A stretch of DNA of 64,000 nt from contig JASLWO010000028.1 of assembly GCA_030740795.1 (NCBI GenBank), positions 8,223 through 72,222 of the forward strand, in the 5' to 3' direction. Origin of the DNA: Acidimicrobiales bacterium. Its GTDB lineage: Bacteria > Actinomycetota > Acidimicrobiia > Acidimicrobiales > UBA8592. A program made the position numbers and the translations under genes. Shown one piece after another: positions 1 to 64,000 of this stretch. Position 1 is the first letter of the stretch; each line of letters opens with the position of its first letter. The notes below the pieces were generated by a model. The model did not search any database. It worked only from the letters and a program-made list of their open reading frames with translations, and was not told the origin of the DNA.

Positions 1-2
1 AA

Positions 3-338
3 GCATTGAAAAGACGCTGTTTGTTCTTGCATATTGACTATCCGGACTTAGAACGAGAACGGGAAATAATTCTTACTAAAGTCCCTGATATCAATGAGAA
101 TCTAGGTGACCAAATAGCAAGGGTGGTTCGCACTATCAGAGATCTTGAACTAAAAAAAGCTCCGTCGGTTTCTGAGACCTTGGATTGGGCTCGCACGTTG
201 GTTCATTTAGGTGTCGAGCATATCGATGCAAAAACTGCTACTGAAACAGTTAATATTCTTTTGAAATACCGTTCAGATATTGAAAAAGCAGTTAAAGAAT
301 TCTCAACCGATGAGCAATTAAACTCAGAAGAAGAATGA
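3..338 (+). CDS. MoxR/CoxD-family AAA+ ATPase, C-terminal part (5' end outside window)
   Basis: Frame open from the window edge: ALKRRCLFLHIDYP...KKAPSVSETLDWAR, typical of the CoxD-type MoxR C-terminus; its stop overlaps the start of a VWA gene (ATGA). Confidence 0.85.
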   Translation, partial: ALKRRCLFLHIDYPDLEREREIILTKVPDINENLGDQIARVVRTIRDLELKKAPSVSETLDWARTLVHLGVEHIDAKTATETVNILLKYRSDIEKAVKEFSTDEQLNSEEE

Positions 339-1792
339 CCAGCGAAACTAAACATTCTCCGTTGCTTGAGTTACTGAATGGTTTTATAGTTGAGTTGAGA
401 GGTGCTGGCCTTCCTGTAAGCCTTACTGAAAATTTAGATGCAGTAGAAGCTGTTAAGCATATTCCAATAGAAGATAGAGAAACATTTAAGTATGCATTAG
501 CAGCGACGCTCGTTAAGAATCATGCCCATTGGCGAGCTTTTGAGACAGTTTTTGAAGTTTACTTCTCTTTGCGAGGACAGGAGTACGAATTACAGGATGG
601 GGAATGGGACGACAGTGACGCAGATTTTGAAATGTCTGATGAGAGCCAAAATGGTCAAATGCCTGGGCAAGGTGGAGGTCAAGAAGGATTGACCCAAGAA
701 CAACTGGCAGAAATGTTATTTAAAGCGCTTTCAAAGATGGACCAGAATTTGATGCGCGCAGTCGCAAGACAATCAGTGCAAAGGTTTGCTGGCATGGAAC
801 CCGGGCGTCCAGTTGGGGGCACATATTATCTCTACCGAACGCTAAGAAACCTAGATTTAGATGGAGTACTTCAGCGATTACTTGAACAAGACATCAAATC
901 AAAAGAAGTATCTGACTTTCTTGATGAAAGGCTACGAAAAGATGAGTATGAACACCGGATTGAACAGTTCAAGAAAGAGATAGAAGCTGAAATCCGTCGA
1001 AGATTGGTTGCGGATAGGGGAGTAGAGGCAATGGCTAAAACTCTTCGAAAGCCTCTGCCAGAGGACGTTGATTTTATGCACGCCAGTCGAGAAGAAATGG
1101 TTTCGTTGAGAAGGGCCATATGGCCATTAACAAGGAAATTAGCCGTCAGATTAGCTCGCAAACGTAGACACGGGCGAAAGGGACCATTGGATTTCCGAAG
1201 GACCGTCCGTCATTCACTATCGTATGGGGGAGTTCCTGCCGAACCGAAGTTTAAGTATCCTAAACCGTCCAAACCAGAAATAATGGTTATCGCCGACATT
1301 TCTGGCTCAGTTGCAGCCTTTGCTAGATTTACGCTTCATTTGGTATACGCATTGAATAATCAATTTTCTAAAGTCCGCTCATTCGTTTTCATTGACGGGC
1401 TGGATGAAGTAACTGACTTCTTTGAAGGAGTAGATGACATAACCGAAGCGATCCATCGTGTTAACACCGAAGCAGATGTTATTTGGGTGGATGGTCACTC
1501 TGATTATGGTCACGCTTTTGAAGTTTTTGACGAACGCTACGGTAAAGATGTGGGACCTAAAACGACAGTGATGATTCTTGGAGATGCTAGAAACAATTAT
1601 CACGCTTCTCAGTCATGGGTTATAAAGGAAATTGAAGATAAAGCGCGAAAGGTATTCTGGCTTAACCCTGAACCTAGAAGTTACTGGGACACAGGCGATT
1701 CAATTGTCAGCGAATACAGTGATATATGTGACGGGGTTTTTGAAGTAAGGAACCTTAAACAACTCGAAGCATTTGTTGAGAATCTGGTTTAA
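335..1792 (+). CDS. VWA domain-containing CoxE-like protein
   Basis: MIDAS motif DISGS plus GDARNNY and WLNPEP; paired with the upstream MoxR ATPase. Confidence 0.85.
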   Translation: MTSETKHSPLLELLNGFIVELRGAGLPVSLTENLDAVEAVKHIPIEDRETFKYALAATLVKNHAHWRAFETVFEVYFSLRGQEYELQDGEWDDSDADFEMSDESQNGQMPGQGGGQEGLTQEQLAEMLFKALSKMDQNLMRAVARQSVQRFAGMEPGRPVGGTYYLYRTLRNLDLDGVLQRLLEQDIKSKEVSDFLDERLRKDEYEHRIEQFKKEIEAEIRRRLVADRGVEAMAKTLRKPLPEDVDFMHASREEMVSLRRAIWPLTRKLAVRLARKRRHGRKGPLDFRRTVRHSLSYGGVPAEPKFKYPKPSKPEIMVIADISGSVAAFARFTLHLVYALNNQFSKVRSFVFIDGLDEVTDFFEGVDDITEAIHRVNTEADVIWVDGHSDYGHAFEVFDERYGKDVGPKTTVMILGDARNNYHASQSWVIKEIEDKARKVFWLNPEPRSYWDTGDSIVSEYSDICDGVFEVRNLKQLEAFVENLV

Positions 1793-1793
1793 G

Positions 1794-3137
1794 TTAATTT
1801 CTTAACTGCTCTGAAACTTGGAACGCTAGTTCAAGACTTTGTGAAGCATTCAGTCTTGGATCGCACATAGTTTCATAACGCAAAGCAAGATCCTCGTCGG
1901 AGACTTTGTCAGCTCCACCTAGACATTCAGTTACATTGTCACCGGTTAATTCAATGTGTATTCCACCAGCCCAAGTTCCTAGGTCTCGATGAATGTTGAA
2001 AAAGCATCGTGTTTCTTCAAGCACATCATCAAAATCTCTTGTCTTCAATCCCGAATCTGCACTAAATGTGTTTCCATGCATAGGGTCACAAGCCCACACG
2101 ACAGGGTGCCCAGAATCTTGAACCCCTTGAATTAGCTCCGGAAGCCGTTCAGTAATTAATGAGGTCCCCATTCTGGTGATCAAAGTCAACCTTCCGGGAC
2201 GCTGTTCAGGGTTTAACGTTTCGCATAATTTAATCACCTCATCTGATGAAGCCGTCGGTCCGATTTTACAGCCGAGTGGATTTTTGACTCCACGCAAAAA
2301 TTCAATATGGGCGCCACCAAGCTGACGGGTCCTTTCGCCGATCCAGAGCATATGGGCTGAACAGTCGTACCATTCTCCACTAGTCGAATCCTGTCGTGTC
2401 AAAGATTGTTCATAACCGAGTAATAGAGCTTCATGGCTTGTGTAGAAGTCAACTTCATGCAAGGCAGGGTGATCTTTTGAAGTAATGCCACAAGCTTTCA
2501 TGAATGCTAATGCGTCGGTGATCCCATCGGCGATTTGTTTATATCGCGCACCTGCTGGGCTGTGGGTTACAAACTCTTGATTCCAAGAGTGGACTTGGGT
2601 GAGGTCAGCGAAACCACCACTAGTGAACGCTCGAAGCAAATTTAAAGTAGATGAACTTTGATGGTATGCCTGGAGCAATCTTTGGGGATTTGCTTTCCTA
2701 GCCCCAGCGTCAAACTCAGCATCGTTGACGATATGTCCACGGAAAGAAGGAAGTTCAAGATCATCTTTGGTCTCAGTTGGGCTGGATCGGGGTTTAGCAA
2801 ACTGTCCAGCTATACGACCGATTTTGACAACAGGAAGCCCTGTTGAATACGTGAGGGCTACAGCCATTTGCAGAATAACTTTAAGTTTGTCCCGTATTGA
2901 ATTAGCGGAAAGAGAATCAAATGACTCTGCGCAGTCTCCTGCTTGGAGCAATAATGCGTTTCCTTCGCATACATTTCCTAGTTGTTCTTGGAGGGTCCGT
3001 GCTTCACCAGCAAAAACTAGGGGAGGGAGAGAAGAAATTTCCTTGAGGACACTCTCTAACTCGTCAGAATCGGGCCAGTCAGGCTGTTGCTCGACTGGGA
3101 AATCTTTCCATGTATGGGGTGTCCATTGATTCGTCAC
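1794..3137 (-). CDS. Class II 3-deoxy-7-phosphoheptulonate (DAHP) synthase
   Basis: GDCAE, RIAGQFAKPRS, WIGERTR, DPMHGNT and CDPRLN motifs. Confidence 0.95.
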   Translation of the reverse strand: MTNQWTPHTWKDFPVEQQPDWPDSDELESVLKEISSLPPLVFAGEARTLQEQLGNVCEGNALLLQAGDCAESFDSLSANSIRDKLKVILQMAVALTYSTGLPVVKIGRIAGQFAKPRSSPTETKDDLELPSFRGHIVNDAEFDAGARKANPQRLLQAYHQSSSTLNLLRAFTSGGFADLTQVHSWNQEFVTHSPAGARYKQIADGITDALAFMKACGITSKDHPALHEVDFYTSHEALLLGYEQSLTRQDSTSGEWYDCSAHMLWIGERTRQLGGAHIEFLRGVKNPLGCKIGPTASSDEVIKLCETLNPEQRPGRLTLITRMGTSLITERLPELIQGVQDSGHPVVWACDPMHGNTFSADSGLKTRDFDDVLEETRCFFNIHRDLGTWAGGIHIELTGDNVTECLGGADKVSDEDLALRYETMCDPRLNASQSLELAFQVSEQLRN

Positions 3138-3214
3138 CTAACAATTCTCTCTTTATATGACGCAGATCACAACTGAATTACGGTATTGGTAAAGAAAATT
3201 GATAGAAACGGTAG

Positions 3215-4051
3215 CTACGCTGCGTCGATATCCATTTGGTCAGGGGCGCTTTCTCGGACAATGTTTACGGCTCGTTTCACTAGGCGTCGTGCCGCTTCAG
3301 CTGTAACTCCGAGTTCTTCTCCTACCTCGCGATAGCTACGTTTCCTGCCATCTTGAAGCCCGAAACGCTGTTCTACAGCATAACGAGCCCTATCATCAAG
3401 AACATTTAGGAGGTCATAGACCATGGTTTCGCGTGCTTCTTCCATTACCGCTTGCTCAGGTCCAGGGTTCACGTCGGGAAGAAGGTCAACTAGTTCGTTG
3501 CTATCATCATCCCCAATTGTTCTATCAAGAGAGGTAGGGGTTGTTAGTCGGTGCAATCGAGCATGTTCTTCGTCCAACTCGTCTCCATCGCCAGAAACTT
3601 GCCTAAGGGCAGCCCGAAGACTAGCTGATCGGTCTCCAGGGAGGCGCACGAGGCTAGCTTTCTGATCCAACGCTCGTCCTATAGCTTGACGGATCCAGAA
3701 AGTGGCGTACGTTGAGAACTTGAAACCTTTTCGCCAGTCAAATTTGTCCACGGCATGTTCAAGACCAAGATTTCCTTCTTGTATGAGGTCAAGCAATTCC
3801 ATTCCTGCAGGAAGAGGGTAGCGGCGAGCAACGCTAACTACTAAACGAAGATTCGCCCTGATGAAACGGTCCTTGGCAACAGCGGCCTTCCTATCAGCAC
3901 GCTTTAATTCGACGCCTTTCTCACCATCGGCAAGTCGTTGTCTTGCTTCGACACCTTTCTCGATGATTTGTGATAGTTCACGTTCTTCTGCGGCGGTTAG
4001 CAAAGGAACCAATCCTATTTCATTTAAATATTGTCCTACTGAATCACTCAT
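3215..4051 (-). CDS. RNA polymerase sigma-70 factor, RpoD/SigB-like, lacking region 1.1
   Basis: Region 1.2 DSVGQYLNEIG, region 2 ANLRLVVSVA...DLIQEGNLGL...KFSTYATFWIRQAI, region 4 HTH. Start moved from 4222 to ATG 4051, where homology begins after a purine-rich SD-like stretch. Confidence 0.9.
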   Translation of the reverse strand: MSDSVGQYLNEIGLVPLLTAAEERELSQIIEKGVEARQRLADGEKGVELKRADRKAAVAKDRFIRANLRLVVSVARRYPLPAGMELLDLIQEGNLGLEHAVDKFDWRKGFKFSTYATFWIRQAIGRALDQKASLVRLPGDRSASLRAALRQVSGDGDELDEEHARLHRLTTPTSLDRTIGDDDSNELVDLLPDVNPGPEQAVMEEARETMVYDLLNVLDDRARYAVEQRFGLQDGRKRSYREVGEELGVTAEAARRLVKRAVNIVRESAPDQMDIDAA

Positions 4052-4292
4052 AATTATTTTCTTCTCACTTTGGGGGTTTATCTGGTTTCCCAGAGGTATT
4101 TTTAGACACCGATTTACGCAATCGGCTTCATTATCAATTTGGATCGGGGGGATCTTTGATACGAAATTTTCTATTGTTCTGCTTTCACCAGAAGCACTAA
4201 GCGCGACAGTTACCGATCCCAAAGGAACCGGTGGATAAAAGCAAATCCACAGTAATGGATAAAATCACAAAAATCCAGTATTACTGTAAATA

Positions 4293-4301
4293 ATTATAGC
4301 A
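4293..4301 (-). promoter_or_regulatory. Extended -10 promoter (TGcTATAAT) of the sigma factor gene; predicted TSS ~4287
   Basis: Minus strand reads TGCTATAAT, a perfect extended -10. Confidence 0.6.
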
Positions 4302-4368
4302 CATTACATAAATTCCTTGGATTTACGGGATAAACATGGATTTAATCGCTTTATTGTAAACTTCTACT

Positions 4369-4959
4369 GTGGCTAAAAAACAGATTATTGGAGTTTTCGG
4401 AGGAACTTTTGATCCCCCTCATCAAGCACATTTGGAAGTAGGCAGACAAGTTGCATTGGAACTTGGAATGGCGCAGATCCTGTTCGTAGTTGCTAATGAT
4501 CCCTGGCAGAAGACATTAGAGAAAGAAATTACTAGTGCGACGGACCGTTTCAAAATGGTACAACTCATGCTTGCTCAGGACCCAAACTTAGTGGCTTCAG
4601 ATGTGGAACTTGTATTGGGAGGCGAATCAGTTACCGCTCAAACCCTTGAGAGACTGACTTCTTTGTATCCCAACTGTGATTTGGATTTGATCGTTGGGTA
4701 CGATGCGGCGTTGGGAATTGAAACATGGAGGGATTACGAGAGGATCTTTGAGTATGCGCGAATAGTGGTTGTTGATCGCCCAGGGAAGCAGGACGAACTA
4801 CCCGGCTTTTTGAATGGAGCTTTGAGAGTAACTGGGCCTTCTCTTGATATTTCATCTGATGATATAAAGGATCGGCTTCAACGCGGGTTCGGAGTAGAAG
4901 GGTTACTCCCTGAATCAGTCAAAACGTATATAGTGGAAAATTTGATTTATGGTGGATGA
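4369..4959 (+). CDS. nadD: Nicotinate-nucleotide adenylyltransferase
   Basis: GVFGGTFDPPHQAH (HxxH) and ISS motif; nadD-X-rsfS synteny. Confidence 0.92.
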   Translation: MAKKQIIGVFGGTFDPPHQAHLEVGRQVALELGMAQILFVVANDPWQKTLEKEITSATDRFKMVQLMLAQDPNLVASDVELVLGGESVTAQTLERLTSLYPNCDLDLIVGYDAALGIETWRDYERIFEYARIVVVDRPGKQDELPGFLNGALRVTGPSLDISSDDIKDRLQRGFGVEGLLPESVKTYIVENLIYGG

Positions 4960-4962
4960 ATT

Positions 4963-6108
4963 TTGAGGAAGTCAATTACAAAAATTCGTTGGTGGATGTG
5001 GGGGGTTCCATTCATCACAGTTGCGCTGGTGGCTGGGATAGTACTTCTAGTACTGGATGCTACTGATGCTATTCTGACTTCCGCTGATGGAGATTTGGAC
5101 GAAGTGATTATTGACCCTGATGCACCGGGGTATGAAACTTTCGTCAATTCAACTCCGTCTCATCTATCCATGATTGAAAGTAGTAATGGGAGCCTTGTTT
5201 CTGTCTCAATTATTTCACTTTTCCCTAACGATGAAGGCGGTTCTTTGGTCGTGCTGCCTCCCGAATTAGTGATTTCCGAGGAGATTACTCTTAAGCAAAT
5301 TTACGAAGCCGATAGTTCTGAGGGAGTTGAATTTGTCATATCGGAATTTGTGAACATCGGATTCGACTCTGTAGCAGTACTGAAGGATGATTTTTGGGTT
5401 GAACATTTTTCAAGAATCGGATCGTTGCCTATCACTATTGAAGATTCATTGACCATTTCTGAGAATGAAGAGCAAGTCGTAGTTTTCGAATCTGGAAATG
5501 TTACAGTTCCAGCTGAACAAATTGGAGAATTCCTAGCTTGGATTAATGAAGGTGAATCTCCGTATAACCGGTGGCTTAGACACCAAAACTTTTGGGTAGC
5601 GTGGGTGAGTGAGTTAGCTACACGAAGTAACGGTCCGGTGCAATCTGATAGTGAAGAAGAGTTCCTTAGAATGATAAATGGACTATCTAATGGTGAAATG
5701 GTTTTATTAGAACTCGAATTGCTTGAAAGAGAAGATACGAGTGACAGTTTCTCTATTGATCAAAACCGTGCAGAAGAGTTACTGTTACAAATGATTCCAT
5801 TTCCTAAGGCAGCTTATGCGGGTTCGAGGGCGAAGATTAAATTGCTAGACGGTGTTGGAGGTCTTGACCTACCTAACGGCTATGTTCCTTCTCTTGTATC
5901 TGTCGGCGGGCAAATCATGCTCCTTGGGAACGCAGAGTCGTACGGGGTAGAGACAACACAGATAATTTACCATGATAAAATTTTTGAAGAATTCGTTAAT
6001 AATTTTTCTGATGTTTTGGAAGGTGCTGAATTGACCTATGATCCGGTTGCAGAAACCGCAGTAGATGTGACGGTAATTATTGGACAAAATTCTTTGGCGA
6101 TTGGTTGA
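4963..6108 (+). CDS. Membrane-anchored LCP-like / LytR C-terminal domain protein
   Basis: N-terminal TM helix; C-terminal LytR_C-like segment (KLLDG...GNA...TQIIYH...DVTVIIG); position between nadD and rsfS. Confidence 0.6.
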   Translation: MRKSITKIRWWMWGVPFITVALVAGIVLLVLDATDAILTSADGDLDEVIIDPDAPGYETFVNSTPSHLSMIESSNGSLVSVSIISLFPNDEGGSLVVLPPELVISEEITLKQIYEADSSEGVEFVISEFVNIGFDSVAVLKDDFWVEHFSRIGSLPITIEDSLTISENEEQVVVFESGNVTVPAEQIGEFLAWINEGESPYNRWLRHQNFWVAWVSELATRSNGPVQSDSEEEFLRMINGLSNGEMVLLELELLEREDTSDSFSIDQNRAEELLLQMIPFPKAAYAGSRAKIKLLDGVGGLDLPNGYVPSLVSVGGQIMLLGNAESYGVETTQIIYHDKIFEEFVNNFSDVLEGAELTYDPVAETAVDVTVIIGQNSLAIG

Positions 6109-6132
6109 TGTGAATACAGAAGACAAACGATC

Positions 6133-6480
6133 ATGAAATCTCCGTGGATCCAAACAACTTTGGAAGCGATTATTGAAAAAAATGGTCAAGATACTTCAAT
6201 CGTTGACGTAGGAGATGCAATAGGAATTACTGACTACTTTGTTATCACTACAGGTAGGAATTCAAGACAAGTTCGCGCTCTCGTTGAAGAGATCGAACGA
6301 CTTATAAAAAAAGGTAATGGACCGAGCCCAAAACGAATGGAAGGGAATCAGGATTATAAATGGGTCCTTATGGATTATGGCGACTTCATCGTCCATGTTT
6401 TTGACTCAAAAGAGCACGAATATTATCAATTGGACAAACTTTGGTCCGATATGCCTACTGAGAAGCTGATTGAATCTTAA
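6133..6480 (+). CDS. rsfS: Ribosome silencing factor RsfS (Iojap)
   Basis: DYFVITTG.NSRQV and WVLMDYGDFIVHVF...YYQLDKLW. Confidence 0.93.
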   Translation: MKSPWIQTTLEAIIEKNGQDTSIVDVGDAIGITDYFVITTGRNSRQVRALVEEIERLIKKGNGPSPKRMEGNQDYKWVLMDYGDFIVHVFDSKEHEYYQLDKLWSDMPTEKLIES

Positions 6481-6534
6481 TTTACTATATGGACGCCTAG
6501 GAAGGTTAGAAAGCGGATAAAGTGACCAAGTCAA

Positions 6535-6607
6535 GGGGCTATAGCTCAGTTGGTAGAGCGCTTCCATGGCATGGAAGAGGTCAGGGGTTCAATTCCCCTT
6601 AGCTCCA
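6535..6607 (+). tRNA. tRNA-Ala(GGC); CCA not encoded
   Basis: GGGGCTA/TAGCTCC acceptor stem with G3:U70, D arm GCTCAGTTGGTAGAGC, anticodon arm CTTCC-ATGGCAT-GGAAG, T arm AGGGG-TTCAATT-CCCCT. Confidence 0.97.
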
Positions 6608-6620
6608 CAAGGAGAAAGAA

Positions 6621-6743
6621 ATGGAATGTGAAGTTTGTGGTAACAGCATCAAATCGGGAGACTTGCACTGCGACTCTTGTTTTTCACTTGTCCAAAATGA
6701 ATTCCTTGATGAAGAAATGATCGTGGCCGATGACCTTCTTTAA
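6621..6743 (+). CDS. Small 40-aa zinc-ribbon-like protein (below the ORF-track cutoff)
   Basis: AAGGAG SD, then MECEVCGNSIKSGDLHCDSCFSLVQNEFLDEEMIVADDLL*: CxxC-x10-CxxC with an acidic tail. Confidence 0.65.
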   Translation: MECEVCGNSIKSGDLHCDSCFSLVQNEFLDEEMIVADDLL

Positions 6744-6799
6744 AAAAAGCAAAACTGGAATTGGTTCTTAGTCATACTACGGAGGGCTATATTCAAATT

Positions 6800-7501
6800 A
6801 TGAAAGAAGTTAACGACGCAACGTTTGCCGCAGATGTCATAGAGCGATCAAAACAGATTCCAGTGATCGTAGACCTGTGGGCTCCTTGGTGTGAACCATG
6901 TAAAGCTCTGACTCCCATTATTGAAACAGCAGTGATCGCCACTGGAGGGAAAGTCGAATTGGTAACAGTAAATATTGATGAGAATCCCCAGGTGCGCGAG
7001 ACTTTTCAGGTTCAAAGCATTCCTGCAGTGTACGCATTTAAAGATGGAGCCATTATCGATGGCTTTATGGGCGCACAAGGAGAGGAAGCAGTATCAACGT
7101 TTGTCAATGGGTTACTGCCTTCTGAGCAAGAAAAAATCATTGAATCTTTACTAGCCGAAGGTTCAGAATCTAGCTTGCTGGAAATACTCGCAGCAGTGCC
7201 AGACCATTTGGAAGCAGTTACTGCTTTAGCGAAGGCATACATAGACGACGATAAAAATGAAGAAGCTCTTTCCCTTCTCAAACGCATCCCAGAGACAGCT
7301 GACACTAGGCATTTGGCTGCCATTGCGCGTACTGGAGATGTTGAAACTGAAGAGGTATATGTAAAATTAGAACAACTTTTAGAAACAGTAAAAGATGATG
7401 AATCAGCTCGGCAAGAGTACGTTGATTTGCTTGATGTTCTTGGCCCCGATTCAGTTGAAGCGAATGATTACCGACGCAAACTTGCTTCGAAATTATTCTA
7501 A
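6800..7501 (+). CDS. Thioredoxin-TPR co-chaperone (CnoX/YbbN-like)
   Basis: WAPWCEPC thioredoxin motif, TPR-like C-terminus ending YRRKLASKLF; ATG 6800 chosen as start, downstream of GGAGG. Confidence 0.85.
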   Translation: MKEVNDATFAADVIERSKQIPVIVDLWAPWCEPCKALTPIIETAVIATGGKVELVTVNIDENPQVRETFQVQSIPAVYAFKDGAIIDGFMGAQGEEAVSTFVNGLLPSEQEKIIESLLAEGSESSLLEILAAVPDHLEAVTALAKAYIDDDKNEEALSLLKRIPETADTRHLAAIARTGDVETEEVYVKLEQLLETVKDDESARQEYVDLLDVLGPDSVEANDYRRKLASKLF

Positions 7502-7537
7502 ATAACCTTTGTCATTGAGGTCGTGTATCTTTGAAGA

Positions 7538-8545
7538 ATGGCCCAAGAAAAACCCGTTTATCTGATCCGCGGAGACGATCCTTCAGTATTAAGCCAAGAG
7601 TTAACGAAACTTACTAAAGAACTTGTTGGCGACGGAGATAGGTCGCTTCTTATAGAAGAGATAACGGAACAAGATTATGAAGACGATGATGGCAACTATT
7701 CGCTATCACCATTACTAAATGCTGCGCAAACTATTCCTTTCCTAACAGAAAGACGGATAGTAGTCGGAAGAGATCTGGGAAGATTCTCTAAATCCGCTGA
7801 TATCCAGCCTTTATTGGAATACCTTGAGAGCCCTCTATCTACGAACTCCTTGATTCTTGTCTGGGAGAAAGGCCCTAAGCTACAACGTTTAGGAAACCTG
7901 CCAAAGCAACTTCTGGAATCAGTTACGACATTTGGTGAAATCATAGATGGCCGGATCGGTCGGAAAACAAAAGATTGGATCACTGAACAAGCAACCCATT
8001 CAGGAATACATCTTGATAGGGCATCAATTGATCTCATAACTGAAATAGTGGGGGAGGAGGTTTCTCGCGTACCTTCGCTCCTTCAAACTCTTTTGTCAAC
8101 GTTTGGTGAAGGAAGTCGTCTCGGAACAGACGACGTGAAGCCTTATTTAGGCGATTCTGGTGGTGTTCCCCCATGGGAACTAACTGACTCTATAGCAAAA
8201 GGAGATCCTGCACTAGCATTGAAAACATTAGCTAGGATGCAAGGTCCCGGTGGGCGTCATCAAATGCAAATTATGGGATTTTTGAACAGTCATTTTTCTA
8301 GAATTCTTCGGCTAGCAGGAATGCAACTTTCTACACCACAAAACGCTGCTGCTGAACTTGGAGACAAATCAACTTTCCGAGCAAAGAAAACACTTGAAGA
8401 GTCGAGAAAGTTGGGAAATGGTCGCAGCAAAAAAGCAGTCATCTTTCTTTCAAAAGCCGATCTTGATTTGCGAGGGGCTACTGGGACACCTCCAGAAGTA
8501 ACTATGGAACTTCTAGTGGCAAGACTAGCGAACTTGTACCGTTGA
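7538..8545 (+). CDS. holA: DNA polymerase III delta subunit
   Basis: VYLIRGDD N-terminus, PFL.ERRIV, PWELTDSI; convergent with rpsT as is usual. Confidence 0.85.
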   Translation: MAQEKPVYLIRGDDPSVLSQELTKLTKELVGDGDRSLLIEEITEQDYEDDDGNYSLSPLLNAAQTIPFLTERRIVVGRDLGRFSKSADIQPLLEYLESPLSTNSLILVWEKGPKLQRLGNLPKQLLESVTTFGEIIDGRIGRKTKDWITEQATHSGIHLDRASIDLITEIVGEEVSRVPSLLQTLLSTFGEGSRLGTDDVKPYLGDSGGVPPWELTDSIAKGDPALALKTLARMQGPGGRHQMQIMGFLNSHFSRILRLAGMQLSTPQNAAAELGDKSTFRAKKTLEESRKLGNGRSKKAVIFLSKADLDLRGATGTPPEVTMELLVARLANLYR

Positions 8546-8552
8546 CTTTGAG

Positions 8553-8816
8553 TTAGGAAGATTCAATTGAATTCAGTTGCTTAACTAAGCGGCTTTTCTT
8601 TCTAGCAGCAGTGTTTTTATGAATGATTTTTTTGGCAACCGCTTTGTCAATTTTTTTGATTGCTGCACGTAAATCTTCGGAATTGGCATTGCCGGATTCT
8701 GCATTCGTAATAACGGACTTAACGCGTGAACCTATTTCTGAACGGACTCCTTTATTCTTAGTCCGCCTTTTTTCGTTTTGTCGATTTCGTTTTATTTGAC
8801 CCTTAATGTTTGCCAC
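8553..8816 (-). CDS. rpsT: 30S ribosomal protein S20
   Basis: MANIKGQIKRNRQNEKRR...IHKNTAARKKSRL. Confidence 0.97.
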   Translation of the reverse strand: MANIKGQIKRNRQNEKRRTKNKGVRSEIGSRVKSVITNAESGNANSEDLRAAIKKIDKAVAKKIIHKNTAARKKSRLVKQLNSIESS

Positions 8817-8944
8817 GTTTCACCCTTGTAAAATTATTTGTGCCCCTATCGGAGGAGTTTCTTCCGAAGGCAACTACCGTCACTAGTTACCTCGTATGCT
8901 ACCGAAACAGTGTTTAAATAGGACAAATCTCGTCAAGAACTAAT

Positions 8945-10729
8945 ATGAAACAACAAAATATTCGAAATATAGCGATAATTGCTCACATAGATCATGGTAA
9001 GTCAACATTGGCAGACCGCATGCTTGAATTATGTGGTGCTGTTGACCCAAGGGAAATGCGAGCTCAATATCTTGATTCCATGGATCTAGAAAGAGAGCGA
9101 GGAATAACGATAAAGCTACAAAGTGTCTGTTTGCAACATGGAGATGTGACGATAAATCTTATAGATACACCAGGCCACGTTGATTTCGGCTATGAAGTTT
9201 CACGCTCATTAGCAGCTTGTGAAGGGGTGGTACTTCTGGTAGATGCTGCACAAGGTATTGAGGCGCAAACATTGGCCAACACATATTTAGCAATGGAGAA
9301 TGATCTTGAGATTGTAGTTGCACTTAATAAAATAGATCTTCCTGCAGCTGAACCAGACTTGTACGCTGCAGAAATAGAGCAGGTTCTAGGAGTGCCTGTT
9401 GGTGAAATCTTAAAGATAAGTGCAAAAACTGGGGAAGGGGTATCAGATTTGCTTGAGAGAATTGTTGAGCGAGTTCCTTCGCCTGGTGGAGCACCAGATA
9501 AACCGTTACAAGCGCTGATCTTTGATAGTCATTACGATCAATACCGCGGGGTTATAAGTTCCATACGCGTCGTTAACGGAATGATTTCCACTGGCGAAAA
9601 AGTGCAATTCATGCAACGGGGAACAACTGCTGTAGTGGAAGAGATCGGGGTGAGAACGCCTGAGCCAGTAGCAGTAGAAACATTGAGGGCAGGTGAAGTG
9701 GGTTTCTTAGTAGCAGGTGTCAAAGATGTAGGTGACGCGCGGTCGGGAGAAACTGTTACAGCATTGAAAGAAATGGCCAATGGCCCTCTTGATGGATATA
9801 GGGAGCCGAAACCTATGGTTTTCAGTGGTCTTTACCCTATAGACGGTGATGACTACCCTAATCTTCGCGATGCATTGGAAAAACTGCGGCTTAACGATTC
9901 CAGTTTTACCTATGAGCCTGAAACATCAAGTGCTCTCGGATTCGGTTTCCGGTGCGGGTTTCTAGGCTTGTTGCATATGGAAATCGTTCGTGAACGACTA
10001 GAAAGGGAATTTGGGCTGACCTTAATTTCCACGGCGCCTTCTGTTCAATACCGCCTTACATTAACGAATGGTGAAATAGACTTAGTAGATAATCCCAGTG
10101 AAGTACCTCCATTGAACGAACTGGAAAGCATCGAAGAGCCTTACCTGCTTGCGTCAATTATTACCCCTAGCGCTTACACAGGTACGTTAATGGAGCTTTG
10201 CCAAAGTAGGAGAGGGGAGCTCGTTAAGATGGAGTATCTATCGCCTGAGCGTGTTGAACTGTCATACCGCCTACCATTAGCTGAAGTAGTTCTTGACTTT
10301 TTCGATCAGATGAAAAGCCGGACCCAAGGTTATGCCAGTATGGACTACGAAAATGATGGGTATAGTCGCTCAGATCTCGTCAAAGTAGAGATCCTTCTCC
10401 AAGGAGACTCTGTAGATGCTTTTAGTTCAATTGTGCATCGTGAGAAATCTTATGAATATGGTCAGAAAATGACGAAAAAATTGCGAGAATTGATTCCACG
10501 GCAACAATTTGATGTCCCGATTCAAGCAGCGATTTCAAGTAAAATTATTTCAAGGGAGACGGTTAAAGCTTATAGGAAAGATGTGACGGCGAAACTTTAC
10601 GGTGGGGATGTCACAAGGAAGAATAAGCTCCTTAAGAAACAAAAAGAAGGAAAGAAGCGAATGAAGTCAATTGGACGAGTTGATGTCCCACAAGAGGCAT
10701 TCGTTTCTGCGCTTAAACTCGATGATTAA
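8945..10729 (+). CDS. lepA: Elongation factor 4
   Basis: [42 protein letters not shown]. Confidence 0.98.
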
Positions 10730-10785
10730 TTCCAAGATCCCCCGAAATTACCAACTGGCACGCAGTCCGAAACAGGTTGATGTTT

Positions 10786-11883
10786 ATGAATGAAGACTTA
10801 TACGCGTTGTTAGGGGTTGATAAGGATGCATCTGGTGATGAAATCAAAAAAGCATACCGGGAGTTAGCACGTAAATATCATCCAGATGCGAATCCCGACG
10901 ATGATGAAGCGGAGAAAAAATTTAAGGAAATTGCTATGGCCTACGAAGTTTTGAGTGATGAAAGCCGCCGGAGACAATATGACCAATTCGGGCTAACAAA
11001 TGGTCGTGGAAATGCAGGATTTCCAGGGAATGGTGGAGTGCAAGATATTTTTGAAGCGTTTTTCGGTTCTGGAAGCCCTTTCGGTGGCAGCAATTTCACA
11101 TCAGGTGTTTCTAATGCAGGTGCGGATATAGAAGTCGCAATCGAGATTTCCTTAGAAGAAGTTGTTCTTGGTGGTGAATCTACATTTTCAATTCGGATCC
11201 CGTTAGCTTGTGGAATTTGCGAGGGGACTGGGTCAGAGAGCGGAGACAGTGAGGCATGTCAGACTTGTGAGGGGCAAGGGCAAGTGCAGAGAGTCCGCCA
11301 ATCGGTACTTGGCCAAATCATGTCAACTGCTGTTTGTCCGACTTGTAAGGGGCACCGGACGATGATTGTTGACCCCTGTTCTGTCTGTGACGGTAACGGG
11401 GTTACTGAATCAGAAGAAAAATTCACAATTGAGATAGTCAAGGGAGTGGATACTGGTGTGACACAGCGTTTGTCAGGCTTAGGTCCAGCAGGGACTCGAG
11501 GTGGAGCTCGCGGAGATATTCATGCGAGATATGTAGTACAAGATCATGAACGCTTTCAGAGATCTGGTGAAAATCTACTTGAGCAATTATGGATACCAGT
11601 CACACAGGCTGCTTTAGGTGCAGCAATAGAATATGAGACGATTGATACAACCGAAACTTTGACTATTCCAGCAGGAACCAAAACAGGAGATCGATTCAGA
11701 TTTCGCGGCTTAGGCGTGCCAAAACTTCAGAGGCGTGGCAGAGGCGATCTAATAGTCGAAGTAGTAGTAGACACGCCAACAGACCTTTCTAAACTCTCTG
11801 CTGAACTTTTGGAACAGTTAGCGATTGATCGTGATGAAACTACTCTGATATCGACTAAACGCAAACGAAAACGCCGGATTTAG
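10786..11883 (+). CDS. dnaJ: Chaperone DnaJ (DnaJ2-type)
   Basis: J-domain with HPD, G/F region, four CxxCxGx(G) repeats; start between 10777 and 10786. Confidence 0.93.
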
Positions 11884-12083
11884 GTGGTGAAACAATAGGG
11901 CGATTTGCATGATTTAGGAATTCCACATTTGGCAGTTGACGGTATTGGTCAGAGCCACTTATCTCCTGGAGATGCACAGCACTTTCTTAAAGTACGTAAT
12001 CATGATTCAAATTTAAGACTGAAACAGCAGCTAATGTCACTGCAACAACGATCACTAATAATCTGAACGTTTTAAGCTTCTAG
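11884..12083 (+). pseudogene. rsmE: Degenerate remnant of 16S rRNA m3U1498 methyltransferase RsmE
   Basis: GTG right after the dnaJ stop, in-frame TAG at 11896, then an RsmE-like N-terminus (PHLAVD...LSPGDAQHFLKVR) and, after a frameshift, the C-terminal (LR)TETAA motif at 12012-12032; dnaJ-rsmE synteny. Confidence 0.65.
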
Positions 12084-12085
12084 AC

Positions 12086-13366
12086 CTAACGGTCTTCCAT
12101 GCTAATGAATTCTCGTGTTGGGTGGCCAATGTAGAGTTGACGCGGCCTAGCAATTCGAGTATTTCTCTCTAGCATCTCATTCCAGTGGGAAAGCCAGCCC
12201 GATGTTCTGGCTATGGCAAACAATACGGTAAACATATTTACTGGGAATCCCATGGATTGATATATCAAGCCACTATAGAAATCTACATTTGGGTAGAGTT
12301 TGCGACTGATAAAATAATCATCTGCAAGTGCTGCTTCTTCCAACTTTAGGGCTATATCAAGTTGAGGGTTTTTCCCAGTGATTTCAAATAGTTGATGGGC
12401 AGTATCTTTGATAATTTGAGCTCTAGGATCATAGTTTTTGTAGACACGGTGTCCAAACCCCCAGAGTAAATCATCTCCGTTCTTTACAGAATCGATGAAC
12501 GCGTCAACATTTTCCAATGAGCCAATTTTCTTGAGCATGTTGATCACCGCTTCATTGGCCCCACCATGTCTAGGGCCAGAGAGAGCGGCGCTACCAGCGG
12601 CTATGGCTGAATATGGATCTGCATGTGAGGACCCTACGACCCGCACTGCAGTCGTTGAGCAGTTCTGCTCGTGGTCAGCGTGGAGAATGAATAGTTGTTC
12701 CAGTGCTTTGGTGAATATGGGGTCAGGTTGGTATTCTTGCGTTCCATCCCCGTAGATCATTGCTAGGAAGTTCTCTGTGTAGGTTAACTCCTCTCGGGGG
12801 GAGGGGATTGGTTTCCCGTTTCGGAAATTCTCAGCCGCAGCGGCGATCGTGGGAATTTTGGCAATCAGGTTTATCGTGTGTATTGAGCGGATATCCGGAT
12901 CTTCAATTTCTCTCGAATCGGGGTACATGGTAGATAGTGCTGCAAGGGCAGATGTGAGCATGCCCATAGGGTGGGAATCCTTTTTGAATGCTTTTAAGAG
13001 ATTGTTGTGATGTTCAGGATCCAAGTCAGAGTGACCTGCGATGGTTTTTTCCCACGTTGTGAGCTCGGTATGATTGGGAAGTTCACCATTTAGTAGAAGA
13101 TAGGCTACTTCAAGGAATGAAGAACTTTCAGCGAGATCTTTTATGGGATAGCCACGGTGCTCAAGTTGGCCAGCGCCCCCATCGATATAGGTTATAGAAC
13201 TGTTTGTAACAGCTGTTGCGGCAAATCCTTCATCTTTGAACCAAAGTCCAGGTAGCTGCTTTGTCCAAGGGCCTGAATCAATACCGCCATCAACAATTGG
13301 GATTTCAAATGACTCACCAGAGCGATTATCGGTGATAGTGATTGACTCTTTCAATGTCCGCTCCAA
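12086..13366 (-). CDS. gltA: Citrate synthase
   Basis: LHADHEQNCST, HGGANE, GFGHRVYKNYDPRA, YPNVDFYSG. Confidence 0.96.
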   Translation of the reverse strand: MERTLKESITITDNRSGESFEIPIVDGGIDSGPWTKQLPGLWFKDEGFAATAVTNSSITYIDGGAGQLEHRGYPIKDLAESSSFLEVAYLLLNGELPNHTELTTWEKTIAGHSDLDPEHHNNLLKAFKKDSHPMGMLTSALAALSTMYPDSREIEDPDIRSIHTINLIAKIPTIAAAAENFRNGKPIPSPREELTYTENFLAMIYGDGTQEYQPDPIFTKALEQLFILHADHEQNCSTTAVRVVGSSHADPYSAIAAGSAALSGPRHGGANEAVINMLKKIGSLENVDAFIDSVKNGDDLLWGFGHRVYKNYDPRAQIIKDTAHQLFEITGKNPQLDIALKLEEAALADDYFISRKLYPNVDFYSGLIYQSMGFPVNMFTVLFAIARTSGWLSHWNEMLERNTRIARPRQLYIGHPTREFISMEDR

Positions 13367-13458
13367 GTGGTTTCACTACATGATATCGGAAAAAATTGTA
13401 ATCTCAGCCCCGAAATTAGGACTTTGCCGTGAAACCGGACCCGTCAATTCTCTATTAA

Positions 13459-14817
13459 CTAGAGGGGAGTATTGCTATGAATTCGTTTTTGTAGTTTTTC
13501 TCTTTTGGACAATAGAAAGTCTAAACCACCTGAAATTTCAATCCGAGTATCTTCAGGGTCGATGATCATATCAACTGAGCCACGTTCAGCAGCAATGTAC
13601 GGGTTTAAAAGTCGTTCCTCGTAGTCGGCTTCCAGGTCCTTTCGTTCTGAGTCGTTAGCGGATCGGTGGAGTATCTCTATGGCTCCTTTTGCTCCCATAA
13701 CAGCGATTTCTGCTGATGGCCAAGCAATTGCTAGATCATTACCCATCTGTTTACTGTCCATGACGATATAAGCCCCACCGTAGCTTTTCCGAAGAGTTAC
13801 ACAAATTCGAGGAACTGTTGCATTGGCGTATGCAAATGCCAGTTGCGCCCCATGGCGGATCATGCCGCGCCATTCTAAATCTTTTCCTGGTTGGAATCCT
13901 GGAGTATCTACAAATGTGACGATAGGCAGATTGAATGCGTCGCAGAAAGTTACAAATCTGGCGCCTTTCTGTGAAGCAGCTATATCTAGGGTTCCAGCTA
14001 AGTTCTGTGGTTGATTAGCGACGATACCGACAGCGTGGCCATTGATTGTGGCTAAAGCAGTAACGATGTTTGCAGCCCAGTCTTTTCTTATTTCAGTTAT
14101 CATTTCGTTATCTACGACTTGTGAAATCAGCGCGCGCACGTCATAACTTCCGGTAGGTGATTCTGGGATTAGATTGGAAATGCCGTTCAATTTTCGATCT
14201 GGTGTATCATCGCAAGGGATTTGAGTAGGTGAAGCAGAGGAACTCAGAGGAAGAAGGAATATTAGTTCTGCAATAATCTCGGAAGCGGATTCTGCAGAGT
14301 GGGCTACGAAACTAGCAAGTCCTGACATTTGAGCGTGTTTAGCTGCTCCACCAAGAGTTTCGTGATCAATTGGAACACCAGTAAATTCTTGGACCATTCT
14401 TGGACCATTTACATAAGAATAGGAATTTTTTACCATAATTACGAAATCGGCTAACCCAAGTAGAAGCGCTGGACCCGCTAAGGCAGTTTGCTGTACACAA
14501 AATATGGTTGGGATAATGCCGGAACAAGCCGAAATTTGAGATGCTGCAGATCCCCATCCATGTAGAGCTTCAACACCTGACTCTGGGGGAGCCCCTGAGG
14601 AGTTGAGATAACAAACAAGAGGGATTCTTTGCTCGAGAGCAGTTTTGGCTGCAGCTGCGAGTTTGAGGCCGTCGTTACCAGTTAAGGCAGAAGGTTCATC
14701 TCCGGTGCCTAAAGTGACTTCAACGTAACTTTTATTTTCAAAATGAGTGATGAGCACTTTCGTATTATTTGAAACTAGAGCTTGAACCTCTACATGTGTG
14801 GTGTTCTCCGGTTGCAC
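13459..14817 (-). CDS. Acyl-CoA carboxylase carboxyltransferase (beta) subunit, AccD/PccB family
   Basis: LGGA..H..SG, DTPGF.PG, RKSYGGAYIVM, AEIAVMGA, C-terminal HSNTPL. Confidence 0.88.
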   Translation of the reverse strand: MQPENTTHVEVQALVSNNTKVLITHFENKSYVEVTLGTGDEPSALTGNDGLKLAAAAKTALEQRIPLVCYLNSSGAPPESGVEALHGWGSAASQISACSGIIPTIFCVQQTALAGPALLLGLADFVIMVKNSYSYVNGPRMVQEFTGVPIDHETLGGAAKHAQMSGLASFVAHSAESASEIIAELIFLLPLSSSASPTQIPCDDTPDRKLNGISNLIPESPTGSYDVRALISQVVDNEMITEIRKDWAANIVTALATINGHAVGIVANQPQNLAGTLDIAASQKGARFVTFCDAFNLPIVTFVDTPGFQPGKDLEWRGMIRHGAQLAFAYANATVPRICVTLRKSYGGAYIVMDSKQMGNDLAIAWPSAEIAVMGAKGAIEILHRSANDSERKDLEADYEERLLNPYIAAERGSVDMIIDPEDTRIEISGGLDFLLSKREKLQKRIHSNTPL

Positions 14818-14857
14818 ACATTAATCTTAGTGGTTTAAAAGCACGAATAGGTATTCC

Positions 14858-15763
14858 CTAGTTTGCCAAGTAAATTCCATTCTGGTCGGATCCATGATCC
14901 TGAATCATATTTCTGAGAACATCTCTCACAACTCGTGTGGTTGCAGATAGGGGGACGCGTTTGTTCGTTGCGAGCCCAACTACTCTCCGAGTGAAACCTT
15001 CGAGGGGAATACGTTTCCATTTCCCTGACCCTTGGGCGGCTGTTGCCGGCAGTACTGCCGCGCCGAAACCATCCGTCGCCAGAGAAGCTAGAAGCCTCAT
15101 GCCGTCGACTTCTGCTTTGGGGGTTAGTTTGACCCCGTGTTTTGCTAAATCTCTATCAAGGCTATCTCTGAAAGGCACGCCAGTTGGGTTAAGTAATAAC
15201 GGAAATTCTGCAAGAATCGACGGAGTGAGCGAATCATATATAGCTAGAGGATGCCCATGGGGAGCAACTAGAACAGGCTCTTCTTCGAAGAGCGGTTCCA
15301 ATTCAACATCTGGGTGAGAAATTGGAAGGTTTACAATCGCTCCATCTACGCGCCCTTGAACTACCAAAGGCATCAGATTGCTTGTGACAGCGTCAGTTAT
15401 TTGTATCCTTACTCGAGGGTACTTTTCAATCATTGACTCTAGAAGAATTGGAGTAACCCATCTCCCAGTGGTTCCAATCACTCCGAGCCGAACTATTCCA
15501 GACACTTCAGAGTGAAGCGCTTCTACATCAAGAGCTATTGACTCAAGTTCAGTTTGAACTCTGCGCGCCCGTTGAACGACCAACTGGCCCTCTTCAGTTA
15601 GGACACCTGTTCGCCGATCAATCAGTGAGACCGCTAGTTCTTTTTCAAGTCGTGCTATGTGTGTTGAGATATTTGACTGAACCGTATGGAGAGATTGTGC
15701 TGCAGCACTGAAACTCCCATTATCAACTACCGCCACTAAGGCATTAAGTTGGCGTATATCCAT
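14858..15763 (-). CDS. LysR-family transcriptional regulator
   Basis: MDIRQL...GSFSAAAQSLHTVQSNIS..IARLEKEL HTH plus substrate-binding domain. Confidence 0.93.
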   Translation of the reverse strand: MDIRQLNALVAVVDNGSFSAAAQSLHTVQSNISTHIARLEKELAVSLIDRRTGVLTEEGQLVVQRARRVQTELESIALDVEALHSEVSGIVRLGVIGTTGRWVTPILLESMIEKYPRVRIQITDAVTSNLMPLVVQGRVDGAIVNLPISHPDVELEPLFEEEPVLVAPHGHPLAIYDSLTPSILAEFPLLLNPTGVPFRDSLDRDLAKHGVKLTPKAEVDGMRLLASLATDGFGAAVLPATAAQGSGKWKRIPLEGFTRRVVGLATNKRVPLSATTRVVRDVLRNMIQDHGSDQNGIYLAN

Positions 15764-15773
15764 ACAGAAGTAT

Positions 15774-15819
15774 ATCTAGTTTCTTGATGAATGTAGAGCT
15801 AACTATCGCCCATTTAGAT
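15774..15819. promoter_or_regulatory. Two LysR-type ATC-N9-GAT boxes upstream of the LysR gene
   Basis: ATCtagtttcttGAT (15774-15788) and ATCgcccatttaGAT (15805-15819), both T-N11-A, 31 bp apart. Confidence 0.55.
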
Positions 15820-15843
15820 GGTTTTGATTCGCTATTCTAGTTT

Positions 15844-18126
15844 TTAAGTAGTTTGAGCTCTGATGACGTTTAAAGCAGAACCAGCTTTAAACCATTCGAG
15901 TTGTTCATCGCTGAATGTGTGTGTTGTTTCAAAAGAGAATGAATTTCCAGAGATTTGCGTTACTTCAACAATCACAGGTTGACCTGGAGCAAGGGATGAT
16001 AAGTTCCGGACAGCTAATCTGTCATCTTCAGTTATCTTGTCGTAGTCAGAAGGATCTTTAAATGTCAAAGGCAGCATCCCTTGTTTCTTCAAATTTGTTT
16101 CGTGGATTCTCGCGAAACTTCGTGCTATCGCTACGAGCCCAAGACGAAAACGTGGTTCCATCGCAGCGTGTTCGCGGCTTGAACCTTCTCCCATGTTCTC
16201 GTCTCCGATGACAACCCAACTTTGACCGGCTTCATGGTAAGCCTTTGCGATGTCTGGGAACGTTTGAGTTTCTCCCGTTAGTTGATTTTTGCCGTAGCCA
16301 ACTTCGTATCCAGCGTAAGCATTGACAGCTCCTAGATATAGGTTCCCAGAGATATTCTCTAAATGCCCGCGGTATTTCAACCAAGGACCGGCCATTGATA
16401 TATGGTCTGTTGTGAATTTCCCTTTGGCTTTTACAAGTACTGGTAATTCTTCGTAATCACCACCATCCCAGGGAGAGAAAGGTGTGAGTAATTGAAGTCG
16501 ATTAGATGAAGGCGAAACGTTTATTTCTATCTCGCTGCCATCCTTAGGCGGGGGAAGGAACGTGTCATCTCCGGAGTCAAAACCAGATGGAGGTAATTCA
16601 AGCCCCTGAGGGGTTGATAGCGAAACAAGTTCGCCATTTTCTGCCTTTAAAGTTCCATTGATTGGATCAAAATCAACCGTTCCTGCTAAGGCCAATGCCA
16701 TAACAGTTTCTGGCGACGTTACAAATGCAAGAGTAGCCGGGTCTCCATCATTTCTTTTGGGAAAATTCCGGTTGTAAGAAGTGACTATTATGTTTGGAGT
16801 ACCTGATTCATGTTCAGTTTCTTCCGACCTATCCCACTGACCAATACATGGTCCGCAAGCGTTTGCTAAAACTACGGCACCGAGGGCTTCGAAATCAGCT
16901 AGAAGACCATCTCTGGTAATTGTTGCTCTTACTTGTTCAGATCCGGGTGTGATCAAGAGTCGGCATTTAGCCTTGATACCTAGCGCCGTTGCTTCTCTAG
17001 CAATTGAAGCAGCTCTTGTTATATCTTCGTAAGAAGAGTTGGTGCAGCTCCCTATTAATGCTGCACTTATCTCTGTGGGCCAACCATTTGATCTAGCTTC
17101 AGCCCCCAAAGCGTTAACCTCTCTAGCTAAATCTGGTGTGTGTGGTCCGTTTATGTGAGGTTGTAGTTTGTCAAGGTTAATTTCAATTACTTGGTCAAAG
17201 TATTGTCCTGGGTTTTTAAGGACTTCTGGATCAGCTTTCAGGTGGTGTGCATGAGCAGAAGCTAGTTTGGCTACATCACTACGGTTAGTTGAATGCAAAT
17301 AGCGTTCAATTGAGGCATCGTAAGGGAAGAGAGATGTTGTCGCTCCAATTTCAGCTCCCATATTGCAAATAGTTGCCTTACCAGTCGCAGATAGGTTTTC
17401 TGAGCCCTCACCGAAGTATTCAACTATGGCACCTGTTCCTCCCTTAACCGTGAGTATTTCGGCGACTTTTAAAATCACATCTTTGGGAGCACTCCAACCA
17501 TTGAGGGAACCTGTTAGGTGAACTCCGATCAGTTTCGGCCATCTAACGTTCCAAGGGAAACCAGTCATCACATCAACAGCATCAGCTCCACCAACACCGA
17601 TAGCTATCATCCCAAGCCCGCCACCATTCGGGGTATGGCTGTCTGTACCAATTATCATTCCTCCAGGGAATGCATACTGCTCAAGAACTACTTGGTGGAT
17701 GATTCCGCTTCCGGGTTTCCAGAATCCAGCCCCATATTTAGCGCAGACTGTTTCAAGGAAACCGTATACCTCTTCGTTATCGCGAGAAGCAGTCATAAGA
17801 TCGTGTTTTCCATCAACTTTTGCCTGAATTAAGTGATCAGCATGTGTCGTTGTTGGAACGGCTACTTTGTCGAGGCCAGCGGTCATGAATTGAAGCCATG
17901 CCATTTGCGCTGTCGCATCTTGCATAGCGACTCGGTCAGGTCGGAGGTCAACATATGAAACACCCCGTTCTAGGTCTTGTTCGTTGTTGTCTAGATGGTT
18001 AATGAGTATTTTCTCAGCGTAGGTAAGTGGCCGACTTAGTTTTTTGCGGCCATGATCTAGTCTTTCTTGAAGTGTCCCGTATACCCCTTCAATCAGATCT
18101 ATGGGTGTGTTCGTGTAAACGGTCAT
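15844..18126 (-). CDS. Aconitate hydratase (mitochondrial-like subgroup)
   Basis: [52 protein letters not shown]; 760 aa. Confidence 0.93.
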
Positions 18127-18198
18127 AATCTCCTAAATATAATCAAGGATAACAGTGTCATTCTATCTGTTAACTGCTTGATTCTGGTGAAGGAAAAA

Positions 18199-19191
18199 TC
18201 AGATTCTCGGCCATTTGTTTTTGTTAGGGTTTGACTTAGATCCTTTACTTTCTAAGTTCCATGATCGTCGCCATGGGCTAGCCTCAGGCCCATGTAATTT
18301 GGGGGTTGTTCCAGAATAGTGTCTCTTGGTTGCGGTCCACCAGTCTTGGTGTGTCTCATCTGCAAGTGCGGCTACTGAATCTTCTATGCGAGTTGAGAAG
18401 GATCTTGAAGTCTCTTTTTCCTGAGGCCAAATTGGAGTTCCAAAAGTGACCGTAGTGTCTGAACGTTTCGGCCAGAATTTACCTTTCCTGAGGATAGAAC
18501 CAGTTCCACTTATGTGTACCGGAACGATAGGAACCTGGCATTTAAGTGATAGATACGCTGCACCACCGCGGAACGCTTGTCCCCATCCGTCAGGAGATCT
18601 TCCGCCTTCTGGGAAAACCATGAATGACCAACCCTTATTAATCAAAGAAGCTATATGATCTGAAGATTTACGGCTTGCCTTTGAGCGTTCAACTGGGACA
18701 GCTCCGATGAAGAGGGCGGACAAAGCTCCACTAATTTTCGAAGAGAAGAAATAATCTGCAGCTGCGCCGACAATCAATCGTTTCCGCCAGCGCATCGGAA
18801 TTGACGTCAGTAGTAAAGGAGTATCGGCGTGGCTATGGTGGTTCGCAACAAAAATCGCAGCTTGTCTTTTGCCCAAGGATTCTAAACGGTCATACCCAGT
18901 CCTATTTGGATTAGCTAAAAAATTCATCACGGGCCGAGCAATTAATTCAGTTGTTGCTGTTCGGATAATTCGACTTGGAACAGTTCTGGACCATTTCGTT
19001 GGGTAATCTTCACCCAATTTTGAATCAGATTCTAAAGGCTCAATTCCCTTGGGTGTAGTTGGTGCGCGGTAAGGAAATTGAGAAGAACGTATTACTTTAA
19101 GGTTCCGAAACCTATTGGGTGAATTACCTATGGCCCGATAGATTTGTCTTGTCTTTCGTTTAATTTCCCTTGAAGTTAGCTTTTTCACCAT
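18199..19191 (-). CDS. Lysophospholipid/glycerol-phosphate acyltransferase (PlsC family)
   Basis: NHHSHAD (HxxxxD) and FPEGGR motifs. Confidence 0.88.
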   Translation of the reverse strand: MVKKLTSREIKRKTRQIYRAIGNSPNRFRNLKVIRSSQFPYRAPTTPKGIEPLESDSKLGEDYPTKWSRTVPSRIIRTATTELIARPVMNFLANPNRTGYDRLESLGKRQAAIFVANHHSHADTPLLLTSIPMRWRKRLIVGAAADYFFSSKISGALSALFIGAVPVERSKASRKSSDHIASLINKGWSFMVFPEGGRSPDGWGQAFRGGAAYLSLKCQVPIVPVHISGTGSILRKGKFWPKRSDTTVTFGTPIWPQEKETSRSFSTRIEDSVAALADETHQDWWTATKRHYSGTTPKLHGPEASPWRRSWNLESKGSKSNPNKNKWPRI

Positions 19192-19196
19192 GGTAT

Positions 19197-20813
19197 TTAA
19201 GTCACATCTGCCATCAGTATTGGCGGACTGTGATAGTGGGTAATTGATGGACTGAATCCAACAGTATCTGAAGCAATTTCTAAAGCGTCTTGGATTGTGC
19301 TGGCTGGCCTGAAACCCATTCTTCTAACGGCCTCAGGTTGCCCCCCTACGATAATTACCTGAGAAAGGTGTTCTAAGGCATGGGAACACCAATACCACAT
19401 GTAAAAGGGGTGAACGCCATGATATGCGTATGAGGTTCTGTAGAGGTGCCTGTACCATTCATCTTCGGCAAAGGCTTTTTCATATTTTTGGCTCATTTCA
19501 ACCGCATCAGTTGTTTCGCTTAGAACACGGTCAAAAAAATCAATATAGCTTGGATGATGAACGGGGTGGAACTCCCACGGCGTGGGATGAGTCATAATAA
19601 CTACTCCACCTTTTTTAACTAAGGGTTTCCCTTTGTACATATTAAAGAAATACCCAAGTCCCAAACACGCAACAAGTATCGGGTTCATAACAGAATTTAC
19701 GTTATAAGGGCAAATGTAAGGCAAGCCCATTGTTAAGACGTCCGTTTGCCCGTCTACTTTAACTAAATGTTGCTTGTAGACATTCTCAGTTGTTTGCTTG
19801 TGGACAGCTTCTACTTCTCCAGCTTGAACTGATGTGATTTCATATGGTGATTCCCAGCCCATAAATGCCTTTCGGCGAGCTTGGGTAGACATCCGCTTAA
19901 TTCCGCCTTGCATGCCGAGAAATAATGCCCGATCTTTAAGTGTCCATTCCCACTCTCTTTTCTGGAGCATAGCTAACGGGCCATCGTAACCAAAAGTGTT
20001 GTTGTTAACAGTTGTTTCTATCTGGAATACTTTTATGCCGGAATCTTTCAAAACCTTTCCCTGGCGCCAGTTAGATTTATGAAGTTCAGAGTTTTCCTGG
20101 TCCATGAAACTTTTAGACTTAACCATGGTTTGCGGATTGTGATGGTGACGAAGAGCCGTATACCCTGATAAGCCTGTCGCAGTGCTTTTCCAACCACCAT
20201 CCATTGACACTAAATTTATATTCACGTAAACAATAAGATCGCTCTCGGCAGCACGTTTATTTATCTGTACTTCTTCACCGTGGGGAGTTGTTCCTATAGA
20301 AACCATTCCTTCAGGATCTTCTGCATCGTGGTTATAAATAGCACCTGAAGGAGAGAAAGCATCGTAAACGCGGTCGCCAACAGCATGTCGAAGTTCGGCC
20401 TCAGTCATTCTTCGGTGTAACGCTAGTGCGGCAATTAGGTGCACGTCGTCTACACCAGCTGCTGCGGCAGTATCAAGGACTGCTTCTATTACTCGCTGCC
20501 GAATATCTGGTTTTCTCATAGGGGGCAAAGGTAGAGAAATGTCATCAAATGCAATAGTTAATTTCATCCCAGAGAATAGGAGGGCTGAAAGAGGAGGTGA
20601 GTCTCCAAGGGGATTCTCAAGCGCATCTCGGATAGCTTGATTCGGGTTCACCATCCCTGGTAGAGGTTCCGCTGGATAAATAATTCGAGACCGACCTGGG
20701 GGAAGTTTCTCTAATTTAAAATTTTCTCCGTGATGAAATAGAGTTGGAGGTGTAGTGCGGTCTACTTCTAAAACCAATCCGGGTCTTGGGTGCTTCCTGC
20801 GATTATTAGCCAT
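19197..20813 (-). CDS. Lactate-racemase (LarA)-like domain protein
   Basis: IAFDDIS, ALALHRRMT (cf. LarA ATGTHR), NHDAED, GTTPHG..V.IN, GGWKS (cf. GGRKS). Confidence 0.75.
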   Translation of the reverse strand: MANNRRKHPRPGLVLEVDRTTPPTLFHHGENFKLEKLPPGRSRIIYPAEPLPGMVNPNQAIRDALENPLGDSPPLSALLFSGMKLTIAFDDISLPLPPMRKPDIRQRVIEAVLDTAAAAGVDDVHLIAALALHRRMTEAELRHAVGDRVYDAFSPSGAIYNHDAEDPEGMVSIGTTPHGEEVQINKRAAESDLIVYVNINLVSMDGGWKSTATGLSGYTALRHHHNPQTMVKSKSFMDQENSELHKSNWRQGKVLKDSGIKVFQIETTVNNNTFGYDGPLAMLQKREWEWTLKDRALFLGMQGGIKRMSTQARRKAFMGWESPYEITSVQAGEVEAVHKQTTENVYKQHLVKVDGQTDVLTMGLPYICPYNVNSVMNPILVACLGLGYFFNMYKGKPLVKKGGVVIMTHPTPWEFHPVHHPSYIDFFDRVLSETTDAVEMSQKYEKAFAEDEWYRHLYRTSYAYHGVHPFYMWYWCSHALEHLSQVIIVGGQPEAVRRMGFRPASTIQDALEIASDTVGFSPSITHYHSPPILMADVT

Positions 20814-23129
20814 TTAAGATTCCTTACTTGTGCCGAGAGGTAGAATTTTTTTTGGTGATCCAGAAATCGGTTGAAAGTTCTCAACGAGCCACCCTCTTCT
20901 TCTCGCTAAAGTCGCGAGTTTGGTTTCAGGATTTACGGCTACGGGAAACCCGACTGCTTCTAACATCGGTAAATCACTTGTTGAGTCTGCGTATGCGACC
21001 GATTCAGAAAGATCTATCTCATGGTTTTCTGCATATTCCCTTAGAACTGCGGCTCGTGTTTCACCAATGGGAGGCACTTGGCTCATCTTTCCAGAATAAT
21101 TCTCTCCTTCATGACTTAGAGATGGTGCGAGGATTTCATCAAATAATGGTTTTAGTGGCTGCACTACGAAATCTAAGGCCCCTGTGATCAAGAGGGTTCT
21201 GTGCCCTAGGGTTCTATGTTCTCGAACTCGACGAATCGCTGACGGAAATGATTTGTTAAGAATGAATTCATTGAACATGTCTAAAGAGTCTTCATCTATT
21301 TGGGCGATAGGCGCTCCTTCATATTTTCTATAGAAATTCCTCAAGAAATCTGTTCTATCGCGTCGGTCCATAGCTAACATATTCGGAGCTTCAAGTAGAG
21401 TTTTTGCAATGACGCGTGCCCTCTCTGATGGTGAAAGTCTTTTAGTAGCGAGATAACCCCAAGAGGCAACGACATTTGAAGCAATAAGAGTATTCTCAAG
21501 ATCGAAAACAGCTAATTGTCGTTTAGGATCGAGCACTTGCTTCCTAAGTCGAGAGTACCGTGAGTCTACGCTGGTTGAGGTAGGGGAAGTTTTTACTCTT
21601 CCTTGAGTGACAACGGTCGGGAGATGGATGTCATATACGTATTTCTCCCAATTGATGATTCGTGGATCGAAAGGGAAAGCTTGCCGGTCGGTGTCCGTTA
21701 TTTTTTCCCAGAGGGATAAAAGATTAGTTACGTCGTAGATAGCTTCGCATTCAACATATTTACCGTATAAAGTTATGTACTCCATCGCTTTGTCTAGTTC
21801 ATTTCTTCGTTCTTCAAGGTCAGCGACAATCATTGCACTGGTTCCTCTGATTGGAAGTTTGTGAAGAGTCCTTTCCGTTATTTTAAGTAGACGCTTAGCG
21901 CGTGTCAGTTGCGTAACTACACGGCCTCGACCTGGGAATTCCCACTTTGAAGGTGTGATGGGCTGATTCTTTTCGTCAAGGATGGGGAATTTGCCGAAAT
22001 AATCGTGTACATAATCAGCTAATATGCCTATGCGAATGGGGTTACAAGCTCCAGACGCAACTTGAAAAATTTGTGTTTCTTTTGGTGGAGTTTGGGAAGC
22101 TGCTGCGACTATTGCCGATGCGACTAAGTCAACTGGGATGATGTCAATTATTCCTTCAGGTATGCCCGGAAACTCTTTAAGGGTTCCGCGACCGAAATTT
22201 AAGATAATGGGTTCTGCCATCCTAAAGCCTCTAATCCAACCAGGTGTAGGGGCTTGCCAAGACGACTCAATGATTGAAGGGCGTACGATTGAAAGTGGGA
22301 TGTTTCCTCTAATTTCTTGAACAGCCTGTTCGGCCATAGCCTTAGTGAAAGCATATGCATCTGGAAATCCCAAAGAAGTTGCTCGTTCTCTTCCAGCTTC
22401 AACCATTTTTTCTTTGACCCAACGTTCACGTATTTGTTCAGTTTTGCTGGCTATTACCGAAATACCTGGAGCTCCAAGTTCTTCTTTCGCTTCTGTTCGA
22501 AACTTTTCCAGATTCTCACTCCTTCGGCTGTCATCCTCCGTGTATGCCCGAGTTCGTCTTGCTGCTTCAGTTTCTTCACGCCAATTTAGTGGAACATAGA
22601 ACGGACTTTGCGAAAGTGGTTTCTCGGGAGCTTTCCCTTTCCGGTTTCCGGCAACATAGCATGTGCTCACCATTACAACGTGCGGCGATGCATTGAGTTC
22701 TTTTAATGTTTCAACTAGTCGCACTGGACCCATTAGATTTACTTCTGCTGCTCGGTCTAAAGGTTCATCAAAACTAACTGCTGCAGCACTATGAATTATT
22801 ACATCACAATTTGAGATTTCTTTGATTCCGTCTTCATCTAAGTCAAGATTTGGTTTAGAAATATCTGCTGATATCGCTTCTATTTGACTCTTGACCATGG
22901 CTTCGAAAGTAGATTCCCCCAAGTTATCTTTCAGTGTCTTGAAAGCGTCATTGCGGAAGATGTCTCTTTCAAGACGTTTCTGAGCGGATCGTCTACCGGC
23001 GGGGCGGATGAGAAGCCGTAATTGAACGTCTTTAACCTCGCGAAGTAGTAATTCAACTAGTGCAGTCCCCAAGAAACCAGTGGCGCCGGTAATAGCTATT
23101 TTTTTACCCTCTAGTGATTCTTTTATCAC
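20814..23129 (-). CDS. Fatty acyl-CoA reductase (NAD_binding_4 + male-sterility domain) fused to a HAD-IB hydrolase
   Basis: ITGATGFLG, HSAAAVSF, YAFTK (YxxxK), IVRPSIIES, IPVDLV; C-terminal FDLENTL / ITG / AYADSTSD...AVNP HAD-IB motifs. Confidence 0.87.
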   Translation of the reverse strand: MIKESLEGKKIAITGATGFLGTALVELLLREVKDVQLRLLIRPAGRRSAQKRLERDIFRNDAFKTLKDNLGESTFEAMVKSQIEAISADISKPNLDLDEDGIKEISNCDVIIHSAAAVSFDEPLDRAAEVNLMGPVRLVETLKELNASPHVVMVSTCYVAGNRKGKAPEKPLSQSPFYVPLNWREETEAARRTRAYTEDDSRRSENLEKFRTEAKEELGAPGISVIASKTEQIRERWVKEKMVEAGRERATSLGFPDAYAFTKAMAEQAVQEIRGNIPLSIVRPSIIESSWQAPTPGWIRGFRMAEPIILNFGRGTLKEFPGIPEGIIDIIPVDLVASAIVAAASQTPPKETQIFQVASGACNPIRIGILADYVHDYFGKFPILDEKNQPITPSKWEFPGRGRVVTQLTRAKRLLKITERTLHKLPIRGTSAMIVADLEERRNELDKAMEYITLYGKYVECEAIYDVTNLLSLWEKITDTDRQAFPFDPRIINWEKYVYDIHLPTVVTQGRVKTSPTSTSVDSRYSRLRKQVLDPKRQLAVFDLENTLIASNVVASWGYLATKRLSPSERARVIAKTLLEAPNMLAMDRRDRTDFLRNFYRKYEGAPIAQIDEDSLDMFNEFILNKSFPSAIRRVREHRTLGHRTLLITGALDFVVQPLKPLFDEILAPSLSHEGENYSGKMSQVPPIGETRAAVLREYAENHEIDLSESVAYADSTSDLPMLEAVGFPVAVNPETKLATLARRRGWLVENFQPISGSPKKILPLGTSKES

Positions 23130-23137
23130 ACTCTATT

Positions 23138-23153
23138 TCTACCACTTGGTAGA
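23138..23153. promoter_or_regulatory. Palindromic TetR operator candidate TCTACCA-CT-TGGTAGA
   Basis: Perfect 7-bp inverted repeat in the 42-bp gap between the divergent FAR operon and tetR, overlapping the FAR-side -10 and the tetR promoter spacer. Confidence 0.7.
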
Positions 23154-23171
23154 GAATGGTACAATCTTTAT

Positions 23172-23762
23172 GTGAAGACTTCTGAGCGTGTCTTGTCAGC
23201 AGCTACTACAGCTTTCGGCGAATTCGGTTATGACTCTACGAGCTTGGATGATTTAGCGAAAGAACTGGGGATTCGAAAACAGTCAATTCTGTATCATTTC
23301 CCTTCGAAAGAGCAACTTCTAGCTAGCTCAGTTGACAAGGCCATTGACGAATTAATTTTGGTTTTGGATGAAGCGATTCGAACTAGTCGGACTGGTTGGG
23401 ATCGTGTTGAATCAATAGTTAAAAGTGTTTTCCGGTTAGCGATTCGCCGACCTGAATTATTGGGACTTTTAAGAGAAGTGACGCGCTTAGGTCCACCAGT
23501 GTTGACTCGCGCAGTTGATGGAATCAATCCTTTGTTGAATGGAGCCACCGATTGGTTGCGTGAAGAAATGGAAGCTGGCCGCATAAGACATTCTGATCCT
23601 GAACTTCTTGTACTCTCAATCTATTCAACCGTTATGGGCGCAGCCACGGAAGTAAAACTATTTGAAGCTATAGGTGAGAAACAGACTCTTCGAGGGGCTG
23701 CTTTGAGGAGGAAAGAATTGCTCCGCTTCTTGAAGAGCGCTTTATCTCCAGATGGGTTTTGA
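23172..23762 (+). CDS. TetR/AcrR-family transcriptional regulator
   Basis: GYDSTSLDDLAKELGIRKQSILYHFPSKEQL HTH. Confidence 0.93.
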   Translation: MKTSERVLSAATTAFGEFGYDSTSLDDLAKELGIRKQSILYHFPSKEQLLASSVDKAIDELILVLDEAIRTSRTGWDRVESIVKSVFRLAIRRPELLGLLREVTRLGPPVLTRAVDGINPLLNGATDWLREEMEAGRIRHSDPELLVLSIYSTVMGAATEVKLFEAIGEKQTLRGAALRRKELLRFLKSALSPDGF

Positions 23763-23779
23763 AAAGCAGAGGTGAGCGA

Positions 23780-24829
23780 TTAACTAGCTGTGCTGATCAA
23801 CACTTCCACCAATTCTTCGTAACTCAATCCGGAGTTAGCCCAGAGTTTTGGGTACATGGAAATTGGCGTAAAACCGGGCATTGTGTTTATCTCATTCACC
23901 AACCACTTGTTTGCGCGTTCGTCAAAGAAAAAATCAACTCTTGCCAGACTCCTGCAACGGAGTAGAGCGAAAACTTCGAGGGCTAACTCTTGAGCGTTTA
24001 AGATTTGAGATTGCGTTAGTTGTGCAGGGATTTTTAAGATTGCACCATCTTCGTATTTATCGTTGTAGTCATAGAATTCGGCTCCAGGAATTATTTCCCC
24101 AGGCAAGGAAACTTTTGGCTCATCGTTACCAAGAATTGAAATTTCAATTTCTCTCCCAGAAATAGCCTCTTCGATAACGATCCATTCATCGTATTTTGCT
24201 GCTTCTTGAAGAGCTGAGTGAAGCTTTGACCTTTCCGTAACTTTGGTAATGCCAATGGATGATCCCATGTTTGATGGCTTTACGAAAAGAGGGATTTCGA
24301 GTTCCACATCAATAGCTGATCTTGCAACTTTCTCTATCTGACTCGCGTGAATCCCAATCCATTTTGTTTGTTGAATACCCGCATTTTTGAGAATTTCTTT
24401 GGTTTTGAGTTTGTCCATGCATAAGGCGGAAGAAAGAACCTTGCTTCCAACATAAGGTACGTGCATGAGCTCTAAGAAACCTTGTATGGTTCCATCTTCA
24501 CCGTTCGGTCCATGAAGAACAGGAAAGACTATAGGGGATGTTTCCTTTAACCGGTTAAAGAAGGTTATGGGATTTACCGAAGTCCCTACTGCATCTAGTG
24601 CCTGCGGCAGGTTTTCTTGGTCATCACAACTCACTTCGTTGAATACATGAACCCAAGTTCCATCGAGAGTTATTCCTAGGACATGAACTTCGTATTTTTC
24701 GGTATCAACGACTTTAAGAATATGGGCAGCGGAAGAACAGGAGACAGAGTGTTCAGGTGATTGCCCACCGAAAATGATTACAAGTGGTTTCCTAATATTA
24801 ATCGGATCGTTGGTGGTCGTATTATTCAC
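23780..24829 (-). CDS. ddl: D-alanine--D-alanine ligase
   Basis: FGGQSPEHSVS, LHGPNGEDG, GSSIG, FYDYNDKY, NEINTMPGFT. Confidence 0.95.
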   Translation of the reverse strand: MNNTTTNDPINIRKPLVIIFGGQSPEHSVSCSSAAHILKVVDTEKYEVHVLGITLDGTWVHVFNEVSCDDQENLPQALDAVGTSVNPITFFNRLKETSPIVFPVLHGPNGEDGTIQGFLELMHVPYVGSKVLSSALCMDKLKTKEILKNAGIQQTKWIGIHASQIEKVARSAIDVELEIPLFVKPSNMGSSIGITKVTERSKLHSALQEAAKYDEWIVIEEAISGREIEISILGNDEPKVSLPGEIIPGAEFYDYNDKYEDGAILKIPAQLTQSQILNAQELALEVFALLRCRSLARVDFFFDERANKWLVNEINTMPGFTPISMYPKLWANSGLSYEELVEVLISTAS

Positions 24830-24843
24830 TTTTCTAGAATACC

Positions 24844-25635
24844 TTAATCTTCTAGTAAGAAGGATGCGATCTGTGGCCAGGCGGTGGGGTCCTGAAGCAT
24901 GAACAAGTGACCCCCCTCAAATATTTTAGTAACTGAATTAGGAATCAGATCATGTAATTTCTGAAGATTTTGTTCTGGGGCTACAAGATCGTGGTAGCCA
25001 CCAACTATCAATGTTGAGTGATTCAAGTCGGGTAGAAGGTGAATCACATCATGAGTTGATCTAGCCTCTAGCTGATTCAGTAAGCCAGGAGTTAAGTTGT
25101 TTGGGAAGATCCTTTTGCCTGCGGTGATTAGTTCCTCAACTGCGGTAATAATTGGAAGATTGGTTTCTCTCTTTTCGTACCGAGAGTCAAGTAGTTGCAA
25201 CCAGAGTGAAGCTTGTTTTGCAACCGATTGTTGAAGAACAATACGAAGGTCAAAAGAGGAATATTCTGGGCCACCTGGAGATGTGCAAGCGAGAACCAGT
25301 TTGTTAACCATGTTGGGATATTTAAGAGTTAGATGTTGGGCAACCATACCGCCAAATGAAATCCCGATTACGTTCGTTTTCTTAATGTCTAAGGCAGAAA
25401 GAAGTGCAGCTGCATCGTTTCCGTAATCATCCATTGAATAGGGGGGTGCAGGTACCTCTGTACGTCCTAGCCCACGTTGATCGTAACGTAACACAGTAAA
25501 ATTTTCGTCAATATCAGGTATCCGCGCCCGAGGCGTACGGAGGTCAGCGCCTGTTCCACTTATAATGAGCAGCGGATACCCGTTACCGGAAATTTCGTAA
25601 CAGATATTGATTCCGTTGGTTTGAATGTAAGGCAT
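24844..25635 (-). CDS. Alpha/beta hydrolase
   Basis: YDQRGLG, GISFGG nucleophile elbow, GGH; start ATG 25635 or TTG 25641. Confidence 0.85.
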   Translation of the reverse strand: MPYIQTNGINICYEISGNGYPLLIISGTGADLRTPRARIPDIDENFTVLRYDQRGLGRTEVPAPPYSMDDYGNDAAALLSALDIKKTNVIGISFGGMVAQHLTLKYPNMVNKLVLACTSPGGPEYSSFDLRIVLQQSVAKQASLWLQLLDSRYEKRETNLPIITAVEELITAGKRIFPNNLTPGLLNQLEARSTHDVIHLLPDLNHSTLIVGGYHDLVAPEQNLQKLHDLIPNSVTKIFEGGHLFMLQDPTAWPQIASFLLED

Positions 25636-25670
25636 CCTCAAAAGGATACTTCAAGCTTCAATAGTTTCGT

Positions 25671-27746
25671 TTACACAAATGCCGATGCAAAGACTAGTGA
25701 AACAATCGTCATCACTTTTAACAGAATGTTCATTGCAGGCCCTGAAGTATCTTTGAAAGGGTCACCCACTGTGTCTCCAACGACAGCTGCTTTATGTGGG
25801 TCCGAGCCTTTACCACCGTGATGTCCGGCTTCAATATACTTTTTGGCATTATCCCAAGCACCACCGGCATTTGCCATAAAGATTGCAAGAGCGAAACCAG
25901 TTACTAAAGCTCCGGCTAGTAGGCCACCTAACGCATCAATATCAATGAACCCTACAGCCAAAGGAACAACTACAGCTAAAGATCCTGGTATGACCATTTC
26001 TTTCAACGAAGCTTCTGTTGAGATAGCAACGCACCGGGCGGAGTCTGGGACGACACCTTCACGTCCTTCTCTAAGGCCGGGAATTTCACGGAATTGCCTG
26101 CGGACTTCTTCAATCATTGCAGTTGCCGCTCTTCCAACGGCATCAATGGTTAAAGCAGCAAACAGGAAGGGCAGACCCGCTCCGAGGAAAAGGCCGATAA
26201 AGACATCGACTTCGCCGACATTAAGTTCTAACGTGCCTCCGGCTTGACCTACTGCTAATTCGAAACTCTTAAATAAAGCAAGCGCTGTTAGGGCTGCTGA
26301 TCCAACAGCGAAGCCTTTTGCAATTGCAGCGGTGGTGTTTCCAAGGGAATCAAGTGCATCGGTGACTTCTCGAACTGAAGGGTCAAGTTCAGCCATTTCA
26401 GCGATTCCGCCAGCATTATCAGCTATAGGTCCGTAAGCATCTACTGAAACAACTGCTCCGGTAGTTGCAAGCATCCCAATGGCAGCAACAGCGATCCCGT
26501 AAATACCATTATTTAAAGTTTCTTCGCCTCCCCAGTAAGCAATTCCAATACCTGCAAGGACAAGACCCACAGAAGTTGCTACTGAAATCATCCCAGCACT
26601 GATACCGCTCAGAATAGTAGTAGCTGGCCCCGTTTCAGCTTGAGCTGCTATTTTCTTGACAGGAGCGAAATGGTCAGATGTATAGTATTCGGCTGTCTTG
26701 CCTAAAGCCCAACCAACAATCAAACCCCCAATAACCGATATAGCGAGTCCGATTGGATTCCCATCCGCTGAATCAAAAAGCCAATATGAAACGGCAAGAG
26801 TTCCTAGGACAGTTAACCCCATGGCAACGTTTGTGCCACGGTGTAAAGCATGGCTTAAAGCTTTTGAGTCTGTTGAGTCTCCACCCTTTACAAGAAAAGA
26901 CCCGAGAATCGAGGCGATCATACCGATAAAAGCAATAGCCATTGGGAACATGAGCTGCTCAATGACTCCTGTTGAGGTAGCTCCGGAAGCTTTCAACCCG
27001 CCATCTATAGCGAAAGCTGTTAGGGCAACTGGTGCGATTATTGAACCCGCATAGGATTCGAACAGGTCAGCTCCCATCCCTGCGACATCGCCAACATTGT
27101 CACCAACATTGTCAGCGATAGTTGCTGGGTTCCTAGGATCATCTTCAGGTATGCCAGCTTCAACTTTTCCTACAAGGTCAGCGCCAACATCAGCTGCTTT
27201 GGTATAGATTCCTCCACCAACTCGAGAGAACAGGGCTATTGAAGAGGCACCAAGACCATACGCAGTAACAATTTCAAAAGCTTGGTCAACTTCGAGCCAA
27301 ATTACAAAGAGAAGGTAAACAAACATAAGACCCAGGAGTGCTAGACCCGCCACCGAAAAGCCCATAACGGCACCACCACGATAAGCAACTGGTAGCGCTT
27401 TAGCTGGACCTTCTTTAGCAGCTTCTGTAGTTCTGGCATTAGCCATAGTCGCTACAGTCATTCCTATATAACCGGCAGTAGCAGACAAGGCTGCACCGAT
27501 TAGATACGCAACTGATGCTAATGGTGTTATCACAATTGCCAAGAGGATAACCATGGCTGCCACAAAGAAAGAAACCCATGTATATTCTTGTTTTAAGAAA
27601 GCTTTAGCACCGTTTTGGATCTCATTCATGAGGAAGATCATTCGATCATTTCCAGCTGGTGCCGCTTTTACGGTTGTGAAAAAATAAGAAGCTAGCGCTA
27701 ATGCTGCCAAGGCGCTTGCTAAAGCAAGATAGGGGATCGATTCCAA
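25671..27746 (-). CDS. hppA: Membrane-bound cation-translocating pyrophosphatase, K+-dependent type
   Basis: GGIYTKAADVGADLVGKVE, DNVGDNVGD, GNTTAA (Ala = K+-dependent), GDTVGDPFKDTSGP; start TTG 27746 after GAGGAG. Confidence 0.95.
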   Translation of the reverse strand: MESIPYLALASALAALALASYFFTTVKAAPAGNDRMIFLMNEIQNGAKAFLKQEYTWVSFFVAAMVILLAIVITPLASVAYLIGAALSATAGYIGMTVATMANARTTEAAKEGPAKALPVAYRGGAVMGFSVAGLALLGLMFVYLLFVIWLEVDQAFEIVTAYGLGASSIALFSRVGGGIYTKAADVGADLVGKVEAGIPEDDPRNPATIADNVGDNVGDVAGMGADLFESYAGSIIAPVALTAFAIDGGLKASGATSTGVIEQLMFPMAIAFIGMIASILGSFLVKGGDSTDSKALSHALHRGTNVAMGLTVLGTLAVSYWLFDSADGNPIGLAISVIGGLIVGWALGKTAEYYTSDHFAPVKKIAAQAETGPATTILSGISAGMISVATSVGLVLAGIGIAYWGGEETLNNGIYGIAVAAIGMLATTGAVVSVDAYGPIADNAGGIAEMAELDPSVREVTDALDSLGNTTAAIAKGFAVGSAALTALALFKSFELAVGQAGGTLELNVGEVDVFIGLFLGAGLPFLFAALTIDAVGRAATAMIEEVRRQFREIPGLREGREGVVPDSARCVAISTEASLKEMVIPGSLAVVVPLAVGFIDIDALGGLLAGALVTGFALAIFMANAGGAWDNAKKYIEAGHHGGKGSDPHKAAVVGDTVGDPFKDTSGPAMNILLKVMTIVSLVFASAFV

Positions 27747-27929
27747 GGTTACTCCTCTTAGATAGCTGTGCAGGTTAGTTATCTCCAGCACTCATGTTCA
27801 ATCCGGAAGTCTATATGTTGATTACGCCAGTTGGATAACCATTTTGATGATTTCTGAATAATTGTAAAAAACTACGTTTTTTTCTTAGGTATCTATGATT
27901 TATACACAAAGAACTGTTACCAATTAGAG

Positions 27930-29327
27930 GTGTACATAGTTGTCGTAGGGGCAGGCGAAGTTGGTAATTACATCACTCGACTGCTGACGGATCCCAAACA
28001 TCAAACCCAAAAGATGGAAGTGGCTATCGTTGATGCTAATCCTGAACGGATAGCAAAACTTGGTGACGAATTAGATGCAGCAATGATAGAAGGTAGCGGT
28101 AGTCACCCAGAGACGTTGCAGTTGGCAGGAATTGATCAAGCAGATCTTTTGGTAGCGGTTTCATCGAGTGACGAAGTAAATCTGATTTCAGGACTATACG
28201 CAAGAAATCGCGGAGTCAAAAAAACCATTGTTCGAATAGAAGCTGAAGAAATAAAGAAACAGTCTGATAACGAGGACTGGTTTTTAGGAGTGTTGGGTCC
28301 TGACTTGATTTTTGACCCTGATGAAGACACAGCAAAAGAGATAGCGGACCTTTTGGTCTCTTGGGGAGCTGATGAAATAGCAACTTTGTGCGAAGGCGAA
28401 GTTATTATTATCGGAGCAACATTAAATTCAGACGCTGAATTTTGTGGGAAGACACTTTCGGAAATTGGTGAATTGAACGAACCGATTTGGAGTTTCCTAG
28501 TTGCAGCTTTAAGAAGGAATGGGGAAACAATAATTCCCCGTTCTGAAGAAACATTGGCAGCAGGAGATCATCTCTGGCTAGTGATAAAAGCTGCGGAGAA
28601 GAGCAATGTTTTGGAGGCGTTAGGATTCAAGAGAAAGAAACAAAAGCGTATTCTATTATTAGGAGGAGGTAGAACGGCTGAATTTTTAGCGAAAGAACTT
28701 GTACGACTGAAATTCCGAGAAGTGACTTTGATAGAACAGAATGAAGATAGAGCTGAAGAGCTCGCCACCAGACTTGATGGGGTGGATGTTGTGCTAGGTG
28801 ACATAACAGACGCACAGTTCCTGAGCGCCGAAATAGACGCAGGAAAATATGATGCAGCAGTTGCCCTAACCGGAAAGGACGAAGCCAACGTACTTGCATG
28901 CATGTACGCGAAGTCACTAGGAACTAGGAGAACTATAGCGATCCTCCATAGATTAAAACTTCTAGATGTTTTGGGTTCCGCTGGAGTTGACTCAGCGGTT
29001 TCACCAGTTACTGCTAGTGCAAACCGTGTGCTTCGTTTCGTTCACGAAGTAGAAGATGTAGCTACTTTCCTGGGGACAGATCAGAATTTCGAAGTCGTTG
29101 AATTACGTGTTGAGGAAGAGAGCAAAGCAACGACGTTGCCAATTAAAGAATTAAAGCTCCCGCGCAACGTATTGATAGGGGCTGTAGTAAGTAGCGGTGA
29201 ACCAATGATCGCAAGAGGTGAAAGCCAATTAAAGGCAGAAGATTTGGTTCTCATTATCGCTCCTCCCGAGCAAATAGACCCTATACGAAAAGAATTCTTT
29301 CTCAATTCGAATACCTCGGTAGGGTAG
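27930..29327 (+). CDS. trkA: Trk potassium uptake NAD-binding subunit
   Basis: Two RCK_N (GAGEVG, GGGRTA) plus RCK_C repeats, 465 aa. Confidence 0.92.
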   Translation: MYIVVVGAGEVGNYITRLLTDPKHQTQKMEVAIVDANPERIAKLGDELDAAMIEGSGSHPETLQLAGIDQADLLVAVSSSDEVNLISGLYARNRGVKKTIVRIEAEEIKKQSDNEDWFLGVLGPDLIFDPDEDTAKEIADLLVSWGADEIATLCEGEVIIIGATLNSDAEFCGKTLSEIGELNEPIWSFLVAALRRNGETIIPRSEETLAAGDHLWLVIKAAEKSNVLEALGFKRKKQKRILLLGGGRTAEFLAKELVRLKFREVTLIEQNEDRAEELATRLDGVDVVLGDITDAQFLSAEIDAGKYDAAVALTGKDEANVLACMYAKSLGTRRTIAILHRLKLLDVLGSAGVDSAVSPVTASANRVLRFVHEVEDVATFLGTDQNFEVVELRVEEESKATTLPIKELKLPRNVLIGAVVSSGEPMIARGESQLKAEDLVLIIAPPEQIDPIRKEFFLNSNTSVG

Positions 29328-29344
29328 CGAAGCACGGTCAAGTA

Positions 29345-30835
29345 ATGCTGACTAGATTTAACAGTGAATCAATTAAGACGAGTTGTTTTGCTGTAGGTAT
29401 TTCGTTTGGACTTATTGGTTTCATTACGTTAATTTCTGCAGTCGGGAATTTCCCTGACTCTTCAAATTCCCGTACTCAATTGAGCCTTATATTGAGCGGG
29501 CTTCTCACCTCTTTAATTAGCGCAGGCCTGCTTAAATTGGCTGGAAAACAAGAAATTACGAGAGCGTCAAAAATTTTCTCTCTGGCTGTGACTAGCATTT
29601 TGAGCTTCATAGCATTGAGTTCAATCGTGTACTTACTGACAGGATTCGTTGAAACGTTAGATGCTGCTATTTGGGAATCGGCAGCAGGGATAACAACTAC
29701 TGCAATTTCTAATATCGAGATTGAAAAGTTGCCATCTTCAATGCATATTTATCGCTCAGTAAGTCAGTGGGTAGGTGGGTTAGGTGTTCTCTGCCTAGTT
29801 TTCGTAGCAATGCCGTTGACTGTGCGTAAAGAGGATGGAAGAGATTTAACTTCGGAAGGATATGCTTCCCAGATATTTAGTAGGGATCCTAAAAAAAAGG
29901 TCAAAGAATTCTCTATTGTGTACATGGGCTTAACAGTAATTATCTTTGTTGCGTACATTTCGGCAGGTATGGGCACATTTGATTCAATATGTCATTCACT
30001 CACTACAGCATCTACAGGGGGATTCAGTACTAAATCGGCGTCAATTGGCTCTTACGGTTCAGGGTCGATCGAATGGGTAGCAACTTTCGGCATGATTTTT
30101 GGGGGTCTGAATCTTGGACTTTTCTGGTGGGCCTGGAAGAAAAAATTCAGCAAAATTAAAGAGAATACCGAGTTGCGCGCATATTTCTTCATTCTCTTAA
30201 TTTCAATACTCGCGTTTGGGTTGATGTTGGATAGAGATTTCTTTGATCTTGAAACGATAAGGACTGCAGCATTTATAACTGCGTCACTTTTAAGCACGAC
30301 AGGGTTTACAACTGTTAGTTGGGAATTCTCTTCAGCGATGACCACCATTGCTCTTCTTGTTATGGCTACAGGAGCAATGACTGGTTCTACCGGAGGGGGA
30401 TATCGAGTTCATCGCGTCATCATGTTGTTCTGGTACTTGAGACGAGAATCAACGATAATGCATAAACCAAGTGCGATAAGAGTGATGAAGCTCAGTGGGA
30501 ACAAAGTCCTTGATAGATCTTTGGAGAAGTTGCATGGTTACACGGCGATCTTCATTCTACTCGTCGCTGTTGGAGCCTTTTTACTTTCCTTATCGTCGCA
30601 GCATTTAACCCTTCAAGAATCAATTAGTTTCTCCCTATCAGCGATGGTTACAAACGGGCCAGGCCTACTTGAATCTACTGGAGTGGGTATTGACCATAAT
30701 GTAGTTTCGCACTTGACTCTTTCTGCTCTTATGGTCCTTGGACGATTATCAATTTTACCAGTAGCTTATGTGGTTCTTTTCGCTTCCACAGCCCTTAAAG
30801 GTGTATTCCTAAGAACAACAGAAGAGGTCGAGTAA
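29345..30835 (+). CDS. TrkH-family potassium transporter (divergent copy)
   Basis: Multi-TM; QWVGGLG, STGGFS, STTGF, GSTGGG, GRL motifs. Confidence 0.85.
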   Translation: MLTRFNSESIKTSCFAVGISFGLIGFITLISAVGNFPDSSNSRTQLSLILSGLLTSLISAGLLKLAGKQEITRASKIFSLAVTSILSFIALSSIVYLLTGFVETLDAAIWESAAGITTTAISNIEIEKLPSSMHIYRSVSQWVGGLGVLCLVFVAMPLTVRKEDGRDLTSEGYASQIFSRDPKKKVKEFSIVYMGLTVIIFVAYISAGMGTFDSICHSLTTASTGGFSTKSASIGSYGSGSIEWVATFGMIFGGLNLGLFWWAWKKKFSKIKENTELRAYFFILLISILAFGLMLDRDFFDLETIRTAAFITASLLSTTGFTTVSWEFSSAMTTIALLVMATGAMTGSTGGGYRVHRVIMLFWYLRRESTIMHKPSAIRVMKLSGNKVLDRSLEKLHGYTAIFILLVAVGAFLLSLSSQHLTLQESISFSLSAMVTNGPGLLESTGVGIDHNVVSHLTLSALMVLGRLSILPVAYVVLFASTALKGVFLRTTEEVE

Positions 30836-32394
30836 TGCGATTATCTAGGGCGATCTTTACTGAAGGAGTGTATGAATCAGCCACATTGAATGTTATCGGC
30901 GTCGCATTGCTTTTCCTAAGCCCCGGACTTCTGGTTTGTACGCTAGTTGAATGGGGATCGGGATCATCGCATCAAGAGATGGCGCTTTTGGGGACCACGT
31001 GTTTAACACTTGTTATCGGGATGTCACTAAGAACTATCACTTCAATAGCTGACGACTCTATGGAAAAGCCGAAAGCCGTTTTTTCTGTTGTTGCGTGGAG
31101 TTGGGTTTCATGTGCCCTAGTTGGCGTCATGCCTTACTTGTTAGGAGATGTTTTCGCATGGTCCCATTTCGGGAACGCCTTATTTGAATCGATTTCTGGG
31201 TTTTCTTGTACTGGTTCAACCGTGCTAGAAGACATTGAGTCAAATGGGCGGGGAATTCTCCTTTGGCGTCAAATGACGCAATGGTATGGCGGGATGGGAA
31301 TGATTGTTTTGGGGGTAACGGTTCTCCCGAATCTGGGCGTCGGTGGTTTGAAATTAATGGCTGCAGAAGCGCCAGGTCATAAATCCGACAAACTTAAAGC
31401 TAAGTCAATAGATACAGCAAAGTCACTTTGGGTAATTTATTTCGGTATAACAGCAGTGATAACGTTCGCTCTGTGGATATTGCCCAATATTAGTTTTTAC
31501 GATGCAATAGCACACGGGTTTTCAACAGTAGCAACTGGCGGATTTTCTACATATAACGCTTCAATTGGCCACTTCAACTCCTATCTGGCTGAGTTAGTCA
31601 TCGTTGTCGGCATGTTTATTTGTGCTATGAATTTCAACCTTCAATTTATTTTTCTAAGAGGTCAAGGTGAGAATAAGGCAAATAGAGGGAAAATTAAGGT
31701 TTTTACAGATTCATCGGAATGGAAGTTATACGTCAAGATAACGTTACTCACTGTTTTTGGTGTTTTTCTTCTCAATTGGCTACTTGACTCGGCGCCAGTC
31801 GGAATTGCTTTTCGCGATTCGTTATTTAATGTTGTTGCACTTGCAAGCAGTACCGGATTTGGGAATGTGCGACCGAATGGTATAGGCGACTTTGTACTTT
31901 GGGGAACAGCAACTCAACTCGTTTTACTGTTTCTTATGGCGGTAGGCGGGACAGTTGGTTCTACATCAGGTGGAATGAAGGTGCTCCGCATGCAAATCGG
32001 ACTTAAAGCTTTGCGTAGAGAGTTGAAAAAACTCCAACACGGAAAACTCGTTTTCCCGATTAAATTGGGCAAGACACCAGTTGAAGACAGTATCGTTGCA
32101 TCCGCTTTGGGCTTTATATCGTTATTTATATCGTTCGTGATTGGAGGGACGTTAGTAGCAACAGTATGCGGCGGTGATGACTTCGTATCTTCTTTGAGTG
32201 GAGCCATCTCAGCAATGAGCAATATGGGTCCTGCTCTTGGAGATGCGGGTCCTACATCTAATTTCTTAGAGTTCTCGCGGATAGGTCGAGCTGCGCTTGC
32301 CGTCTTGATGGTTGTAGGGCGACTTGAGATATACGCGGTGATCCTTATGTTTATCGCACCGGCAGATCGTTTAAAGATTAGAAAACAAACCTGA
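30835..32394 (+). CDS. trkH: TrkH-family potassium transporter
   Basis: FESISGFSCTG, QWYGGMG, ATGGFS, GSTSGGMK, NMGP, GRLE. Confidence 0.92.
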   Translation: MRLSRAIFTEGVYESATLNVIGVALLFLSPGLLVCTLVEWGSGSSHQEMALLGTTCLTLVIGMSLRTITSIADDSMEKPKAVFSVVAWSWVSCALVGVMPYLLGDVFAWSHFGNALFESISGFSCTGSTVLEDIESNGRGILLWRQMTQWYGGMGMIVLGVTVLPNLGVGGLKLMAAEAPGHKSDKLKAKSIDTAKSLWVIYFGITAVITFALWILPNISFYDAIAHGFSTVATGGFSTYNASIGHFNSYLAELVIVVGMFICAMNFNLQFIFLRGQGENKANRGKIKVFTDSSEWKLYVKITLLTVFGVFLLNWLLDSAPVGIAFRDSLFNVVALASSTGFGNVRPNGIGDFVLWGTATQLVLLFLMAVGGTVGSTSGGMKVLRMQIGLKALRRELKKLQHGKLVFPIKLGKTPVEDSIVASALGFISLFISFVIGGTLVATVCGGDDFVSSLSGAISAMSNMGPALGDAGPTSNFLEFSRIGRAALAVLMVVGRLEIYAVILMFIAPADRLKIRKQT

Positions 32395-33672
32395 CTTAAG
32401 GTACAACTTCATAAATAAGGTGAGCAACTCCGCATCTTCTACGCCACAAAGTTCACGGCTAGAATGCATAGATAATTGTGCGATTCCAATGTCTATAGTT
32501 TCTATGCCTAAAAGCGCAGATGTCACCGGTCCTATTGTCGATCCGCAGTTCATGTCGCTACGGTTTGAAAATAGTTGGTAGGGCAATCCATTAGAGTCGC
32601 ATAGAGTTTGGACAAAAGCTTGACCAGTGGCAGTAGTGGCGTATCTTTCATTATTGTTGCGTTTTATGACGATTCCGCCATTAAGAGATATTTGATGCTC
32701 AATGTCGTGTTTTTCAGGATAATTCGGGTGCGTTGCATGAGCTCCATCAGCCGATAAAAGCGTGGATTTCGATAGGGCCCGGTATTTATCTGAGGTCTTG
32801 TGCTGACTGGTTAGACGCTCAACCACAGAAGGGAGAAAATTGCTTGCTGCTCCTGTTGCAGAGGTACTTCCTACTTCTTCGTGGTTAAATAGACAAACCA
32901 TAGGAATTCTGTTCTGGACCTTTTGCTCAGTTAAATCCTTAATTGCTGTTATGGCAGAATGGCAAGAAACGAGATTATCTATTCTTCCGGAAGAGAGCCA
33001 CTGATTCTCAGCGCCGATTCTTGTTGCTGATTGGACATCATGGAGCATTAAATCCCATGATTTGAGGCTTGTTGCTGGCTCAGAAATTTGAGACGCTAAA
33101 AAGTCTTTGAAAGTTTCCATAACCGATCCGAGATCATTCCAAATGGGACGAAGGTGATTTTGCGGATTAAGGATCAGTCCTTCGTCATTAACTGTCCGGT
33201 CAAGGTGAATTGCGAGTTGCGGTATGCGACAAATAGGGTCATTTATTTGTACAAGAGTTTCAATAAGGCTGTCATTCTTAGAGATGATCAACCTTCCTGA
33301 AATTCCAAGGTCTCGATCTAACCAAGTGTTTAACAAAGGGCTTCCATATGTTTCTAAGCCGAATTGTTTTAAGCCGAACTTTTCACCCGTCAGAACAGGT
33401 TTTAGTCTGAGGTTAGGGCTATCAGTGTGGGCTGCCACAATGGCAAACCCATTGCCCAGAGATGTGGCATCAGATACTATCCAACTGATCATGCTCCCAT
33501 CTCTTATGACATAGAAAGCTCCTGCAGATAAATCCCAATCATGATCTTCATAGATTCGATTGAATCCTGCTGTGTCTAGTATTTCGCTTGCTTCCTTAAC
33601 AGCATGATATGGCGATGTAGAATTATCCATGAATTCCATAAGTTGAAGCGTATGGGACTGAGGATTTTCCAT
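32371..33672 (-). CDS. M18-family (aspartyl) aminopeptidase
   Basis: SPYHAV, AHTDSP, RIDNL, HEEVGS, HATHPNY, CGSTIGP, MHS.RE. Confidence 0.92.
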   Translation of the reverse strand: MENPQSHTLQLMEFMDNSTSPYHAVKEASEILDTAGFNRIYEDHDWDLSAGAFYVIRDGSMISWIVSDATSLGNGFAIVAAHTDSPNLRLKPVLTGEKFGLKQFGLETYGSPLLNTWLDRDLGISGRLIISKNDSLIETLVQINDPICRIPQLAIHLDRTVNDEGLILNPQNHLRPIWNDLGSVMETFKDFLASQISEPATSLKSWDLMLHDVQSATRIGAENQWLSSGRIDNLVSCHSAITAIKDLTEQKVQNRIPMVCLFNHEEVGSTSATGAASNFLPSVVERLTSQHKTSDKYRALSKSTLLSADGAHATHPNYPEKHDIEHQISLNGGIVIKRNNNERYATTATGQAFVQTLCDSNGLPYQLFSNRSDMNCGSTIGPVTSALLGIETIDIGIAQLSMHSSRELCGVEDAELLTLFMKLYLKSGLFSNL

Positions 33673-33704
33673 TCTTCTATCATGCCCGTACGTTGCATTT
33701 AGTG

Positions 33705-33753
33705 CTAGTTGAAGACGGTCAACTAGTTAAAATCTTACTAGTGTTGGTAAACT
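33705..33753 (+). promoter_or_regulatory. Inverted-repeat operator candidate plus extended -10 upstream of gltB
   Basis: CTAGTTGA-agacgg-TCAACTAG (33705-33726); TGgTAAACT at 33745-33753. Confidence 0.5.
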
Positions 33754-33814
33754 TCAACACGGCTGGGTCAACGTCGCCTCACGCTGTCCTACCGCACAGC
33801 AATCAAGGAAACGC

Positions 33815-36800
33815 ATGAGTCAGTTCCACTTTCAAGACTTACCTTCTGAACAGGGGTTATATCACCCTGCTTTAGAACACGATTCGTGTGGGGTAAATTT
33901 TTTGGCTGATTTGCGGGGTAGACAGAGTCACGACATAGTTTCAAAGGCGATAGCGGCTCTTTGCCAATTGCAACATAGAGGGGCATTAGGAGCGGAGAAA
34001 AACACAGGTGACGGCGCTGGGATACTGATTCAGATTCCAGATAAATTCCTTCGAGATTCAGTTAATTTTGAGCTTCCACTAGTTGGTAGCTATGCAACTG
34101 GAATAGCGTTCATGCCTCAAGATGAAACAAATTTCAAAACTGCAAAAGATCAAATTGCAGAAAAAGCGGCTGCTTTAGGGATGCTCGTACTTGGGTGGAG
34201 GAATGTCCCCATTGACAGTTCATCTCTTGGTAAAGGAGCGCTTGGGACAATGCCAAAGTTTGTTCAAATTTTCTTGAGCGCAACAGGTGAAACGGGGGAG
34301 TTGCTTTCTGGTATTGCCTTAGACCGTAAAGCCTACATTCTTAGGAAAAGGTGTGAAAACGAAATACAATTTGACCAGATAGATGTCGCTACACAAGGAA
34401 TGGGCGGCATGTCAAGAAAACATCGAGGCGTTTATTTCCCCAGTTTGTCATGCCGTACATTCGTCTACAAAGGAATGTTGACGACTCCTCAGTTGAGTGA
34501 GTTCTACCTTGATTTAGCGGATGAAAGGGTCGAAAGTGCTCTGGCCCTAGTCCACTCAAGGTTCTCTACCAATACTTTCCCATCGTGGCCACTAGCACAC
34601 CCTTACCGGTATGTCGCACACAATGGTGAAATCAATACCGTCCAAGGTAACAGAAATTGGATGAGAGCAAGAGAAGCACTTATGCAATCAGATCATTTCG
34701 GAGATCAACTTGAGAATATTTTCCCTATCTGTACACCTGGTGCATCAGATACAGCGGCTTTTGATGAATGTCTTGAACTGCTGGTTCTCGCTGGTTATTC
34801 CCTTCCAGAAGCGGTTCTAATGATGATTCCTGAACCTTGGGAGAATCATCAGACCATGGGAGAAGAGCTCAAGAACTTCTACAAGTACCACTCGGCCCGA
34901 ATGGAACCATGGGATGGGCCAGCCTCTATAATTTTCACCGACGGGTCAGTTGTTGGTGCAGTTCTTGATCGAAATGGTCTCCGACCATCACGTTACTGGG
35001 TTACAGATGATGATTTGGTAATTATGGCTTCAGAGGTGGGAGTCGTAGATATAGATAGCAATAAAATTGTCGAAAAGGGTAGATTGCAACCAGGCAAAAT
35101 GTTTTTTATTGATACTGTCGCTGGAAGAATTGTCCGAGATGAAGAGATAAAAAATGATTTAGCATCGTCAAGGCCGTACTCCAAATGGATAGGAGAGAAC
35201 GAACTTGAATTGGAAAAACTTGCAGATCGCCAAGTGCCTCGACTAGAAGATAGCAGTTTGTTAACAAGACAAAAGTTATTCGGCTACACGAAAGAAGAAA
35301 TAAAACTGTTATTAGCTCCCATGTACCGAGTCGGTAAAGAGGCTATCGGTTCAATGGGTACAGATACGCCAATAGCTGTACTCTCTAATAGGCCACGCCT
35401 TGTCTACGACTATTTTCAACAACTATTTGCTCAAGTAACGAACCCACCTTTAGATGCTATGCGCGAAGAAATAGTAACTTCTACATGTGGATGGCTAGGA
35501 CCTGAGCAGAACTTATTGGAAACGAAAGCTGAAGCTTGCCGACGTATTTACATAGAACACCCTGTCATATTGAACCGAGAGCTTCTTCGGATACTTGACA
35601 TTGACGGCGAAATAAGTGGGCAAGTAGGTGAAGAGCATTTCAGGTCTCAGGTCATTCCATGCGTCTATCCAGTGGATGAAGGAGGTAGCGGTCTTAGAGC
35701 CGCTATTCAAAATATTCGGGCTCTCGCAACGAGAGCTATTAAGGATGGGCGGAACTTGATTGTGCTTTCTGATAGAGGAACAAGCGCTAGTCATGCACCG
35801 ATCCCTGCGCTTCTAGCAACAGCAGCAGTACACCACCATTTAGTAAGAGAAAAGACCAGATCGCAAGTGAGTTTGATCATAGAAACCGGAGAAATGCGAG
35901 AAGTTCACCACCTTTGTTTGTTGCTTGGTTACGGAGCTAACGCTGTCAATCCATATCTGGCATTTGAAACAATAACGGATCTTGTAGTGCGACAAGAACT
36001 AGAAGAAGACCAGAAGTTAACAGTTGAGGAAGCGCACGCGAATTATGTGAATGCATGCGACAAAGGCGTATTAAAGGTTATGTCAAAGATGGGTATCTCC
36101 ACAGTTCGGAGTTACATTGGGTCTCAAATATTTGAATCTATAGGCCTAGGTCAACCATTAATAATTGATGCGTTTCCCGGAACCATGAGTCGGCTGGGTG
36201 GAATCGGATATTCTCAACTAGCAGAAGAGACGAGGTTAAGACACCAAATAGCATTCCCGAAAATTTCCACTCATAGGGCTCACCGTGAACTTATAGCTGG
36301 CGGGGAGTATCAATGGCGAAGGGAAGGAGAATTCCATCTTTTTAACCCAGAAACAGTTTTTAAACTTCAACATGCAACACGCGAAAAACGGTACGACCTT
36401 TTCACGGAATATACCAATAGCGTAAATTCTCAAAGTAGGGAACTTGCAACGCTGCGCGGGCTATTTAAGTTCAGATTTGATTTACGAGACCCAATTCCTG
36501 TAGAAGAGGTTGAACCAATCTCAGAAATAATGAAAACTTTCTCAACCGGAGCAATGTCCTATGGTTCCATCTCTGAAGAAGCTCATGAAACGCTGGCAAT
36601 TGCGATGAATAGGATAGGAGCTAAATCTAATACAGGTGAAGGGGGAGAGAACCCGAATCGATTTTTGCCTGACAGCAATGGCGACCTAAGACGCTCTGCC
36701 ATAAAACAAACAGCATCTGGCAGGTTTGGGGTCACAAGCGAATATTTAGTTAACGCAGATGATATCCAAATCAAAATGGCTCAAGGAGCTAAGCCAGGTG

Positions 36801-38458
36801 AAGGCGGTCAATTGCCTGGACGAAAAGTATGGCCTTGGATAGCTGAAGTACGCCATTCTACTCCAGGAGTTGATCTAATCTCACCTCCGCCACATCACGA
36901 CATATATTCAATTGAAGATCTAGCGCAACTCATCCACGACCTTAAGAACGCCAACCCAGAAGCAAGAATTCACGTCAAACTAGTCTCTGAGTTGGGAGTT
37001 GGAACAGTTGCGGCGGGTGTCGCAAAAGCTCACGCAGATGTTGTACTTATATCCGGGCATGATGGGGGGACTGGGGCCTCACCACTTACTTCTATTAAGC
37101 ACGCTGGCACACCCTGGGAGCTTGGATTAGCGGAGACACAACAAACTCTACTTCTAAATAATCTAAGAGATCGGATAGTGGTTCAATGTGATGGGCAGCT
37201 TAAAACCGGCAGAGATGTAGTGATTGCAGCACTATTAGGTGCAGAAGAGTTTGGTTTCGCGACTGCTCCACTGGTTGTAATGGGATGTGTGATGATGCGA
37301 GTCTGTCATCTAGATACCTGCCCGGTGGGGATTGCAACACAAAACCCAGAATTAAGAGAGAACTTTTCTGGAAAAGCTGAATTCGTCGTCAATTTCATGG
37401 AATTTATTGCCGAGGAGGTACGGGAACTACTAGCGGCCCTCGGGTTTCGATCACTCCGAGAAGCAATAGGGCAAGCGGCTTCTCTTGATGTGACTGACAG
37501 TATTGACCATTGGAAAGCAGAGGGGTTGGATCTTTCTCCCATCCTTTATCAACCTCCTTTAGCCTCTGAGGCCGTTCGCTACTGTAAGGAGAAACAAGAT
37601 CATGGCCTTGAAGAAGCATTAGACCAAACGCTTATCCAACTTGCAGAAGGCGCTTTGAGACACGGCGACAGAATTAAATTGGAATTACCGATAAGAAATG
37701 TCAATCGGTCCGTAGGCACAATGCTTGGATATCACCTTACGAAACGATGGGGAGGTGAGGGACTGCCGGACGACACAATTCAAGTTAACTTTGTTGGATC
37801 AGCAGGAAATAGTTTCGCCGCTTTTATGCCTTCTGGAATAACTCTGCGTTTAGAAGGAGACGCTAACGATTATGTTGGTAAAGGCTTGAGTGGAGGTCGC
37901 GTGGTCTTGATACCACCTAGTAACTCCATCTTTAAGGCAGAAGAAAATGTGATTGCCGGGAACGTGCTTTTGTATGGCGCTACCTCGGGTGAAATGTTCA
38001 TTCGCGGACTAGTAGGTGAAAGATTTGCCGTTAGGAACTCTGGTGCATTAGCAGTTGTTGAAGGTATCGGAGATCACGGTTGTGAGTATATGACTGGCGG
38101 CAGGATAGTCGTATTGGGAGCAACAGGCAGAAATTTCGCCGCTGGAATGTCCGGTGGGGTTGCATTTATTTACGACGAAGATGAGACTTTCTCACAAAGA
38201 GTAAATACAGAGCTAGTTGATCTCGAAGCCCTTGAAAGTGAAGACATTAGTTGGCTACGCGAGACCATAGCTAAACACCAGTTAGAGACTGACTCTTCAA
38301 TAGCGAAACAAATGCTTGATAAATGGCCTTCTATGAAGACGAAATTTGTCAAAGTAATGCCACGTCATTACAAACGTGTTCTCGATGCAATCGCTGAAGC
38401 AGAAGCTGCTGGAACAGACCCAACCGAAGCAGTTATGTCAGTAGCAAAGGGGAATTAG
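33815..38458 (+). CDS. gltB: Glutamate synthase large subunit
   Basis: EHDSCGV N-terminal nucleophile, [36 protein letters not shown]. Confidence 0.98.
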
Positions 38459-39919
38459 ATGGCCGACCCTAAGGGATTTATGAATTCAGCTCGAGAAATG
38501 CCGCGAAGAAGACCTGTGCCAGTTCGTTTAAGGGATTGGTCAGAAGTCTATGAATCTTTCCCACCTGACCAGTTGCAAATTCAAGCTTCTAGATGCATGG
38601 ACTGTGGGATTCCTTTTTGCAACAATGGCTGTCCTCTTGGCAACCTGATTCCAGACTGGAATGATTTGGTGTACAGAAACAATTGGAAAGATGCTATAGA
38701 CGCTCTCCATGCAACGAATAATTTCCCAGAATTCACTGGGCGACTTTGCCCGGCTCCATGTGAGGCGGCATGTGTACTAGGTATTCATGAAGATCCTGTC
38801 ACAATCAAACAAGTAGAATTACAAATAGTTGAGCGCGCTTGGGATGAAGGTTGGATAAAGCCAGTGATACCTCAGGTTTCAACTGGAAAGAAAGTAGCAG
38901 TTGTCGGTTCCGGTCCAGCTGGTTTAGCTGCAGCCCAGCAATTAACGCGATCAGGGCATGCAGTAACTGTGTATGAACGAAATGCTCGTATAGGAGGACT
39001 TCTCCGTTACGGAATTCCTGAATTTAAGATGGAAAAAAGATTTATTGATCGACGACTAAATCAAATGGAAGCCGAAGGAACAGTCTTCAAGCCTGCCGTT
39101 GCAGTTGGTGAAGATATTACTTATCAGGATCTAGAAGAGAGTTATGACGCTATTGTCATCGCTATAGGGTCAACAAATTGGCGAGATCTTCCGATTCCAG
39201 GTAGAGATTTAGAAGGAATTTACCAAGCAATGGAATTTCTAGTACCAGCAAATAAAGTTCAAGAAGGCGATTTGGAGGATCATCCATTTTCTGCTCACGG
39301 TAAAAATGTAATTATCATAGGGGGCGGGGATACAGGAGCGGACTGTCTTGGGACTGCTTTGCGACATGGAGCAGCATCAGTTAAACAATTTGAAATCATG
39401 CCAAGACCTCCAGAAGCTAGAGATATTTCGACCCCTTGGCCGACATGGCCGTTAATGATGAGAACATCATCAGCTCATGAAGAAGGCGGTGACAGACTGT
39501 TTTCTATAAATACCAAAGAATTTCTAGGTGACCAAGGGCGTGTATCCGGCTTGGAGACAGTCTCTGTTAAACAAGAAATTAAAAACGGGCAGATGGAGTT
39601 TGTCGAAGTCCCTGGCACAACTGAAATTCATGACGCTGAGCTTGTATGTCTAGCGATGGGATTTATTGGACCCGAAGCGAACGCCTTGGTTAGAGAGTTG
39701 AATGTTGAAATTAACCAAAGAGGGAACATAGAGCGGGATCTGAATTGGATGTCTACTAAACAAGGGGTTTTTGTAGCAGGAGATGCGGGCAGAGGTCAAA
39801 GTCTGATTGTCTGGGCGATAGCTGAAGGTCGTTCATGCGCTGCATCGGTTGATAGTTGGTTACAAGGTGGATCTCAACTTCCAGACCCGATAACACCTGA
39901 CTTACAGCAATTGCGATAA
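38459..39919 (+). CDS. gltD: Glutamate synthase small subunit
   Basis: RCMDCGIPFC..GCP, GSGPAG, GGGDTG, GQSLIVWAI. Confidence 0.97.
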   Translation: MADPKGFMNSAREMPRRRPVPVRLRDWSEVYESFPPDQLQIQASRCMDCGIPFCNNGCPLGNLIPDWNDLVYRNNWKDAIDALHATNNFPEFTGRLCPAPCEAACVLGIHEDPVTIKQVELQIVERAWDEGWIKPVIPQVSTGKKVAVVGSGPAGLAAAQQLTRSGHAVTVYERNARIGGLLRYGIPEFKMEKRFIDRRLNQMEAEGTVFKPAVAVGEDITYQDLEESYDAIVIAIGSTNWRDLPIPGRDLEGIYQAMEFLVPANKVQEGDLEDHPFSAHGKNVIIIGGGDTGADCLGTALRHGAASVKQFEIMPRPPEARDISTPWPTWPLMMRTSSAHEEGGDRLFSINTKEFLGDQGRVSGLETVSVKQEIKNGQMEFVEVPGTTEIHDAELVCLAMGFIGPEANALVRELNVEINQRGNIERDLNWMSTKQGVFVAGDAGRGQSLIVWAIAEGRSCAASVDSWLQGGSQLPDPITPDLQQLR

Positions 39920-39923
39920 TTGG

Positions 39924-40616
39924 TCACCACTGGGGTTCAGCATCTAAGAATTTCAAAGTTTCATCAATGAATGAAAAATCTTTCGGCGTAGCAAAATGGT
40001 CAACTCCGCGTAGTTCTACGTGAAGTGCATTAGGTAGGGCGTTAAGTAATTTCGTAGGTGGGCCCGCAAAATCCTTATCTCCGAGAGCTACAAGAACGGG
40101 ACAATCTATTTTGCTGAGCATCTCAGTGTTTAACTCTAATAGCGGTGATCTAATCAGATTTTGAACGATCTCTCTATTGATATCTGTAGCATCAGCTAAT
40201 TGAGAAAAATATTGTGATTCTGGGTCGTCGAATTTAGTGTCTCCTGAAATAGCTTCTGCGATCCGCTTACCACGAACTTCATCCCTTGAGAACAAATTTT
40301 CACCGACTCCAGCTACAACTAATTTGCGGAATTTCGTTGGGTCCTGTGAAGCTATCGTAAGAAGAAAACGCGCACCGAGAGAGAAGCCGACAGCATCAAT
40401 GGGTCCATCGGGGAATTTGCTCTTAATATAAGTGAGTGATTTCTCGAACGTGGCGTCTATTGCATTATCATATGCTTTGCCGTGACCTGGGATATCAATC
40501 ACGATCAGAGATCGGTTGGCTTCAGTGACCAGATCAAGCCATCCGTTATCACCCCAGGTGCGTTGGCCCGAGGTAGCTAGCCCATGCAAGAAAACGATTG
40601 GGGGTAGCCTAGTCAT
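39924..40616 (-). CDS. Alpha/beta hydrolase
   Basis: FLHG, DIPGHG, GFSLGA, DH. Confidence 0.82.
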   Translation of the reverse strand: MTRLPPIVFLHGLATSGQRTWGDNGWLDLVTEANRSLIVIDIPGHGKAYDNAIDATFEKSLTYIKSKFPDGPIDAVGFSLGARFLLTIASQDPTKFRKLVVAGVGENLFSRDEVRGKRIAEAISGDTKFDDPESQYFSQLADATDINREIVQNLIRSPLLELNTEMLSKIDCPVLVALGDKDFAGPPTKLLNALPNALHVELRGVDHFATPKDFSFIDETLKFLDAEPQW

Positions 40617-40662
40617 TTCATTTCCTTACTGATTCGTTTAATGTCCGTATCGTCTTCAGTTT

Positions 40663-40718
40663 AAAAACACATTAGCCCCGATTGGTTTCTGCCTAAACAG
40701 GAACCCCTCGGGGCTGTG
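40663..40718 (-). terminator. Intrinsic terminator closing the ncRNA candidate
   Basis: CAC-AGCCCCGA...UCGGGGCU-AAU-GUG followed by UUUUU; inner stem GGUU.CUG/CAG.AACC. Confidence 0.7.
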
Positions 40719-41075
40719 CAGTTTAACGCTTCCAAAGTCATCCCCTGAAGGACTCCTAAGGTTTGGTTCCGCTCCTCTTACGATTTGCTTTTCAATTCCC
40801 ACCATTCCCCTAAGGTCATGGTTTGATTTGATTTCACTTTCCTCCTTGCGGATTCTTGTGAGAACCCATCTGGCCCTAAAGCCTGATGTCGGTCTGATTT
40901 GGTTTCTGCCCTAAGGCTTCTTCCTTCTCAGTTGATCTTATCTTTCGACTTGATCCCGTTAAACCTGTTCCGATGGCCGTTCACACTTTCCTTTAGCCGA
41001 ACTTTCCCGGATATCGATGCTGCCACCGCTCCCGTTGAGCTTTGCTAATCTCTAGTGCGCCGTTGTCATCGGCGT
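40663..41075 (-). ncRNA. Unassigned ~413-nt structured non-coding RNA candidate
   Basis: ORF-free 600-bp gap; promoter, terminator, many short stems with GNRA/UUAG loops and a long-range 8-bp helix (40957-40964 with 40721-40728). Confidence 0.72.
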
Positions 41076-41081
41076 AGAGTT

Positions 41082-41110
41082 ACTTTTACATGTTCTGGCA
41101 AGTTCGTCAA
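41082..41110 (-). promoter_or_regulatory. SigA-type promoter of the ncRNA candidate
   Basis: TTGACG, 17-nt spacer ending in TGt, then AAAAGT (imperfect -10); purine TSS at 41075. Confidence 0.55.
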
Positions 41111-41121
41111 GTTGTTTTATG

Positions 41122-41193
41122 AAATCCTCAACTTTTCCACAATAAAAACATAGAATTCCACAAAAAACTTGCTCTAATCACAACTTATCCACA
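41122..41193 (+). promoter_or_regulatory. Cluster of DnaA-box-like 9-mers
   Basis: TTATCCACA (41185-41193, perfect), TTTTCCACA (41133-41141), weaker AATTCCACA (41154), CTAATCACA (41174), AAATCCTCA (41122); all in the same orientation. Confidence 0.5.
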
Positions 41194-41225
41194 CGAAAAA
41201 AACTTCTGAATTGTTCCTGTATTGG

Positions 41226-41657
41226 TTAAGAGGCGAAAAGCATGTCTGGGTTTTCAAATGATTTGAACTCTAACGCATTGCCAGAAGGATCTTTCAGGAA
41301 CATAGACCATTGTTCTCCTGAGGTTCCCTTGAATCGTAATTTTGGAGGTATTTCGAATTTCCAACCTTCTCTTGAAATCCTATCTGCTAGTTGTTTCCAC
41401 TCAACTACTGAAAGGACAACTCCAAAATGAGGGACAGGAACTTTGTCCCCGTCGACAAAATTATTGGAGAAGTTTTGATTACAACTTTCATTATCAATAT
41501 GGGCCACTATTTGGTGTCCGAACAAATTAAAGTCTACCCAGGAGTCGGAAGACCGACCTTCCGTAGCTCCTAATACGGATTTGTAGAAAGAACGAGTGGA
41601 AGTAAGGTCATTCACCGGAAATGCCAAGTGAAATGGACGCATGCTCTTCATTTCCAA
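41226..41657 (-). CDS. VOC/glyoxalase-family protein
   Basis: PFHLAFPV, FGHQIVAH, VPVPHFG, DPSGNALEFK. Confidence 0.88.
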   Translation of the reverse strand: MEMKSMRPFHLAFPVNDLTSTRSFYKSVLGATEGRSSDSWVDFNLFGHQIVAHIDNESCNQNFSNNFVDGDKVPVPHFGVVLSVVEWKQLADRISREGWKFEIPPKLRFKGTSGEQWSMFLKDPSGNALEFKSFENPDMLFAS

Positions 41658-42403
41658 ATTCCTCGTTGCTGATAAATTTCTTTTAGAGTTTCGGGTTTAT
41701 CAGTCATTATTCCGTCAACTCCGTAGTCAAGTAGTTGAGAAATATTTTCTGGGTCATTTATAGTCCAGGCGTGGATGACTTTGCCTAGGCGATGTACCCG
41801 TTGTACGAATTTTGGAGTAATGAGTGGAATGCCTTTGATTTTCATTGGAACCTGAACGCAATCACCTACAGGTAATCGGTGCTTCCCTATAAACCGCCCT
41901 AGTTGTATTTTCGATATTCCTGTAGGTCCCATACCAGTGCACAAATCCTCACCCAAGCTTTGGGATATGTGATGAATTCTAGAATCTGAAAATGAAGCGA
42001 CACACACTCGATGGATGGATTTTGTCTCCTTTATTACCTTAATAAGAGGTTCAACAGCGGCGTCGTGTTTAGGGTCAATATTAAATTTTGCTTGAGGGAA
42101 TTCTTCAAGCAGTTCGACTAGTAATGGAATCCTTTCCTTACCTCCGATTTTTGCCTTTGAAACTTCCGAATAGGTTAGATCGGCGATTGCTCCGGTTCCA
42201 TCAGTCACCCGATCCAAGATATGGTCATGGAATGCTATTAGTGATCCATCTTTGGTTGCGTGTACGTCTGTTTCTAAATATTTGAAACCCATTGAAATAG
42301 CAGTCTTGAACGCACTCATTGAATTTTCAGGAGCTTCTAAGGCTCCGCCGCGATGGGCGAACGCTAGGGGATAATCCGACTTGAGAAACTCTTTTTTAAG
42401 CAT
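41648..42403 (-). CDS. Glycerophosphodiester phosphodiesterase
   Basis: AHRGG..APEN, ETDV..TKDG, FHD, WTIND, DGIMTD. Confidence 0.92.
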   Translation of the reverse strand: MLKKEFLKSDYPLAFAHRGGALEAPENSMSAFKTAISMGFKYLETDVHATKDGSLIAFHDHILDRVTDGTGAIADLTYSEVSKAKIGGKERIPLLVELLEEFPQAKFNIDPKHDAAVEPLIKVIKETKSIHRVCVASFSDSRIHHISQSLGEDLCTGMGPTGISKIQLGRFIGKHRLPVGDCVQVPMKIKGIPLITPKFVQRVHRLGKVIHAWTINDPENISQLLDYGVDGIMTDKPETLKEIYQQRGIWK

Positions 42404-42535
42404 TTGCGATTATTTCGCGTGCGTGTAAAAAAAGTATGCAAAGGCTAATGAAATTGATCATGAATATATGGTACTGAAAGTTTAAATTTTTGATGGATCG
42501 CCACGCTTTTGGCACCTATTCTGTAGCGTTGAACT

Positions 42536-43978
42536 ATGCAAAGACGGACAAAAATCATAGCGACTATCGGGCCCGCTAGCGAATCTGAACCAGCACTACG
42601 GAAACTCGTTGATGCCGGAATGGACGTGGCCCGATTAGGCTTAGCCCATGGGACTTTGGAAGAAGCTCTAGACCGTTATCACCGTATTCGCCAGGTAGCA
42701 TCCGACATGTCTAAGAGAGTAGGGATTCTGGTTGACCTACCAGGTCCTAAGATACGTGCTGCTTCTTTTCCAGATGATGGATCTGAATTAATCAAAGGTG
42801 ATGAAATCAAGATAGTCCCTGGTTCAATCGGTTCAAGTGGAAAAATAGTCGAAGTGGAATATGAGAACGTTTTGGAAGATCTTCTGCCCGGAGATGTCCT
42901 CCCTTTTGGAGATGGTCAAGTAGTGGTTCGAGTGGAAAATCTTTCAGGAAATGGAGTAACAGCGATAATAACTAGCGGCGGCAGATTGCATGGACGTCCC
43001 GGTATTCGTATTCCATCTGAGAGACTTAGTCTCCCTACTCCGACTGACGAAGATTTGCGCAAGCTAGATGCATTCGTTGACGTCGGAGTGGACATGGTTG
43101 CAGTCAGCTATGTTCGCTCAGCACACGATGTGCGTCGCGTCGGAACTGAACCACACCCACGGGGCCCACTTGTAGTAGCGAAAATTGAAACTAAATCAGC
43201 TGTTGAAAACCTTGAAGGAATTATTGAAGCCTCAGCAGCAATTATGGTTGCTCGAGGAGATTTGGGAACTGAATTTGACCTAGCAGATCTGCCACACTTG
43301 CAAAAGAAAATCATTGCAGAATGTATTGCTGGCGGGTTGCCAGTGATTACAGCGACACAGATGCTTGATTCAATGATCCAAAACTCCTCACCAACCCGCG
43401 CTGAAGCATCTGATGTCGCAAATGCAGTATTTGATGGTACATCTGCCGTGATGCTTTCCGGAGAAACGGCAATCGGCGAGTACGCAGTTGAATCTGTTGA
43501 AACAATGGCGAGAATAGCTCAAAGAGCCGATGAAGCTTTCGATTACGGTCGCTGGGCAGAACGTGTTGCGGAACTCAGGAAAGATAGCGAGACTGAAGCA
43601 TCCAATGGAGGATCGCAAGGTATTACCGATGCTATGACCTTAGCAACATGGCGAGCAGCCAACGAACTTGAATTGGCGGCGCTGCTTTGTATATCCGGTT
43701 CAGGTTTCACTGTCCGTTCTATGGCTCGTTTCCGACCTAACGTTCCAATTCTTGGCATGACTATGGATGAGAGAACTGCTCAGCAGTTGACATTAAGTTG
43801 GGGTGTAACGCCAATTACTATCACTGGAGAATTGGGCTATGAAACTCGGATTAAGAACGCAATAGAAATGGCCAAATCAGAAGGGCATTTGGAAACCAAT
43901 GACTTGATTGGGGTTTTGGCAGGTATAACAGGTGACTCTCCGGCAACAGATGTACTTCGCATAATGAGAGTTCCATAA
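42536..43978 (+). CDS. pyk: Pyruvate kinase
   Basis: RRTKIIATIGPAS, DLPGPKIR, AKIE, MVARGDLG, TRAE.SDVANA, MLSGETA. Confidence 0.96.
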   Translation: MQRRTKIIATIGPASESEPALRKLVDAGMDVARLGLAHGTLEEALDRYHRIRQVASDMSKRVGILVDLPGPKIRAASFPDDGSELIKGDEIKIVPGSIGSSGKIVEVEYENVLEDLLPGDVLPFGDGQVVVRVENLSGNGVTAIITSGGRLHGRPGIRIPSERLSLPTPTDEDLRKLDAFVDVGVDMVAVSYVRSAHDVRRVGTEPHPRGPLVVAKIETKSAVENLEGIIEASAAIMVARGDLGTEFDLADLPHLQKKIIAECIAGGLPVITATQMLDSMIQNSSPTRAEASDVANAVFDGTSAVMLSGETAIGEYAVESVETMARIAQRADEAFDYGRWAERVAELRKDSETEASNGGSQGITDAMTLATWRAANELELAALLCISGSGFTVRSMARFRPNVPILGMTMDERTAQQLTLSWGVTPITITGELGYETRIKNAIEMAKSEGHLETNDLIGVLAGITGDSPATDVLRIMRVP

Positions 43979-43988
43979 AGAGGTCAAA

Positions 43989-44468
43989 GTGAACGAGGTA
44001 AATCTAAATAGGGGAGGACCACCGGAAATTGTTCTTCCGAATGAAAGCCGACGAGTCCTTGATGCTATAGAAACTGCCATATCGTTACAGAATACAGATG
44101 ACTCTGTTGATCAATTACTTAACCTCGCTGAGTTAAACCCAGATTCAATAGCAATTTGGACCCAACTAGGGGTTCTGAGTTCGGAAAAAATGCAAGCATA
44201 CGCGTTCTTTCGACTGGCGTATCACAGGGGCCTAGATGCGCTTCGAAAAAACGGTTGGCGAGGTTCTGGTTTCGTCAGATGGAGCAGCATCTCAAACAGG
44301 TATTTTCTGCGAGCTCTTCATGGACTAGAAAAACTTTCCGAGGAGATAGGCGATTCTGAGGAAGCTGCGAGATGTCACCTTTTTTTACTCCAACTAGAAC
44401 CACTTTGGGAATCAGTATCTCCAGATTATGGTTCTGAACTTAATTACATTCCCGCATCTGGAGAATAG
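43989..44468 (+). CDS. DUF3151-family protein
   Basis: AYA..R.AYHRGLDALRKNGWRGSG.V.W...NR.FLR. Confidence 0.8.
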   Translation: MNEVNLNRGGPPEIVLPNESRRVLDAIETAISLQNTDDSVDQLLNLAELNPDSIAIWTQLGVLSSEKMQAYAFFRLAYHRGLDALRKNGWRGSGFVRWSSISNRYFLRALHGLEKLSEEIGDSEEAARCHLFLLQLEPLWESVSPDYGSELNYIPASGE

Positions 44469-44470
44469 CA

Positions 44471-45022
44471 GTGCAATTCTCAGGTGTAGTCCTCAACGGA
44501 GGCAACTCATCTCGGATGGGGACAAACAAGTCGGGGATTGACTTTAAGGAGGGGCGTTTGATTGATGTAGCTTTAAATGCTCTTAAAGGCGCTGGAGCTG
44601 CAGAGGTAATTATCGTAGGTGGAGACATAGGCATCGCCGATCGTTCACATGGTGCATCATATTGCAAGGACCTTTATCCTGGCGAAGGACCTCTTGGAGG
44701 AATAATAACTGCGCTGACTTACTCGAAATTTGAAATTGTCATAACACTCGCGTGTGACCACATGTATTTAACGGCTGAAATAATCGGAGAATGTCTTTCA
44801 CAGTTGGAGAACTATGAGATTTCTTGCCCAGTAATCGGTGATACCAAGCAGGTTTTATGTTCAGTTTGGCGGAAATCAGCACTCAATCAACTTCAAGATA
44901 GTTACAGCTCAGGAAACCGTTCAGTCATGCACGCAATAGAACGGATGAGATGCAGGTCATTTAAAATCTCTAATCCAGATTTGCTGCGAACAGCAAATAC
45001 CCCAGATGAATTGTCCGAATGA
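44471..45022 (+). CDS. mobA: Molybdenum cofactor guanylyltransferase
   Basis: GGNSSRMGTNK, GPLGGI, ACD, NTP. Confidence 0.85.
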   Translation: MQFSGVVLNGGNSSRMGTNKSGIDFKEGRLIDVALNALKGAGAAEVIIVGGDIGIADRSHGASYCKDLYPGEGPLGGIITALTYSKFEIVITLACDHMYLTAEIIGECLSQLENYEISCPVIGDTKQVLCSVWRKSALNQLQDSYSSGNRSVMHAIERMRCRSFKISNPDLLRTANTPDELSE

Positions 45023-45063
45023 CTATGGTTGTAGAATCATTCCATTAGATAGGTAGTGAAACC

Positions 45064-45411
45064 TTGGGAAATATACAAGAAATAGATATCAATGAATTGG
45101 CAGAATTGGAACTAGATAATATATGTCTAATTGATGTCCGAGAAGAGTACGAATTTGTAGAAATGAGAGTTCCTGGAGCGCGATTGCTCCCACTAGCCGA
45201 AGTTCAAGACAATCTTGAAGCCTTTCCGTTGGGGACTCCTGTATATCTAATTTGTGCAAGCGGGAATCGCTCTGGAATCGCTGGGGAGTTTCTAGCTGAA
45301 CATAAGATTGAGGTAATCAATATAGCGGGAGGAACAAAAGGATGGGTGGCTTCAGGTCGAGAGTATCTATGCGGAGACGGTGACTTACCAATGTTTGTTG
45401 GTTCGGGATGA
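45064..45411 (+). CDS. Rhodanese-like sulfurtransferase
   Basis: IDVRE..E, VPGA, CASGNRS, GG..GW. Confidence 0.88.
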   Translation: MGNIQEIDINELAELELDNICLIDVREEYEFVEMRVPGARLLPLAEVQDNLEAFPLGTPVYLICASGNRSGIAGEFLAEHKIEVINIAGGTKGWVASGREYLCGDGDLPMFVGSG

Positions 45412-46568
45412 ATCCCAAAGAAATAGAACCGAGGACTATTGATAACCAAAATGATTTAAATGCAGTCGTCAACGAACTCCAAAAGGTGGAAAGCTATGCC
45501 ATCGATACAGAGTTCCATCGAGAGAAAACCTATTATCCACGTCTTGCTCTAGTTCAGATTCGTTGGGGTTCCAACATTGTCCTAATTGATCCGTTGAAAG
45601 TGGATCTTCAGGTGCTATCAACTGTATTCAAATCGGGATCACTTGCAATCTTTCATGCCGGTTCCCAAGATCTTGAAGTTCTGTTGAGAGCTGTGGGTGA
45701 ACTCCCAGTGAAAATCTTTGATACTCAAATAGCAGCCGGATTTATAGGAATGAGAACTCCTTCGCTTGCTGCACTTCATGAAACTCTGATAGGTGTTAAG
45801 TTGACAAAAGGAGATCGACTAACTGATTGGTTTCAACGGCCTCTTACAGACAATCAAAGAGAATACGCCGCATCTGATGTTAGATATTTATTGGAAATCC
45901 ATCAGAAGCTAGTAGGAGAACTTCAGACCCGTCATCGCTTAGATTGGGCGCAATCGGAATTTCAAATTTTTTTGGATAAACGTCAGAAGATAGTTGAACC
46001 TATTGACGCTTGGGTGCGCATCAAGGAAGCGAAACATCTTAACAAGAAGGCAAGAGGAGTAGCTCAAGCATTGGCTGAATGGCGTGAAATCACAGCGAAG
46101 CGTAATGACATACCTCCAAGATTTGTCTTATCTGATTTAGCTTTAGTAGGTGTGGCGCAACGAATGCCCAATGATGTCAGCGACCTCGTTAACATTCGGG
46201 GACTTGATGCGAAACAATATACGGGGCGCAAGTCTGACAACATACTTGAGATAGTAAAAGACGGGCTAACTAGAGATGTAAAGAAGCCTGCATCCAAATC
46301 ACCAAATAGCCTCAACGCTGAGCTGAGACCGGCTATAACTCTATTATCGGCATGGTTATCTCAATACGCAAGCGATAATGATCTAGATCCAGCCCTATTG
46401 GGAACAAGGTCTGATATAGAAGAGTTACTTCGCGGTGATAGTAATCCTCGTTTGGGTGAGGGGTGGAGGCATAAAGAAGTTGGGGAACCTATTAGCAATC
46501 TTTTGAATGGTAAAGCTGCACTTGCATTTTCCAATGGTCGACTTCTTCTAGAGAAACGGATAACTTAA
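45408..46568 (+). CDS. rnd: Ribonuclease D (3'-5' exonuclease + HRDC)
   Basis: AIDTEF.REKTYYP, FDTQIAA, DW..RPL, YAASDV, HRDC segment. Confidence 0.92.
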   Translation: MNPKEIEPRTIDNQNDLNAVVNELQKVESYAIDTEFHREKTYYPRLALVQIRWGSNIVLIDPLKVDLQVLSTVFKSGSLAIFHAGSQDLEVLLRAVGELPVKIFDTQIAAGFIGMRTPSLAALHETLIGVKLTKGDRLTDWFQRPLTDNQREYAASDVRYLLEIHQKLVGELQTRHRLDWAQSEFQIFLDKRQKIVEPIDAWVRIKEAKHLNKKARGVAQALAEWREITAKRNDIPPRFVLSDLALVGVAQRMPNDVSDLVNIRGLDAKQYTGRKSDNILEIVKDGLTRDVKKPASKSPNSLNAELRPAITLLSAWLSQYASDNDLDPALLGTRSDIEELLRGDSNPRLGEGWRHKEVGEPISNLLNGKAALAFSNGRLLLEKRIT

Positions 46569-46659
46569 ACTGCGATTGATATTGCACAATTTAAGTTGGG
46601 TTTGGTCTAGACTGATTAAGTTCATCCGCAGGGTAGAAGTGACCTTTTTGGAGGTAGCG

Positions 46660-46830
46660 ATGAAAAAAGGGCGACACCGAAGATACGAAGAAGCTCGAGC
46701 ATTAAAGCAACAGAACGACCAATTGGATGATTTGTTCTCAGAGAATGAACTTCCATGCGACGAATGTGATGCTCTCCCCGGACAAGATCATAAAGAATGG
46801 TGCATGGCACAAACCACAACTGAACTGTAG
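46660..46830 (+). CDS. Small hypothetical protein with CxxC..H..C motif (56 aa)
   Basis: GGAGG SD before ATG 46660; MKKGRHRRYEEAR...CDECDALPGQDHKEWC. Confidence 0.6.
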   Translation: MKKGRHRRYEEARALKQQNDQLDDLFSENELPCDECDALPGQDHKEWCMAQTTTEL

Positions 46831-46840
46831 ATTTGAGAAC

Positions 46841-49216
46841 TTATTCTGCTTGAACAGGAATGGGGGTTCGTTGTTTTGAGATTGTAGGATCCACTATCTC
46901 ATATAGCGTTGAGCGCTGTATTAATTCACGCCCCAAGGAATCACATAATTTCTTGAATTCATCCTCAGTTATCATTTGCCCATGTTTTGCACCAGCGGCG
47001 CGTGATATGTTTTCGCCATTCAGAGTTCCACCGACATCGTTAACACCTGCTTGGAGCATCTGGGACATTCCATTAATTCCGATTTTAACCCATGACGCTT
47101 GAATATTTCCGATATGTCCGTGGTACGTGATCCTTGCCACAGCATGCAAAAGTAAATTTTCCCGGAATGTCGGCCCTCTTCTCGCTCGCTTTTTGAGATA
47201 TATCGGAGATGCCATATGGACAAATGGGAGACCCACAAACTCTGTAAACCCCCCAGTTTCTTTTTGTAAGGAGCGCGTAGCAATGAGGTGCTTTGCCCAA
47301 TGAATGGGGTTCTCAACGCTACCGAACATCATTGTAACATTTGACTTTAAGCCAACTCCGTGAGCTACTCTGTGAGCTTCGAGCCACTCTTCAGTACTGA
47401 TCTTGTCGGGGCATAATATCTCCCGTATTTCGTCATCTAGGATCTCCGCTGCTGTACCAGGAAGGGATTTTAGTCCAGCCTCTTGTGCTCGTTTGAGGTA
47501 AGACTCCAAAGGCTCGTTTAATCTTTTGGCCCCTTCAGTGATTTCTAGGGCCGTAAAACCATGAATATGGAGATCTGGTAACTCATCGTGGATTGCTTGG
47601 CACATGTCTATATAGTAATTTCCGTCAAAATCAGGATGGATTCCTCCTTGTAAGCAAACTTCAGTAGCTCCATTGCAATACGCCTCCGAAGCCTTTGCAA
47701 TAATTTCTTCCAAACTATGTAGATAGGGTTTCCCTCTTAGGTTTAAAGAAAGTGGCCCTTTCGAGAATCCACAAAACTGGCATTTGAAGGTGCAAACGTT
47801 CGTATAATTTATGTTGCAATTAGAAACATAAGTTACTTTGTTTCCGTTAACTTCAGACCGCAAGGAGTCTGCCAGTTTAGCCACTGCTCTGACTTCACTT
47901 CCTCGAGCTCGCAACAAAGAAAGAATTTGCGGTAATTCAACTTCCTGACCCGACAAGACACCATTCGTGATCTCTTCTATCTCTGATGACGATTTTGCAT
48001 GACCGGCTAGAAGATTTAGAGGGGTGACAATTGACCCTGAATACCACTGTGTCGAGTCTTCACCGACTTGGGCTACTTCTGCGCCGTCCTCAACGTTTGT
48101 TTTGAACTCTATTCTTTCAGGAAATATGGCACCAGGATCGTCGCGACCTAACCACTCACTATCCGATCGGTCAAGTACAGCGAACTGAAGATCTTCATGT
48201 ACCCATTTCTTTGAATTCGTCGCATATTCTGGGTAAATGGTTAGACGGGGAGCGAGGAAGTGTCCATAATTTTCTGTGACAGCAGAGATGCGATCAAGAG
48301 CTGGCCAAGGTCTTTCTGGGTTCACATGATCTGAAGTTACTGGAGATACACCACCCCAATCGTCAATTCCTGCTTCTATAAGGAGCCCGAAGTCATCTGA
48401 AAGATTAGGTGGAGCTTGAACGTGGATATCTTCTGGCAATATAAGGCGAGCTAGTGCAATAGCTTCGAGGTAACTGTCGGTGGGGCAAGGTTTCCGTCTA
48501 TGCATTCGAGTTCCATTTTTTGGTAGAAAATTTTGTACTATCACTTCTTGGATATGGCCGTGTCTTTCATGGGAGGCAGCGATCGCTTCAATCGTTTCGA
48601 TTCTGTCAGATCGTGACTCACCGATACCGACAAGCAAACCAGTTGTGAATGGGATACTCAATTTCCCGGCTGCTTCAAGAGTTTCTAATCTACGCCATGG
48701 TTCTTTATCTGGTGAGCCTTGATGGCATTCCAGGTTGCCGTTCATTGTTTCCAGCATCATCCCTTGGGATGGAGAAACTTCTCTTAACATAGTTAGTTCT
48801 TCTATTGAGATAGCTCCAGCGTTTGCGTGCGGCAGTAAACCGGTTTCTTCTCTAACTAATTTCGCCATTGCGTGCAAGTAGTGAATCGTGCTTTTGAACC
48901 CATTGTCTGTTAGCCAAGAGTGCGCCGCTGGGTATCGTAGTTCTGGTTTTTCTCCAAGAGTGAATAACGCTTCATGACATCCAGCCTTCGCACCTTTATA
49001 TGCAATAGCTATGACTTCCTCTGGAGAGAGGAACGGCGCCGTAACTCTTGCTGGAGGTTGGGCGAATGTACAGTAACCACATTTATCTCTGCATAAGTGA
49101 GTTAAGGGAATGAATACCTTTGGAGAATATGTAATTCGTTTCCCAAACGTTTGGTCTCTTTTCTTGCCTGCATCATGAAGTAAGGAGGTTAACGATTGCG
49201 AAATTAACTGAGTCAT
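46841..49216 (-). CDS. fbiC: Bifunctional FO synthase CofG-CofH (F420 biosynthesis)
   Basis: Two radical-SAM motifs (CRDKCGYC; CTFKCQFC), GIDDWGGVSP, PGTAAEILDD. Confidence 0.93.
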   Translation of the reverse strand: MTQLISQSLTSLLHDAGKKRDQTFGKRITYSPKVFIPLTHLCRDKCGYCTFAQPPARVTAPFLSPEEVIAIAYKGAKAGCHEALFTLGEKPELRYPAAHSWLTDNGFKSTIHYLHAMAKLVREETGLLPHANAGAISIEELTMLREVSPSQGMMLETMNGNLECHQGSPDKEPWRRLETLEAAGKLSIPFTTGLLVGIGESRSDRIETIEAIAASHERHGHIQEVIVQNFLPKNGTRMHRRKPCPTDSYLEAIALARLILPEDIHVQAPPNLSDDFGLLIEAGIDDWGGVSPVTSDHVNPERPWPALDRISAVTENYGHFLAPRLTIYPEYATNSKKWVHEDLQFAVLDRSDSEWLGRDDPGAIFPERIEFKTNVEDGAEVAQVGEDSTQWYSGSIVTPLNLLAGHAKSSSEIEEITNGVLSGQEVELPQILSLLRARGSEVRAVAKLADSLRSEVNGNKVTYVSNCNINYTNVCTFKCQFCGFSKGPLSLNLRGKPYLHSLEEIIAKASEAYCNGATEVCLQGGIHPDFDGNYYIDMCQAIHDELPDLHIHGFTALEITEGAKRLNEPLESYLKRAQEAGLKSLPGTAAEILDDEIREILCPDKISTEEWLEAHRVAHGVGLKSNVTMMFGSVENPIHWAKHLIATRSLQKETGGFTEFVGLPFVHMASPIYLKKRARRGPTFRENLLLHAVARITYHGHIGNIQASWVKIGINGMSQMLQAGVNDVGGTLNGENISRAAGAKHGQMITEDEFKKLCDSLGRELIQRSTLYEIVDPTISKQRTPIPVQAE

Positions 49217-49695
49217 GCGTACTTCTTCAAATTCGTGGTTCCACCAGGTCTACTAGAAATTTGATCTGGTGAAACATGGGCTTTGCATTGAGGGCAATGG
49301 GTGATCTGCTGTAAAGCAGTATCACAAACAGAATGAGTCAAAATCGTTGGCGGTTTACCCTCGGCATACCAGCGGTCACCCCAATGCATAAGAGCTATGA
49401 GTGAAGGCGAAAGATCAATTCCCTTCTCAGTTAAATAGTATTCATGTCGTACAGGGTTCGTTTGATATGGCTGCTGATGTACCACGCCAGCGATATTAAG
49501 TTTATTTAACCGATCACTGAGGATATTTTTTGCGATTCCCAGATCTTTACGAAGTTGCTCAAATCTTCGTACACCACGGAAAAGATCTCGAAGGATGAGC
49601 ATCGACCACCGGTCTCCAATGACTGACAGAGTTGAATCAATCGAGCAGTCGGTTTGATCTTGTTTCACCTGATAAGAATAGCAGCTCGGTTTCAA
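49213..49695 (-). CDS. HxlR-family winged-helix regulator
   Basis: CSI..TL.VIGDRWSMLILR, RHEYYLTEKG. Confidence 0.9.
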   Translation of the reverse strand: MKPSCYSYQVKQDQTDCSIDSTLSVIGDRWSMLILRDLFRGVRRFEQLRKDLGIAKNILSDRLNKLNIAGVVHQQPYQTNPVRHEYYLTEKGIDLSPSLIALMHWGDRWYAEGKPPTILTHSVCDTALQQITHCPQCKAHVSPDQISSRPGGTTNLKKYA

Positions 49696-49706
49696 ATTGC
49701 AACCGA

Positions 49707-50801
49707 CTAGTGTCTTAGCAATTGAGCTTTCTGTCTAAGGGTCTCCAAAAGATTCTCAAATGAATTTTCAAAAGCGGCTACACCTTCAATTTCAAGTTGT
49801 GCGGCTACATCCTGGAGATCAATCCCCAATGCTTCAACGCTCTCAAGCACTTCAGTTGCTTGTCCAAATGATGTGTCAATAGTTCGCTCTAAAGTTCCAT
49901 GGTCAAGGAAAGCTGCGAGAGTTCCATCTGGAAGCGTATTCACAGTCTTGGGACCTATCAATTGGTCAACATATAACGTGTCCGGGTAAGCAGCGTTTTT
50001 GGTGGATGTAGAAGCCCATAATGGTCTTTGTAAATTTGCCCCCCGAGTTTCAAGAGTTTTCCATCGATCTGTTGATATTTGTTCCAAAAATAATTTGTAA
50101 GCTAATTGACCTTGCGCCACAGCTGTTTTGCCTTTAAGTCCAATAGCCTCACTAGTTCCAATTTCGTCTAAACGCGAATCAACTTCGGTTTCAGTCCGCG
50201 AGATGAAAAAAGATGCAACCGAAGAAATATCTGACAAATCTCCTTCTCGCTTTTCTAGACCAGACATGTACGCCTCAATTACTTCTTCATATCGCTCTAT
50301 AGAGAAAAGTAGCGTTACGTTAATTGATCGGCCTTCACTTACCATTTCCTGAATGGCAGGAATTCCTTCTTTAGTTCCCGGTATTTTTATATAGAGATTT
50401 TTGCTATCCAACTGATCATCTAAGTATCTCGCAGCATTCATTGTCGCTGCAGTATCACGAGCAAGGCGAGGGTCCACTTCAACTGATACGTAACCATCGA
50501 TTCCATTGCTGGAGTCATGAATAGGTTTGAGTAGTTGTAGGGCCTCGGAGATGTCAGTTTGGACTAATTGCCAATACGCCTCTTCAATAGTTCTACCATC
50601 GTTTATTAACGACAAAAATTGCTCATCGTATGCTACGGAATCCGATATAGCTTTTTCGAATATCGATGGATTGGAAGTTAATCCTCGAACTCCTTTATCA
50701 ATCCATCCTTGCAATTCACCGGAGTGAATCCAATCTCGTTTTAAGTTATCTAACCACGGACTCTGTCCAAACTGCTCAAAGAGTTTGATTAGTAATGTCA
50801 T
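49707..50801 (-). CDS. tal: Transaldolase
   Basis: SPWLDNL, GLTSNPSIF, IKIPGT, INVTLLFS, LWASTS.K. Confidence 0.95.
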   Translation of the reverse strand: MTLLIKLFEQFGQSPWLDNLKRDWIHSGELQGWIDKGVRGLTSNPSIFEKAISDSVAYDEQFLSLINDGRTIEEAYWQLVQTDISEALQLLKPIHDSSNGIDGYVSVEVDPRLARDTAATMNAARYLDDQLDSKNLYIKIPGTKEGIPAIQEMVSEGRSINVTLLFSIERYEEVIEAYMSGLEKREGDLSDISSVASFFISRTETEVDSRLDEIGTSEAIGLKGKTAVAQGQLAYKLFLEQISTDRWKTLETRGANLQRPLWASTSTKNAAYPDTLYVDQLIGPKTVNTLPDGTLAAFLDHGTLERTIDTSFGQATEVLESVEALGIDLQDVAAQLEIEGVAAFENSFENLLETLRQKAQLLRH

Positions 50802-52690
50802 TGGGTAATTGCATCCTGAATAGCTTGGAGACTGATCCCAAGTTTGTGCATCACTTCATTTCCTGGAGCAGATGCTCCAAAACGGTCAATTCCAACATGT
50901 GCATCAGCGAATTGCGACCACCCTAAAGTGATTCCAGCTTCAACGGAGACCGACGGAATAGTGCGATCAAGGTAAAGTTCCGAAGAAGTAGCCAACTCCC
51001 AACTTGGCATGGAAATAACTCGAACTGGATGTTTGTCTGCATACTCAAGACAAAGTGAGACCTCAGAACCTGTTGCGATCAAAGTCGCTTCGGGGGCATC
51101 GTGCTCGCGGATGGTGTATTGCCCGTTCTGTGCCTTCTCGACATTGGTTTCATCCATAATTGGAAGACTCTGACGCGAAAGGATCAATGCTGTTGGTCCA
51201 TCATGGTTCAACGCTGTCATCCATGCTGCAACTGTTTCTTTCGCGTCGGCAGGACGGATCACGGTTAACCCAGGTATCGCTCTCAAGGCCATGATTTGTT
51301 CTATCGGTTGATGAGTGGGCCCATCTTCTCCCACCCCTACAGAGTCATGTGTAAATGAATAAATCACTTTAGCTTGTGTGAGAGCCGCTAGACGTATCGC
51401 TGGTCGCATGTAATCGCTAAACACCAAAAAAGTACCTCCAACAGGCACGATTCCTCCATGTAGTGCTATCCCGTTCATGATTGCCCCCATCGCGTGTTCG
51501 CGGACTCCGAAGAATAGTTGTTGACCGGAAGGATTTTGAGCAGACAAGGGCAGATTTTCTTTGAGGGCGGTTCCTGTGTTCCCAGTTAAATCAGCTCCTC
51601 CAGCGATGACAGCAAGGTCGGAAGCTATTGCATTTAAGCACACCCCGCTTGCGACCCGAGTAGCGACTGCTTCGCCAATTTGAGACTCATATTCTTTTTT
51701 CACGGTGTCAAGATCCCAATTCCCTAATTCACTTTCCGGATTCCACATAGTGGATACTGCTTCTTCGTTATATCTGCTACCTGCTTTACAGTAGAAGGCG
51801 TTGACTTCTTCAGGTATATAGAACGGTTCGGTAGATGGGAACCCCATAACGCTTTTAACATCTGCTATTTCAGAATCTTTGAATGCGTAACCATGGGCAC
51901 TTGGAGCATCCGTCAAAGTGGGCGAAGGGAATCCGATATGAGTCCGAATAATTATAAGTGAAGGAGCTTCTTCATTCTCCCCAGCGCGTTTGAGTGCCTT
52001 CTCGATCTCGTCTAGGTCTTCGCCTGACTCTCCGATATCAATAACATCCCACCCATAGGCTTCAAATCTTTTCGCTGTATCATCCTGTAAAGCAAGTTCG
52101 GTCGGTCCATCTATAGTGACATGATTATCGTCGTATACGCAGATTAATCGTCCCAATTTTTGTTGCGCAGCAAGGGAAGCAGCTTCATGGCTTATCCCTT
52201 CGGATAGATCTCCGTCCCCGCAAATAGCGTATATTCTATGGTCAATTTTGTCGGAGCCATATTTGTCTCGCATCCAGCGTTCTGAGATTGCCATTCCTAC
52301 AGCATTAGCGAAACCTTGCCCTAACGGTCCTGTAGTTACTTCAACTCCGGGCGTGTGACCTACCTCAGGGTGTCCTGGTGTAAGGCTATCCCATTGGCGG
52401 AAGTTCTTAATGTCATCAAGCGTTAGTGCGGATCCAGTAAGGTGCAACATTGCGTATTGCAAGATAGAAGCGTGTCCTGCACTTAAGATGAATCGGTCTC
52501 GGTTAAACCAACCTGGATGTTCAGCGCTATAACGCAAAATCCTTGTAAATAGAACATGGGCTAAAGGAGCTAAAGCCATAGCTGTTCCTTGATGACCGGA
52601 TTTAGCTTTGTGAGGAGCGTCCATCGCTATACATCGGATTGTATTTACTGCAAGCGTTTCAAGCTCTGGATCAACGTCTATCTGATTCAT
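50798..52690 (-). CDS. tkt: Transketolase
   Basis: SGHQG, TTGPLGQG, GDGD, GVREHAM, GEDGPTHQP; start ATG 52690 after GGGAG. Confidence 0.95.
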   Translation of the reverse strand: MNQIDVDPELETLAVNTIRCIAMDAPHKAKSGHQGTAMALAPLAHVLFTRILRYSAEHPGWFNRDRFILSAGHASILQYAMLHLTGSALTLDDIKNFRQWDSLTPGHPEVGHTPGVEVTTGPLGQGFANAVGMAISERWMRDKYGSDKIDHRIYAICGDGDLSEGISHEAASLAAQQKLGRLICVYDDNHVTIDGPTELALQDDTAKRFEAYGWDVIDIGESGEDLDEIEKALKRAGENEEAPSLIIIRTHIGFPSPTLTDAPSAHGYAFKDSEIADVKSVMGFPSTEPFYIPEEVNAFYCKAGSRYNEEAVSTMWNPESELGNWDLDTVKKEYESQIGEAVATRVASGVCLNAIASDLAVIAGGADLTGNTGTALKENLPLSAQNPSGQQLFFGVREHAMGAIMNGIALHGGIVPVGGTFLVFSDYMRPAIRLAALTQAKVIYSFTHDSVGVGEDGPTHQPIEQIMALRAIPGLTVIRPADAKETVAAWMTALNHDGPTALILSRQSLPIMDETNVEKAQNGQYTIREHDAPEATLIATGSEVSLCLEYADKHPVRVISMPSWELATSSELYLDRTIPSVSVEAGITLGWSQFADAHVGIDRFGASAPGNEVMHKLGISLQAIQDAITQ

Positions 52691-52766
52691 CTGTCTCCCT
52701 GTCAACGTGTATACAATAACGTGGTCGAACTTGGAAAGCCGTGATCTTAAAAAAATCCGCAAACCA

Positions 52767-53150
52767 TTATGCAGATGCTTCAACTGTGTAAGGAATTGTG
52801 ATGGTATTACCGGTGTCTATTCGGCAGTTGGCATAAACCGTACAGGGTTCATTTAGTTCAAGTTCCGCCCTAATTAAACGATAAGCAAATTGGCTTGGTT
52901 GGATTTGTAATGGTTGCACATTCCTAGCAATCTCAACATCATTCAACTGATAAGTAACTTCCAAAACACCGGATCCGGTTCCACCTGCTTCACTGTGTAT
53001 CAGTACAACAAGATGAGGAGCTATTACTAAAGGAAAGTCATCGGATACCGAAGTGGTGAATTGGACTCCTGTCAGATCAATGCGTGTAAGTGAATTCGAT
53101 GTTTCCCTCATTGAAATGTCATCAATAAAAAGAGTAGCAAGGATCTGCAT
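52767..53150 (-). CDS. Hypothetical beta-rich protein (127 aa)
   Basis: GGAGG SD and a clean ORF; no family recognised with confidence. Confidence 0.6.
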   Translation of the reverse strand: MQILATLFIDDISMRETSNSLTRIDLTGVQFTTSVSDDFPLVIAPHLVVLIHSEAGGTGSGVLEVTYQLNDVEIARNVQPLQIQPSQFAYRLIRAELELNEPCTVYANCRIDTGNTITIPYTVEASA

Positions 53151-53179
53151 CTAAAGCCTCCATTTTGTGGACGGTAGAA

Positions 53180-53197
53180 TACCACTCGGTAGAGAAT
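53180..53197. promoter_or_regulatory. Second copy of the TetR operator-like sequence
   Basis: TACCACTCGGTAGAGAAT matches 23140-23157 (TACCACTTGGTAGAGAAT) at 17 of 18 positions. Confidence 0.6.
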
Positions 53198-53252
53198 AAC
53201 TCATAACTGCACTTGAGTAGCTGTATCAAGTAAAAGCGGTATCGTTAACTAG

Positions 53253-53885
53253 ATGGTTTCCTTGTCTGAATTTGAAAGCAAGAAATTATTGCATGGTTAC
53301 GGGCTACGCACAACTAAAGAATTCTTGGTGAGTAGCCCCAACGAAGCACTGGAAGTAGCTAAGAAGTTTGGCTATCCGGTTGTAGCGAAATTATGCGGTG
53401 AAGGAATTTCTCATAAAACTGAGATCAATGGTGTTCGGTTGAACATACAGAATTCGGATGAGCTCCTTGCAGCAATTCAAGAACTAGAATTATTAGGTGA
53501 TGGAAACAGTGATTATCTAATCGCAGAGCAAATAAATGGCAGTCGAGAATTTATTGCCGGCTACCACATCGACAAGGATTTTGGCCCAGTTCTAATGTTC
53601 GGTTTAGGAGGAATTTTTGCTGAAGTTCTGGCAGATGTGAATTTCCGACTTCTTCCAACCAGCAGAGACGAGATTCTCACAATGGCAAAAGATCTCAGCG
53701 GACGTGCCCTATTAGAGGCTTTCCGAGGTGAAGAAGCGGTATCTATCCAGAATCTTGTCGAATCTTTAGAAGCAATAGCGCAATGTGGGCTTGATAACCC
53801 GTCAATCATTTCAATTGATGTAAATCCGTTAATCATTTCTAATACCAAACCCATTGCAGTAGACGCTCTGGTAATACAATCATGA
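53253..53885 (+). CDS. Acetate/acyl-CoA ligase (ADP-forming) beta subunit, ATP-grasp
   Basis: LSEFESKKLL, GYPVVAK, HKTE..GV, FGP..MFGLGG, DVNP. Confidence 0.87.
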   Translation: MVSLSEFESKKLLHGYGLRTTKEFLVSSPNEALEVAKKFGYPVVAKLCGEGISHKTEINGVRLNIQNSDELLAAIQELELLGDGNSDYLIAEQINGSREFIAGYHIDKDFGPVLMFGLGGIFAEVLADVNFRLLPTSRDEILTMAKDLSGRALLEAFRGEEAVSIQNLVESLEAIAQCGLDNPSIISIDVNPLIISNTKPIAVDALVIQS

Positions 53886-55345
53886 CTGACAACCACTATT
53901 TAACGACTTTGTTCAATCCCAAAGGGGTGGTAGTAGTTGGTGCTTCAACCCACCCCGGAAAATTCGGATTCGTAGCACTACACAATATTTTAAGCGCTGG
54001 ATTTGATGGCCCGATATTTGCTACGAATCCGGATAAGCCAATAATACTAGGAATCCAAGCTCACGCGGAAATCCTTGATTTACCACAGGGTCAAGTAGAT
54101 TTTGCAATGATTTGCATTTCCCCGAACAAGATAATTGATATCTTGCCTCAGCTAGCGCAAATAGGTGTAAAGGCAGCTTTTGTAGTTTCAGGCGGATTCA
54201 AGGAAACTGGGCCTGAAGGAGAATATTTGGAAAAACAACTAGTAGAAAAAGCTGTTGAATGCGGGATTCAAATCGCTGGACCAAATGGGCAAGGTCTAGT
54301 CTCAACGCCTGTGAATCTATGTTCCCAAATAGTTTCGCCTTACCCACCGGAAGGGAAGATTTCTATAGCTAGCCAATCAGGAAATATTCTTTCTGCCCTA
54401 ATGAACCTCTCGCGCCATTCAAATGTAGGAATAGCGCGAGCTATATCAACTGGGAATCAAGCTCATTTCAGTGTCTCAGATTATTTAGATTATTTTTGTA
54501 ATGACCCAGAAACAGCCGTAGTCGTTGCTTATGTTGAAGGACTTCCGAATGGAAGACAGTTCTATAATTCGTTAAACGATACAGCATCTAATAAACCGGT
54601 AATTGTTTTGCGTGGTGGATCCACGAAAAGTGGTGCAAAGGCAGCAGCGAGTCATACAGGCTCGTTAGCATCTGACCACGCGATCTTTACTGATATGGTA
54701 AAGCAGGCAGGCGGTTATTTAGCCACTGACGTAGATGACGCATTCGCGTTAGCAGCCACTTTTGCAACACAACCTCTGCCCAATGGTAAAAACACTGTTG
54801 TTATGACAACTGCAGGTGGCTGGGGAGTACTTACAGCGGATGCTGTAGCGAATGCAGAATTAGAACTGCTTCCATTGCCAAAAGACTTGGAATCATCTAT
54901 CGATACGCTACTGCCTCCTCGTTGGAGCAGAAATAACCCTGTAGACCTTGCCGGAGGGGAAACTAGAGACACAATACCGGACCTGCTATCCATGCTTCTT
55001 GAACACAAAGCCGTAGACTCTCTGATTTTCCTTGGTTTGGGGATCCAAGGCAATGTAGCTAGAAGCTACTTTGAAAGTCCACTTGCAACCGATGGTACGA
55101 ATCGTATGGCTACATTCCATTCAGCTCAAGAGAAACGCTATGCAGAGTCAATCGTTGAAGCAATCAATAATTTCAACAAACCCGTTCTGGTAGCATCGGA
55201 ACTATCGGTCGCAGATCCTGAGAATCCGGGTCCCAAATCTATTCGCGATAGCGGCCTAATGTGTTACCGGTCTCCGTTAGTTGCTGTTAAATGCCTAGAG
55301 CGACTCACTAATTTTGCTGAACGAAGCACCACAAAATTACAATGA
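53882..55345 (+). CDS. Acetate/acyl-CoA ligase (ADP-forming) alpha subunit, CoA-binding
   Basis: VVGAS..PGK, GPNGQG, SQSG, ASHTG phospho-His, NPVDL. Confidence 0.88.
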   Translation: MTDNHYLTTLFNPKGVVVVGASTHPGKFGFVALHNILSAGFDGPIFATNPDKPIILGIQAHAEILDLPQGQVDFAMICISPNKIIDILPQLAQIGVKAAFVVSGGFKETGPEGEYLEKQLVEKAVECGIQIAGPNGQGLVSTPVNLCSQIVSPYPPEGKISIASQSGNILSALMNLSRHSNVGIARAISTGNQAHFSVSDYLDYFCNDPETAVVVAYVEGLPNGRQFYNSLNDTASNKPVIVLRGGSTKSGAKAAASHTGSLASDHAIFTDMVKQAGGYLATDVDDAFALAATFATQPLPNGKNTVVMTTAGGWGVLTADAVANAELELLPLPKDLESSIDTLLPPRWSRNNPVDLAGGETRDTIPDLLSMLLEHKAVDSLIFLGLGIQGNVARSYFESPLATDGTNRMATFHSAQEKRYAESIVEAINNFNKPVLVASELSVADPENPGPKSIRDSGLMCYRSPLVAVKCLERLTNFAERSTTKLQ

Positions 55346-55381
55346 ATAGTGACTCGAATAGAATAGAAGTAAACTTCAGAT

Positions 55382-56860
55382 GTGTTCCGACTTCTGCAGC
55401 GTTTACTTCTCCCATTATTTGTTCTTGCACTCCTAATCACTCTTCTTAACTTTAAAGATAATTTTGGCTACGAGTCAATAAACCAATTAGAAACAAATGA
55501 TCAAAATACCGACCTTTTGACACCTGTTTTCTCCTTGCGTCGAGCACCGAAACTTCTCACTTCTCCTTTAGCAAATCAAAAATTGACTGATGATATTGAG
55601 AATCTCATCGCAGATTTGCCTGAATCAAGTTGCTTGTCTATCGAGTCGCCTATTGAGAATATCTTTGCTCACAAAACCGAAATCCCACTCACTCCAGGAG
55701 GGGCGCAAAAGATAATCACAGCCTATGCGGCTCTGCAACAACTGGGTAAAGATTTTCAGTATGAAACCATTGTCGCCGCTGACAGAGAAACTGACGAAGA
55801 TGGAAACCTACTAAGCAGCGATTTATACGTTTTCGGCAGTGGAGACCCTTTGCTTCGGACGAATTCCTATGCTGAGCTACTTCCAGATAGTTACAGCCAA
55901 ATACGAACTAACGCAGACGAACTTGCTGACTTGACCGTTGGAGTGAATATTCTGTTCATCCAAGGAGCTGTTGTTGTAAATGAAAGTCGATACGACGAAG
56001 AAAGAACTGTGCCTGGCTGGTCAAATGATTTGAAAGAAGCTGCTCTCATCGGCTCATTAAGTGCCGCACTCCTAGACGGTGGCTTTGATGGACTTAAGCA
56101 AAATTACGCTGAACAGAAGGAAGCTGAGAATCCAGCGCCACTTACACCAAGTGCAAACCCAGCGAAAAGATTCGCTGCGAATTTTGATGACTTGCTTGAA
56201 GCCAGAAATGTGATCATCTTACAAGCAGCAAAAGAAACTACAGGAGTGGAATTAGTGGACACTGTTGAACTGCTCTCGATCAAATCGCCAACTATGGATT
56301 TGATCATTAAGCAAATGCTTACAAACGACGACACAGTAACCGCAGAAATGGTCCTTAAGGAGATCGGGTACTCGCGAACTGGTCAGGGAACAACGGGCGC
56401 TGGCCTTGTTTCTATCCCAGAAATTATTAACGGAGCAGGGCTTGCCGATACTGGAATTCTGTTAATTGATGGCTCTGGATTAAGTAACGAGAACCAAATA
56501 AACTGCAACTTGTTAAACTCCATCCTTGAAGATCCCGATACTAAAGATGTTTTTTTGAACGGCCTTCCAATAGCAAGTCAAGAGGGGATTGTTTCAGATC
56601 AATTCATTGGCACAGAATTTGAAACAAAGTTACGTGCGCATTATTCGCAAAGTGCTACTTACGCATCTCTTGCCGGTTACTACACGACGCCAAATGGGAC
56701 TCAACTTATACTTTCACTAATCGTTAATGCTTCACCTGATGACGAAATGTTCCGAGAAGACACAGCGGGATTCGTCGGTAAATTCGCAGAGGCGTTATCA
56801 GCGTATTCAGGTGGTCAGCCCCTAGATGAATTAGGACCGCTTGGAATATCCCAACCATGA
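55382..56860 (+). CDS. Peptidase S13 (DacB/PBP4)-like protein with degenerate catalytic motifs
   Basis: N-terminal TM, GSGDP and DGSGLS signatures; SxxK, SxN and KTG are replaced. Confidence 0.78.
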   Translation: MFRLLQRLLLPLFVLALLITLLNFKDNFGYESINQLETNDQNTDLLTPVFSLRRAPKLLTSPLANQKLTDDIENLIADLPESSCLSIESPIENIFAHKTEIPLTPGGAQKIITAYAALQQLGKDFQYETIVAADRETDEDGNLLSSDLYVFGSGDPLLRTNSYAELLPDSYSQIRTNADELADLTVGVNILFIQGAVVVNESRYDEERTVPGWSNDLKEAALIGSLSAALLDGGFDGLKQNYAEQKEAENPAPLTPSANPAKRFAANFDDLLEARNVIILQAAKETTGVELVDTVELLSIKSPTMDLIIKQMLTNDDTVTAEMVLKEIGYSRTGQGTTGAGLVSIPEIINGAGLADTGILLIDGSGLSNENQINCNLLNSILEDPDTKDVFLNGLPIASQEGIVSDQFIGTEFETKLRAHYSQSATYASLAGYYTTPNGTQLILSLIVNASPDDEMFREDTAGFVGKFAEALSAYSGGQPLDELGPLGISQP

Positions 56861-56861
56861 A

Positions 56862-57485
56862 ATGAATCACTTACCAATGTTTCCTTTGGGAAATGTGATC
56901 TTCCCACTTAAAAAATTTGATCTGCGCGTGTTTGAGAATAGATACTTAGAATTAATAACCGACATACAAGATTCCGGCGGCTACTTCGGAAGTTGTTTGA
57001 TTGAAAGAGGACACGAAGTAGGTGGCGGCGACAAAAGGTTTAGTACGGGCACTTACTGTCAGGTAACTAAATTATCAAAAATTGCCTCAAATCAAATAAT
57101 GGTTGAATGTCAAGGCACGAATAAGCTAGTAGTACACCAGTGGCTGCCTGAAGTTTCTTATCCTGTCGCAAACGTTGAATATCTTGAAGAACGCATCGCG
57201 CATACATACAAATCTGAAACAAAAACTTTGATAATCCAAGAGTTACAGGAATGCTACTTGCTCATGAATCAACTTCAAGAGAATCAATTTCCCAGCCCGA
57301 ATTTTAAGGCATTTTCAAAACTTGCCCTGTACGAATTGTGTGATATAGCACCTTTAGGCCAAATGAACCGCTACGCACTGCTGGCATGTGAATCTGAACC
57401 CGAAAGGGAAGATCTTCTACTTTCGCTAGTGACCGATGAACGATTGACTCTTACAGAAATACGACAACTACGAAATCATTCGTAG
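56862..57485 (+). CDS. LON substrate-binding domain protein
   Basis: LPMFPL..VIFP...L.VFE.RY, IERGHEVGGGD. Confidence 0.85.
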   Translation: MNHLPMFPLGNVIFPLKKFDLRVFENRYLELITDIQDSGGYFGSCLIERGHEVGGGDKRFSTGTYCQVTKLSKIASNQIMVECQGTNKLVVHQWLPEVSYPVANVEYLEERIAHTYKSETKTLIIQELQECYLLMNQLQENQFPSPNFKAFSKLALYELCDIAPLGQMNRYALLACESEPEREDLLLSLVTDERLTLTEIRQLRNHS

Positions 57486-57546
57486 GATTCGAAAACTGCA
57501 ACTACCGAAAAGCTATATTTACCGCTACCGTTCCTTTTAGGTAAAC

Positions 57547-57858
57547 ATGATTTCCAAATCCAACAGCGAGGCGCTCTCAGAAAAAATCACTGAGTTTCGA
57601 TCCTTAATGACCTCCTACGCTAGGCAAGAGGTGCAAGACCCGCTGTCAGCACTTATCAAATGGACTCTCCTAGGACTACTCGGAGCTGCATTTATTCTGG
57701 TCGGAATTCTCATTACATCAATCGGCTTACTTCGCTTATTACAAGACAAAGCAACTGTATTTAATGACGAATTTTCTTTTGTTCCGTATTGTCTCTCTGC
57801 ATTATTCTTGATCACTCTTGGAACCCTTTTCATGAAAAGTTCCAGAAAGCATAAATAA
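57547..57858 (+). CDS. Small two-TM membrane protein (actinobacterial holin-like family)
   Basis: YARQE..DPL followed by two hydrophobic helices and a basic tail. Confidence 0.6.
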   Translation: MISKSNSEALSEKITEFRSLMTSYARQEVQDPLSALIKWTLLGLLGAAFILVGILITSIGLLRLLQDKATVFNDEFSFVPYCLSALFLITLGTLFMKSSRKHK

Positions 57859-57859
57859 C

Positions 57860-58168
57860 GTGAACAAGAAAAAAGAGAGAATAACCCCTGTAGATATTGA
57901 AAAAAAGTTGGTAGAAGTCCGTAAGGAAATAACTACCGTTCCCGGTGTTCTTTCCTTATTGAAGAAGGCATCACCTTCGCTAGTAACTTTAATAGGGCTT
58001 TGGGCTAGAAACATCACCCAGAAGAAATCATCAAACAAAGCGAGCGCTTTAATAGAGATTCAGATGTTCCCAAAAATCAGAAAGTACTTTTTCAAACCAT
58101 CTGCGAAAGCAGTTATGAAGATTGGCAAGTCAGCGACCAAAGATAGCGAAGCCCAAAGTGAGTCTTAG
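57860..58168 (+). CDS. Hypothetical basic protein
   Basis: ORF filling the gap between the membrane protein and trmI; N-terminus ITPVDIEKKL. Confidence 0.5.
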   Translation: MNKKKERITPVDIEKKLVEVRKEITTVPGVLSLLKKASPSLVTLIGLWARNITQKKSSNKASALIEIQMFPKIRKYFFKPSAKAVMKIGKSATKDSEAQSES

Positions 58169-58937
58169 CTCAAGCCCGCTTGCAACCGGTGACCTCCTAT
58201 TATTGGTTGACTCTAAAGACCGCCGTTATCTACTGACGTTGCAACAAGGAAAAGAATTCCACTCGCACGCAGGATTTATTTCGCATGATTCACTGATCGG
58301 AATGGATGGGGGTTTCCACATAAAATCTTCTGGTGGAATGGAGTATCTCGCTATTCGACCCACCATGGCCGACGTGGTTCTTAAAATGCCTCGTTCAGCG
58401 CAAATTATCTACCCGAAAGACCTAGGCCATCTCTTGATAGCGGCTGATATAGGACCACAACAGAAGGTCTTAGAATCCGGAGTTGGTTCTGGTGCCTTAT
58501 CTATAGCGCTACTACGCGCTGGGGCGAATGTCATAGGCTATGAACTCCGAGAAGATTTCGCTCAAAGAGCAATTAAGAATGTGACTGGTTTTTTTGGACA
58601 AAATATCACTGAAAAGTATTCGGTGAGAATTGGAAATGCATATGAAGGTTTCGACGAGTCAGGTTTTGATCGCATGGTACTTGACCTACCTGAACCATGG
58701 CGTGTTATAGATCATGTTAAATCAGTTTTAAATACTGGAGGTATTCTCGCCTCATACACGCCTAGCATTACACAGGTTTCCAAATTAAGGGGATACCTAA
58801 ATTCAGATAAATTCGTCATGGTCGAAACAACTGAGATACTTAGACGAACATGGCACGTTGAAGGACAAGCTGTTCGGCCGGATCACAGAATGGTAGCTCA
58901 CACAGGATTCATAACTTCTGCGAGATTCATAGGGTAG
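58158..58937 (+). CDS. trmI: tRNA (adenine58-N1)-methyltransferase
   Basis: MPR.AQIIYPKD, ESGVGSGALS, LDLPEPW, VRPDHRMVAHTGF; start GTG 58158 or TTG 58122. Confidence 0.93.
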   Translation: MSLSSSPLATGDLLLLVDSKDRRYLLTLQQGKEFHSHAGFISHDSLIGMDGGFHIKSSGGMEYLAIRPTMADVVLKMPRSAQIIYPKDLGHLLIAADIGPQQKVLESGVGSGALSIALLRAGANVIGYELREDFAQRAIKNVTGFFGQNITEKYSVRIGNAYEGFDESGFDRMVLDLPEPWRVIDHVKSVLNTGGILASYTPSITQVSKLRGYLNSDKFVMVETTEILRRTWHVEGQAVRPDHRMVAHTGFITSARFIG

Positions 58938-58942
58938 TGGGG

Positions 58943-59176
58943 TTAAACCTCGAGGTAGATGCACTCACCGGGGCATTCTTCAGCAGATTCGATGGTAGCT
59001 TCTTCCTGTCCGTCAGGAACAACACCCAAGCCATCAGGTCCCCCTGGATCGGAATAGATTGTATCCCCTTCTTTGACATAAGCTAAACCATCGTCAAGAA
59101 GCGTAAAAACATCTGGGGCTATTTCTTCACATAACCCGTCTCCAGTACAAAGATCTTGATCAATCCAAACTTTCAT
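58943..59176 (-). CDS. Ferredoxin (CxxDxxC...CP)
   Basis: DQDLCTGDGLCEEIAP...ECPGECI. Confidence 0.92.
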   Translation of the reverse strand: MKVWIDQDLCTGDGLCEEIAPDVFTLLDDGLAYVKEGDTIYSDPGGPDGLGVVPDGQEEATIESAEECPGECIYLEV

Positions 59177-59341
59177 TTATCCCTCTTAATTTAAGTTGCC
59201 AAAGAATATTATGTCCAAATGGTATAAGAAATGTGTGGATGTTGAAACACTTTTTAATAGAAGTATCTAAGATTATGAATTTTATATGAAAGCTCATACA
59301 TGTGCCGAGGCAATGATGGTATAGGCTTCTACGATAAATAT

Positions 59342-61093
59342 ATGAGTAACACAGACCTTAAGAAGATTATTTCTGAATTAGAAGAAGAAATTTCGGGTAT
59401 GCGCGCCCACGTAGAATCCCTAAGGGAACGCAACACAAAACTTACAGAGTCAAACTCTTTAGCCCCCAAACGCATAGCTCTACTTGAAAGCAGATTGAAG
59501 GAAGCTAAAGCATTGTTGGCTAAAGCTGCCGGCGAAAATCAAAAACTAACAAATCTGCTAGGCGAAACTCGGGATCAGATAACTTCCTTAAAAGTTGAAG
59601 TAGAGAAATTAAGCCAACCACCAGTGGGCTACGGAACTTTCCTTGGAGTTAATGAAGACGGAACAGTTGATATTGATTCCTCAGGTAGAAAATTGCGAGT
59701 AAATACTCATCCCGAAATAGATGTAGCTTCTTTAGTACAAGGACAGGAAGTTGCTTTAAATGAGTCATTGAACGTGATCATAGAACGCGAAGGCGACAAC
59801 AGCGGAGAGATCGTAACGCTAATTGAAATCCTTCGTGGAGGGGAAAGAGCACTTGTTAAAGGGCGGGCCGATCAAGAGTACGTTATGCACTTGTCTTCCG
59901 ACTTGCAACAAGTCAACCTCAAACCTGGATCTACGCTGCTTTCAGCTAACAAGACAAATCTTTTGATTGAAGAAATTTCGAGACCTGAGTTCCAACAACA
60001 TCTTCTTTATGAAATGCCAGATACCACATACTTGGATATAGGAGGCTTAGACACTCAAATTGAACAGATCAAAGATGCTATTGAATTGCCGTTTATGCAT
60101 CCGGAGTTGTATGAGGAACACAAACTACATTCCCCTAAAGGAATCCTTCTTTACGGTCCTCCGGGTTGCGGGAAGACCCTGATTGCTAAAGCGATCGCTA
60201 ACTCTTTAGCAAAAAAAGTTAACCAACCAATGTCTAGCGGACCAGTGAAAAGTTATTTCTTCAATATCAAGGGTCCAGAACTGCTGAATAAGTTTGTTGG
60301 AGAAACGGAACGACAGATCCGTCTAATATTTGAACAAGCCAGAGAAATATCAAAGGAAGGCTGGCCAGTAATAATCTTCTTTGATGAGATGGAATCGCTT
60401 TACCGGATTCGTGGAAGTGGAATAAGTTCAGATATGGAATCCACAATCGTTCCGCAATTGTTGGCTGAATTGGATGGAGTTGAAGCACTCAATAATGTTG
60501 TAGTTATTGGAGCTTCGAACAGAGAGGATTTGATTGACCCAGCTATATTGCGACCTGGACGGCTTGACATCAAAATTCGTATAGATCGCCCAACTCAGGA
60601 CGCGGCAATTTCAATTTTTTCACACTATCTAACCTCCAACATCCCTATCGCTCCTATAGCTATTGAAGAACTAGGTGGGGGAGATATAGACAAAGCTGTA
60701 CGAGTAATGATCGAAAAAACAGTTGATGAGATGTACGCGATGGAAGAACGAAATGAATTCCTTGAAGTCACATATCAAAATGGCGATAAACAAATCATGT
60801 ACTTTAAGGATTTTGCTTCAGGCGCCATGATAGAAAATATTGTCCGCCGTTCAAAAAAATTAGCTATTAAACGCCTTATTGAAACCAAAGAGAAGGGAAT
60901 GCTTCTTGAAGACCTTTTGAATTCAATTAGAGAAGAATTCAATGAACAAGAAGATCTTCCCAATACGACCAACCCCGACGATTGGGCAAAAATTTCGGGC
61001 AAAAAGGGAGAACGAATAACGTATATTCGCACGTTGCTAAATACTGAATCTCCACCAGCATCCAGACAGAACGCTGCAGGGCAGTATTTGTAG
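59342..61093 (+). CDS. arc: Proteasome-associated ATPase ARC/Mpa
   Basis: N-terminal coiled coil, GPPGCGKT, FFDEM, PNTTNPDDWA, C-terminal GQYL; start ATG 59342. Confidence 0.96.
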   Translation: MSNTDLKKIISELEEEISGMRAHVESLRERNTKLTESNSLAPKRIALLESRLKEAKALLAKAAGENQKLTNLLGETRDQITSLKVEVEKLSQPPVGYGTFLGVNEDGTVDIDSSGRKLRVNTHPEIDVASLVQGQEVALNESLNVIIEREGDNSGEIVTLIEILRGGERALVKGRADQEYVMHLSSDLQQVNLKPGSTLLSANKTNLLIEEISRPEFQQHLLYEMPDTTYLDIGGLDTQIEQIKDAIELPFMHPELYEEHKLHSPKGILLYGPPGCGKTLIAKAIANSLAKKVNQPMSSGPVKSYFFNIKGPELLNKFVGETERQIRLIFEQAREISKEGWPVIIFFDEMESLYRIRGSGISSDMESTIVPQLLAELDGVEALNNVVVIGASNREDLIDPAILRPGRLDIKIRIDRPTQDAAISIFSHYLTSNIPIAPIAIEELGGGDIDKAVRVMIEKTVDEMYAMEERNEFLEVTYQNGDKQIMYFKDFASGAMIENIVRRSKKLAIKRLIETKEKGMLLEDLLNSIREEFNEQEDLPNTTNPDDWAKISGKKGERITYIRTLLNTESPPASRQNAAGQYL

Positions 61094-61096
61094 ATA

Positions 61097-62614
61097 ATGG
61101 CGATCCCAAAAATTTGTGGAATTGAAACAGAATATGCAATTATCCATCGTGGAATATCAGAACAGAATCCTGTCCATGCTTCTTCGATTCTGGTTAACGC
61201 TTATGGGCAGCGTTATAAAATAGCAGAAGATACCGGAGTGGCTCCAAGAGTCAACTGGGACTTTCAAGATGAAACACCTGGAAATGATGTTCGCGGCATT
61301 GCCCCGATGGGGTCTATGCCACCGATAGTAGAAACCCATTTGGTAAACGCAGTGCTCACTAATGGATCTCGGTTCTACGTAGATCACGCTCACCCCGAAT
61401 TGTCAACACCGGAGTGCTCAAACGCACTTGAAGTTACACAGTATGACAAAAGTGGTGAGATTATCCTTCAGAAAGCAATGGAATATGTAAACGAGACTTT
61501 GCCAGAAGATGAAGAAATTATCGTCTATAAGGACAACTCTGATGGGAAAGGCAACTCTTACGGCTGCCATGAGAACTACCTTATGGATAGGTCAACTCCA
61601 TTTGGAGATATCATCTGCCACGCAACTGCGCACTTTGTAAGTAGGCAGATTTTCACTGGTTCAGGAAAAATCGGATGTGAGATTCCTGGTAACGATCCCA
61701 ATAGTATCTCCTTCCAAATAACGCAAAGAGCGGATTTTTTTGAAGAGGAAGTTGGACTGGAAACAACACTCAAACGACCAATCATTAATACCAGAGATGA
61801 ACCGCACGCTGATGCTTCGAAGTATCGGCGTCTACATGTTATTTGCGGAGATGCAAACATGAGCGAAACAGCGACTTTCCTTAAAGTTGGCTCTACAGCC
61901 ATAGTCCTAGCAATGATTGAAGATAACTACTTCAAAAGAAAATACCGATTCCACAATCCCGTTGCGTCTATGCGCCAAGTTTCTCATGATCTGTCCCTTC
62001 AATCCCCGATAAGGCTAAAGGACGATTCAATGATAACTGCGCTGGAACTCCAGTGGGAGATATTCTGTAGTGCTAAACAATACGTTGAAAATGGAGGTGA
62101 TGAATCAACCGGAGGAAAAGTCGCCCATAAGATTATTGACACTTGGGAACATGTCTTAAATGGACTTGAGGAAAACCCAAATTCTTTGCATAAAGAAATT
62201 GATTGGATAAGTAAAAAAATTCTTCTAGAGCGATACTCAGAAAGGCGAAAAGTCTCTTTCTTTGACCCTAAAGTCAGGTCATTGGCAGTGCAATATCATG
62301 ACATACGCCGAGAAAAAAATATCACAAGCAAGTTAGGTCTGAAGAATATAATAACCAGTGAAGAAGCTGAATACGGTGTTATAAATCCTCCAACTTCCAC
62401 GCGAGCTTACTTCCGAGGTCTATGTCTTATGAAATGGCCAGAATCGGTAGTTTCAGCAAATTGGGATTCCATCGTTTTTAAGCTTGATGACGATCAACTC
62501 CGACGTATCCCACTACTTGAACCAACAGCAGGAACTGCCGAAAAAGTAGAACACATTTTGAAGAGGTGTGATACTCCTGCTGAGCTAATTTTTGCAATAG
62601 AAAATCATGAATGA
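61097..62614 (+). CDS. dop: Depupylase/deamidase Dop
   Basis: GIETEY, NGSRFYVDHAHPE, SYGCHENY, RRLHVI.GD, ANWDS. Confidence 0.94.
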   Translation: MAIPKICGIETEYAIIHRGISEQNPVHASSILVNAYGQRYKIAEDTGVAPRVNWDFQDETPGNDVRGIAPMGSMPPIVETHLVNAVLTNGSRFYVDHAHPELSTPECSNALEVTQYDKSGEIILQKAMEYVNETLPEDEEIIVYKDNSDGKGNSYGCHENYLMDRSTPFGDIICHATAHFVSRQIFTGSGKIGCEIPGNDPNSISFQITQRADFFEEEVGLETTLKRPIINTRDEPHADASKYRRLHVICGDANMSETATFLKVGSTAIVLAMIEDNYFKRKYRFHNPVASMRQVSHDLSLQSPIRLKDDSMITALELQWEIFCSAKQYVENGGDESTGGKVAHKIIDTWEHVLNGLEENPNSLHKEIDWISKKILLERYSERRKVSFFDPKVRSLAVQYHDIRREKNITSKLGLKNIITSEEAEYGVINPPTSTRAYFRGLCLMKWPESVVSANWDSIVFKLDDDQLRRIPLLEPTAGTAEKVEHILKRCDTPAELIFAIENHE

Positions 62615-62663
62615 ATGACTTACGCCATGCAGGGGAGTAGGGTATTCCCAGATGGGAGTCTAA

Positions 62664-62876
62664 ATGGCCGAACAAGAATACTTTGAAAACAAACGAGACA
62701 CCGACAATGAGTCTGACTCGGGCACACAGTCTCATACCGATTCTCCAGCACTGAATAATACCCCTACATCAGAACTAGCGAGCGAGTTAGATGATCTTCT
62801 AGACGAAATTGATACAGTTCTTGAGTCCAATGCTGAAGAATTCGTAAAATCTTATGTTCAAAAAGGTGGACAGTAG
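62664..62876 (+). CDS. pup: Prokaryotic ubiquitin-like protein Pup
   Basis: DDLLDEIDTVLESNAEEFVKSYVQKGGQ; the GGQ end needs Dop deamidation. Confidence 0.97.
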   Translation: MAEQEYFENKRDTDNESDSGTQSHTDSPALNNTPTSELASELDDLLDEIDTVLESNAEEFVKSYVQKGGQ

Positions 62877-62909
62877 CCGACTTGCACGCATTGCAGATAC
62901 CCTTACTTT

Positions 62910-63701
62910 GTGACTCTGCCGCGTTTCTCTCCTGAAAATGATCCAGGTCCAGACTTCTCTGCCCTGATAGATAAGTATGGAATGCCTGCGATAAGCAGCC
63001 AAGGAATTATAGAAAACCTTCCCCACGGAACCACTTGCGTTGCAATTAAATACAACGATGGAGTTGTACTCGCGGGAGATCGGCGGGCTACCAGCGGTCA
63101 TCATATTAGTTTTCGAACTATTGAAAAAGTTTTCCAATCTGATTCACATTCTGGGGTCGCTATTTCAGGAGCTGCCGGACCTGCTGTTGAAATGGTTAAG
63201 CTTTTCCAACTTCAATTGGAACATTACGAGAAAGTAGAAGGCAATTCATTAAGCCTTGAAGGTAAAGCCAACCAGTTAGGTAACATGATCAGGCAAAACT
63301 TACCTGCAGCTATGCAAGGTCTTGCAGTAGTACCAATATTTGCTGGATATGATTTACGAGAAAATGCTGGACGTATTTTCCAATACGATGTCACCGGGGG
63401 GCGATTTGAGGAAGCCGCTTTCGCGACTACAGGATCGGGAAGTCTCCATGCGACCACAGTAATAAAAATGGGATTCAAGGATAAATTGAATCAGCAAGAT
63501 GCAGTTGCTCTTGCAGCCAATGCAATTTTTGAAGCTTCAGATGAAGACTCCGCGACAGGAGGTCCGGATCTCATACGAGACCTTTTCCCAACGATTGCTG
63601 TAATAAAGGCAAACGGTTTTGAAATGATCTCTCATGACAAAGTCGTCACTACGTTTACGGAAATAATTAACTCACGTAAAGAACAAAATGGAGGTACGTA
63701 G
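62910..63701 (+). CDS. prcB: 20S proteasome beta subunit
   Basis: Propeptide then HG|TT, AGDRRAT, GSGS, DSATGG. Confidence 0.96.
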   Translation: MTLPRFSPENDPGPDFSALIDKYGMPAISSQGIIENLPHGTTCVAIKYNDGVVLAGDRRATSGHHISFRTIEKVFQSDSHSGVAISGAAGPAVEMVKLFQLQLEHYEKVEGNSLSLEGKANQLGNMIRQNLPAAMQGLAVVPIFAGYDLRENAGRIFQYDVTGGRFEEAAFATTGSGSLHATTVIKMGFKDKLNQQDAVALAANAIFEASDEDSATGGPDLIRDLFPTIAVIKANGFEMISHDKVVTTFTEIINSRKEQNGGT

Positions 63702-64000
63702 ATGAGTATGCCTTTCTATGTATCCCCTGAGCAAATGATGGAAGACCGAGCTGACTATGCTCGTAAGGGAATAGCGCGGGGTAGAGCGCTAATCGCTCTG
63801 AGTTATAAAAAAGGCATATTGATTGTCGCTGAGAATCCCTCTAACACGCTTTATAAAATTAGTGAAATTTATGACCGGATTGCCTTTGCTGGAGTCGGTA
63901 AATACAACGAATTTGACCAATTGCGAATTGCTGGAGTTCGTCACGCTGATTTGAAGGGCTATTCGTTTAGTCGAGAAGACGTTGATGCAAGAAATCTAGC
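63702..64000 (+). CDS. prcA: 20S proteasome alpha subunit (3' end outside window)
   Basis: [28 protein letters not shown]...KISEIYDRI. Confidence 0.95.

What the first reader, a model, noticed from the sequence alone, without database searches (positions are those of the whole stretch)
40663..41075. Large, independently transcribed, highly structured ncRNA of unknown class (~413 nt)
Seen: the only large ORF-free gap in the window, purine-rich on the minus strand, bounded by a TTGACG-17-AAAAGT promoter and a GC-rich terminator with a U tract. Hand folding gives: a 5' hairpin CGCCG/CGGCG; a multi-way junction closed by CAC/GUG and UUAGC/GCUAA, containing GCUC/GAGC and GGUG/CAUC; a ~230-nt domain closed by GUUUAACG (40964-40957) pairing with CGUUAAAC (40728-40721), holding arms GAUC..GUC-GAAA-GAU..GAUC, CUGA..GCC-UUAG-GGC..UCAG, CAUC..GGC..GCC..GAUG, UCC-GCAA-GGA, ACCAU..CC-UUAG-GG..AUGGU, UC-GUAA-GA and CCAAA..UUUGG. 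It lacks RNase P, tmRNA, SRP and 6S hallmarks. Inference: a novel abundant RNA, possibly an Acidimicrobiia counterpart of RNA-polymerase-binding Ms1-type RNAs or a protein-scaffold/sponge RNA. Its retention in a compact genome suggests selection.
Basis: partly seen in the sequence, partly recalled or inferred. Interest (0 to 1): 0.88.

Follow-up and report, generated by a model that had tools for sequence, protein, structure and literature searches.

The report
Undescribed large RNA of marine Acidimicrobiia
The gap holds a conserved, single-copy gene for a folded 413-base non-coding RNA that matches no catalogued family, turns up in ocean RNA samples, and likely binds and stores RNA polymerase, filling the role that 6S, Ms1 or CoRP RNA fill in other bacteria.

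Summary
The RNA gene is real (41075→40663, minus strand, 413 nt). It folds far better than shuffles (z −6.2), has no Rfam match, and has an invariant promoter and terminator. It is conserved in 16 of 22 same-genus genomes and, with the same neighbours, in Ca. Poriferisocius. Contigs from all 7 marine RNA runs laid cover it and almost nothing around it.

Covariation corrects the hand fold. The conserved core is one ~105-nt irregular 5' hairpin; the central domain varies from ~50 to ~350 nt. New here: a helically phased array of DnaA-box-like repeats upstream. The same promoter drives one ORF-poor, terminator-ended unit per genome in many Acidimicrobiales, often unrelated in sequence.

RNase P, SRP and tmRNA lie elsewhere; 6S and Ms1 models find nothing here; CsrA is missing. 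Best reading (0.5): a lineage-specific RNA-polymerase-binding RNA, working like Ms1/CoRP but a member of neither. It shares a 13–14-nt motif with CoRP, which is suggestive only. Binding is untested. The scan earlier noted a similar ~565-nt Acidimicrobiia RNA on other DNA (e1-2166863).

The parts
40663..41075 (-). Non-coding RNA gene, 413 nt; predicted start A41075, end in the U tract
   Evidence: contigs of RNA runs span 40674-41068
40970..41072 (-). 5' domain: long irregular hairpin of 2-6 bp helices separated by purine-rich internal loops; the conserved core
   Evidence: 10 of 25 pairs with changes on both sides, 97% of cells paired; kept in Ca. Poriferisocius-type orthologues
41015..41030 (-). 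Apical hairpin CGGUG-GCAG-CAUCG carrying the invariant 13-mer also present in C. glutamicum CoRP RNA
40720..40965 (-). Central multi-branch domain closed by a 9-bp stem; arms capped by GNRA/UUAG/UUCG loops; size varies from ~50 to ~350 nt among orthologues
40737..40753 (-). Hairpin GUCCU-UCAG-GGGAU-GAC, invariant in the genus
   Evidence: 17 of 17 rows; absent from G024, G300 and the Poriferisocius type
40663..40719 (-). Intrinsic-terminator-like hairpin with internal loop and U tract, abutting the central closing stem
   Evidence: related GCCCCG..CGGGGC terminators in other families
41082..41110 (-). sigma-A-type promoter: -35 TTGACG (41110-41105), extended -10 TG (41090-41089), -10 AAAAGT (41087-41082)
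   Evidence: TTGAC, TG, A-11 and T-7 invariant in 17 of 17 rows
41125..41193 (-). Phased array of five TG(T/G)GGA-type boxes at -118, -107, -87, -66, -55; the first is a perfect DnaA box (TGTGGATAA)
   Evidence: present in all 20 loci printed; unique in G000; same 9-mer upstream of G000 dnaA
41226..41657 (-). Upstream neighbour, glyoxalase/VOC protein; not in all orthologous loci
   Evidence: PF00903
41648..42403 (-). Upstream neighbour, GDPD phosphodiesterase; constant synteny marker of this RNA type
   Evidence: PF03009
39924..40616 (-). Downstream neighbour, alpha/beta hydrolase, after the terminator; separable from the RNA
   Evidence: PF00561; present without the RNA in G223; not found downstream in the G024 and G300 loci

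Best explanation
This is a single-copy, stand-alone structured RNA gene with its own conserved promoter and terminator, whose likely very abundant transcript likely binds RNA polymerase through its long irregular 5' hairpin and so would store or tune the polymerase pool, as Ms1 and CoRP do in other Actinomycetota. Shown: the gene boundaries, conservation, 5'-hairpin pairing, single copy, presence in RNA libraries, and no detectable 6S or Ms1. Inferred: very high abundance; that the bulged hairpin mimics a DNA duplex or open promoter; that the variable central arms are accessory; that DnaA binds the upstream array and ties expression to replication state. Untested: polymerase binding, and core versus holoenzyme.
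For: (1) Elimination. RNase P, SRP and tmRNA are elsewhere in G000. 6S was not found in 101 order genomes searched. Ms1 was not found in G000, and G000's two HAD-IB genes over the cut-off offer no Ms1-type site: one is in a gapless operon, the other in a 772-aa frame. PMC11077062 (section 33 read) proposes that each species has one abundant RNAP-binding RNA and that such RNAs diverge beyond sequence recognition. (2) One per genome. Single copy in G000, and never more than one promoter match in 24 matching genomes. G223 has no RNA at the GDPD site but has one unit of the other type beside tRNA-Sec. (3) Contigs of 7 of 7 RNA runs laid fall on 40674-41068; elsewhere in 2 kb or 20 kb there are only scattered pieces at depth 11 or less. 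454 runs of 11-16 million letters hold it. (4) The layout (5' irregular hairpin, closed central domain, abutting terminator) and size match the MFE folds of Ms1 and the CoRP size (516 nt). (5) The longest common word with CoRP is 13 nt for G000 and 14 nt for four orthologues, and it is the invariant block; 73 of 20,000 simulated CoRP-like sequences share any 13-mer with G000.
Against: No binding data. The 5' hairpin lacks a large central bubble, which matters for Ms1 binding (PMC4191392 passages). The CoRP word is exact in only 3 of 10 CoRP loci, degenerate in 4 and absent in 3, and in CoRP it does not close the same hairpin. The covariance model scores CoRP and Ms1 at chance level (E 0.96 or more). 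The promoter-sharing units of other families lack the apical word and carry an unrelated 3' module, so one gene family is inferred, not shown. The Rfam Ms1 model is insensitive (5 of 151 phylum genomes, one family), so a miss says little. Contig depth is a poor measure of expression, the runs were selected for holding this stretch, strand is not visible, and no DNA run was laid. One contig (L111/L151) has two units in tandem.
Confidence: 0.5

Rival explanations
1. Multivalent scaffold or sponge for a protein other than RNAP or CsrA, for example a nucleoid-associated, KH-domain or Rho-type RNA-binding protein: each tetraloop-capped arm with a purine-rich internal loop is one binding site, and arm number sets capacity.
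For: Arms are modular and vary in number (225-498 nt among orthologues; up to ~700 nt in promoter-sharing units). GGCAAC, CTTCGG and CGCAAG loops recur 87, 61 and 41 times in 74 units.
Against: The most conserved part is one non-repeated 5' hairpin, and the arms shrink to ~50 nt in the Poriferisocius type. No partner gene is linked: neighbours differ between families.
Confidence: 0.22
2. An ornate RNA that acts by its own tertiary or oligomeric structure (ROOL/GOLLD/raiA-like; those classes are recalled except raiA, for which passages of PMC10861870 were read).
For: Many GNRA loops and purine-rich internal loops, and invariant unpaired words such as GACAAC and the UCAG hairpin.
Against: No Rfam hit. 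Fast divergence: the model finds only the window's family, 4 of 151 genomes. No match in viral contigs. No pseudoknot was identified.
Confidence: 0.15
3. The functional element is the DNA: a DnaA-box cluster (datA/DBC-like) that titrates or reactivates DnaA, with the transcript as a by-product or a means of clearing DnaA.
For: The promoter and box array are the only order-wide conserved sequence. The first box equals those upstream of dnaA.
Against: The transcribed region shows compensatory pairing and invariant words, which a by-product would not need. Only one of five boxes is a perfect DnaA box.
Confidence: 0.06
4. Cis-acting leader or riboswitch of the downstream hydrolase, a base-pairing sRNA, or a small-peptide mRNA.
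For: Same strand as the hydrolase and 47 nt upstream of it; an ATG/GTG at +7 in most genus members.
Against: RNA and hydrolase occur apart. The +7 frame runs 5-77 codons, with no conserved length. The longest matches of invariant blocks elsewhere in G000 are 10-14 nt and mostly same-sense; the 14-mer lies in a coding region. No listed contig bridges the terminator (tables cut).
Confidence: 0.04
5. CsrB/RsmZ-type sponge of CsrA.
For: 10-33 GGA words per copy.
Against: CsrA was not found in G000, in 0 of 22 genus genomes, or in G024 and G300, although 14 of 61 relatives have it. Only 0-2 hairpin loops per copy contain GGA.
Confidence: 0.01

Closest known systems
CoRP RNA (Corynebacterium glutamicum, 516 nt; PMC11077062)
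   Same: Stand-alone, lineage-restricted, fast-diverging, 400-500-nt actinobacterial RNA with its own terminator, in a lineage lacking 6S and Ms1; shares an exact 13-14-nt word with this RNA's invariant block.
   Different: Different synteny (tRNA-Gln/Glu pair and tRNA-Glu). No match for the CoRP profile in G000. The word is not among CoRP's most conserved blocks and folds differently there.
Ms1 RNA / MTS2823 / scr3559 (RF02566)
   Same: Three-part layout (5' irregular hairpin, closed central domain, abutting terminator), similar size, purine-rich loops.
   Different: No model or profile hit; longest shared word 8-9 nt. No HAD-IB synteny. In Ms1 the central domain with its bubble is the conserved part; here the 5' hairpin is. 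Ms1 promoters lack the box array.
6S RNA (RF00013)
   Same: Irregular long hairpin with internal loops; single copy; likely abundant.
   Different: More than twice as long; 5' and 3' ends do not pair into one rod; no central bubble; not found by RF00013.
raiA motif RNA and other large ornate RNAs in Rfam 15
   Same: Large, structured, function unknown; raiA is reported in Acidimicrobiia (PMC10861870 passage).
   Different: No Rfam match at any threshold tried; not beside raiA; highly variable length.

Membership tests
Ms1 RNA | Match to RF02566 or to a profile of Ms1 sequences | tested here: not met
   the model is narrow
Ms1 RNA | Gene adjacent to a HAD-IB hydrolase (PMC9130861) | tested here: not met
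   Neighbours are glyoxalase/GDPD and an alpha/beta hydrolase; G000 HAD-IB genes lie elsewhere
Ms1 RNA | Long central hairpin with a conserved bubble and short terminal hairpins | tested here: inconclusive
   Three-part layout shared, but the central domain is multi-branched and variable
Ms1 RNA | Binds RNAP core without sigma; accumulates in stationary phase | not testable with these tools
   needs RIP or pull-down
CoRP RNA | Sequence homology to CoRP | tested here: inconclusive
   One 13-14-nt word shared, 73 of 20,000 by simulation; no profile or model hit
CoRP RNA | [quoted passage not shown] | tested here: not met
   The window's only tRNA is at 6535
CoRP RNA | Binds RNAP core and holoenzyme | not testable with these tools
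   needs experiment
6S RNA | ~180-nt rod with central bubble; RF00013 match | tested here: not met
6S RNA | Binds sigma-A holoenzyme and templates pRNA | not testable with these tools
   needs experiment
CsrB/RsmZ | CsrA gene present; GGA in hairpin loops | tested here: not met
RNase P, SRP, tmRNA | Family model match; being the genome's copy | tested here: not met
   No hit here; each found on another contig
raiA motif and other Rfam large RNAs | Rfam 15 match | tested here: not met

The most novel reading that the evidence does not exclude
Acidimicrobiales have a fourth class of abundant RNA-polymerase-binding RNA. Its body is rebuilt freely from tetraloop-capped modules (about 200-700 nt, at least two unrelated sequence types), while an order-wide promoter with a phased DnaA-box array stays fixed, so the replication initiator directly sets how much polymerase is parked. 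The word shared with CoRP would be the first common sequence signature of such RNAs across actinobacterial classes.
Probability: 0.15. Interest if true: 0.9.

Novelty: new variant of a known kind. Interest (0 to 1): 0.74.

Why it matters
Which RNA fills the 6S/Ms1 role in actinobacterial lineages that lack both is an open question, stated in PMC11077062. This gives a concrete single-copy candidate for a whole order, and cultured members (a named Ilumatobacter record carries the promoter and a unit, L120) make it testable by RIP-seq. It also names a transcript that recurs unannotated in marine metatranscriptomes. The family is recognisable by its promoter rather than its sequence, which explains why covariance searches miss it and suggests a way to find similar RNAs elsewhere.

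Tried and rejected
Rfam scans of the window, the region and 18 related loci: nothing relevant.

Covariance model R1 of the 5' domain across 151 order genomes found only the window's family, and only 23 candidates were scored per genome. On 28 chosen loci it gave Poriferisocius cores at E 0.26-0.97 and CoRP/Ms1 at chance.

Viral contigs: 0 matches. Metagenome scan: 58 of 89 hits lacked the promoter and array and were dropped as chance or unrelated. Seven mid-region BLAST hits lay in apparently coding DNA and were dropped.

The exact core pattern was in 0 of 201 genomes of the family centred on G524, against a reversed control ringing in about 17. Searches used mis-built patterns and are uninformative; one search was redone. 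The 19-nt CoRP word with 2 mismatches hit 19 of 151 genomes; only the 3 exact hits lay in CoRP synteny.

The profile of the second type's 3' module matched none of the window-type units, CoRP or Ms1, and nothing in G000. Eight other well-folding gaps of G000 gave no Rfam family and looked by eye like short genes, terminators and one leader; the remaining gaps were not read.

Uncovered bins in RNA runs are not taken as evidence of silence. Two runs of different studies stop at 41068, one with an adapter loose end: a weak hint at most.

Literature searches (listings only) showed no description of this RNA. Shi et al. 2009 (Nature; marine psRNAs, recalled) is not held and may already list it as an unnamed group. 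bioRxiv supplements are closed, so the 2026 genomic-language-model catalogues may contain it unseen.

Full report
1. Observation. The minus strand from 41075 to 40663 has no ORF of 60 aa or more and is 62% purine. It folds at -145 kcal/mol, z -6.16, with 0 of 100 shuffles as good. The promoter hexamers and closing-stem strands are at the stated coordinates. Rfam has no match. It is the largest of three gaps of 350 nt or more on the contig. Its neighbours are GDPD and glyoxalase upstream and an alpha/beta hydrolase and gltD downstream. RNase P, small SRP and tmRNA genes are on other contigs; 6S and Ms1 were not found in this 90%-complete genome.

2. Conservation. BLAST finds the unit in 16 of 22 same-genus genomes (62-94% complete), in 1 of 2 other genomes of the family and in 0 of 16 other families. 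In 17 aligned copies (379-466 nt) these are invariant: TTGAC, the extended -10 TG, A-11 and T-7, most of the 5' domain, a UCAG hairpin, most of the closing stem and the terminator stem; the middle varies. GDPD lies upstream in every locus with that flank. No reading frame is conserved. A metagenome pattern scan gave 89 hits, 31 of them with the promoter and array; the viral scan gave none.

3. Structure. A long irregular 5' hairpin (nt 4-106) has 97% of cells paired and 10 of 25 pairs changed on both sides. None of 500 shuffles reached this, and slid controls gave 24-41%. Kinship inflates these numbers, and I drew the structure from these sequences. Across 20 full-length copies from two clades, 15 of 89 consensus pairs show compensatory change, mostly in central arms; the closing stem and the outer terminator stem never vary in that set and so carry no covariation.

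4. Transcription. 20 runs were listed, 14 on record as RNA, holding 0.23-0.40 of the words of a 1-kb query of which the unit is 41%; three are 454 runs of 11-16 million letters. I laid 7 of the 20. In all 7, contigs fall within 40674-41068. Elsewhere there are only isolated pieces at depth 11 or less, while X1 shows contig depths of 5,000-24,000 on the unit. Limits: contigs show neither strand nor ends, depth sums relatives and cannot rank genes, the runs were chosen for holding the stretch, and no DNA run was laid. Presence in RNA libraries is shown; extreme abundance is likely, not measured.

5. A promoter that defines a wider class. Upstream of -35 sit five TG(T/G)GGA-type boxes at -118, -107, -87, -66 and -55, present in all 20 loci printed and unique in G000. 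The first equals the DnaA boxes found upstream of G000's dnaA (the DnaA-box consensus is recalled). A GC-rich orthologue used as BLAST query hit 11 further genomes by its promoter alone, most followed by ORF-poor purine-rich stretches (read by eye).

In those 115, boxes peak at -106, -95, -83, -72 and -51 from the -35 start, in helical phase; the peaks at -31 and -19 are partly imposed by the pattern. Of 78 stretches with enough downstream DNA (3 of them unrelated taxa), 74 got a crude terminator call (median 440 nt, range 159-709). Twelve carry the window's apical hairpin and 44 an unrelated CCCGYC..GACGGG module. Seven tested units fold at z -2.4 to -8.1. With two mismatches the promoter matched 19 of 77 order genomes (reversed control 4) and 5 of 173 other class genomes (control 4), never twice in a genome (counted from the table). 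18 of the 19 lead into such a unit (partly by eye). G000's AT-rich promoter does not match this pattern, so 19 of 77 is a floor.

6. Distant orthologues. Ten loci, three named Ca. Poriferisocius, have the same GDPD, RNA, hydrolase order (nine also reach gltD), the promoter, the apical hairpin and a related terminator, in units of 228-275 nt. Their central domain is about 50 nt. So the 5' hairpin is the core and the central arms are expandable. G223, of the window's family, has a small gene in the GDPD-hydrolase gap and one unit of the second type beside tRNA-Sec; that unit folds into the same three parts. The two types share no detectable sequence, so that they are one gene is an inference from promoter, layout and one-per-genome occurrence.

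7. Mechanism. The best reading is an RNAP-binding RNA (0.5). It rests on elimination, single copy, likely abundance, and size and layout like Ms1. It also rests on the proposal in PMC11077062 that each species has one such RNA with lineage-specific sequence. The CoRP sequence in that paper's supplement contains the invariant word of this RNA: 13 nt shared with G000 and 14 nt with four orthologues, against 8-9 nt with Ms1; 73 of 20,000 simulations reach 13. Against: the word is exact in 3, degenerate in 4 and absent in 3 of 10 CoRP loci, folds differently there, and models give no cross-hit. There is no large bubble. A CsrA sponge is excluded: no CsrA in any carrier searched, and few GGA loops. 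A cis role is unlikely because RNA and hydrolase occur apart. A scaffold for another protein (0.22) or a self-structured ornate RNA (0.15) remain open.

8. Known families and novelty. Defining features that could be tested for 6S, Ms1, CoRP synteny, CsrB and the housekeeping RNAs were not met, so it is filed under none. Papers seen: PMC11077062 (passages, section 33, supplement passages; the file was cut when stored); PMC9130861 (passages; no occurrence of 'Acidimicrob' in the main text); PMC4191392, PMC10861870 and PMC5069720 (passages); bioRxiv 10.64898/2026.10.21.760802 (one passage; supplements closed). Seven library searches showed no description. Shi et al. 2009 was not available and could list it unnamed. 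The scan's own notes gave nothing by sequence or place. One note by words described a ~565-nt Acidimicrobiia RNA in another genome with a similar verdict; I read it after forming mine, and it is not independent evidence.

9. Verdict. A real, conserved, undescribed RNA gene. New variant of a known kind if it binds polymerase; otherwise a new kind. Interest 0.74.

Noticed in passing
L335 (G000:C37:3021-3472, minus strand): A long structured leader with a short upstream frame and a terminator-like hairpin before a small cysteine-containing gene; it resembles a whiB-family attenuator (label recalled, not tested). No Rfam hit.
   Followed up: partly
L111/L151, matches at 292-326 and 1201-1235 of L111 (minus): Two promoter-plus-unit copies about 900 bp apart on one contig, different in sequence: the one exception to one-per-genome.
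   Followed up: partly
L217 (G223:C42), gap between GDPD and hydrolase; L018 downstream of the RNA: A small unannotated protein gene of roughly 80 aa, similar in both loci, preceded in G223 by DnaA-box-like words in the opposite orientation.
   Followed up: no
L227, L255, L264, L291, L307: A recurring GC- and purine-rich repeat-like element in unrelated metagenome contigs that matches the core pattern but lacks the promoter and array; possibly another RNA or a mobile element.
   Followed up: no
L205, L207-L215 (CoRP loci): The most conserved CoRP blocks include a Shine-Dalgarno-like word followed by ATG in most loci; a short coding or translation-linked element inside CoRP was not examined.
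   Followed up: no
L037, L038, L041, L043: Second-type units in one family sit beside leuA-like (HMGL) and, in two loci, aminotransferase class IV genes, a different fixed synteny from the window's.
   Followed up: partly
window about 8546-8944 and 58938-59299: Two further gaps of 399 and 362 nt free of ORFs of 100 aa or more; not among the 15 best-folding gaps of the genome and not read.
   Followed up: no
window about 20919-21515 (minus): A HAD-IB domain (TIGR01490 above cut-off) inside a 772-aa open frame, apparently a fusion.
   Followed up: no
L007 and L019 (G011), L009 and L020 (G013): G011 has two near-identical copies of the whole locus, and G013 has it split over two contig ends; probably strain mixing or assembly breaks.
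   Followed up: no
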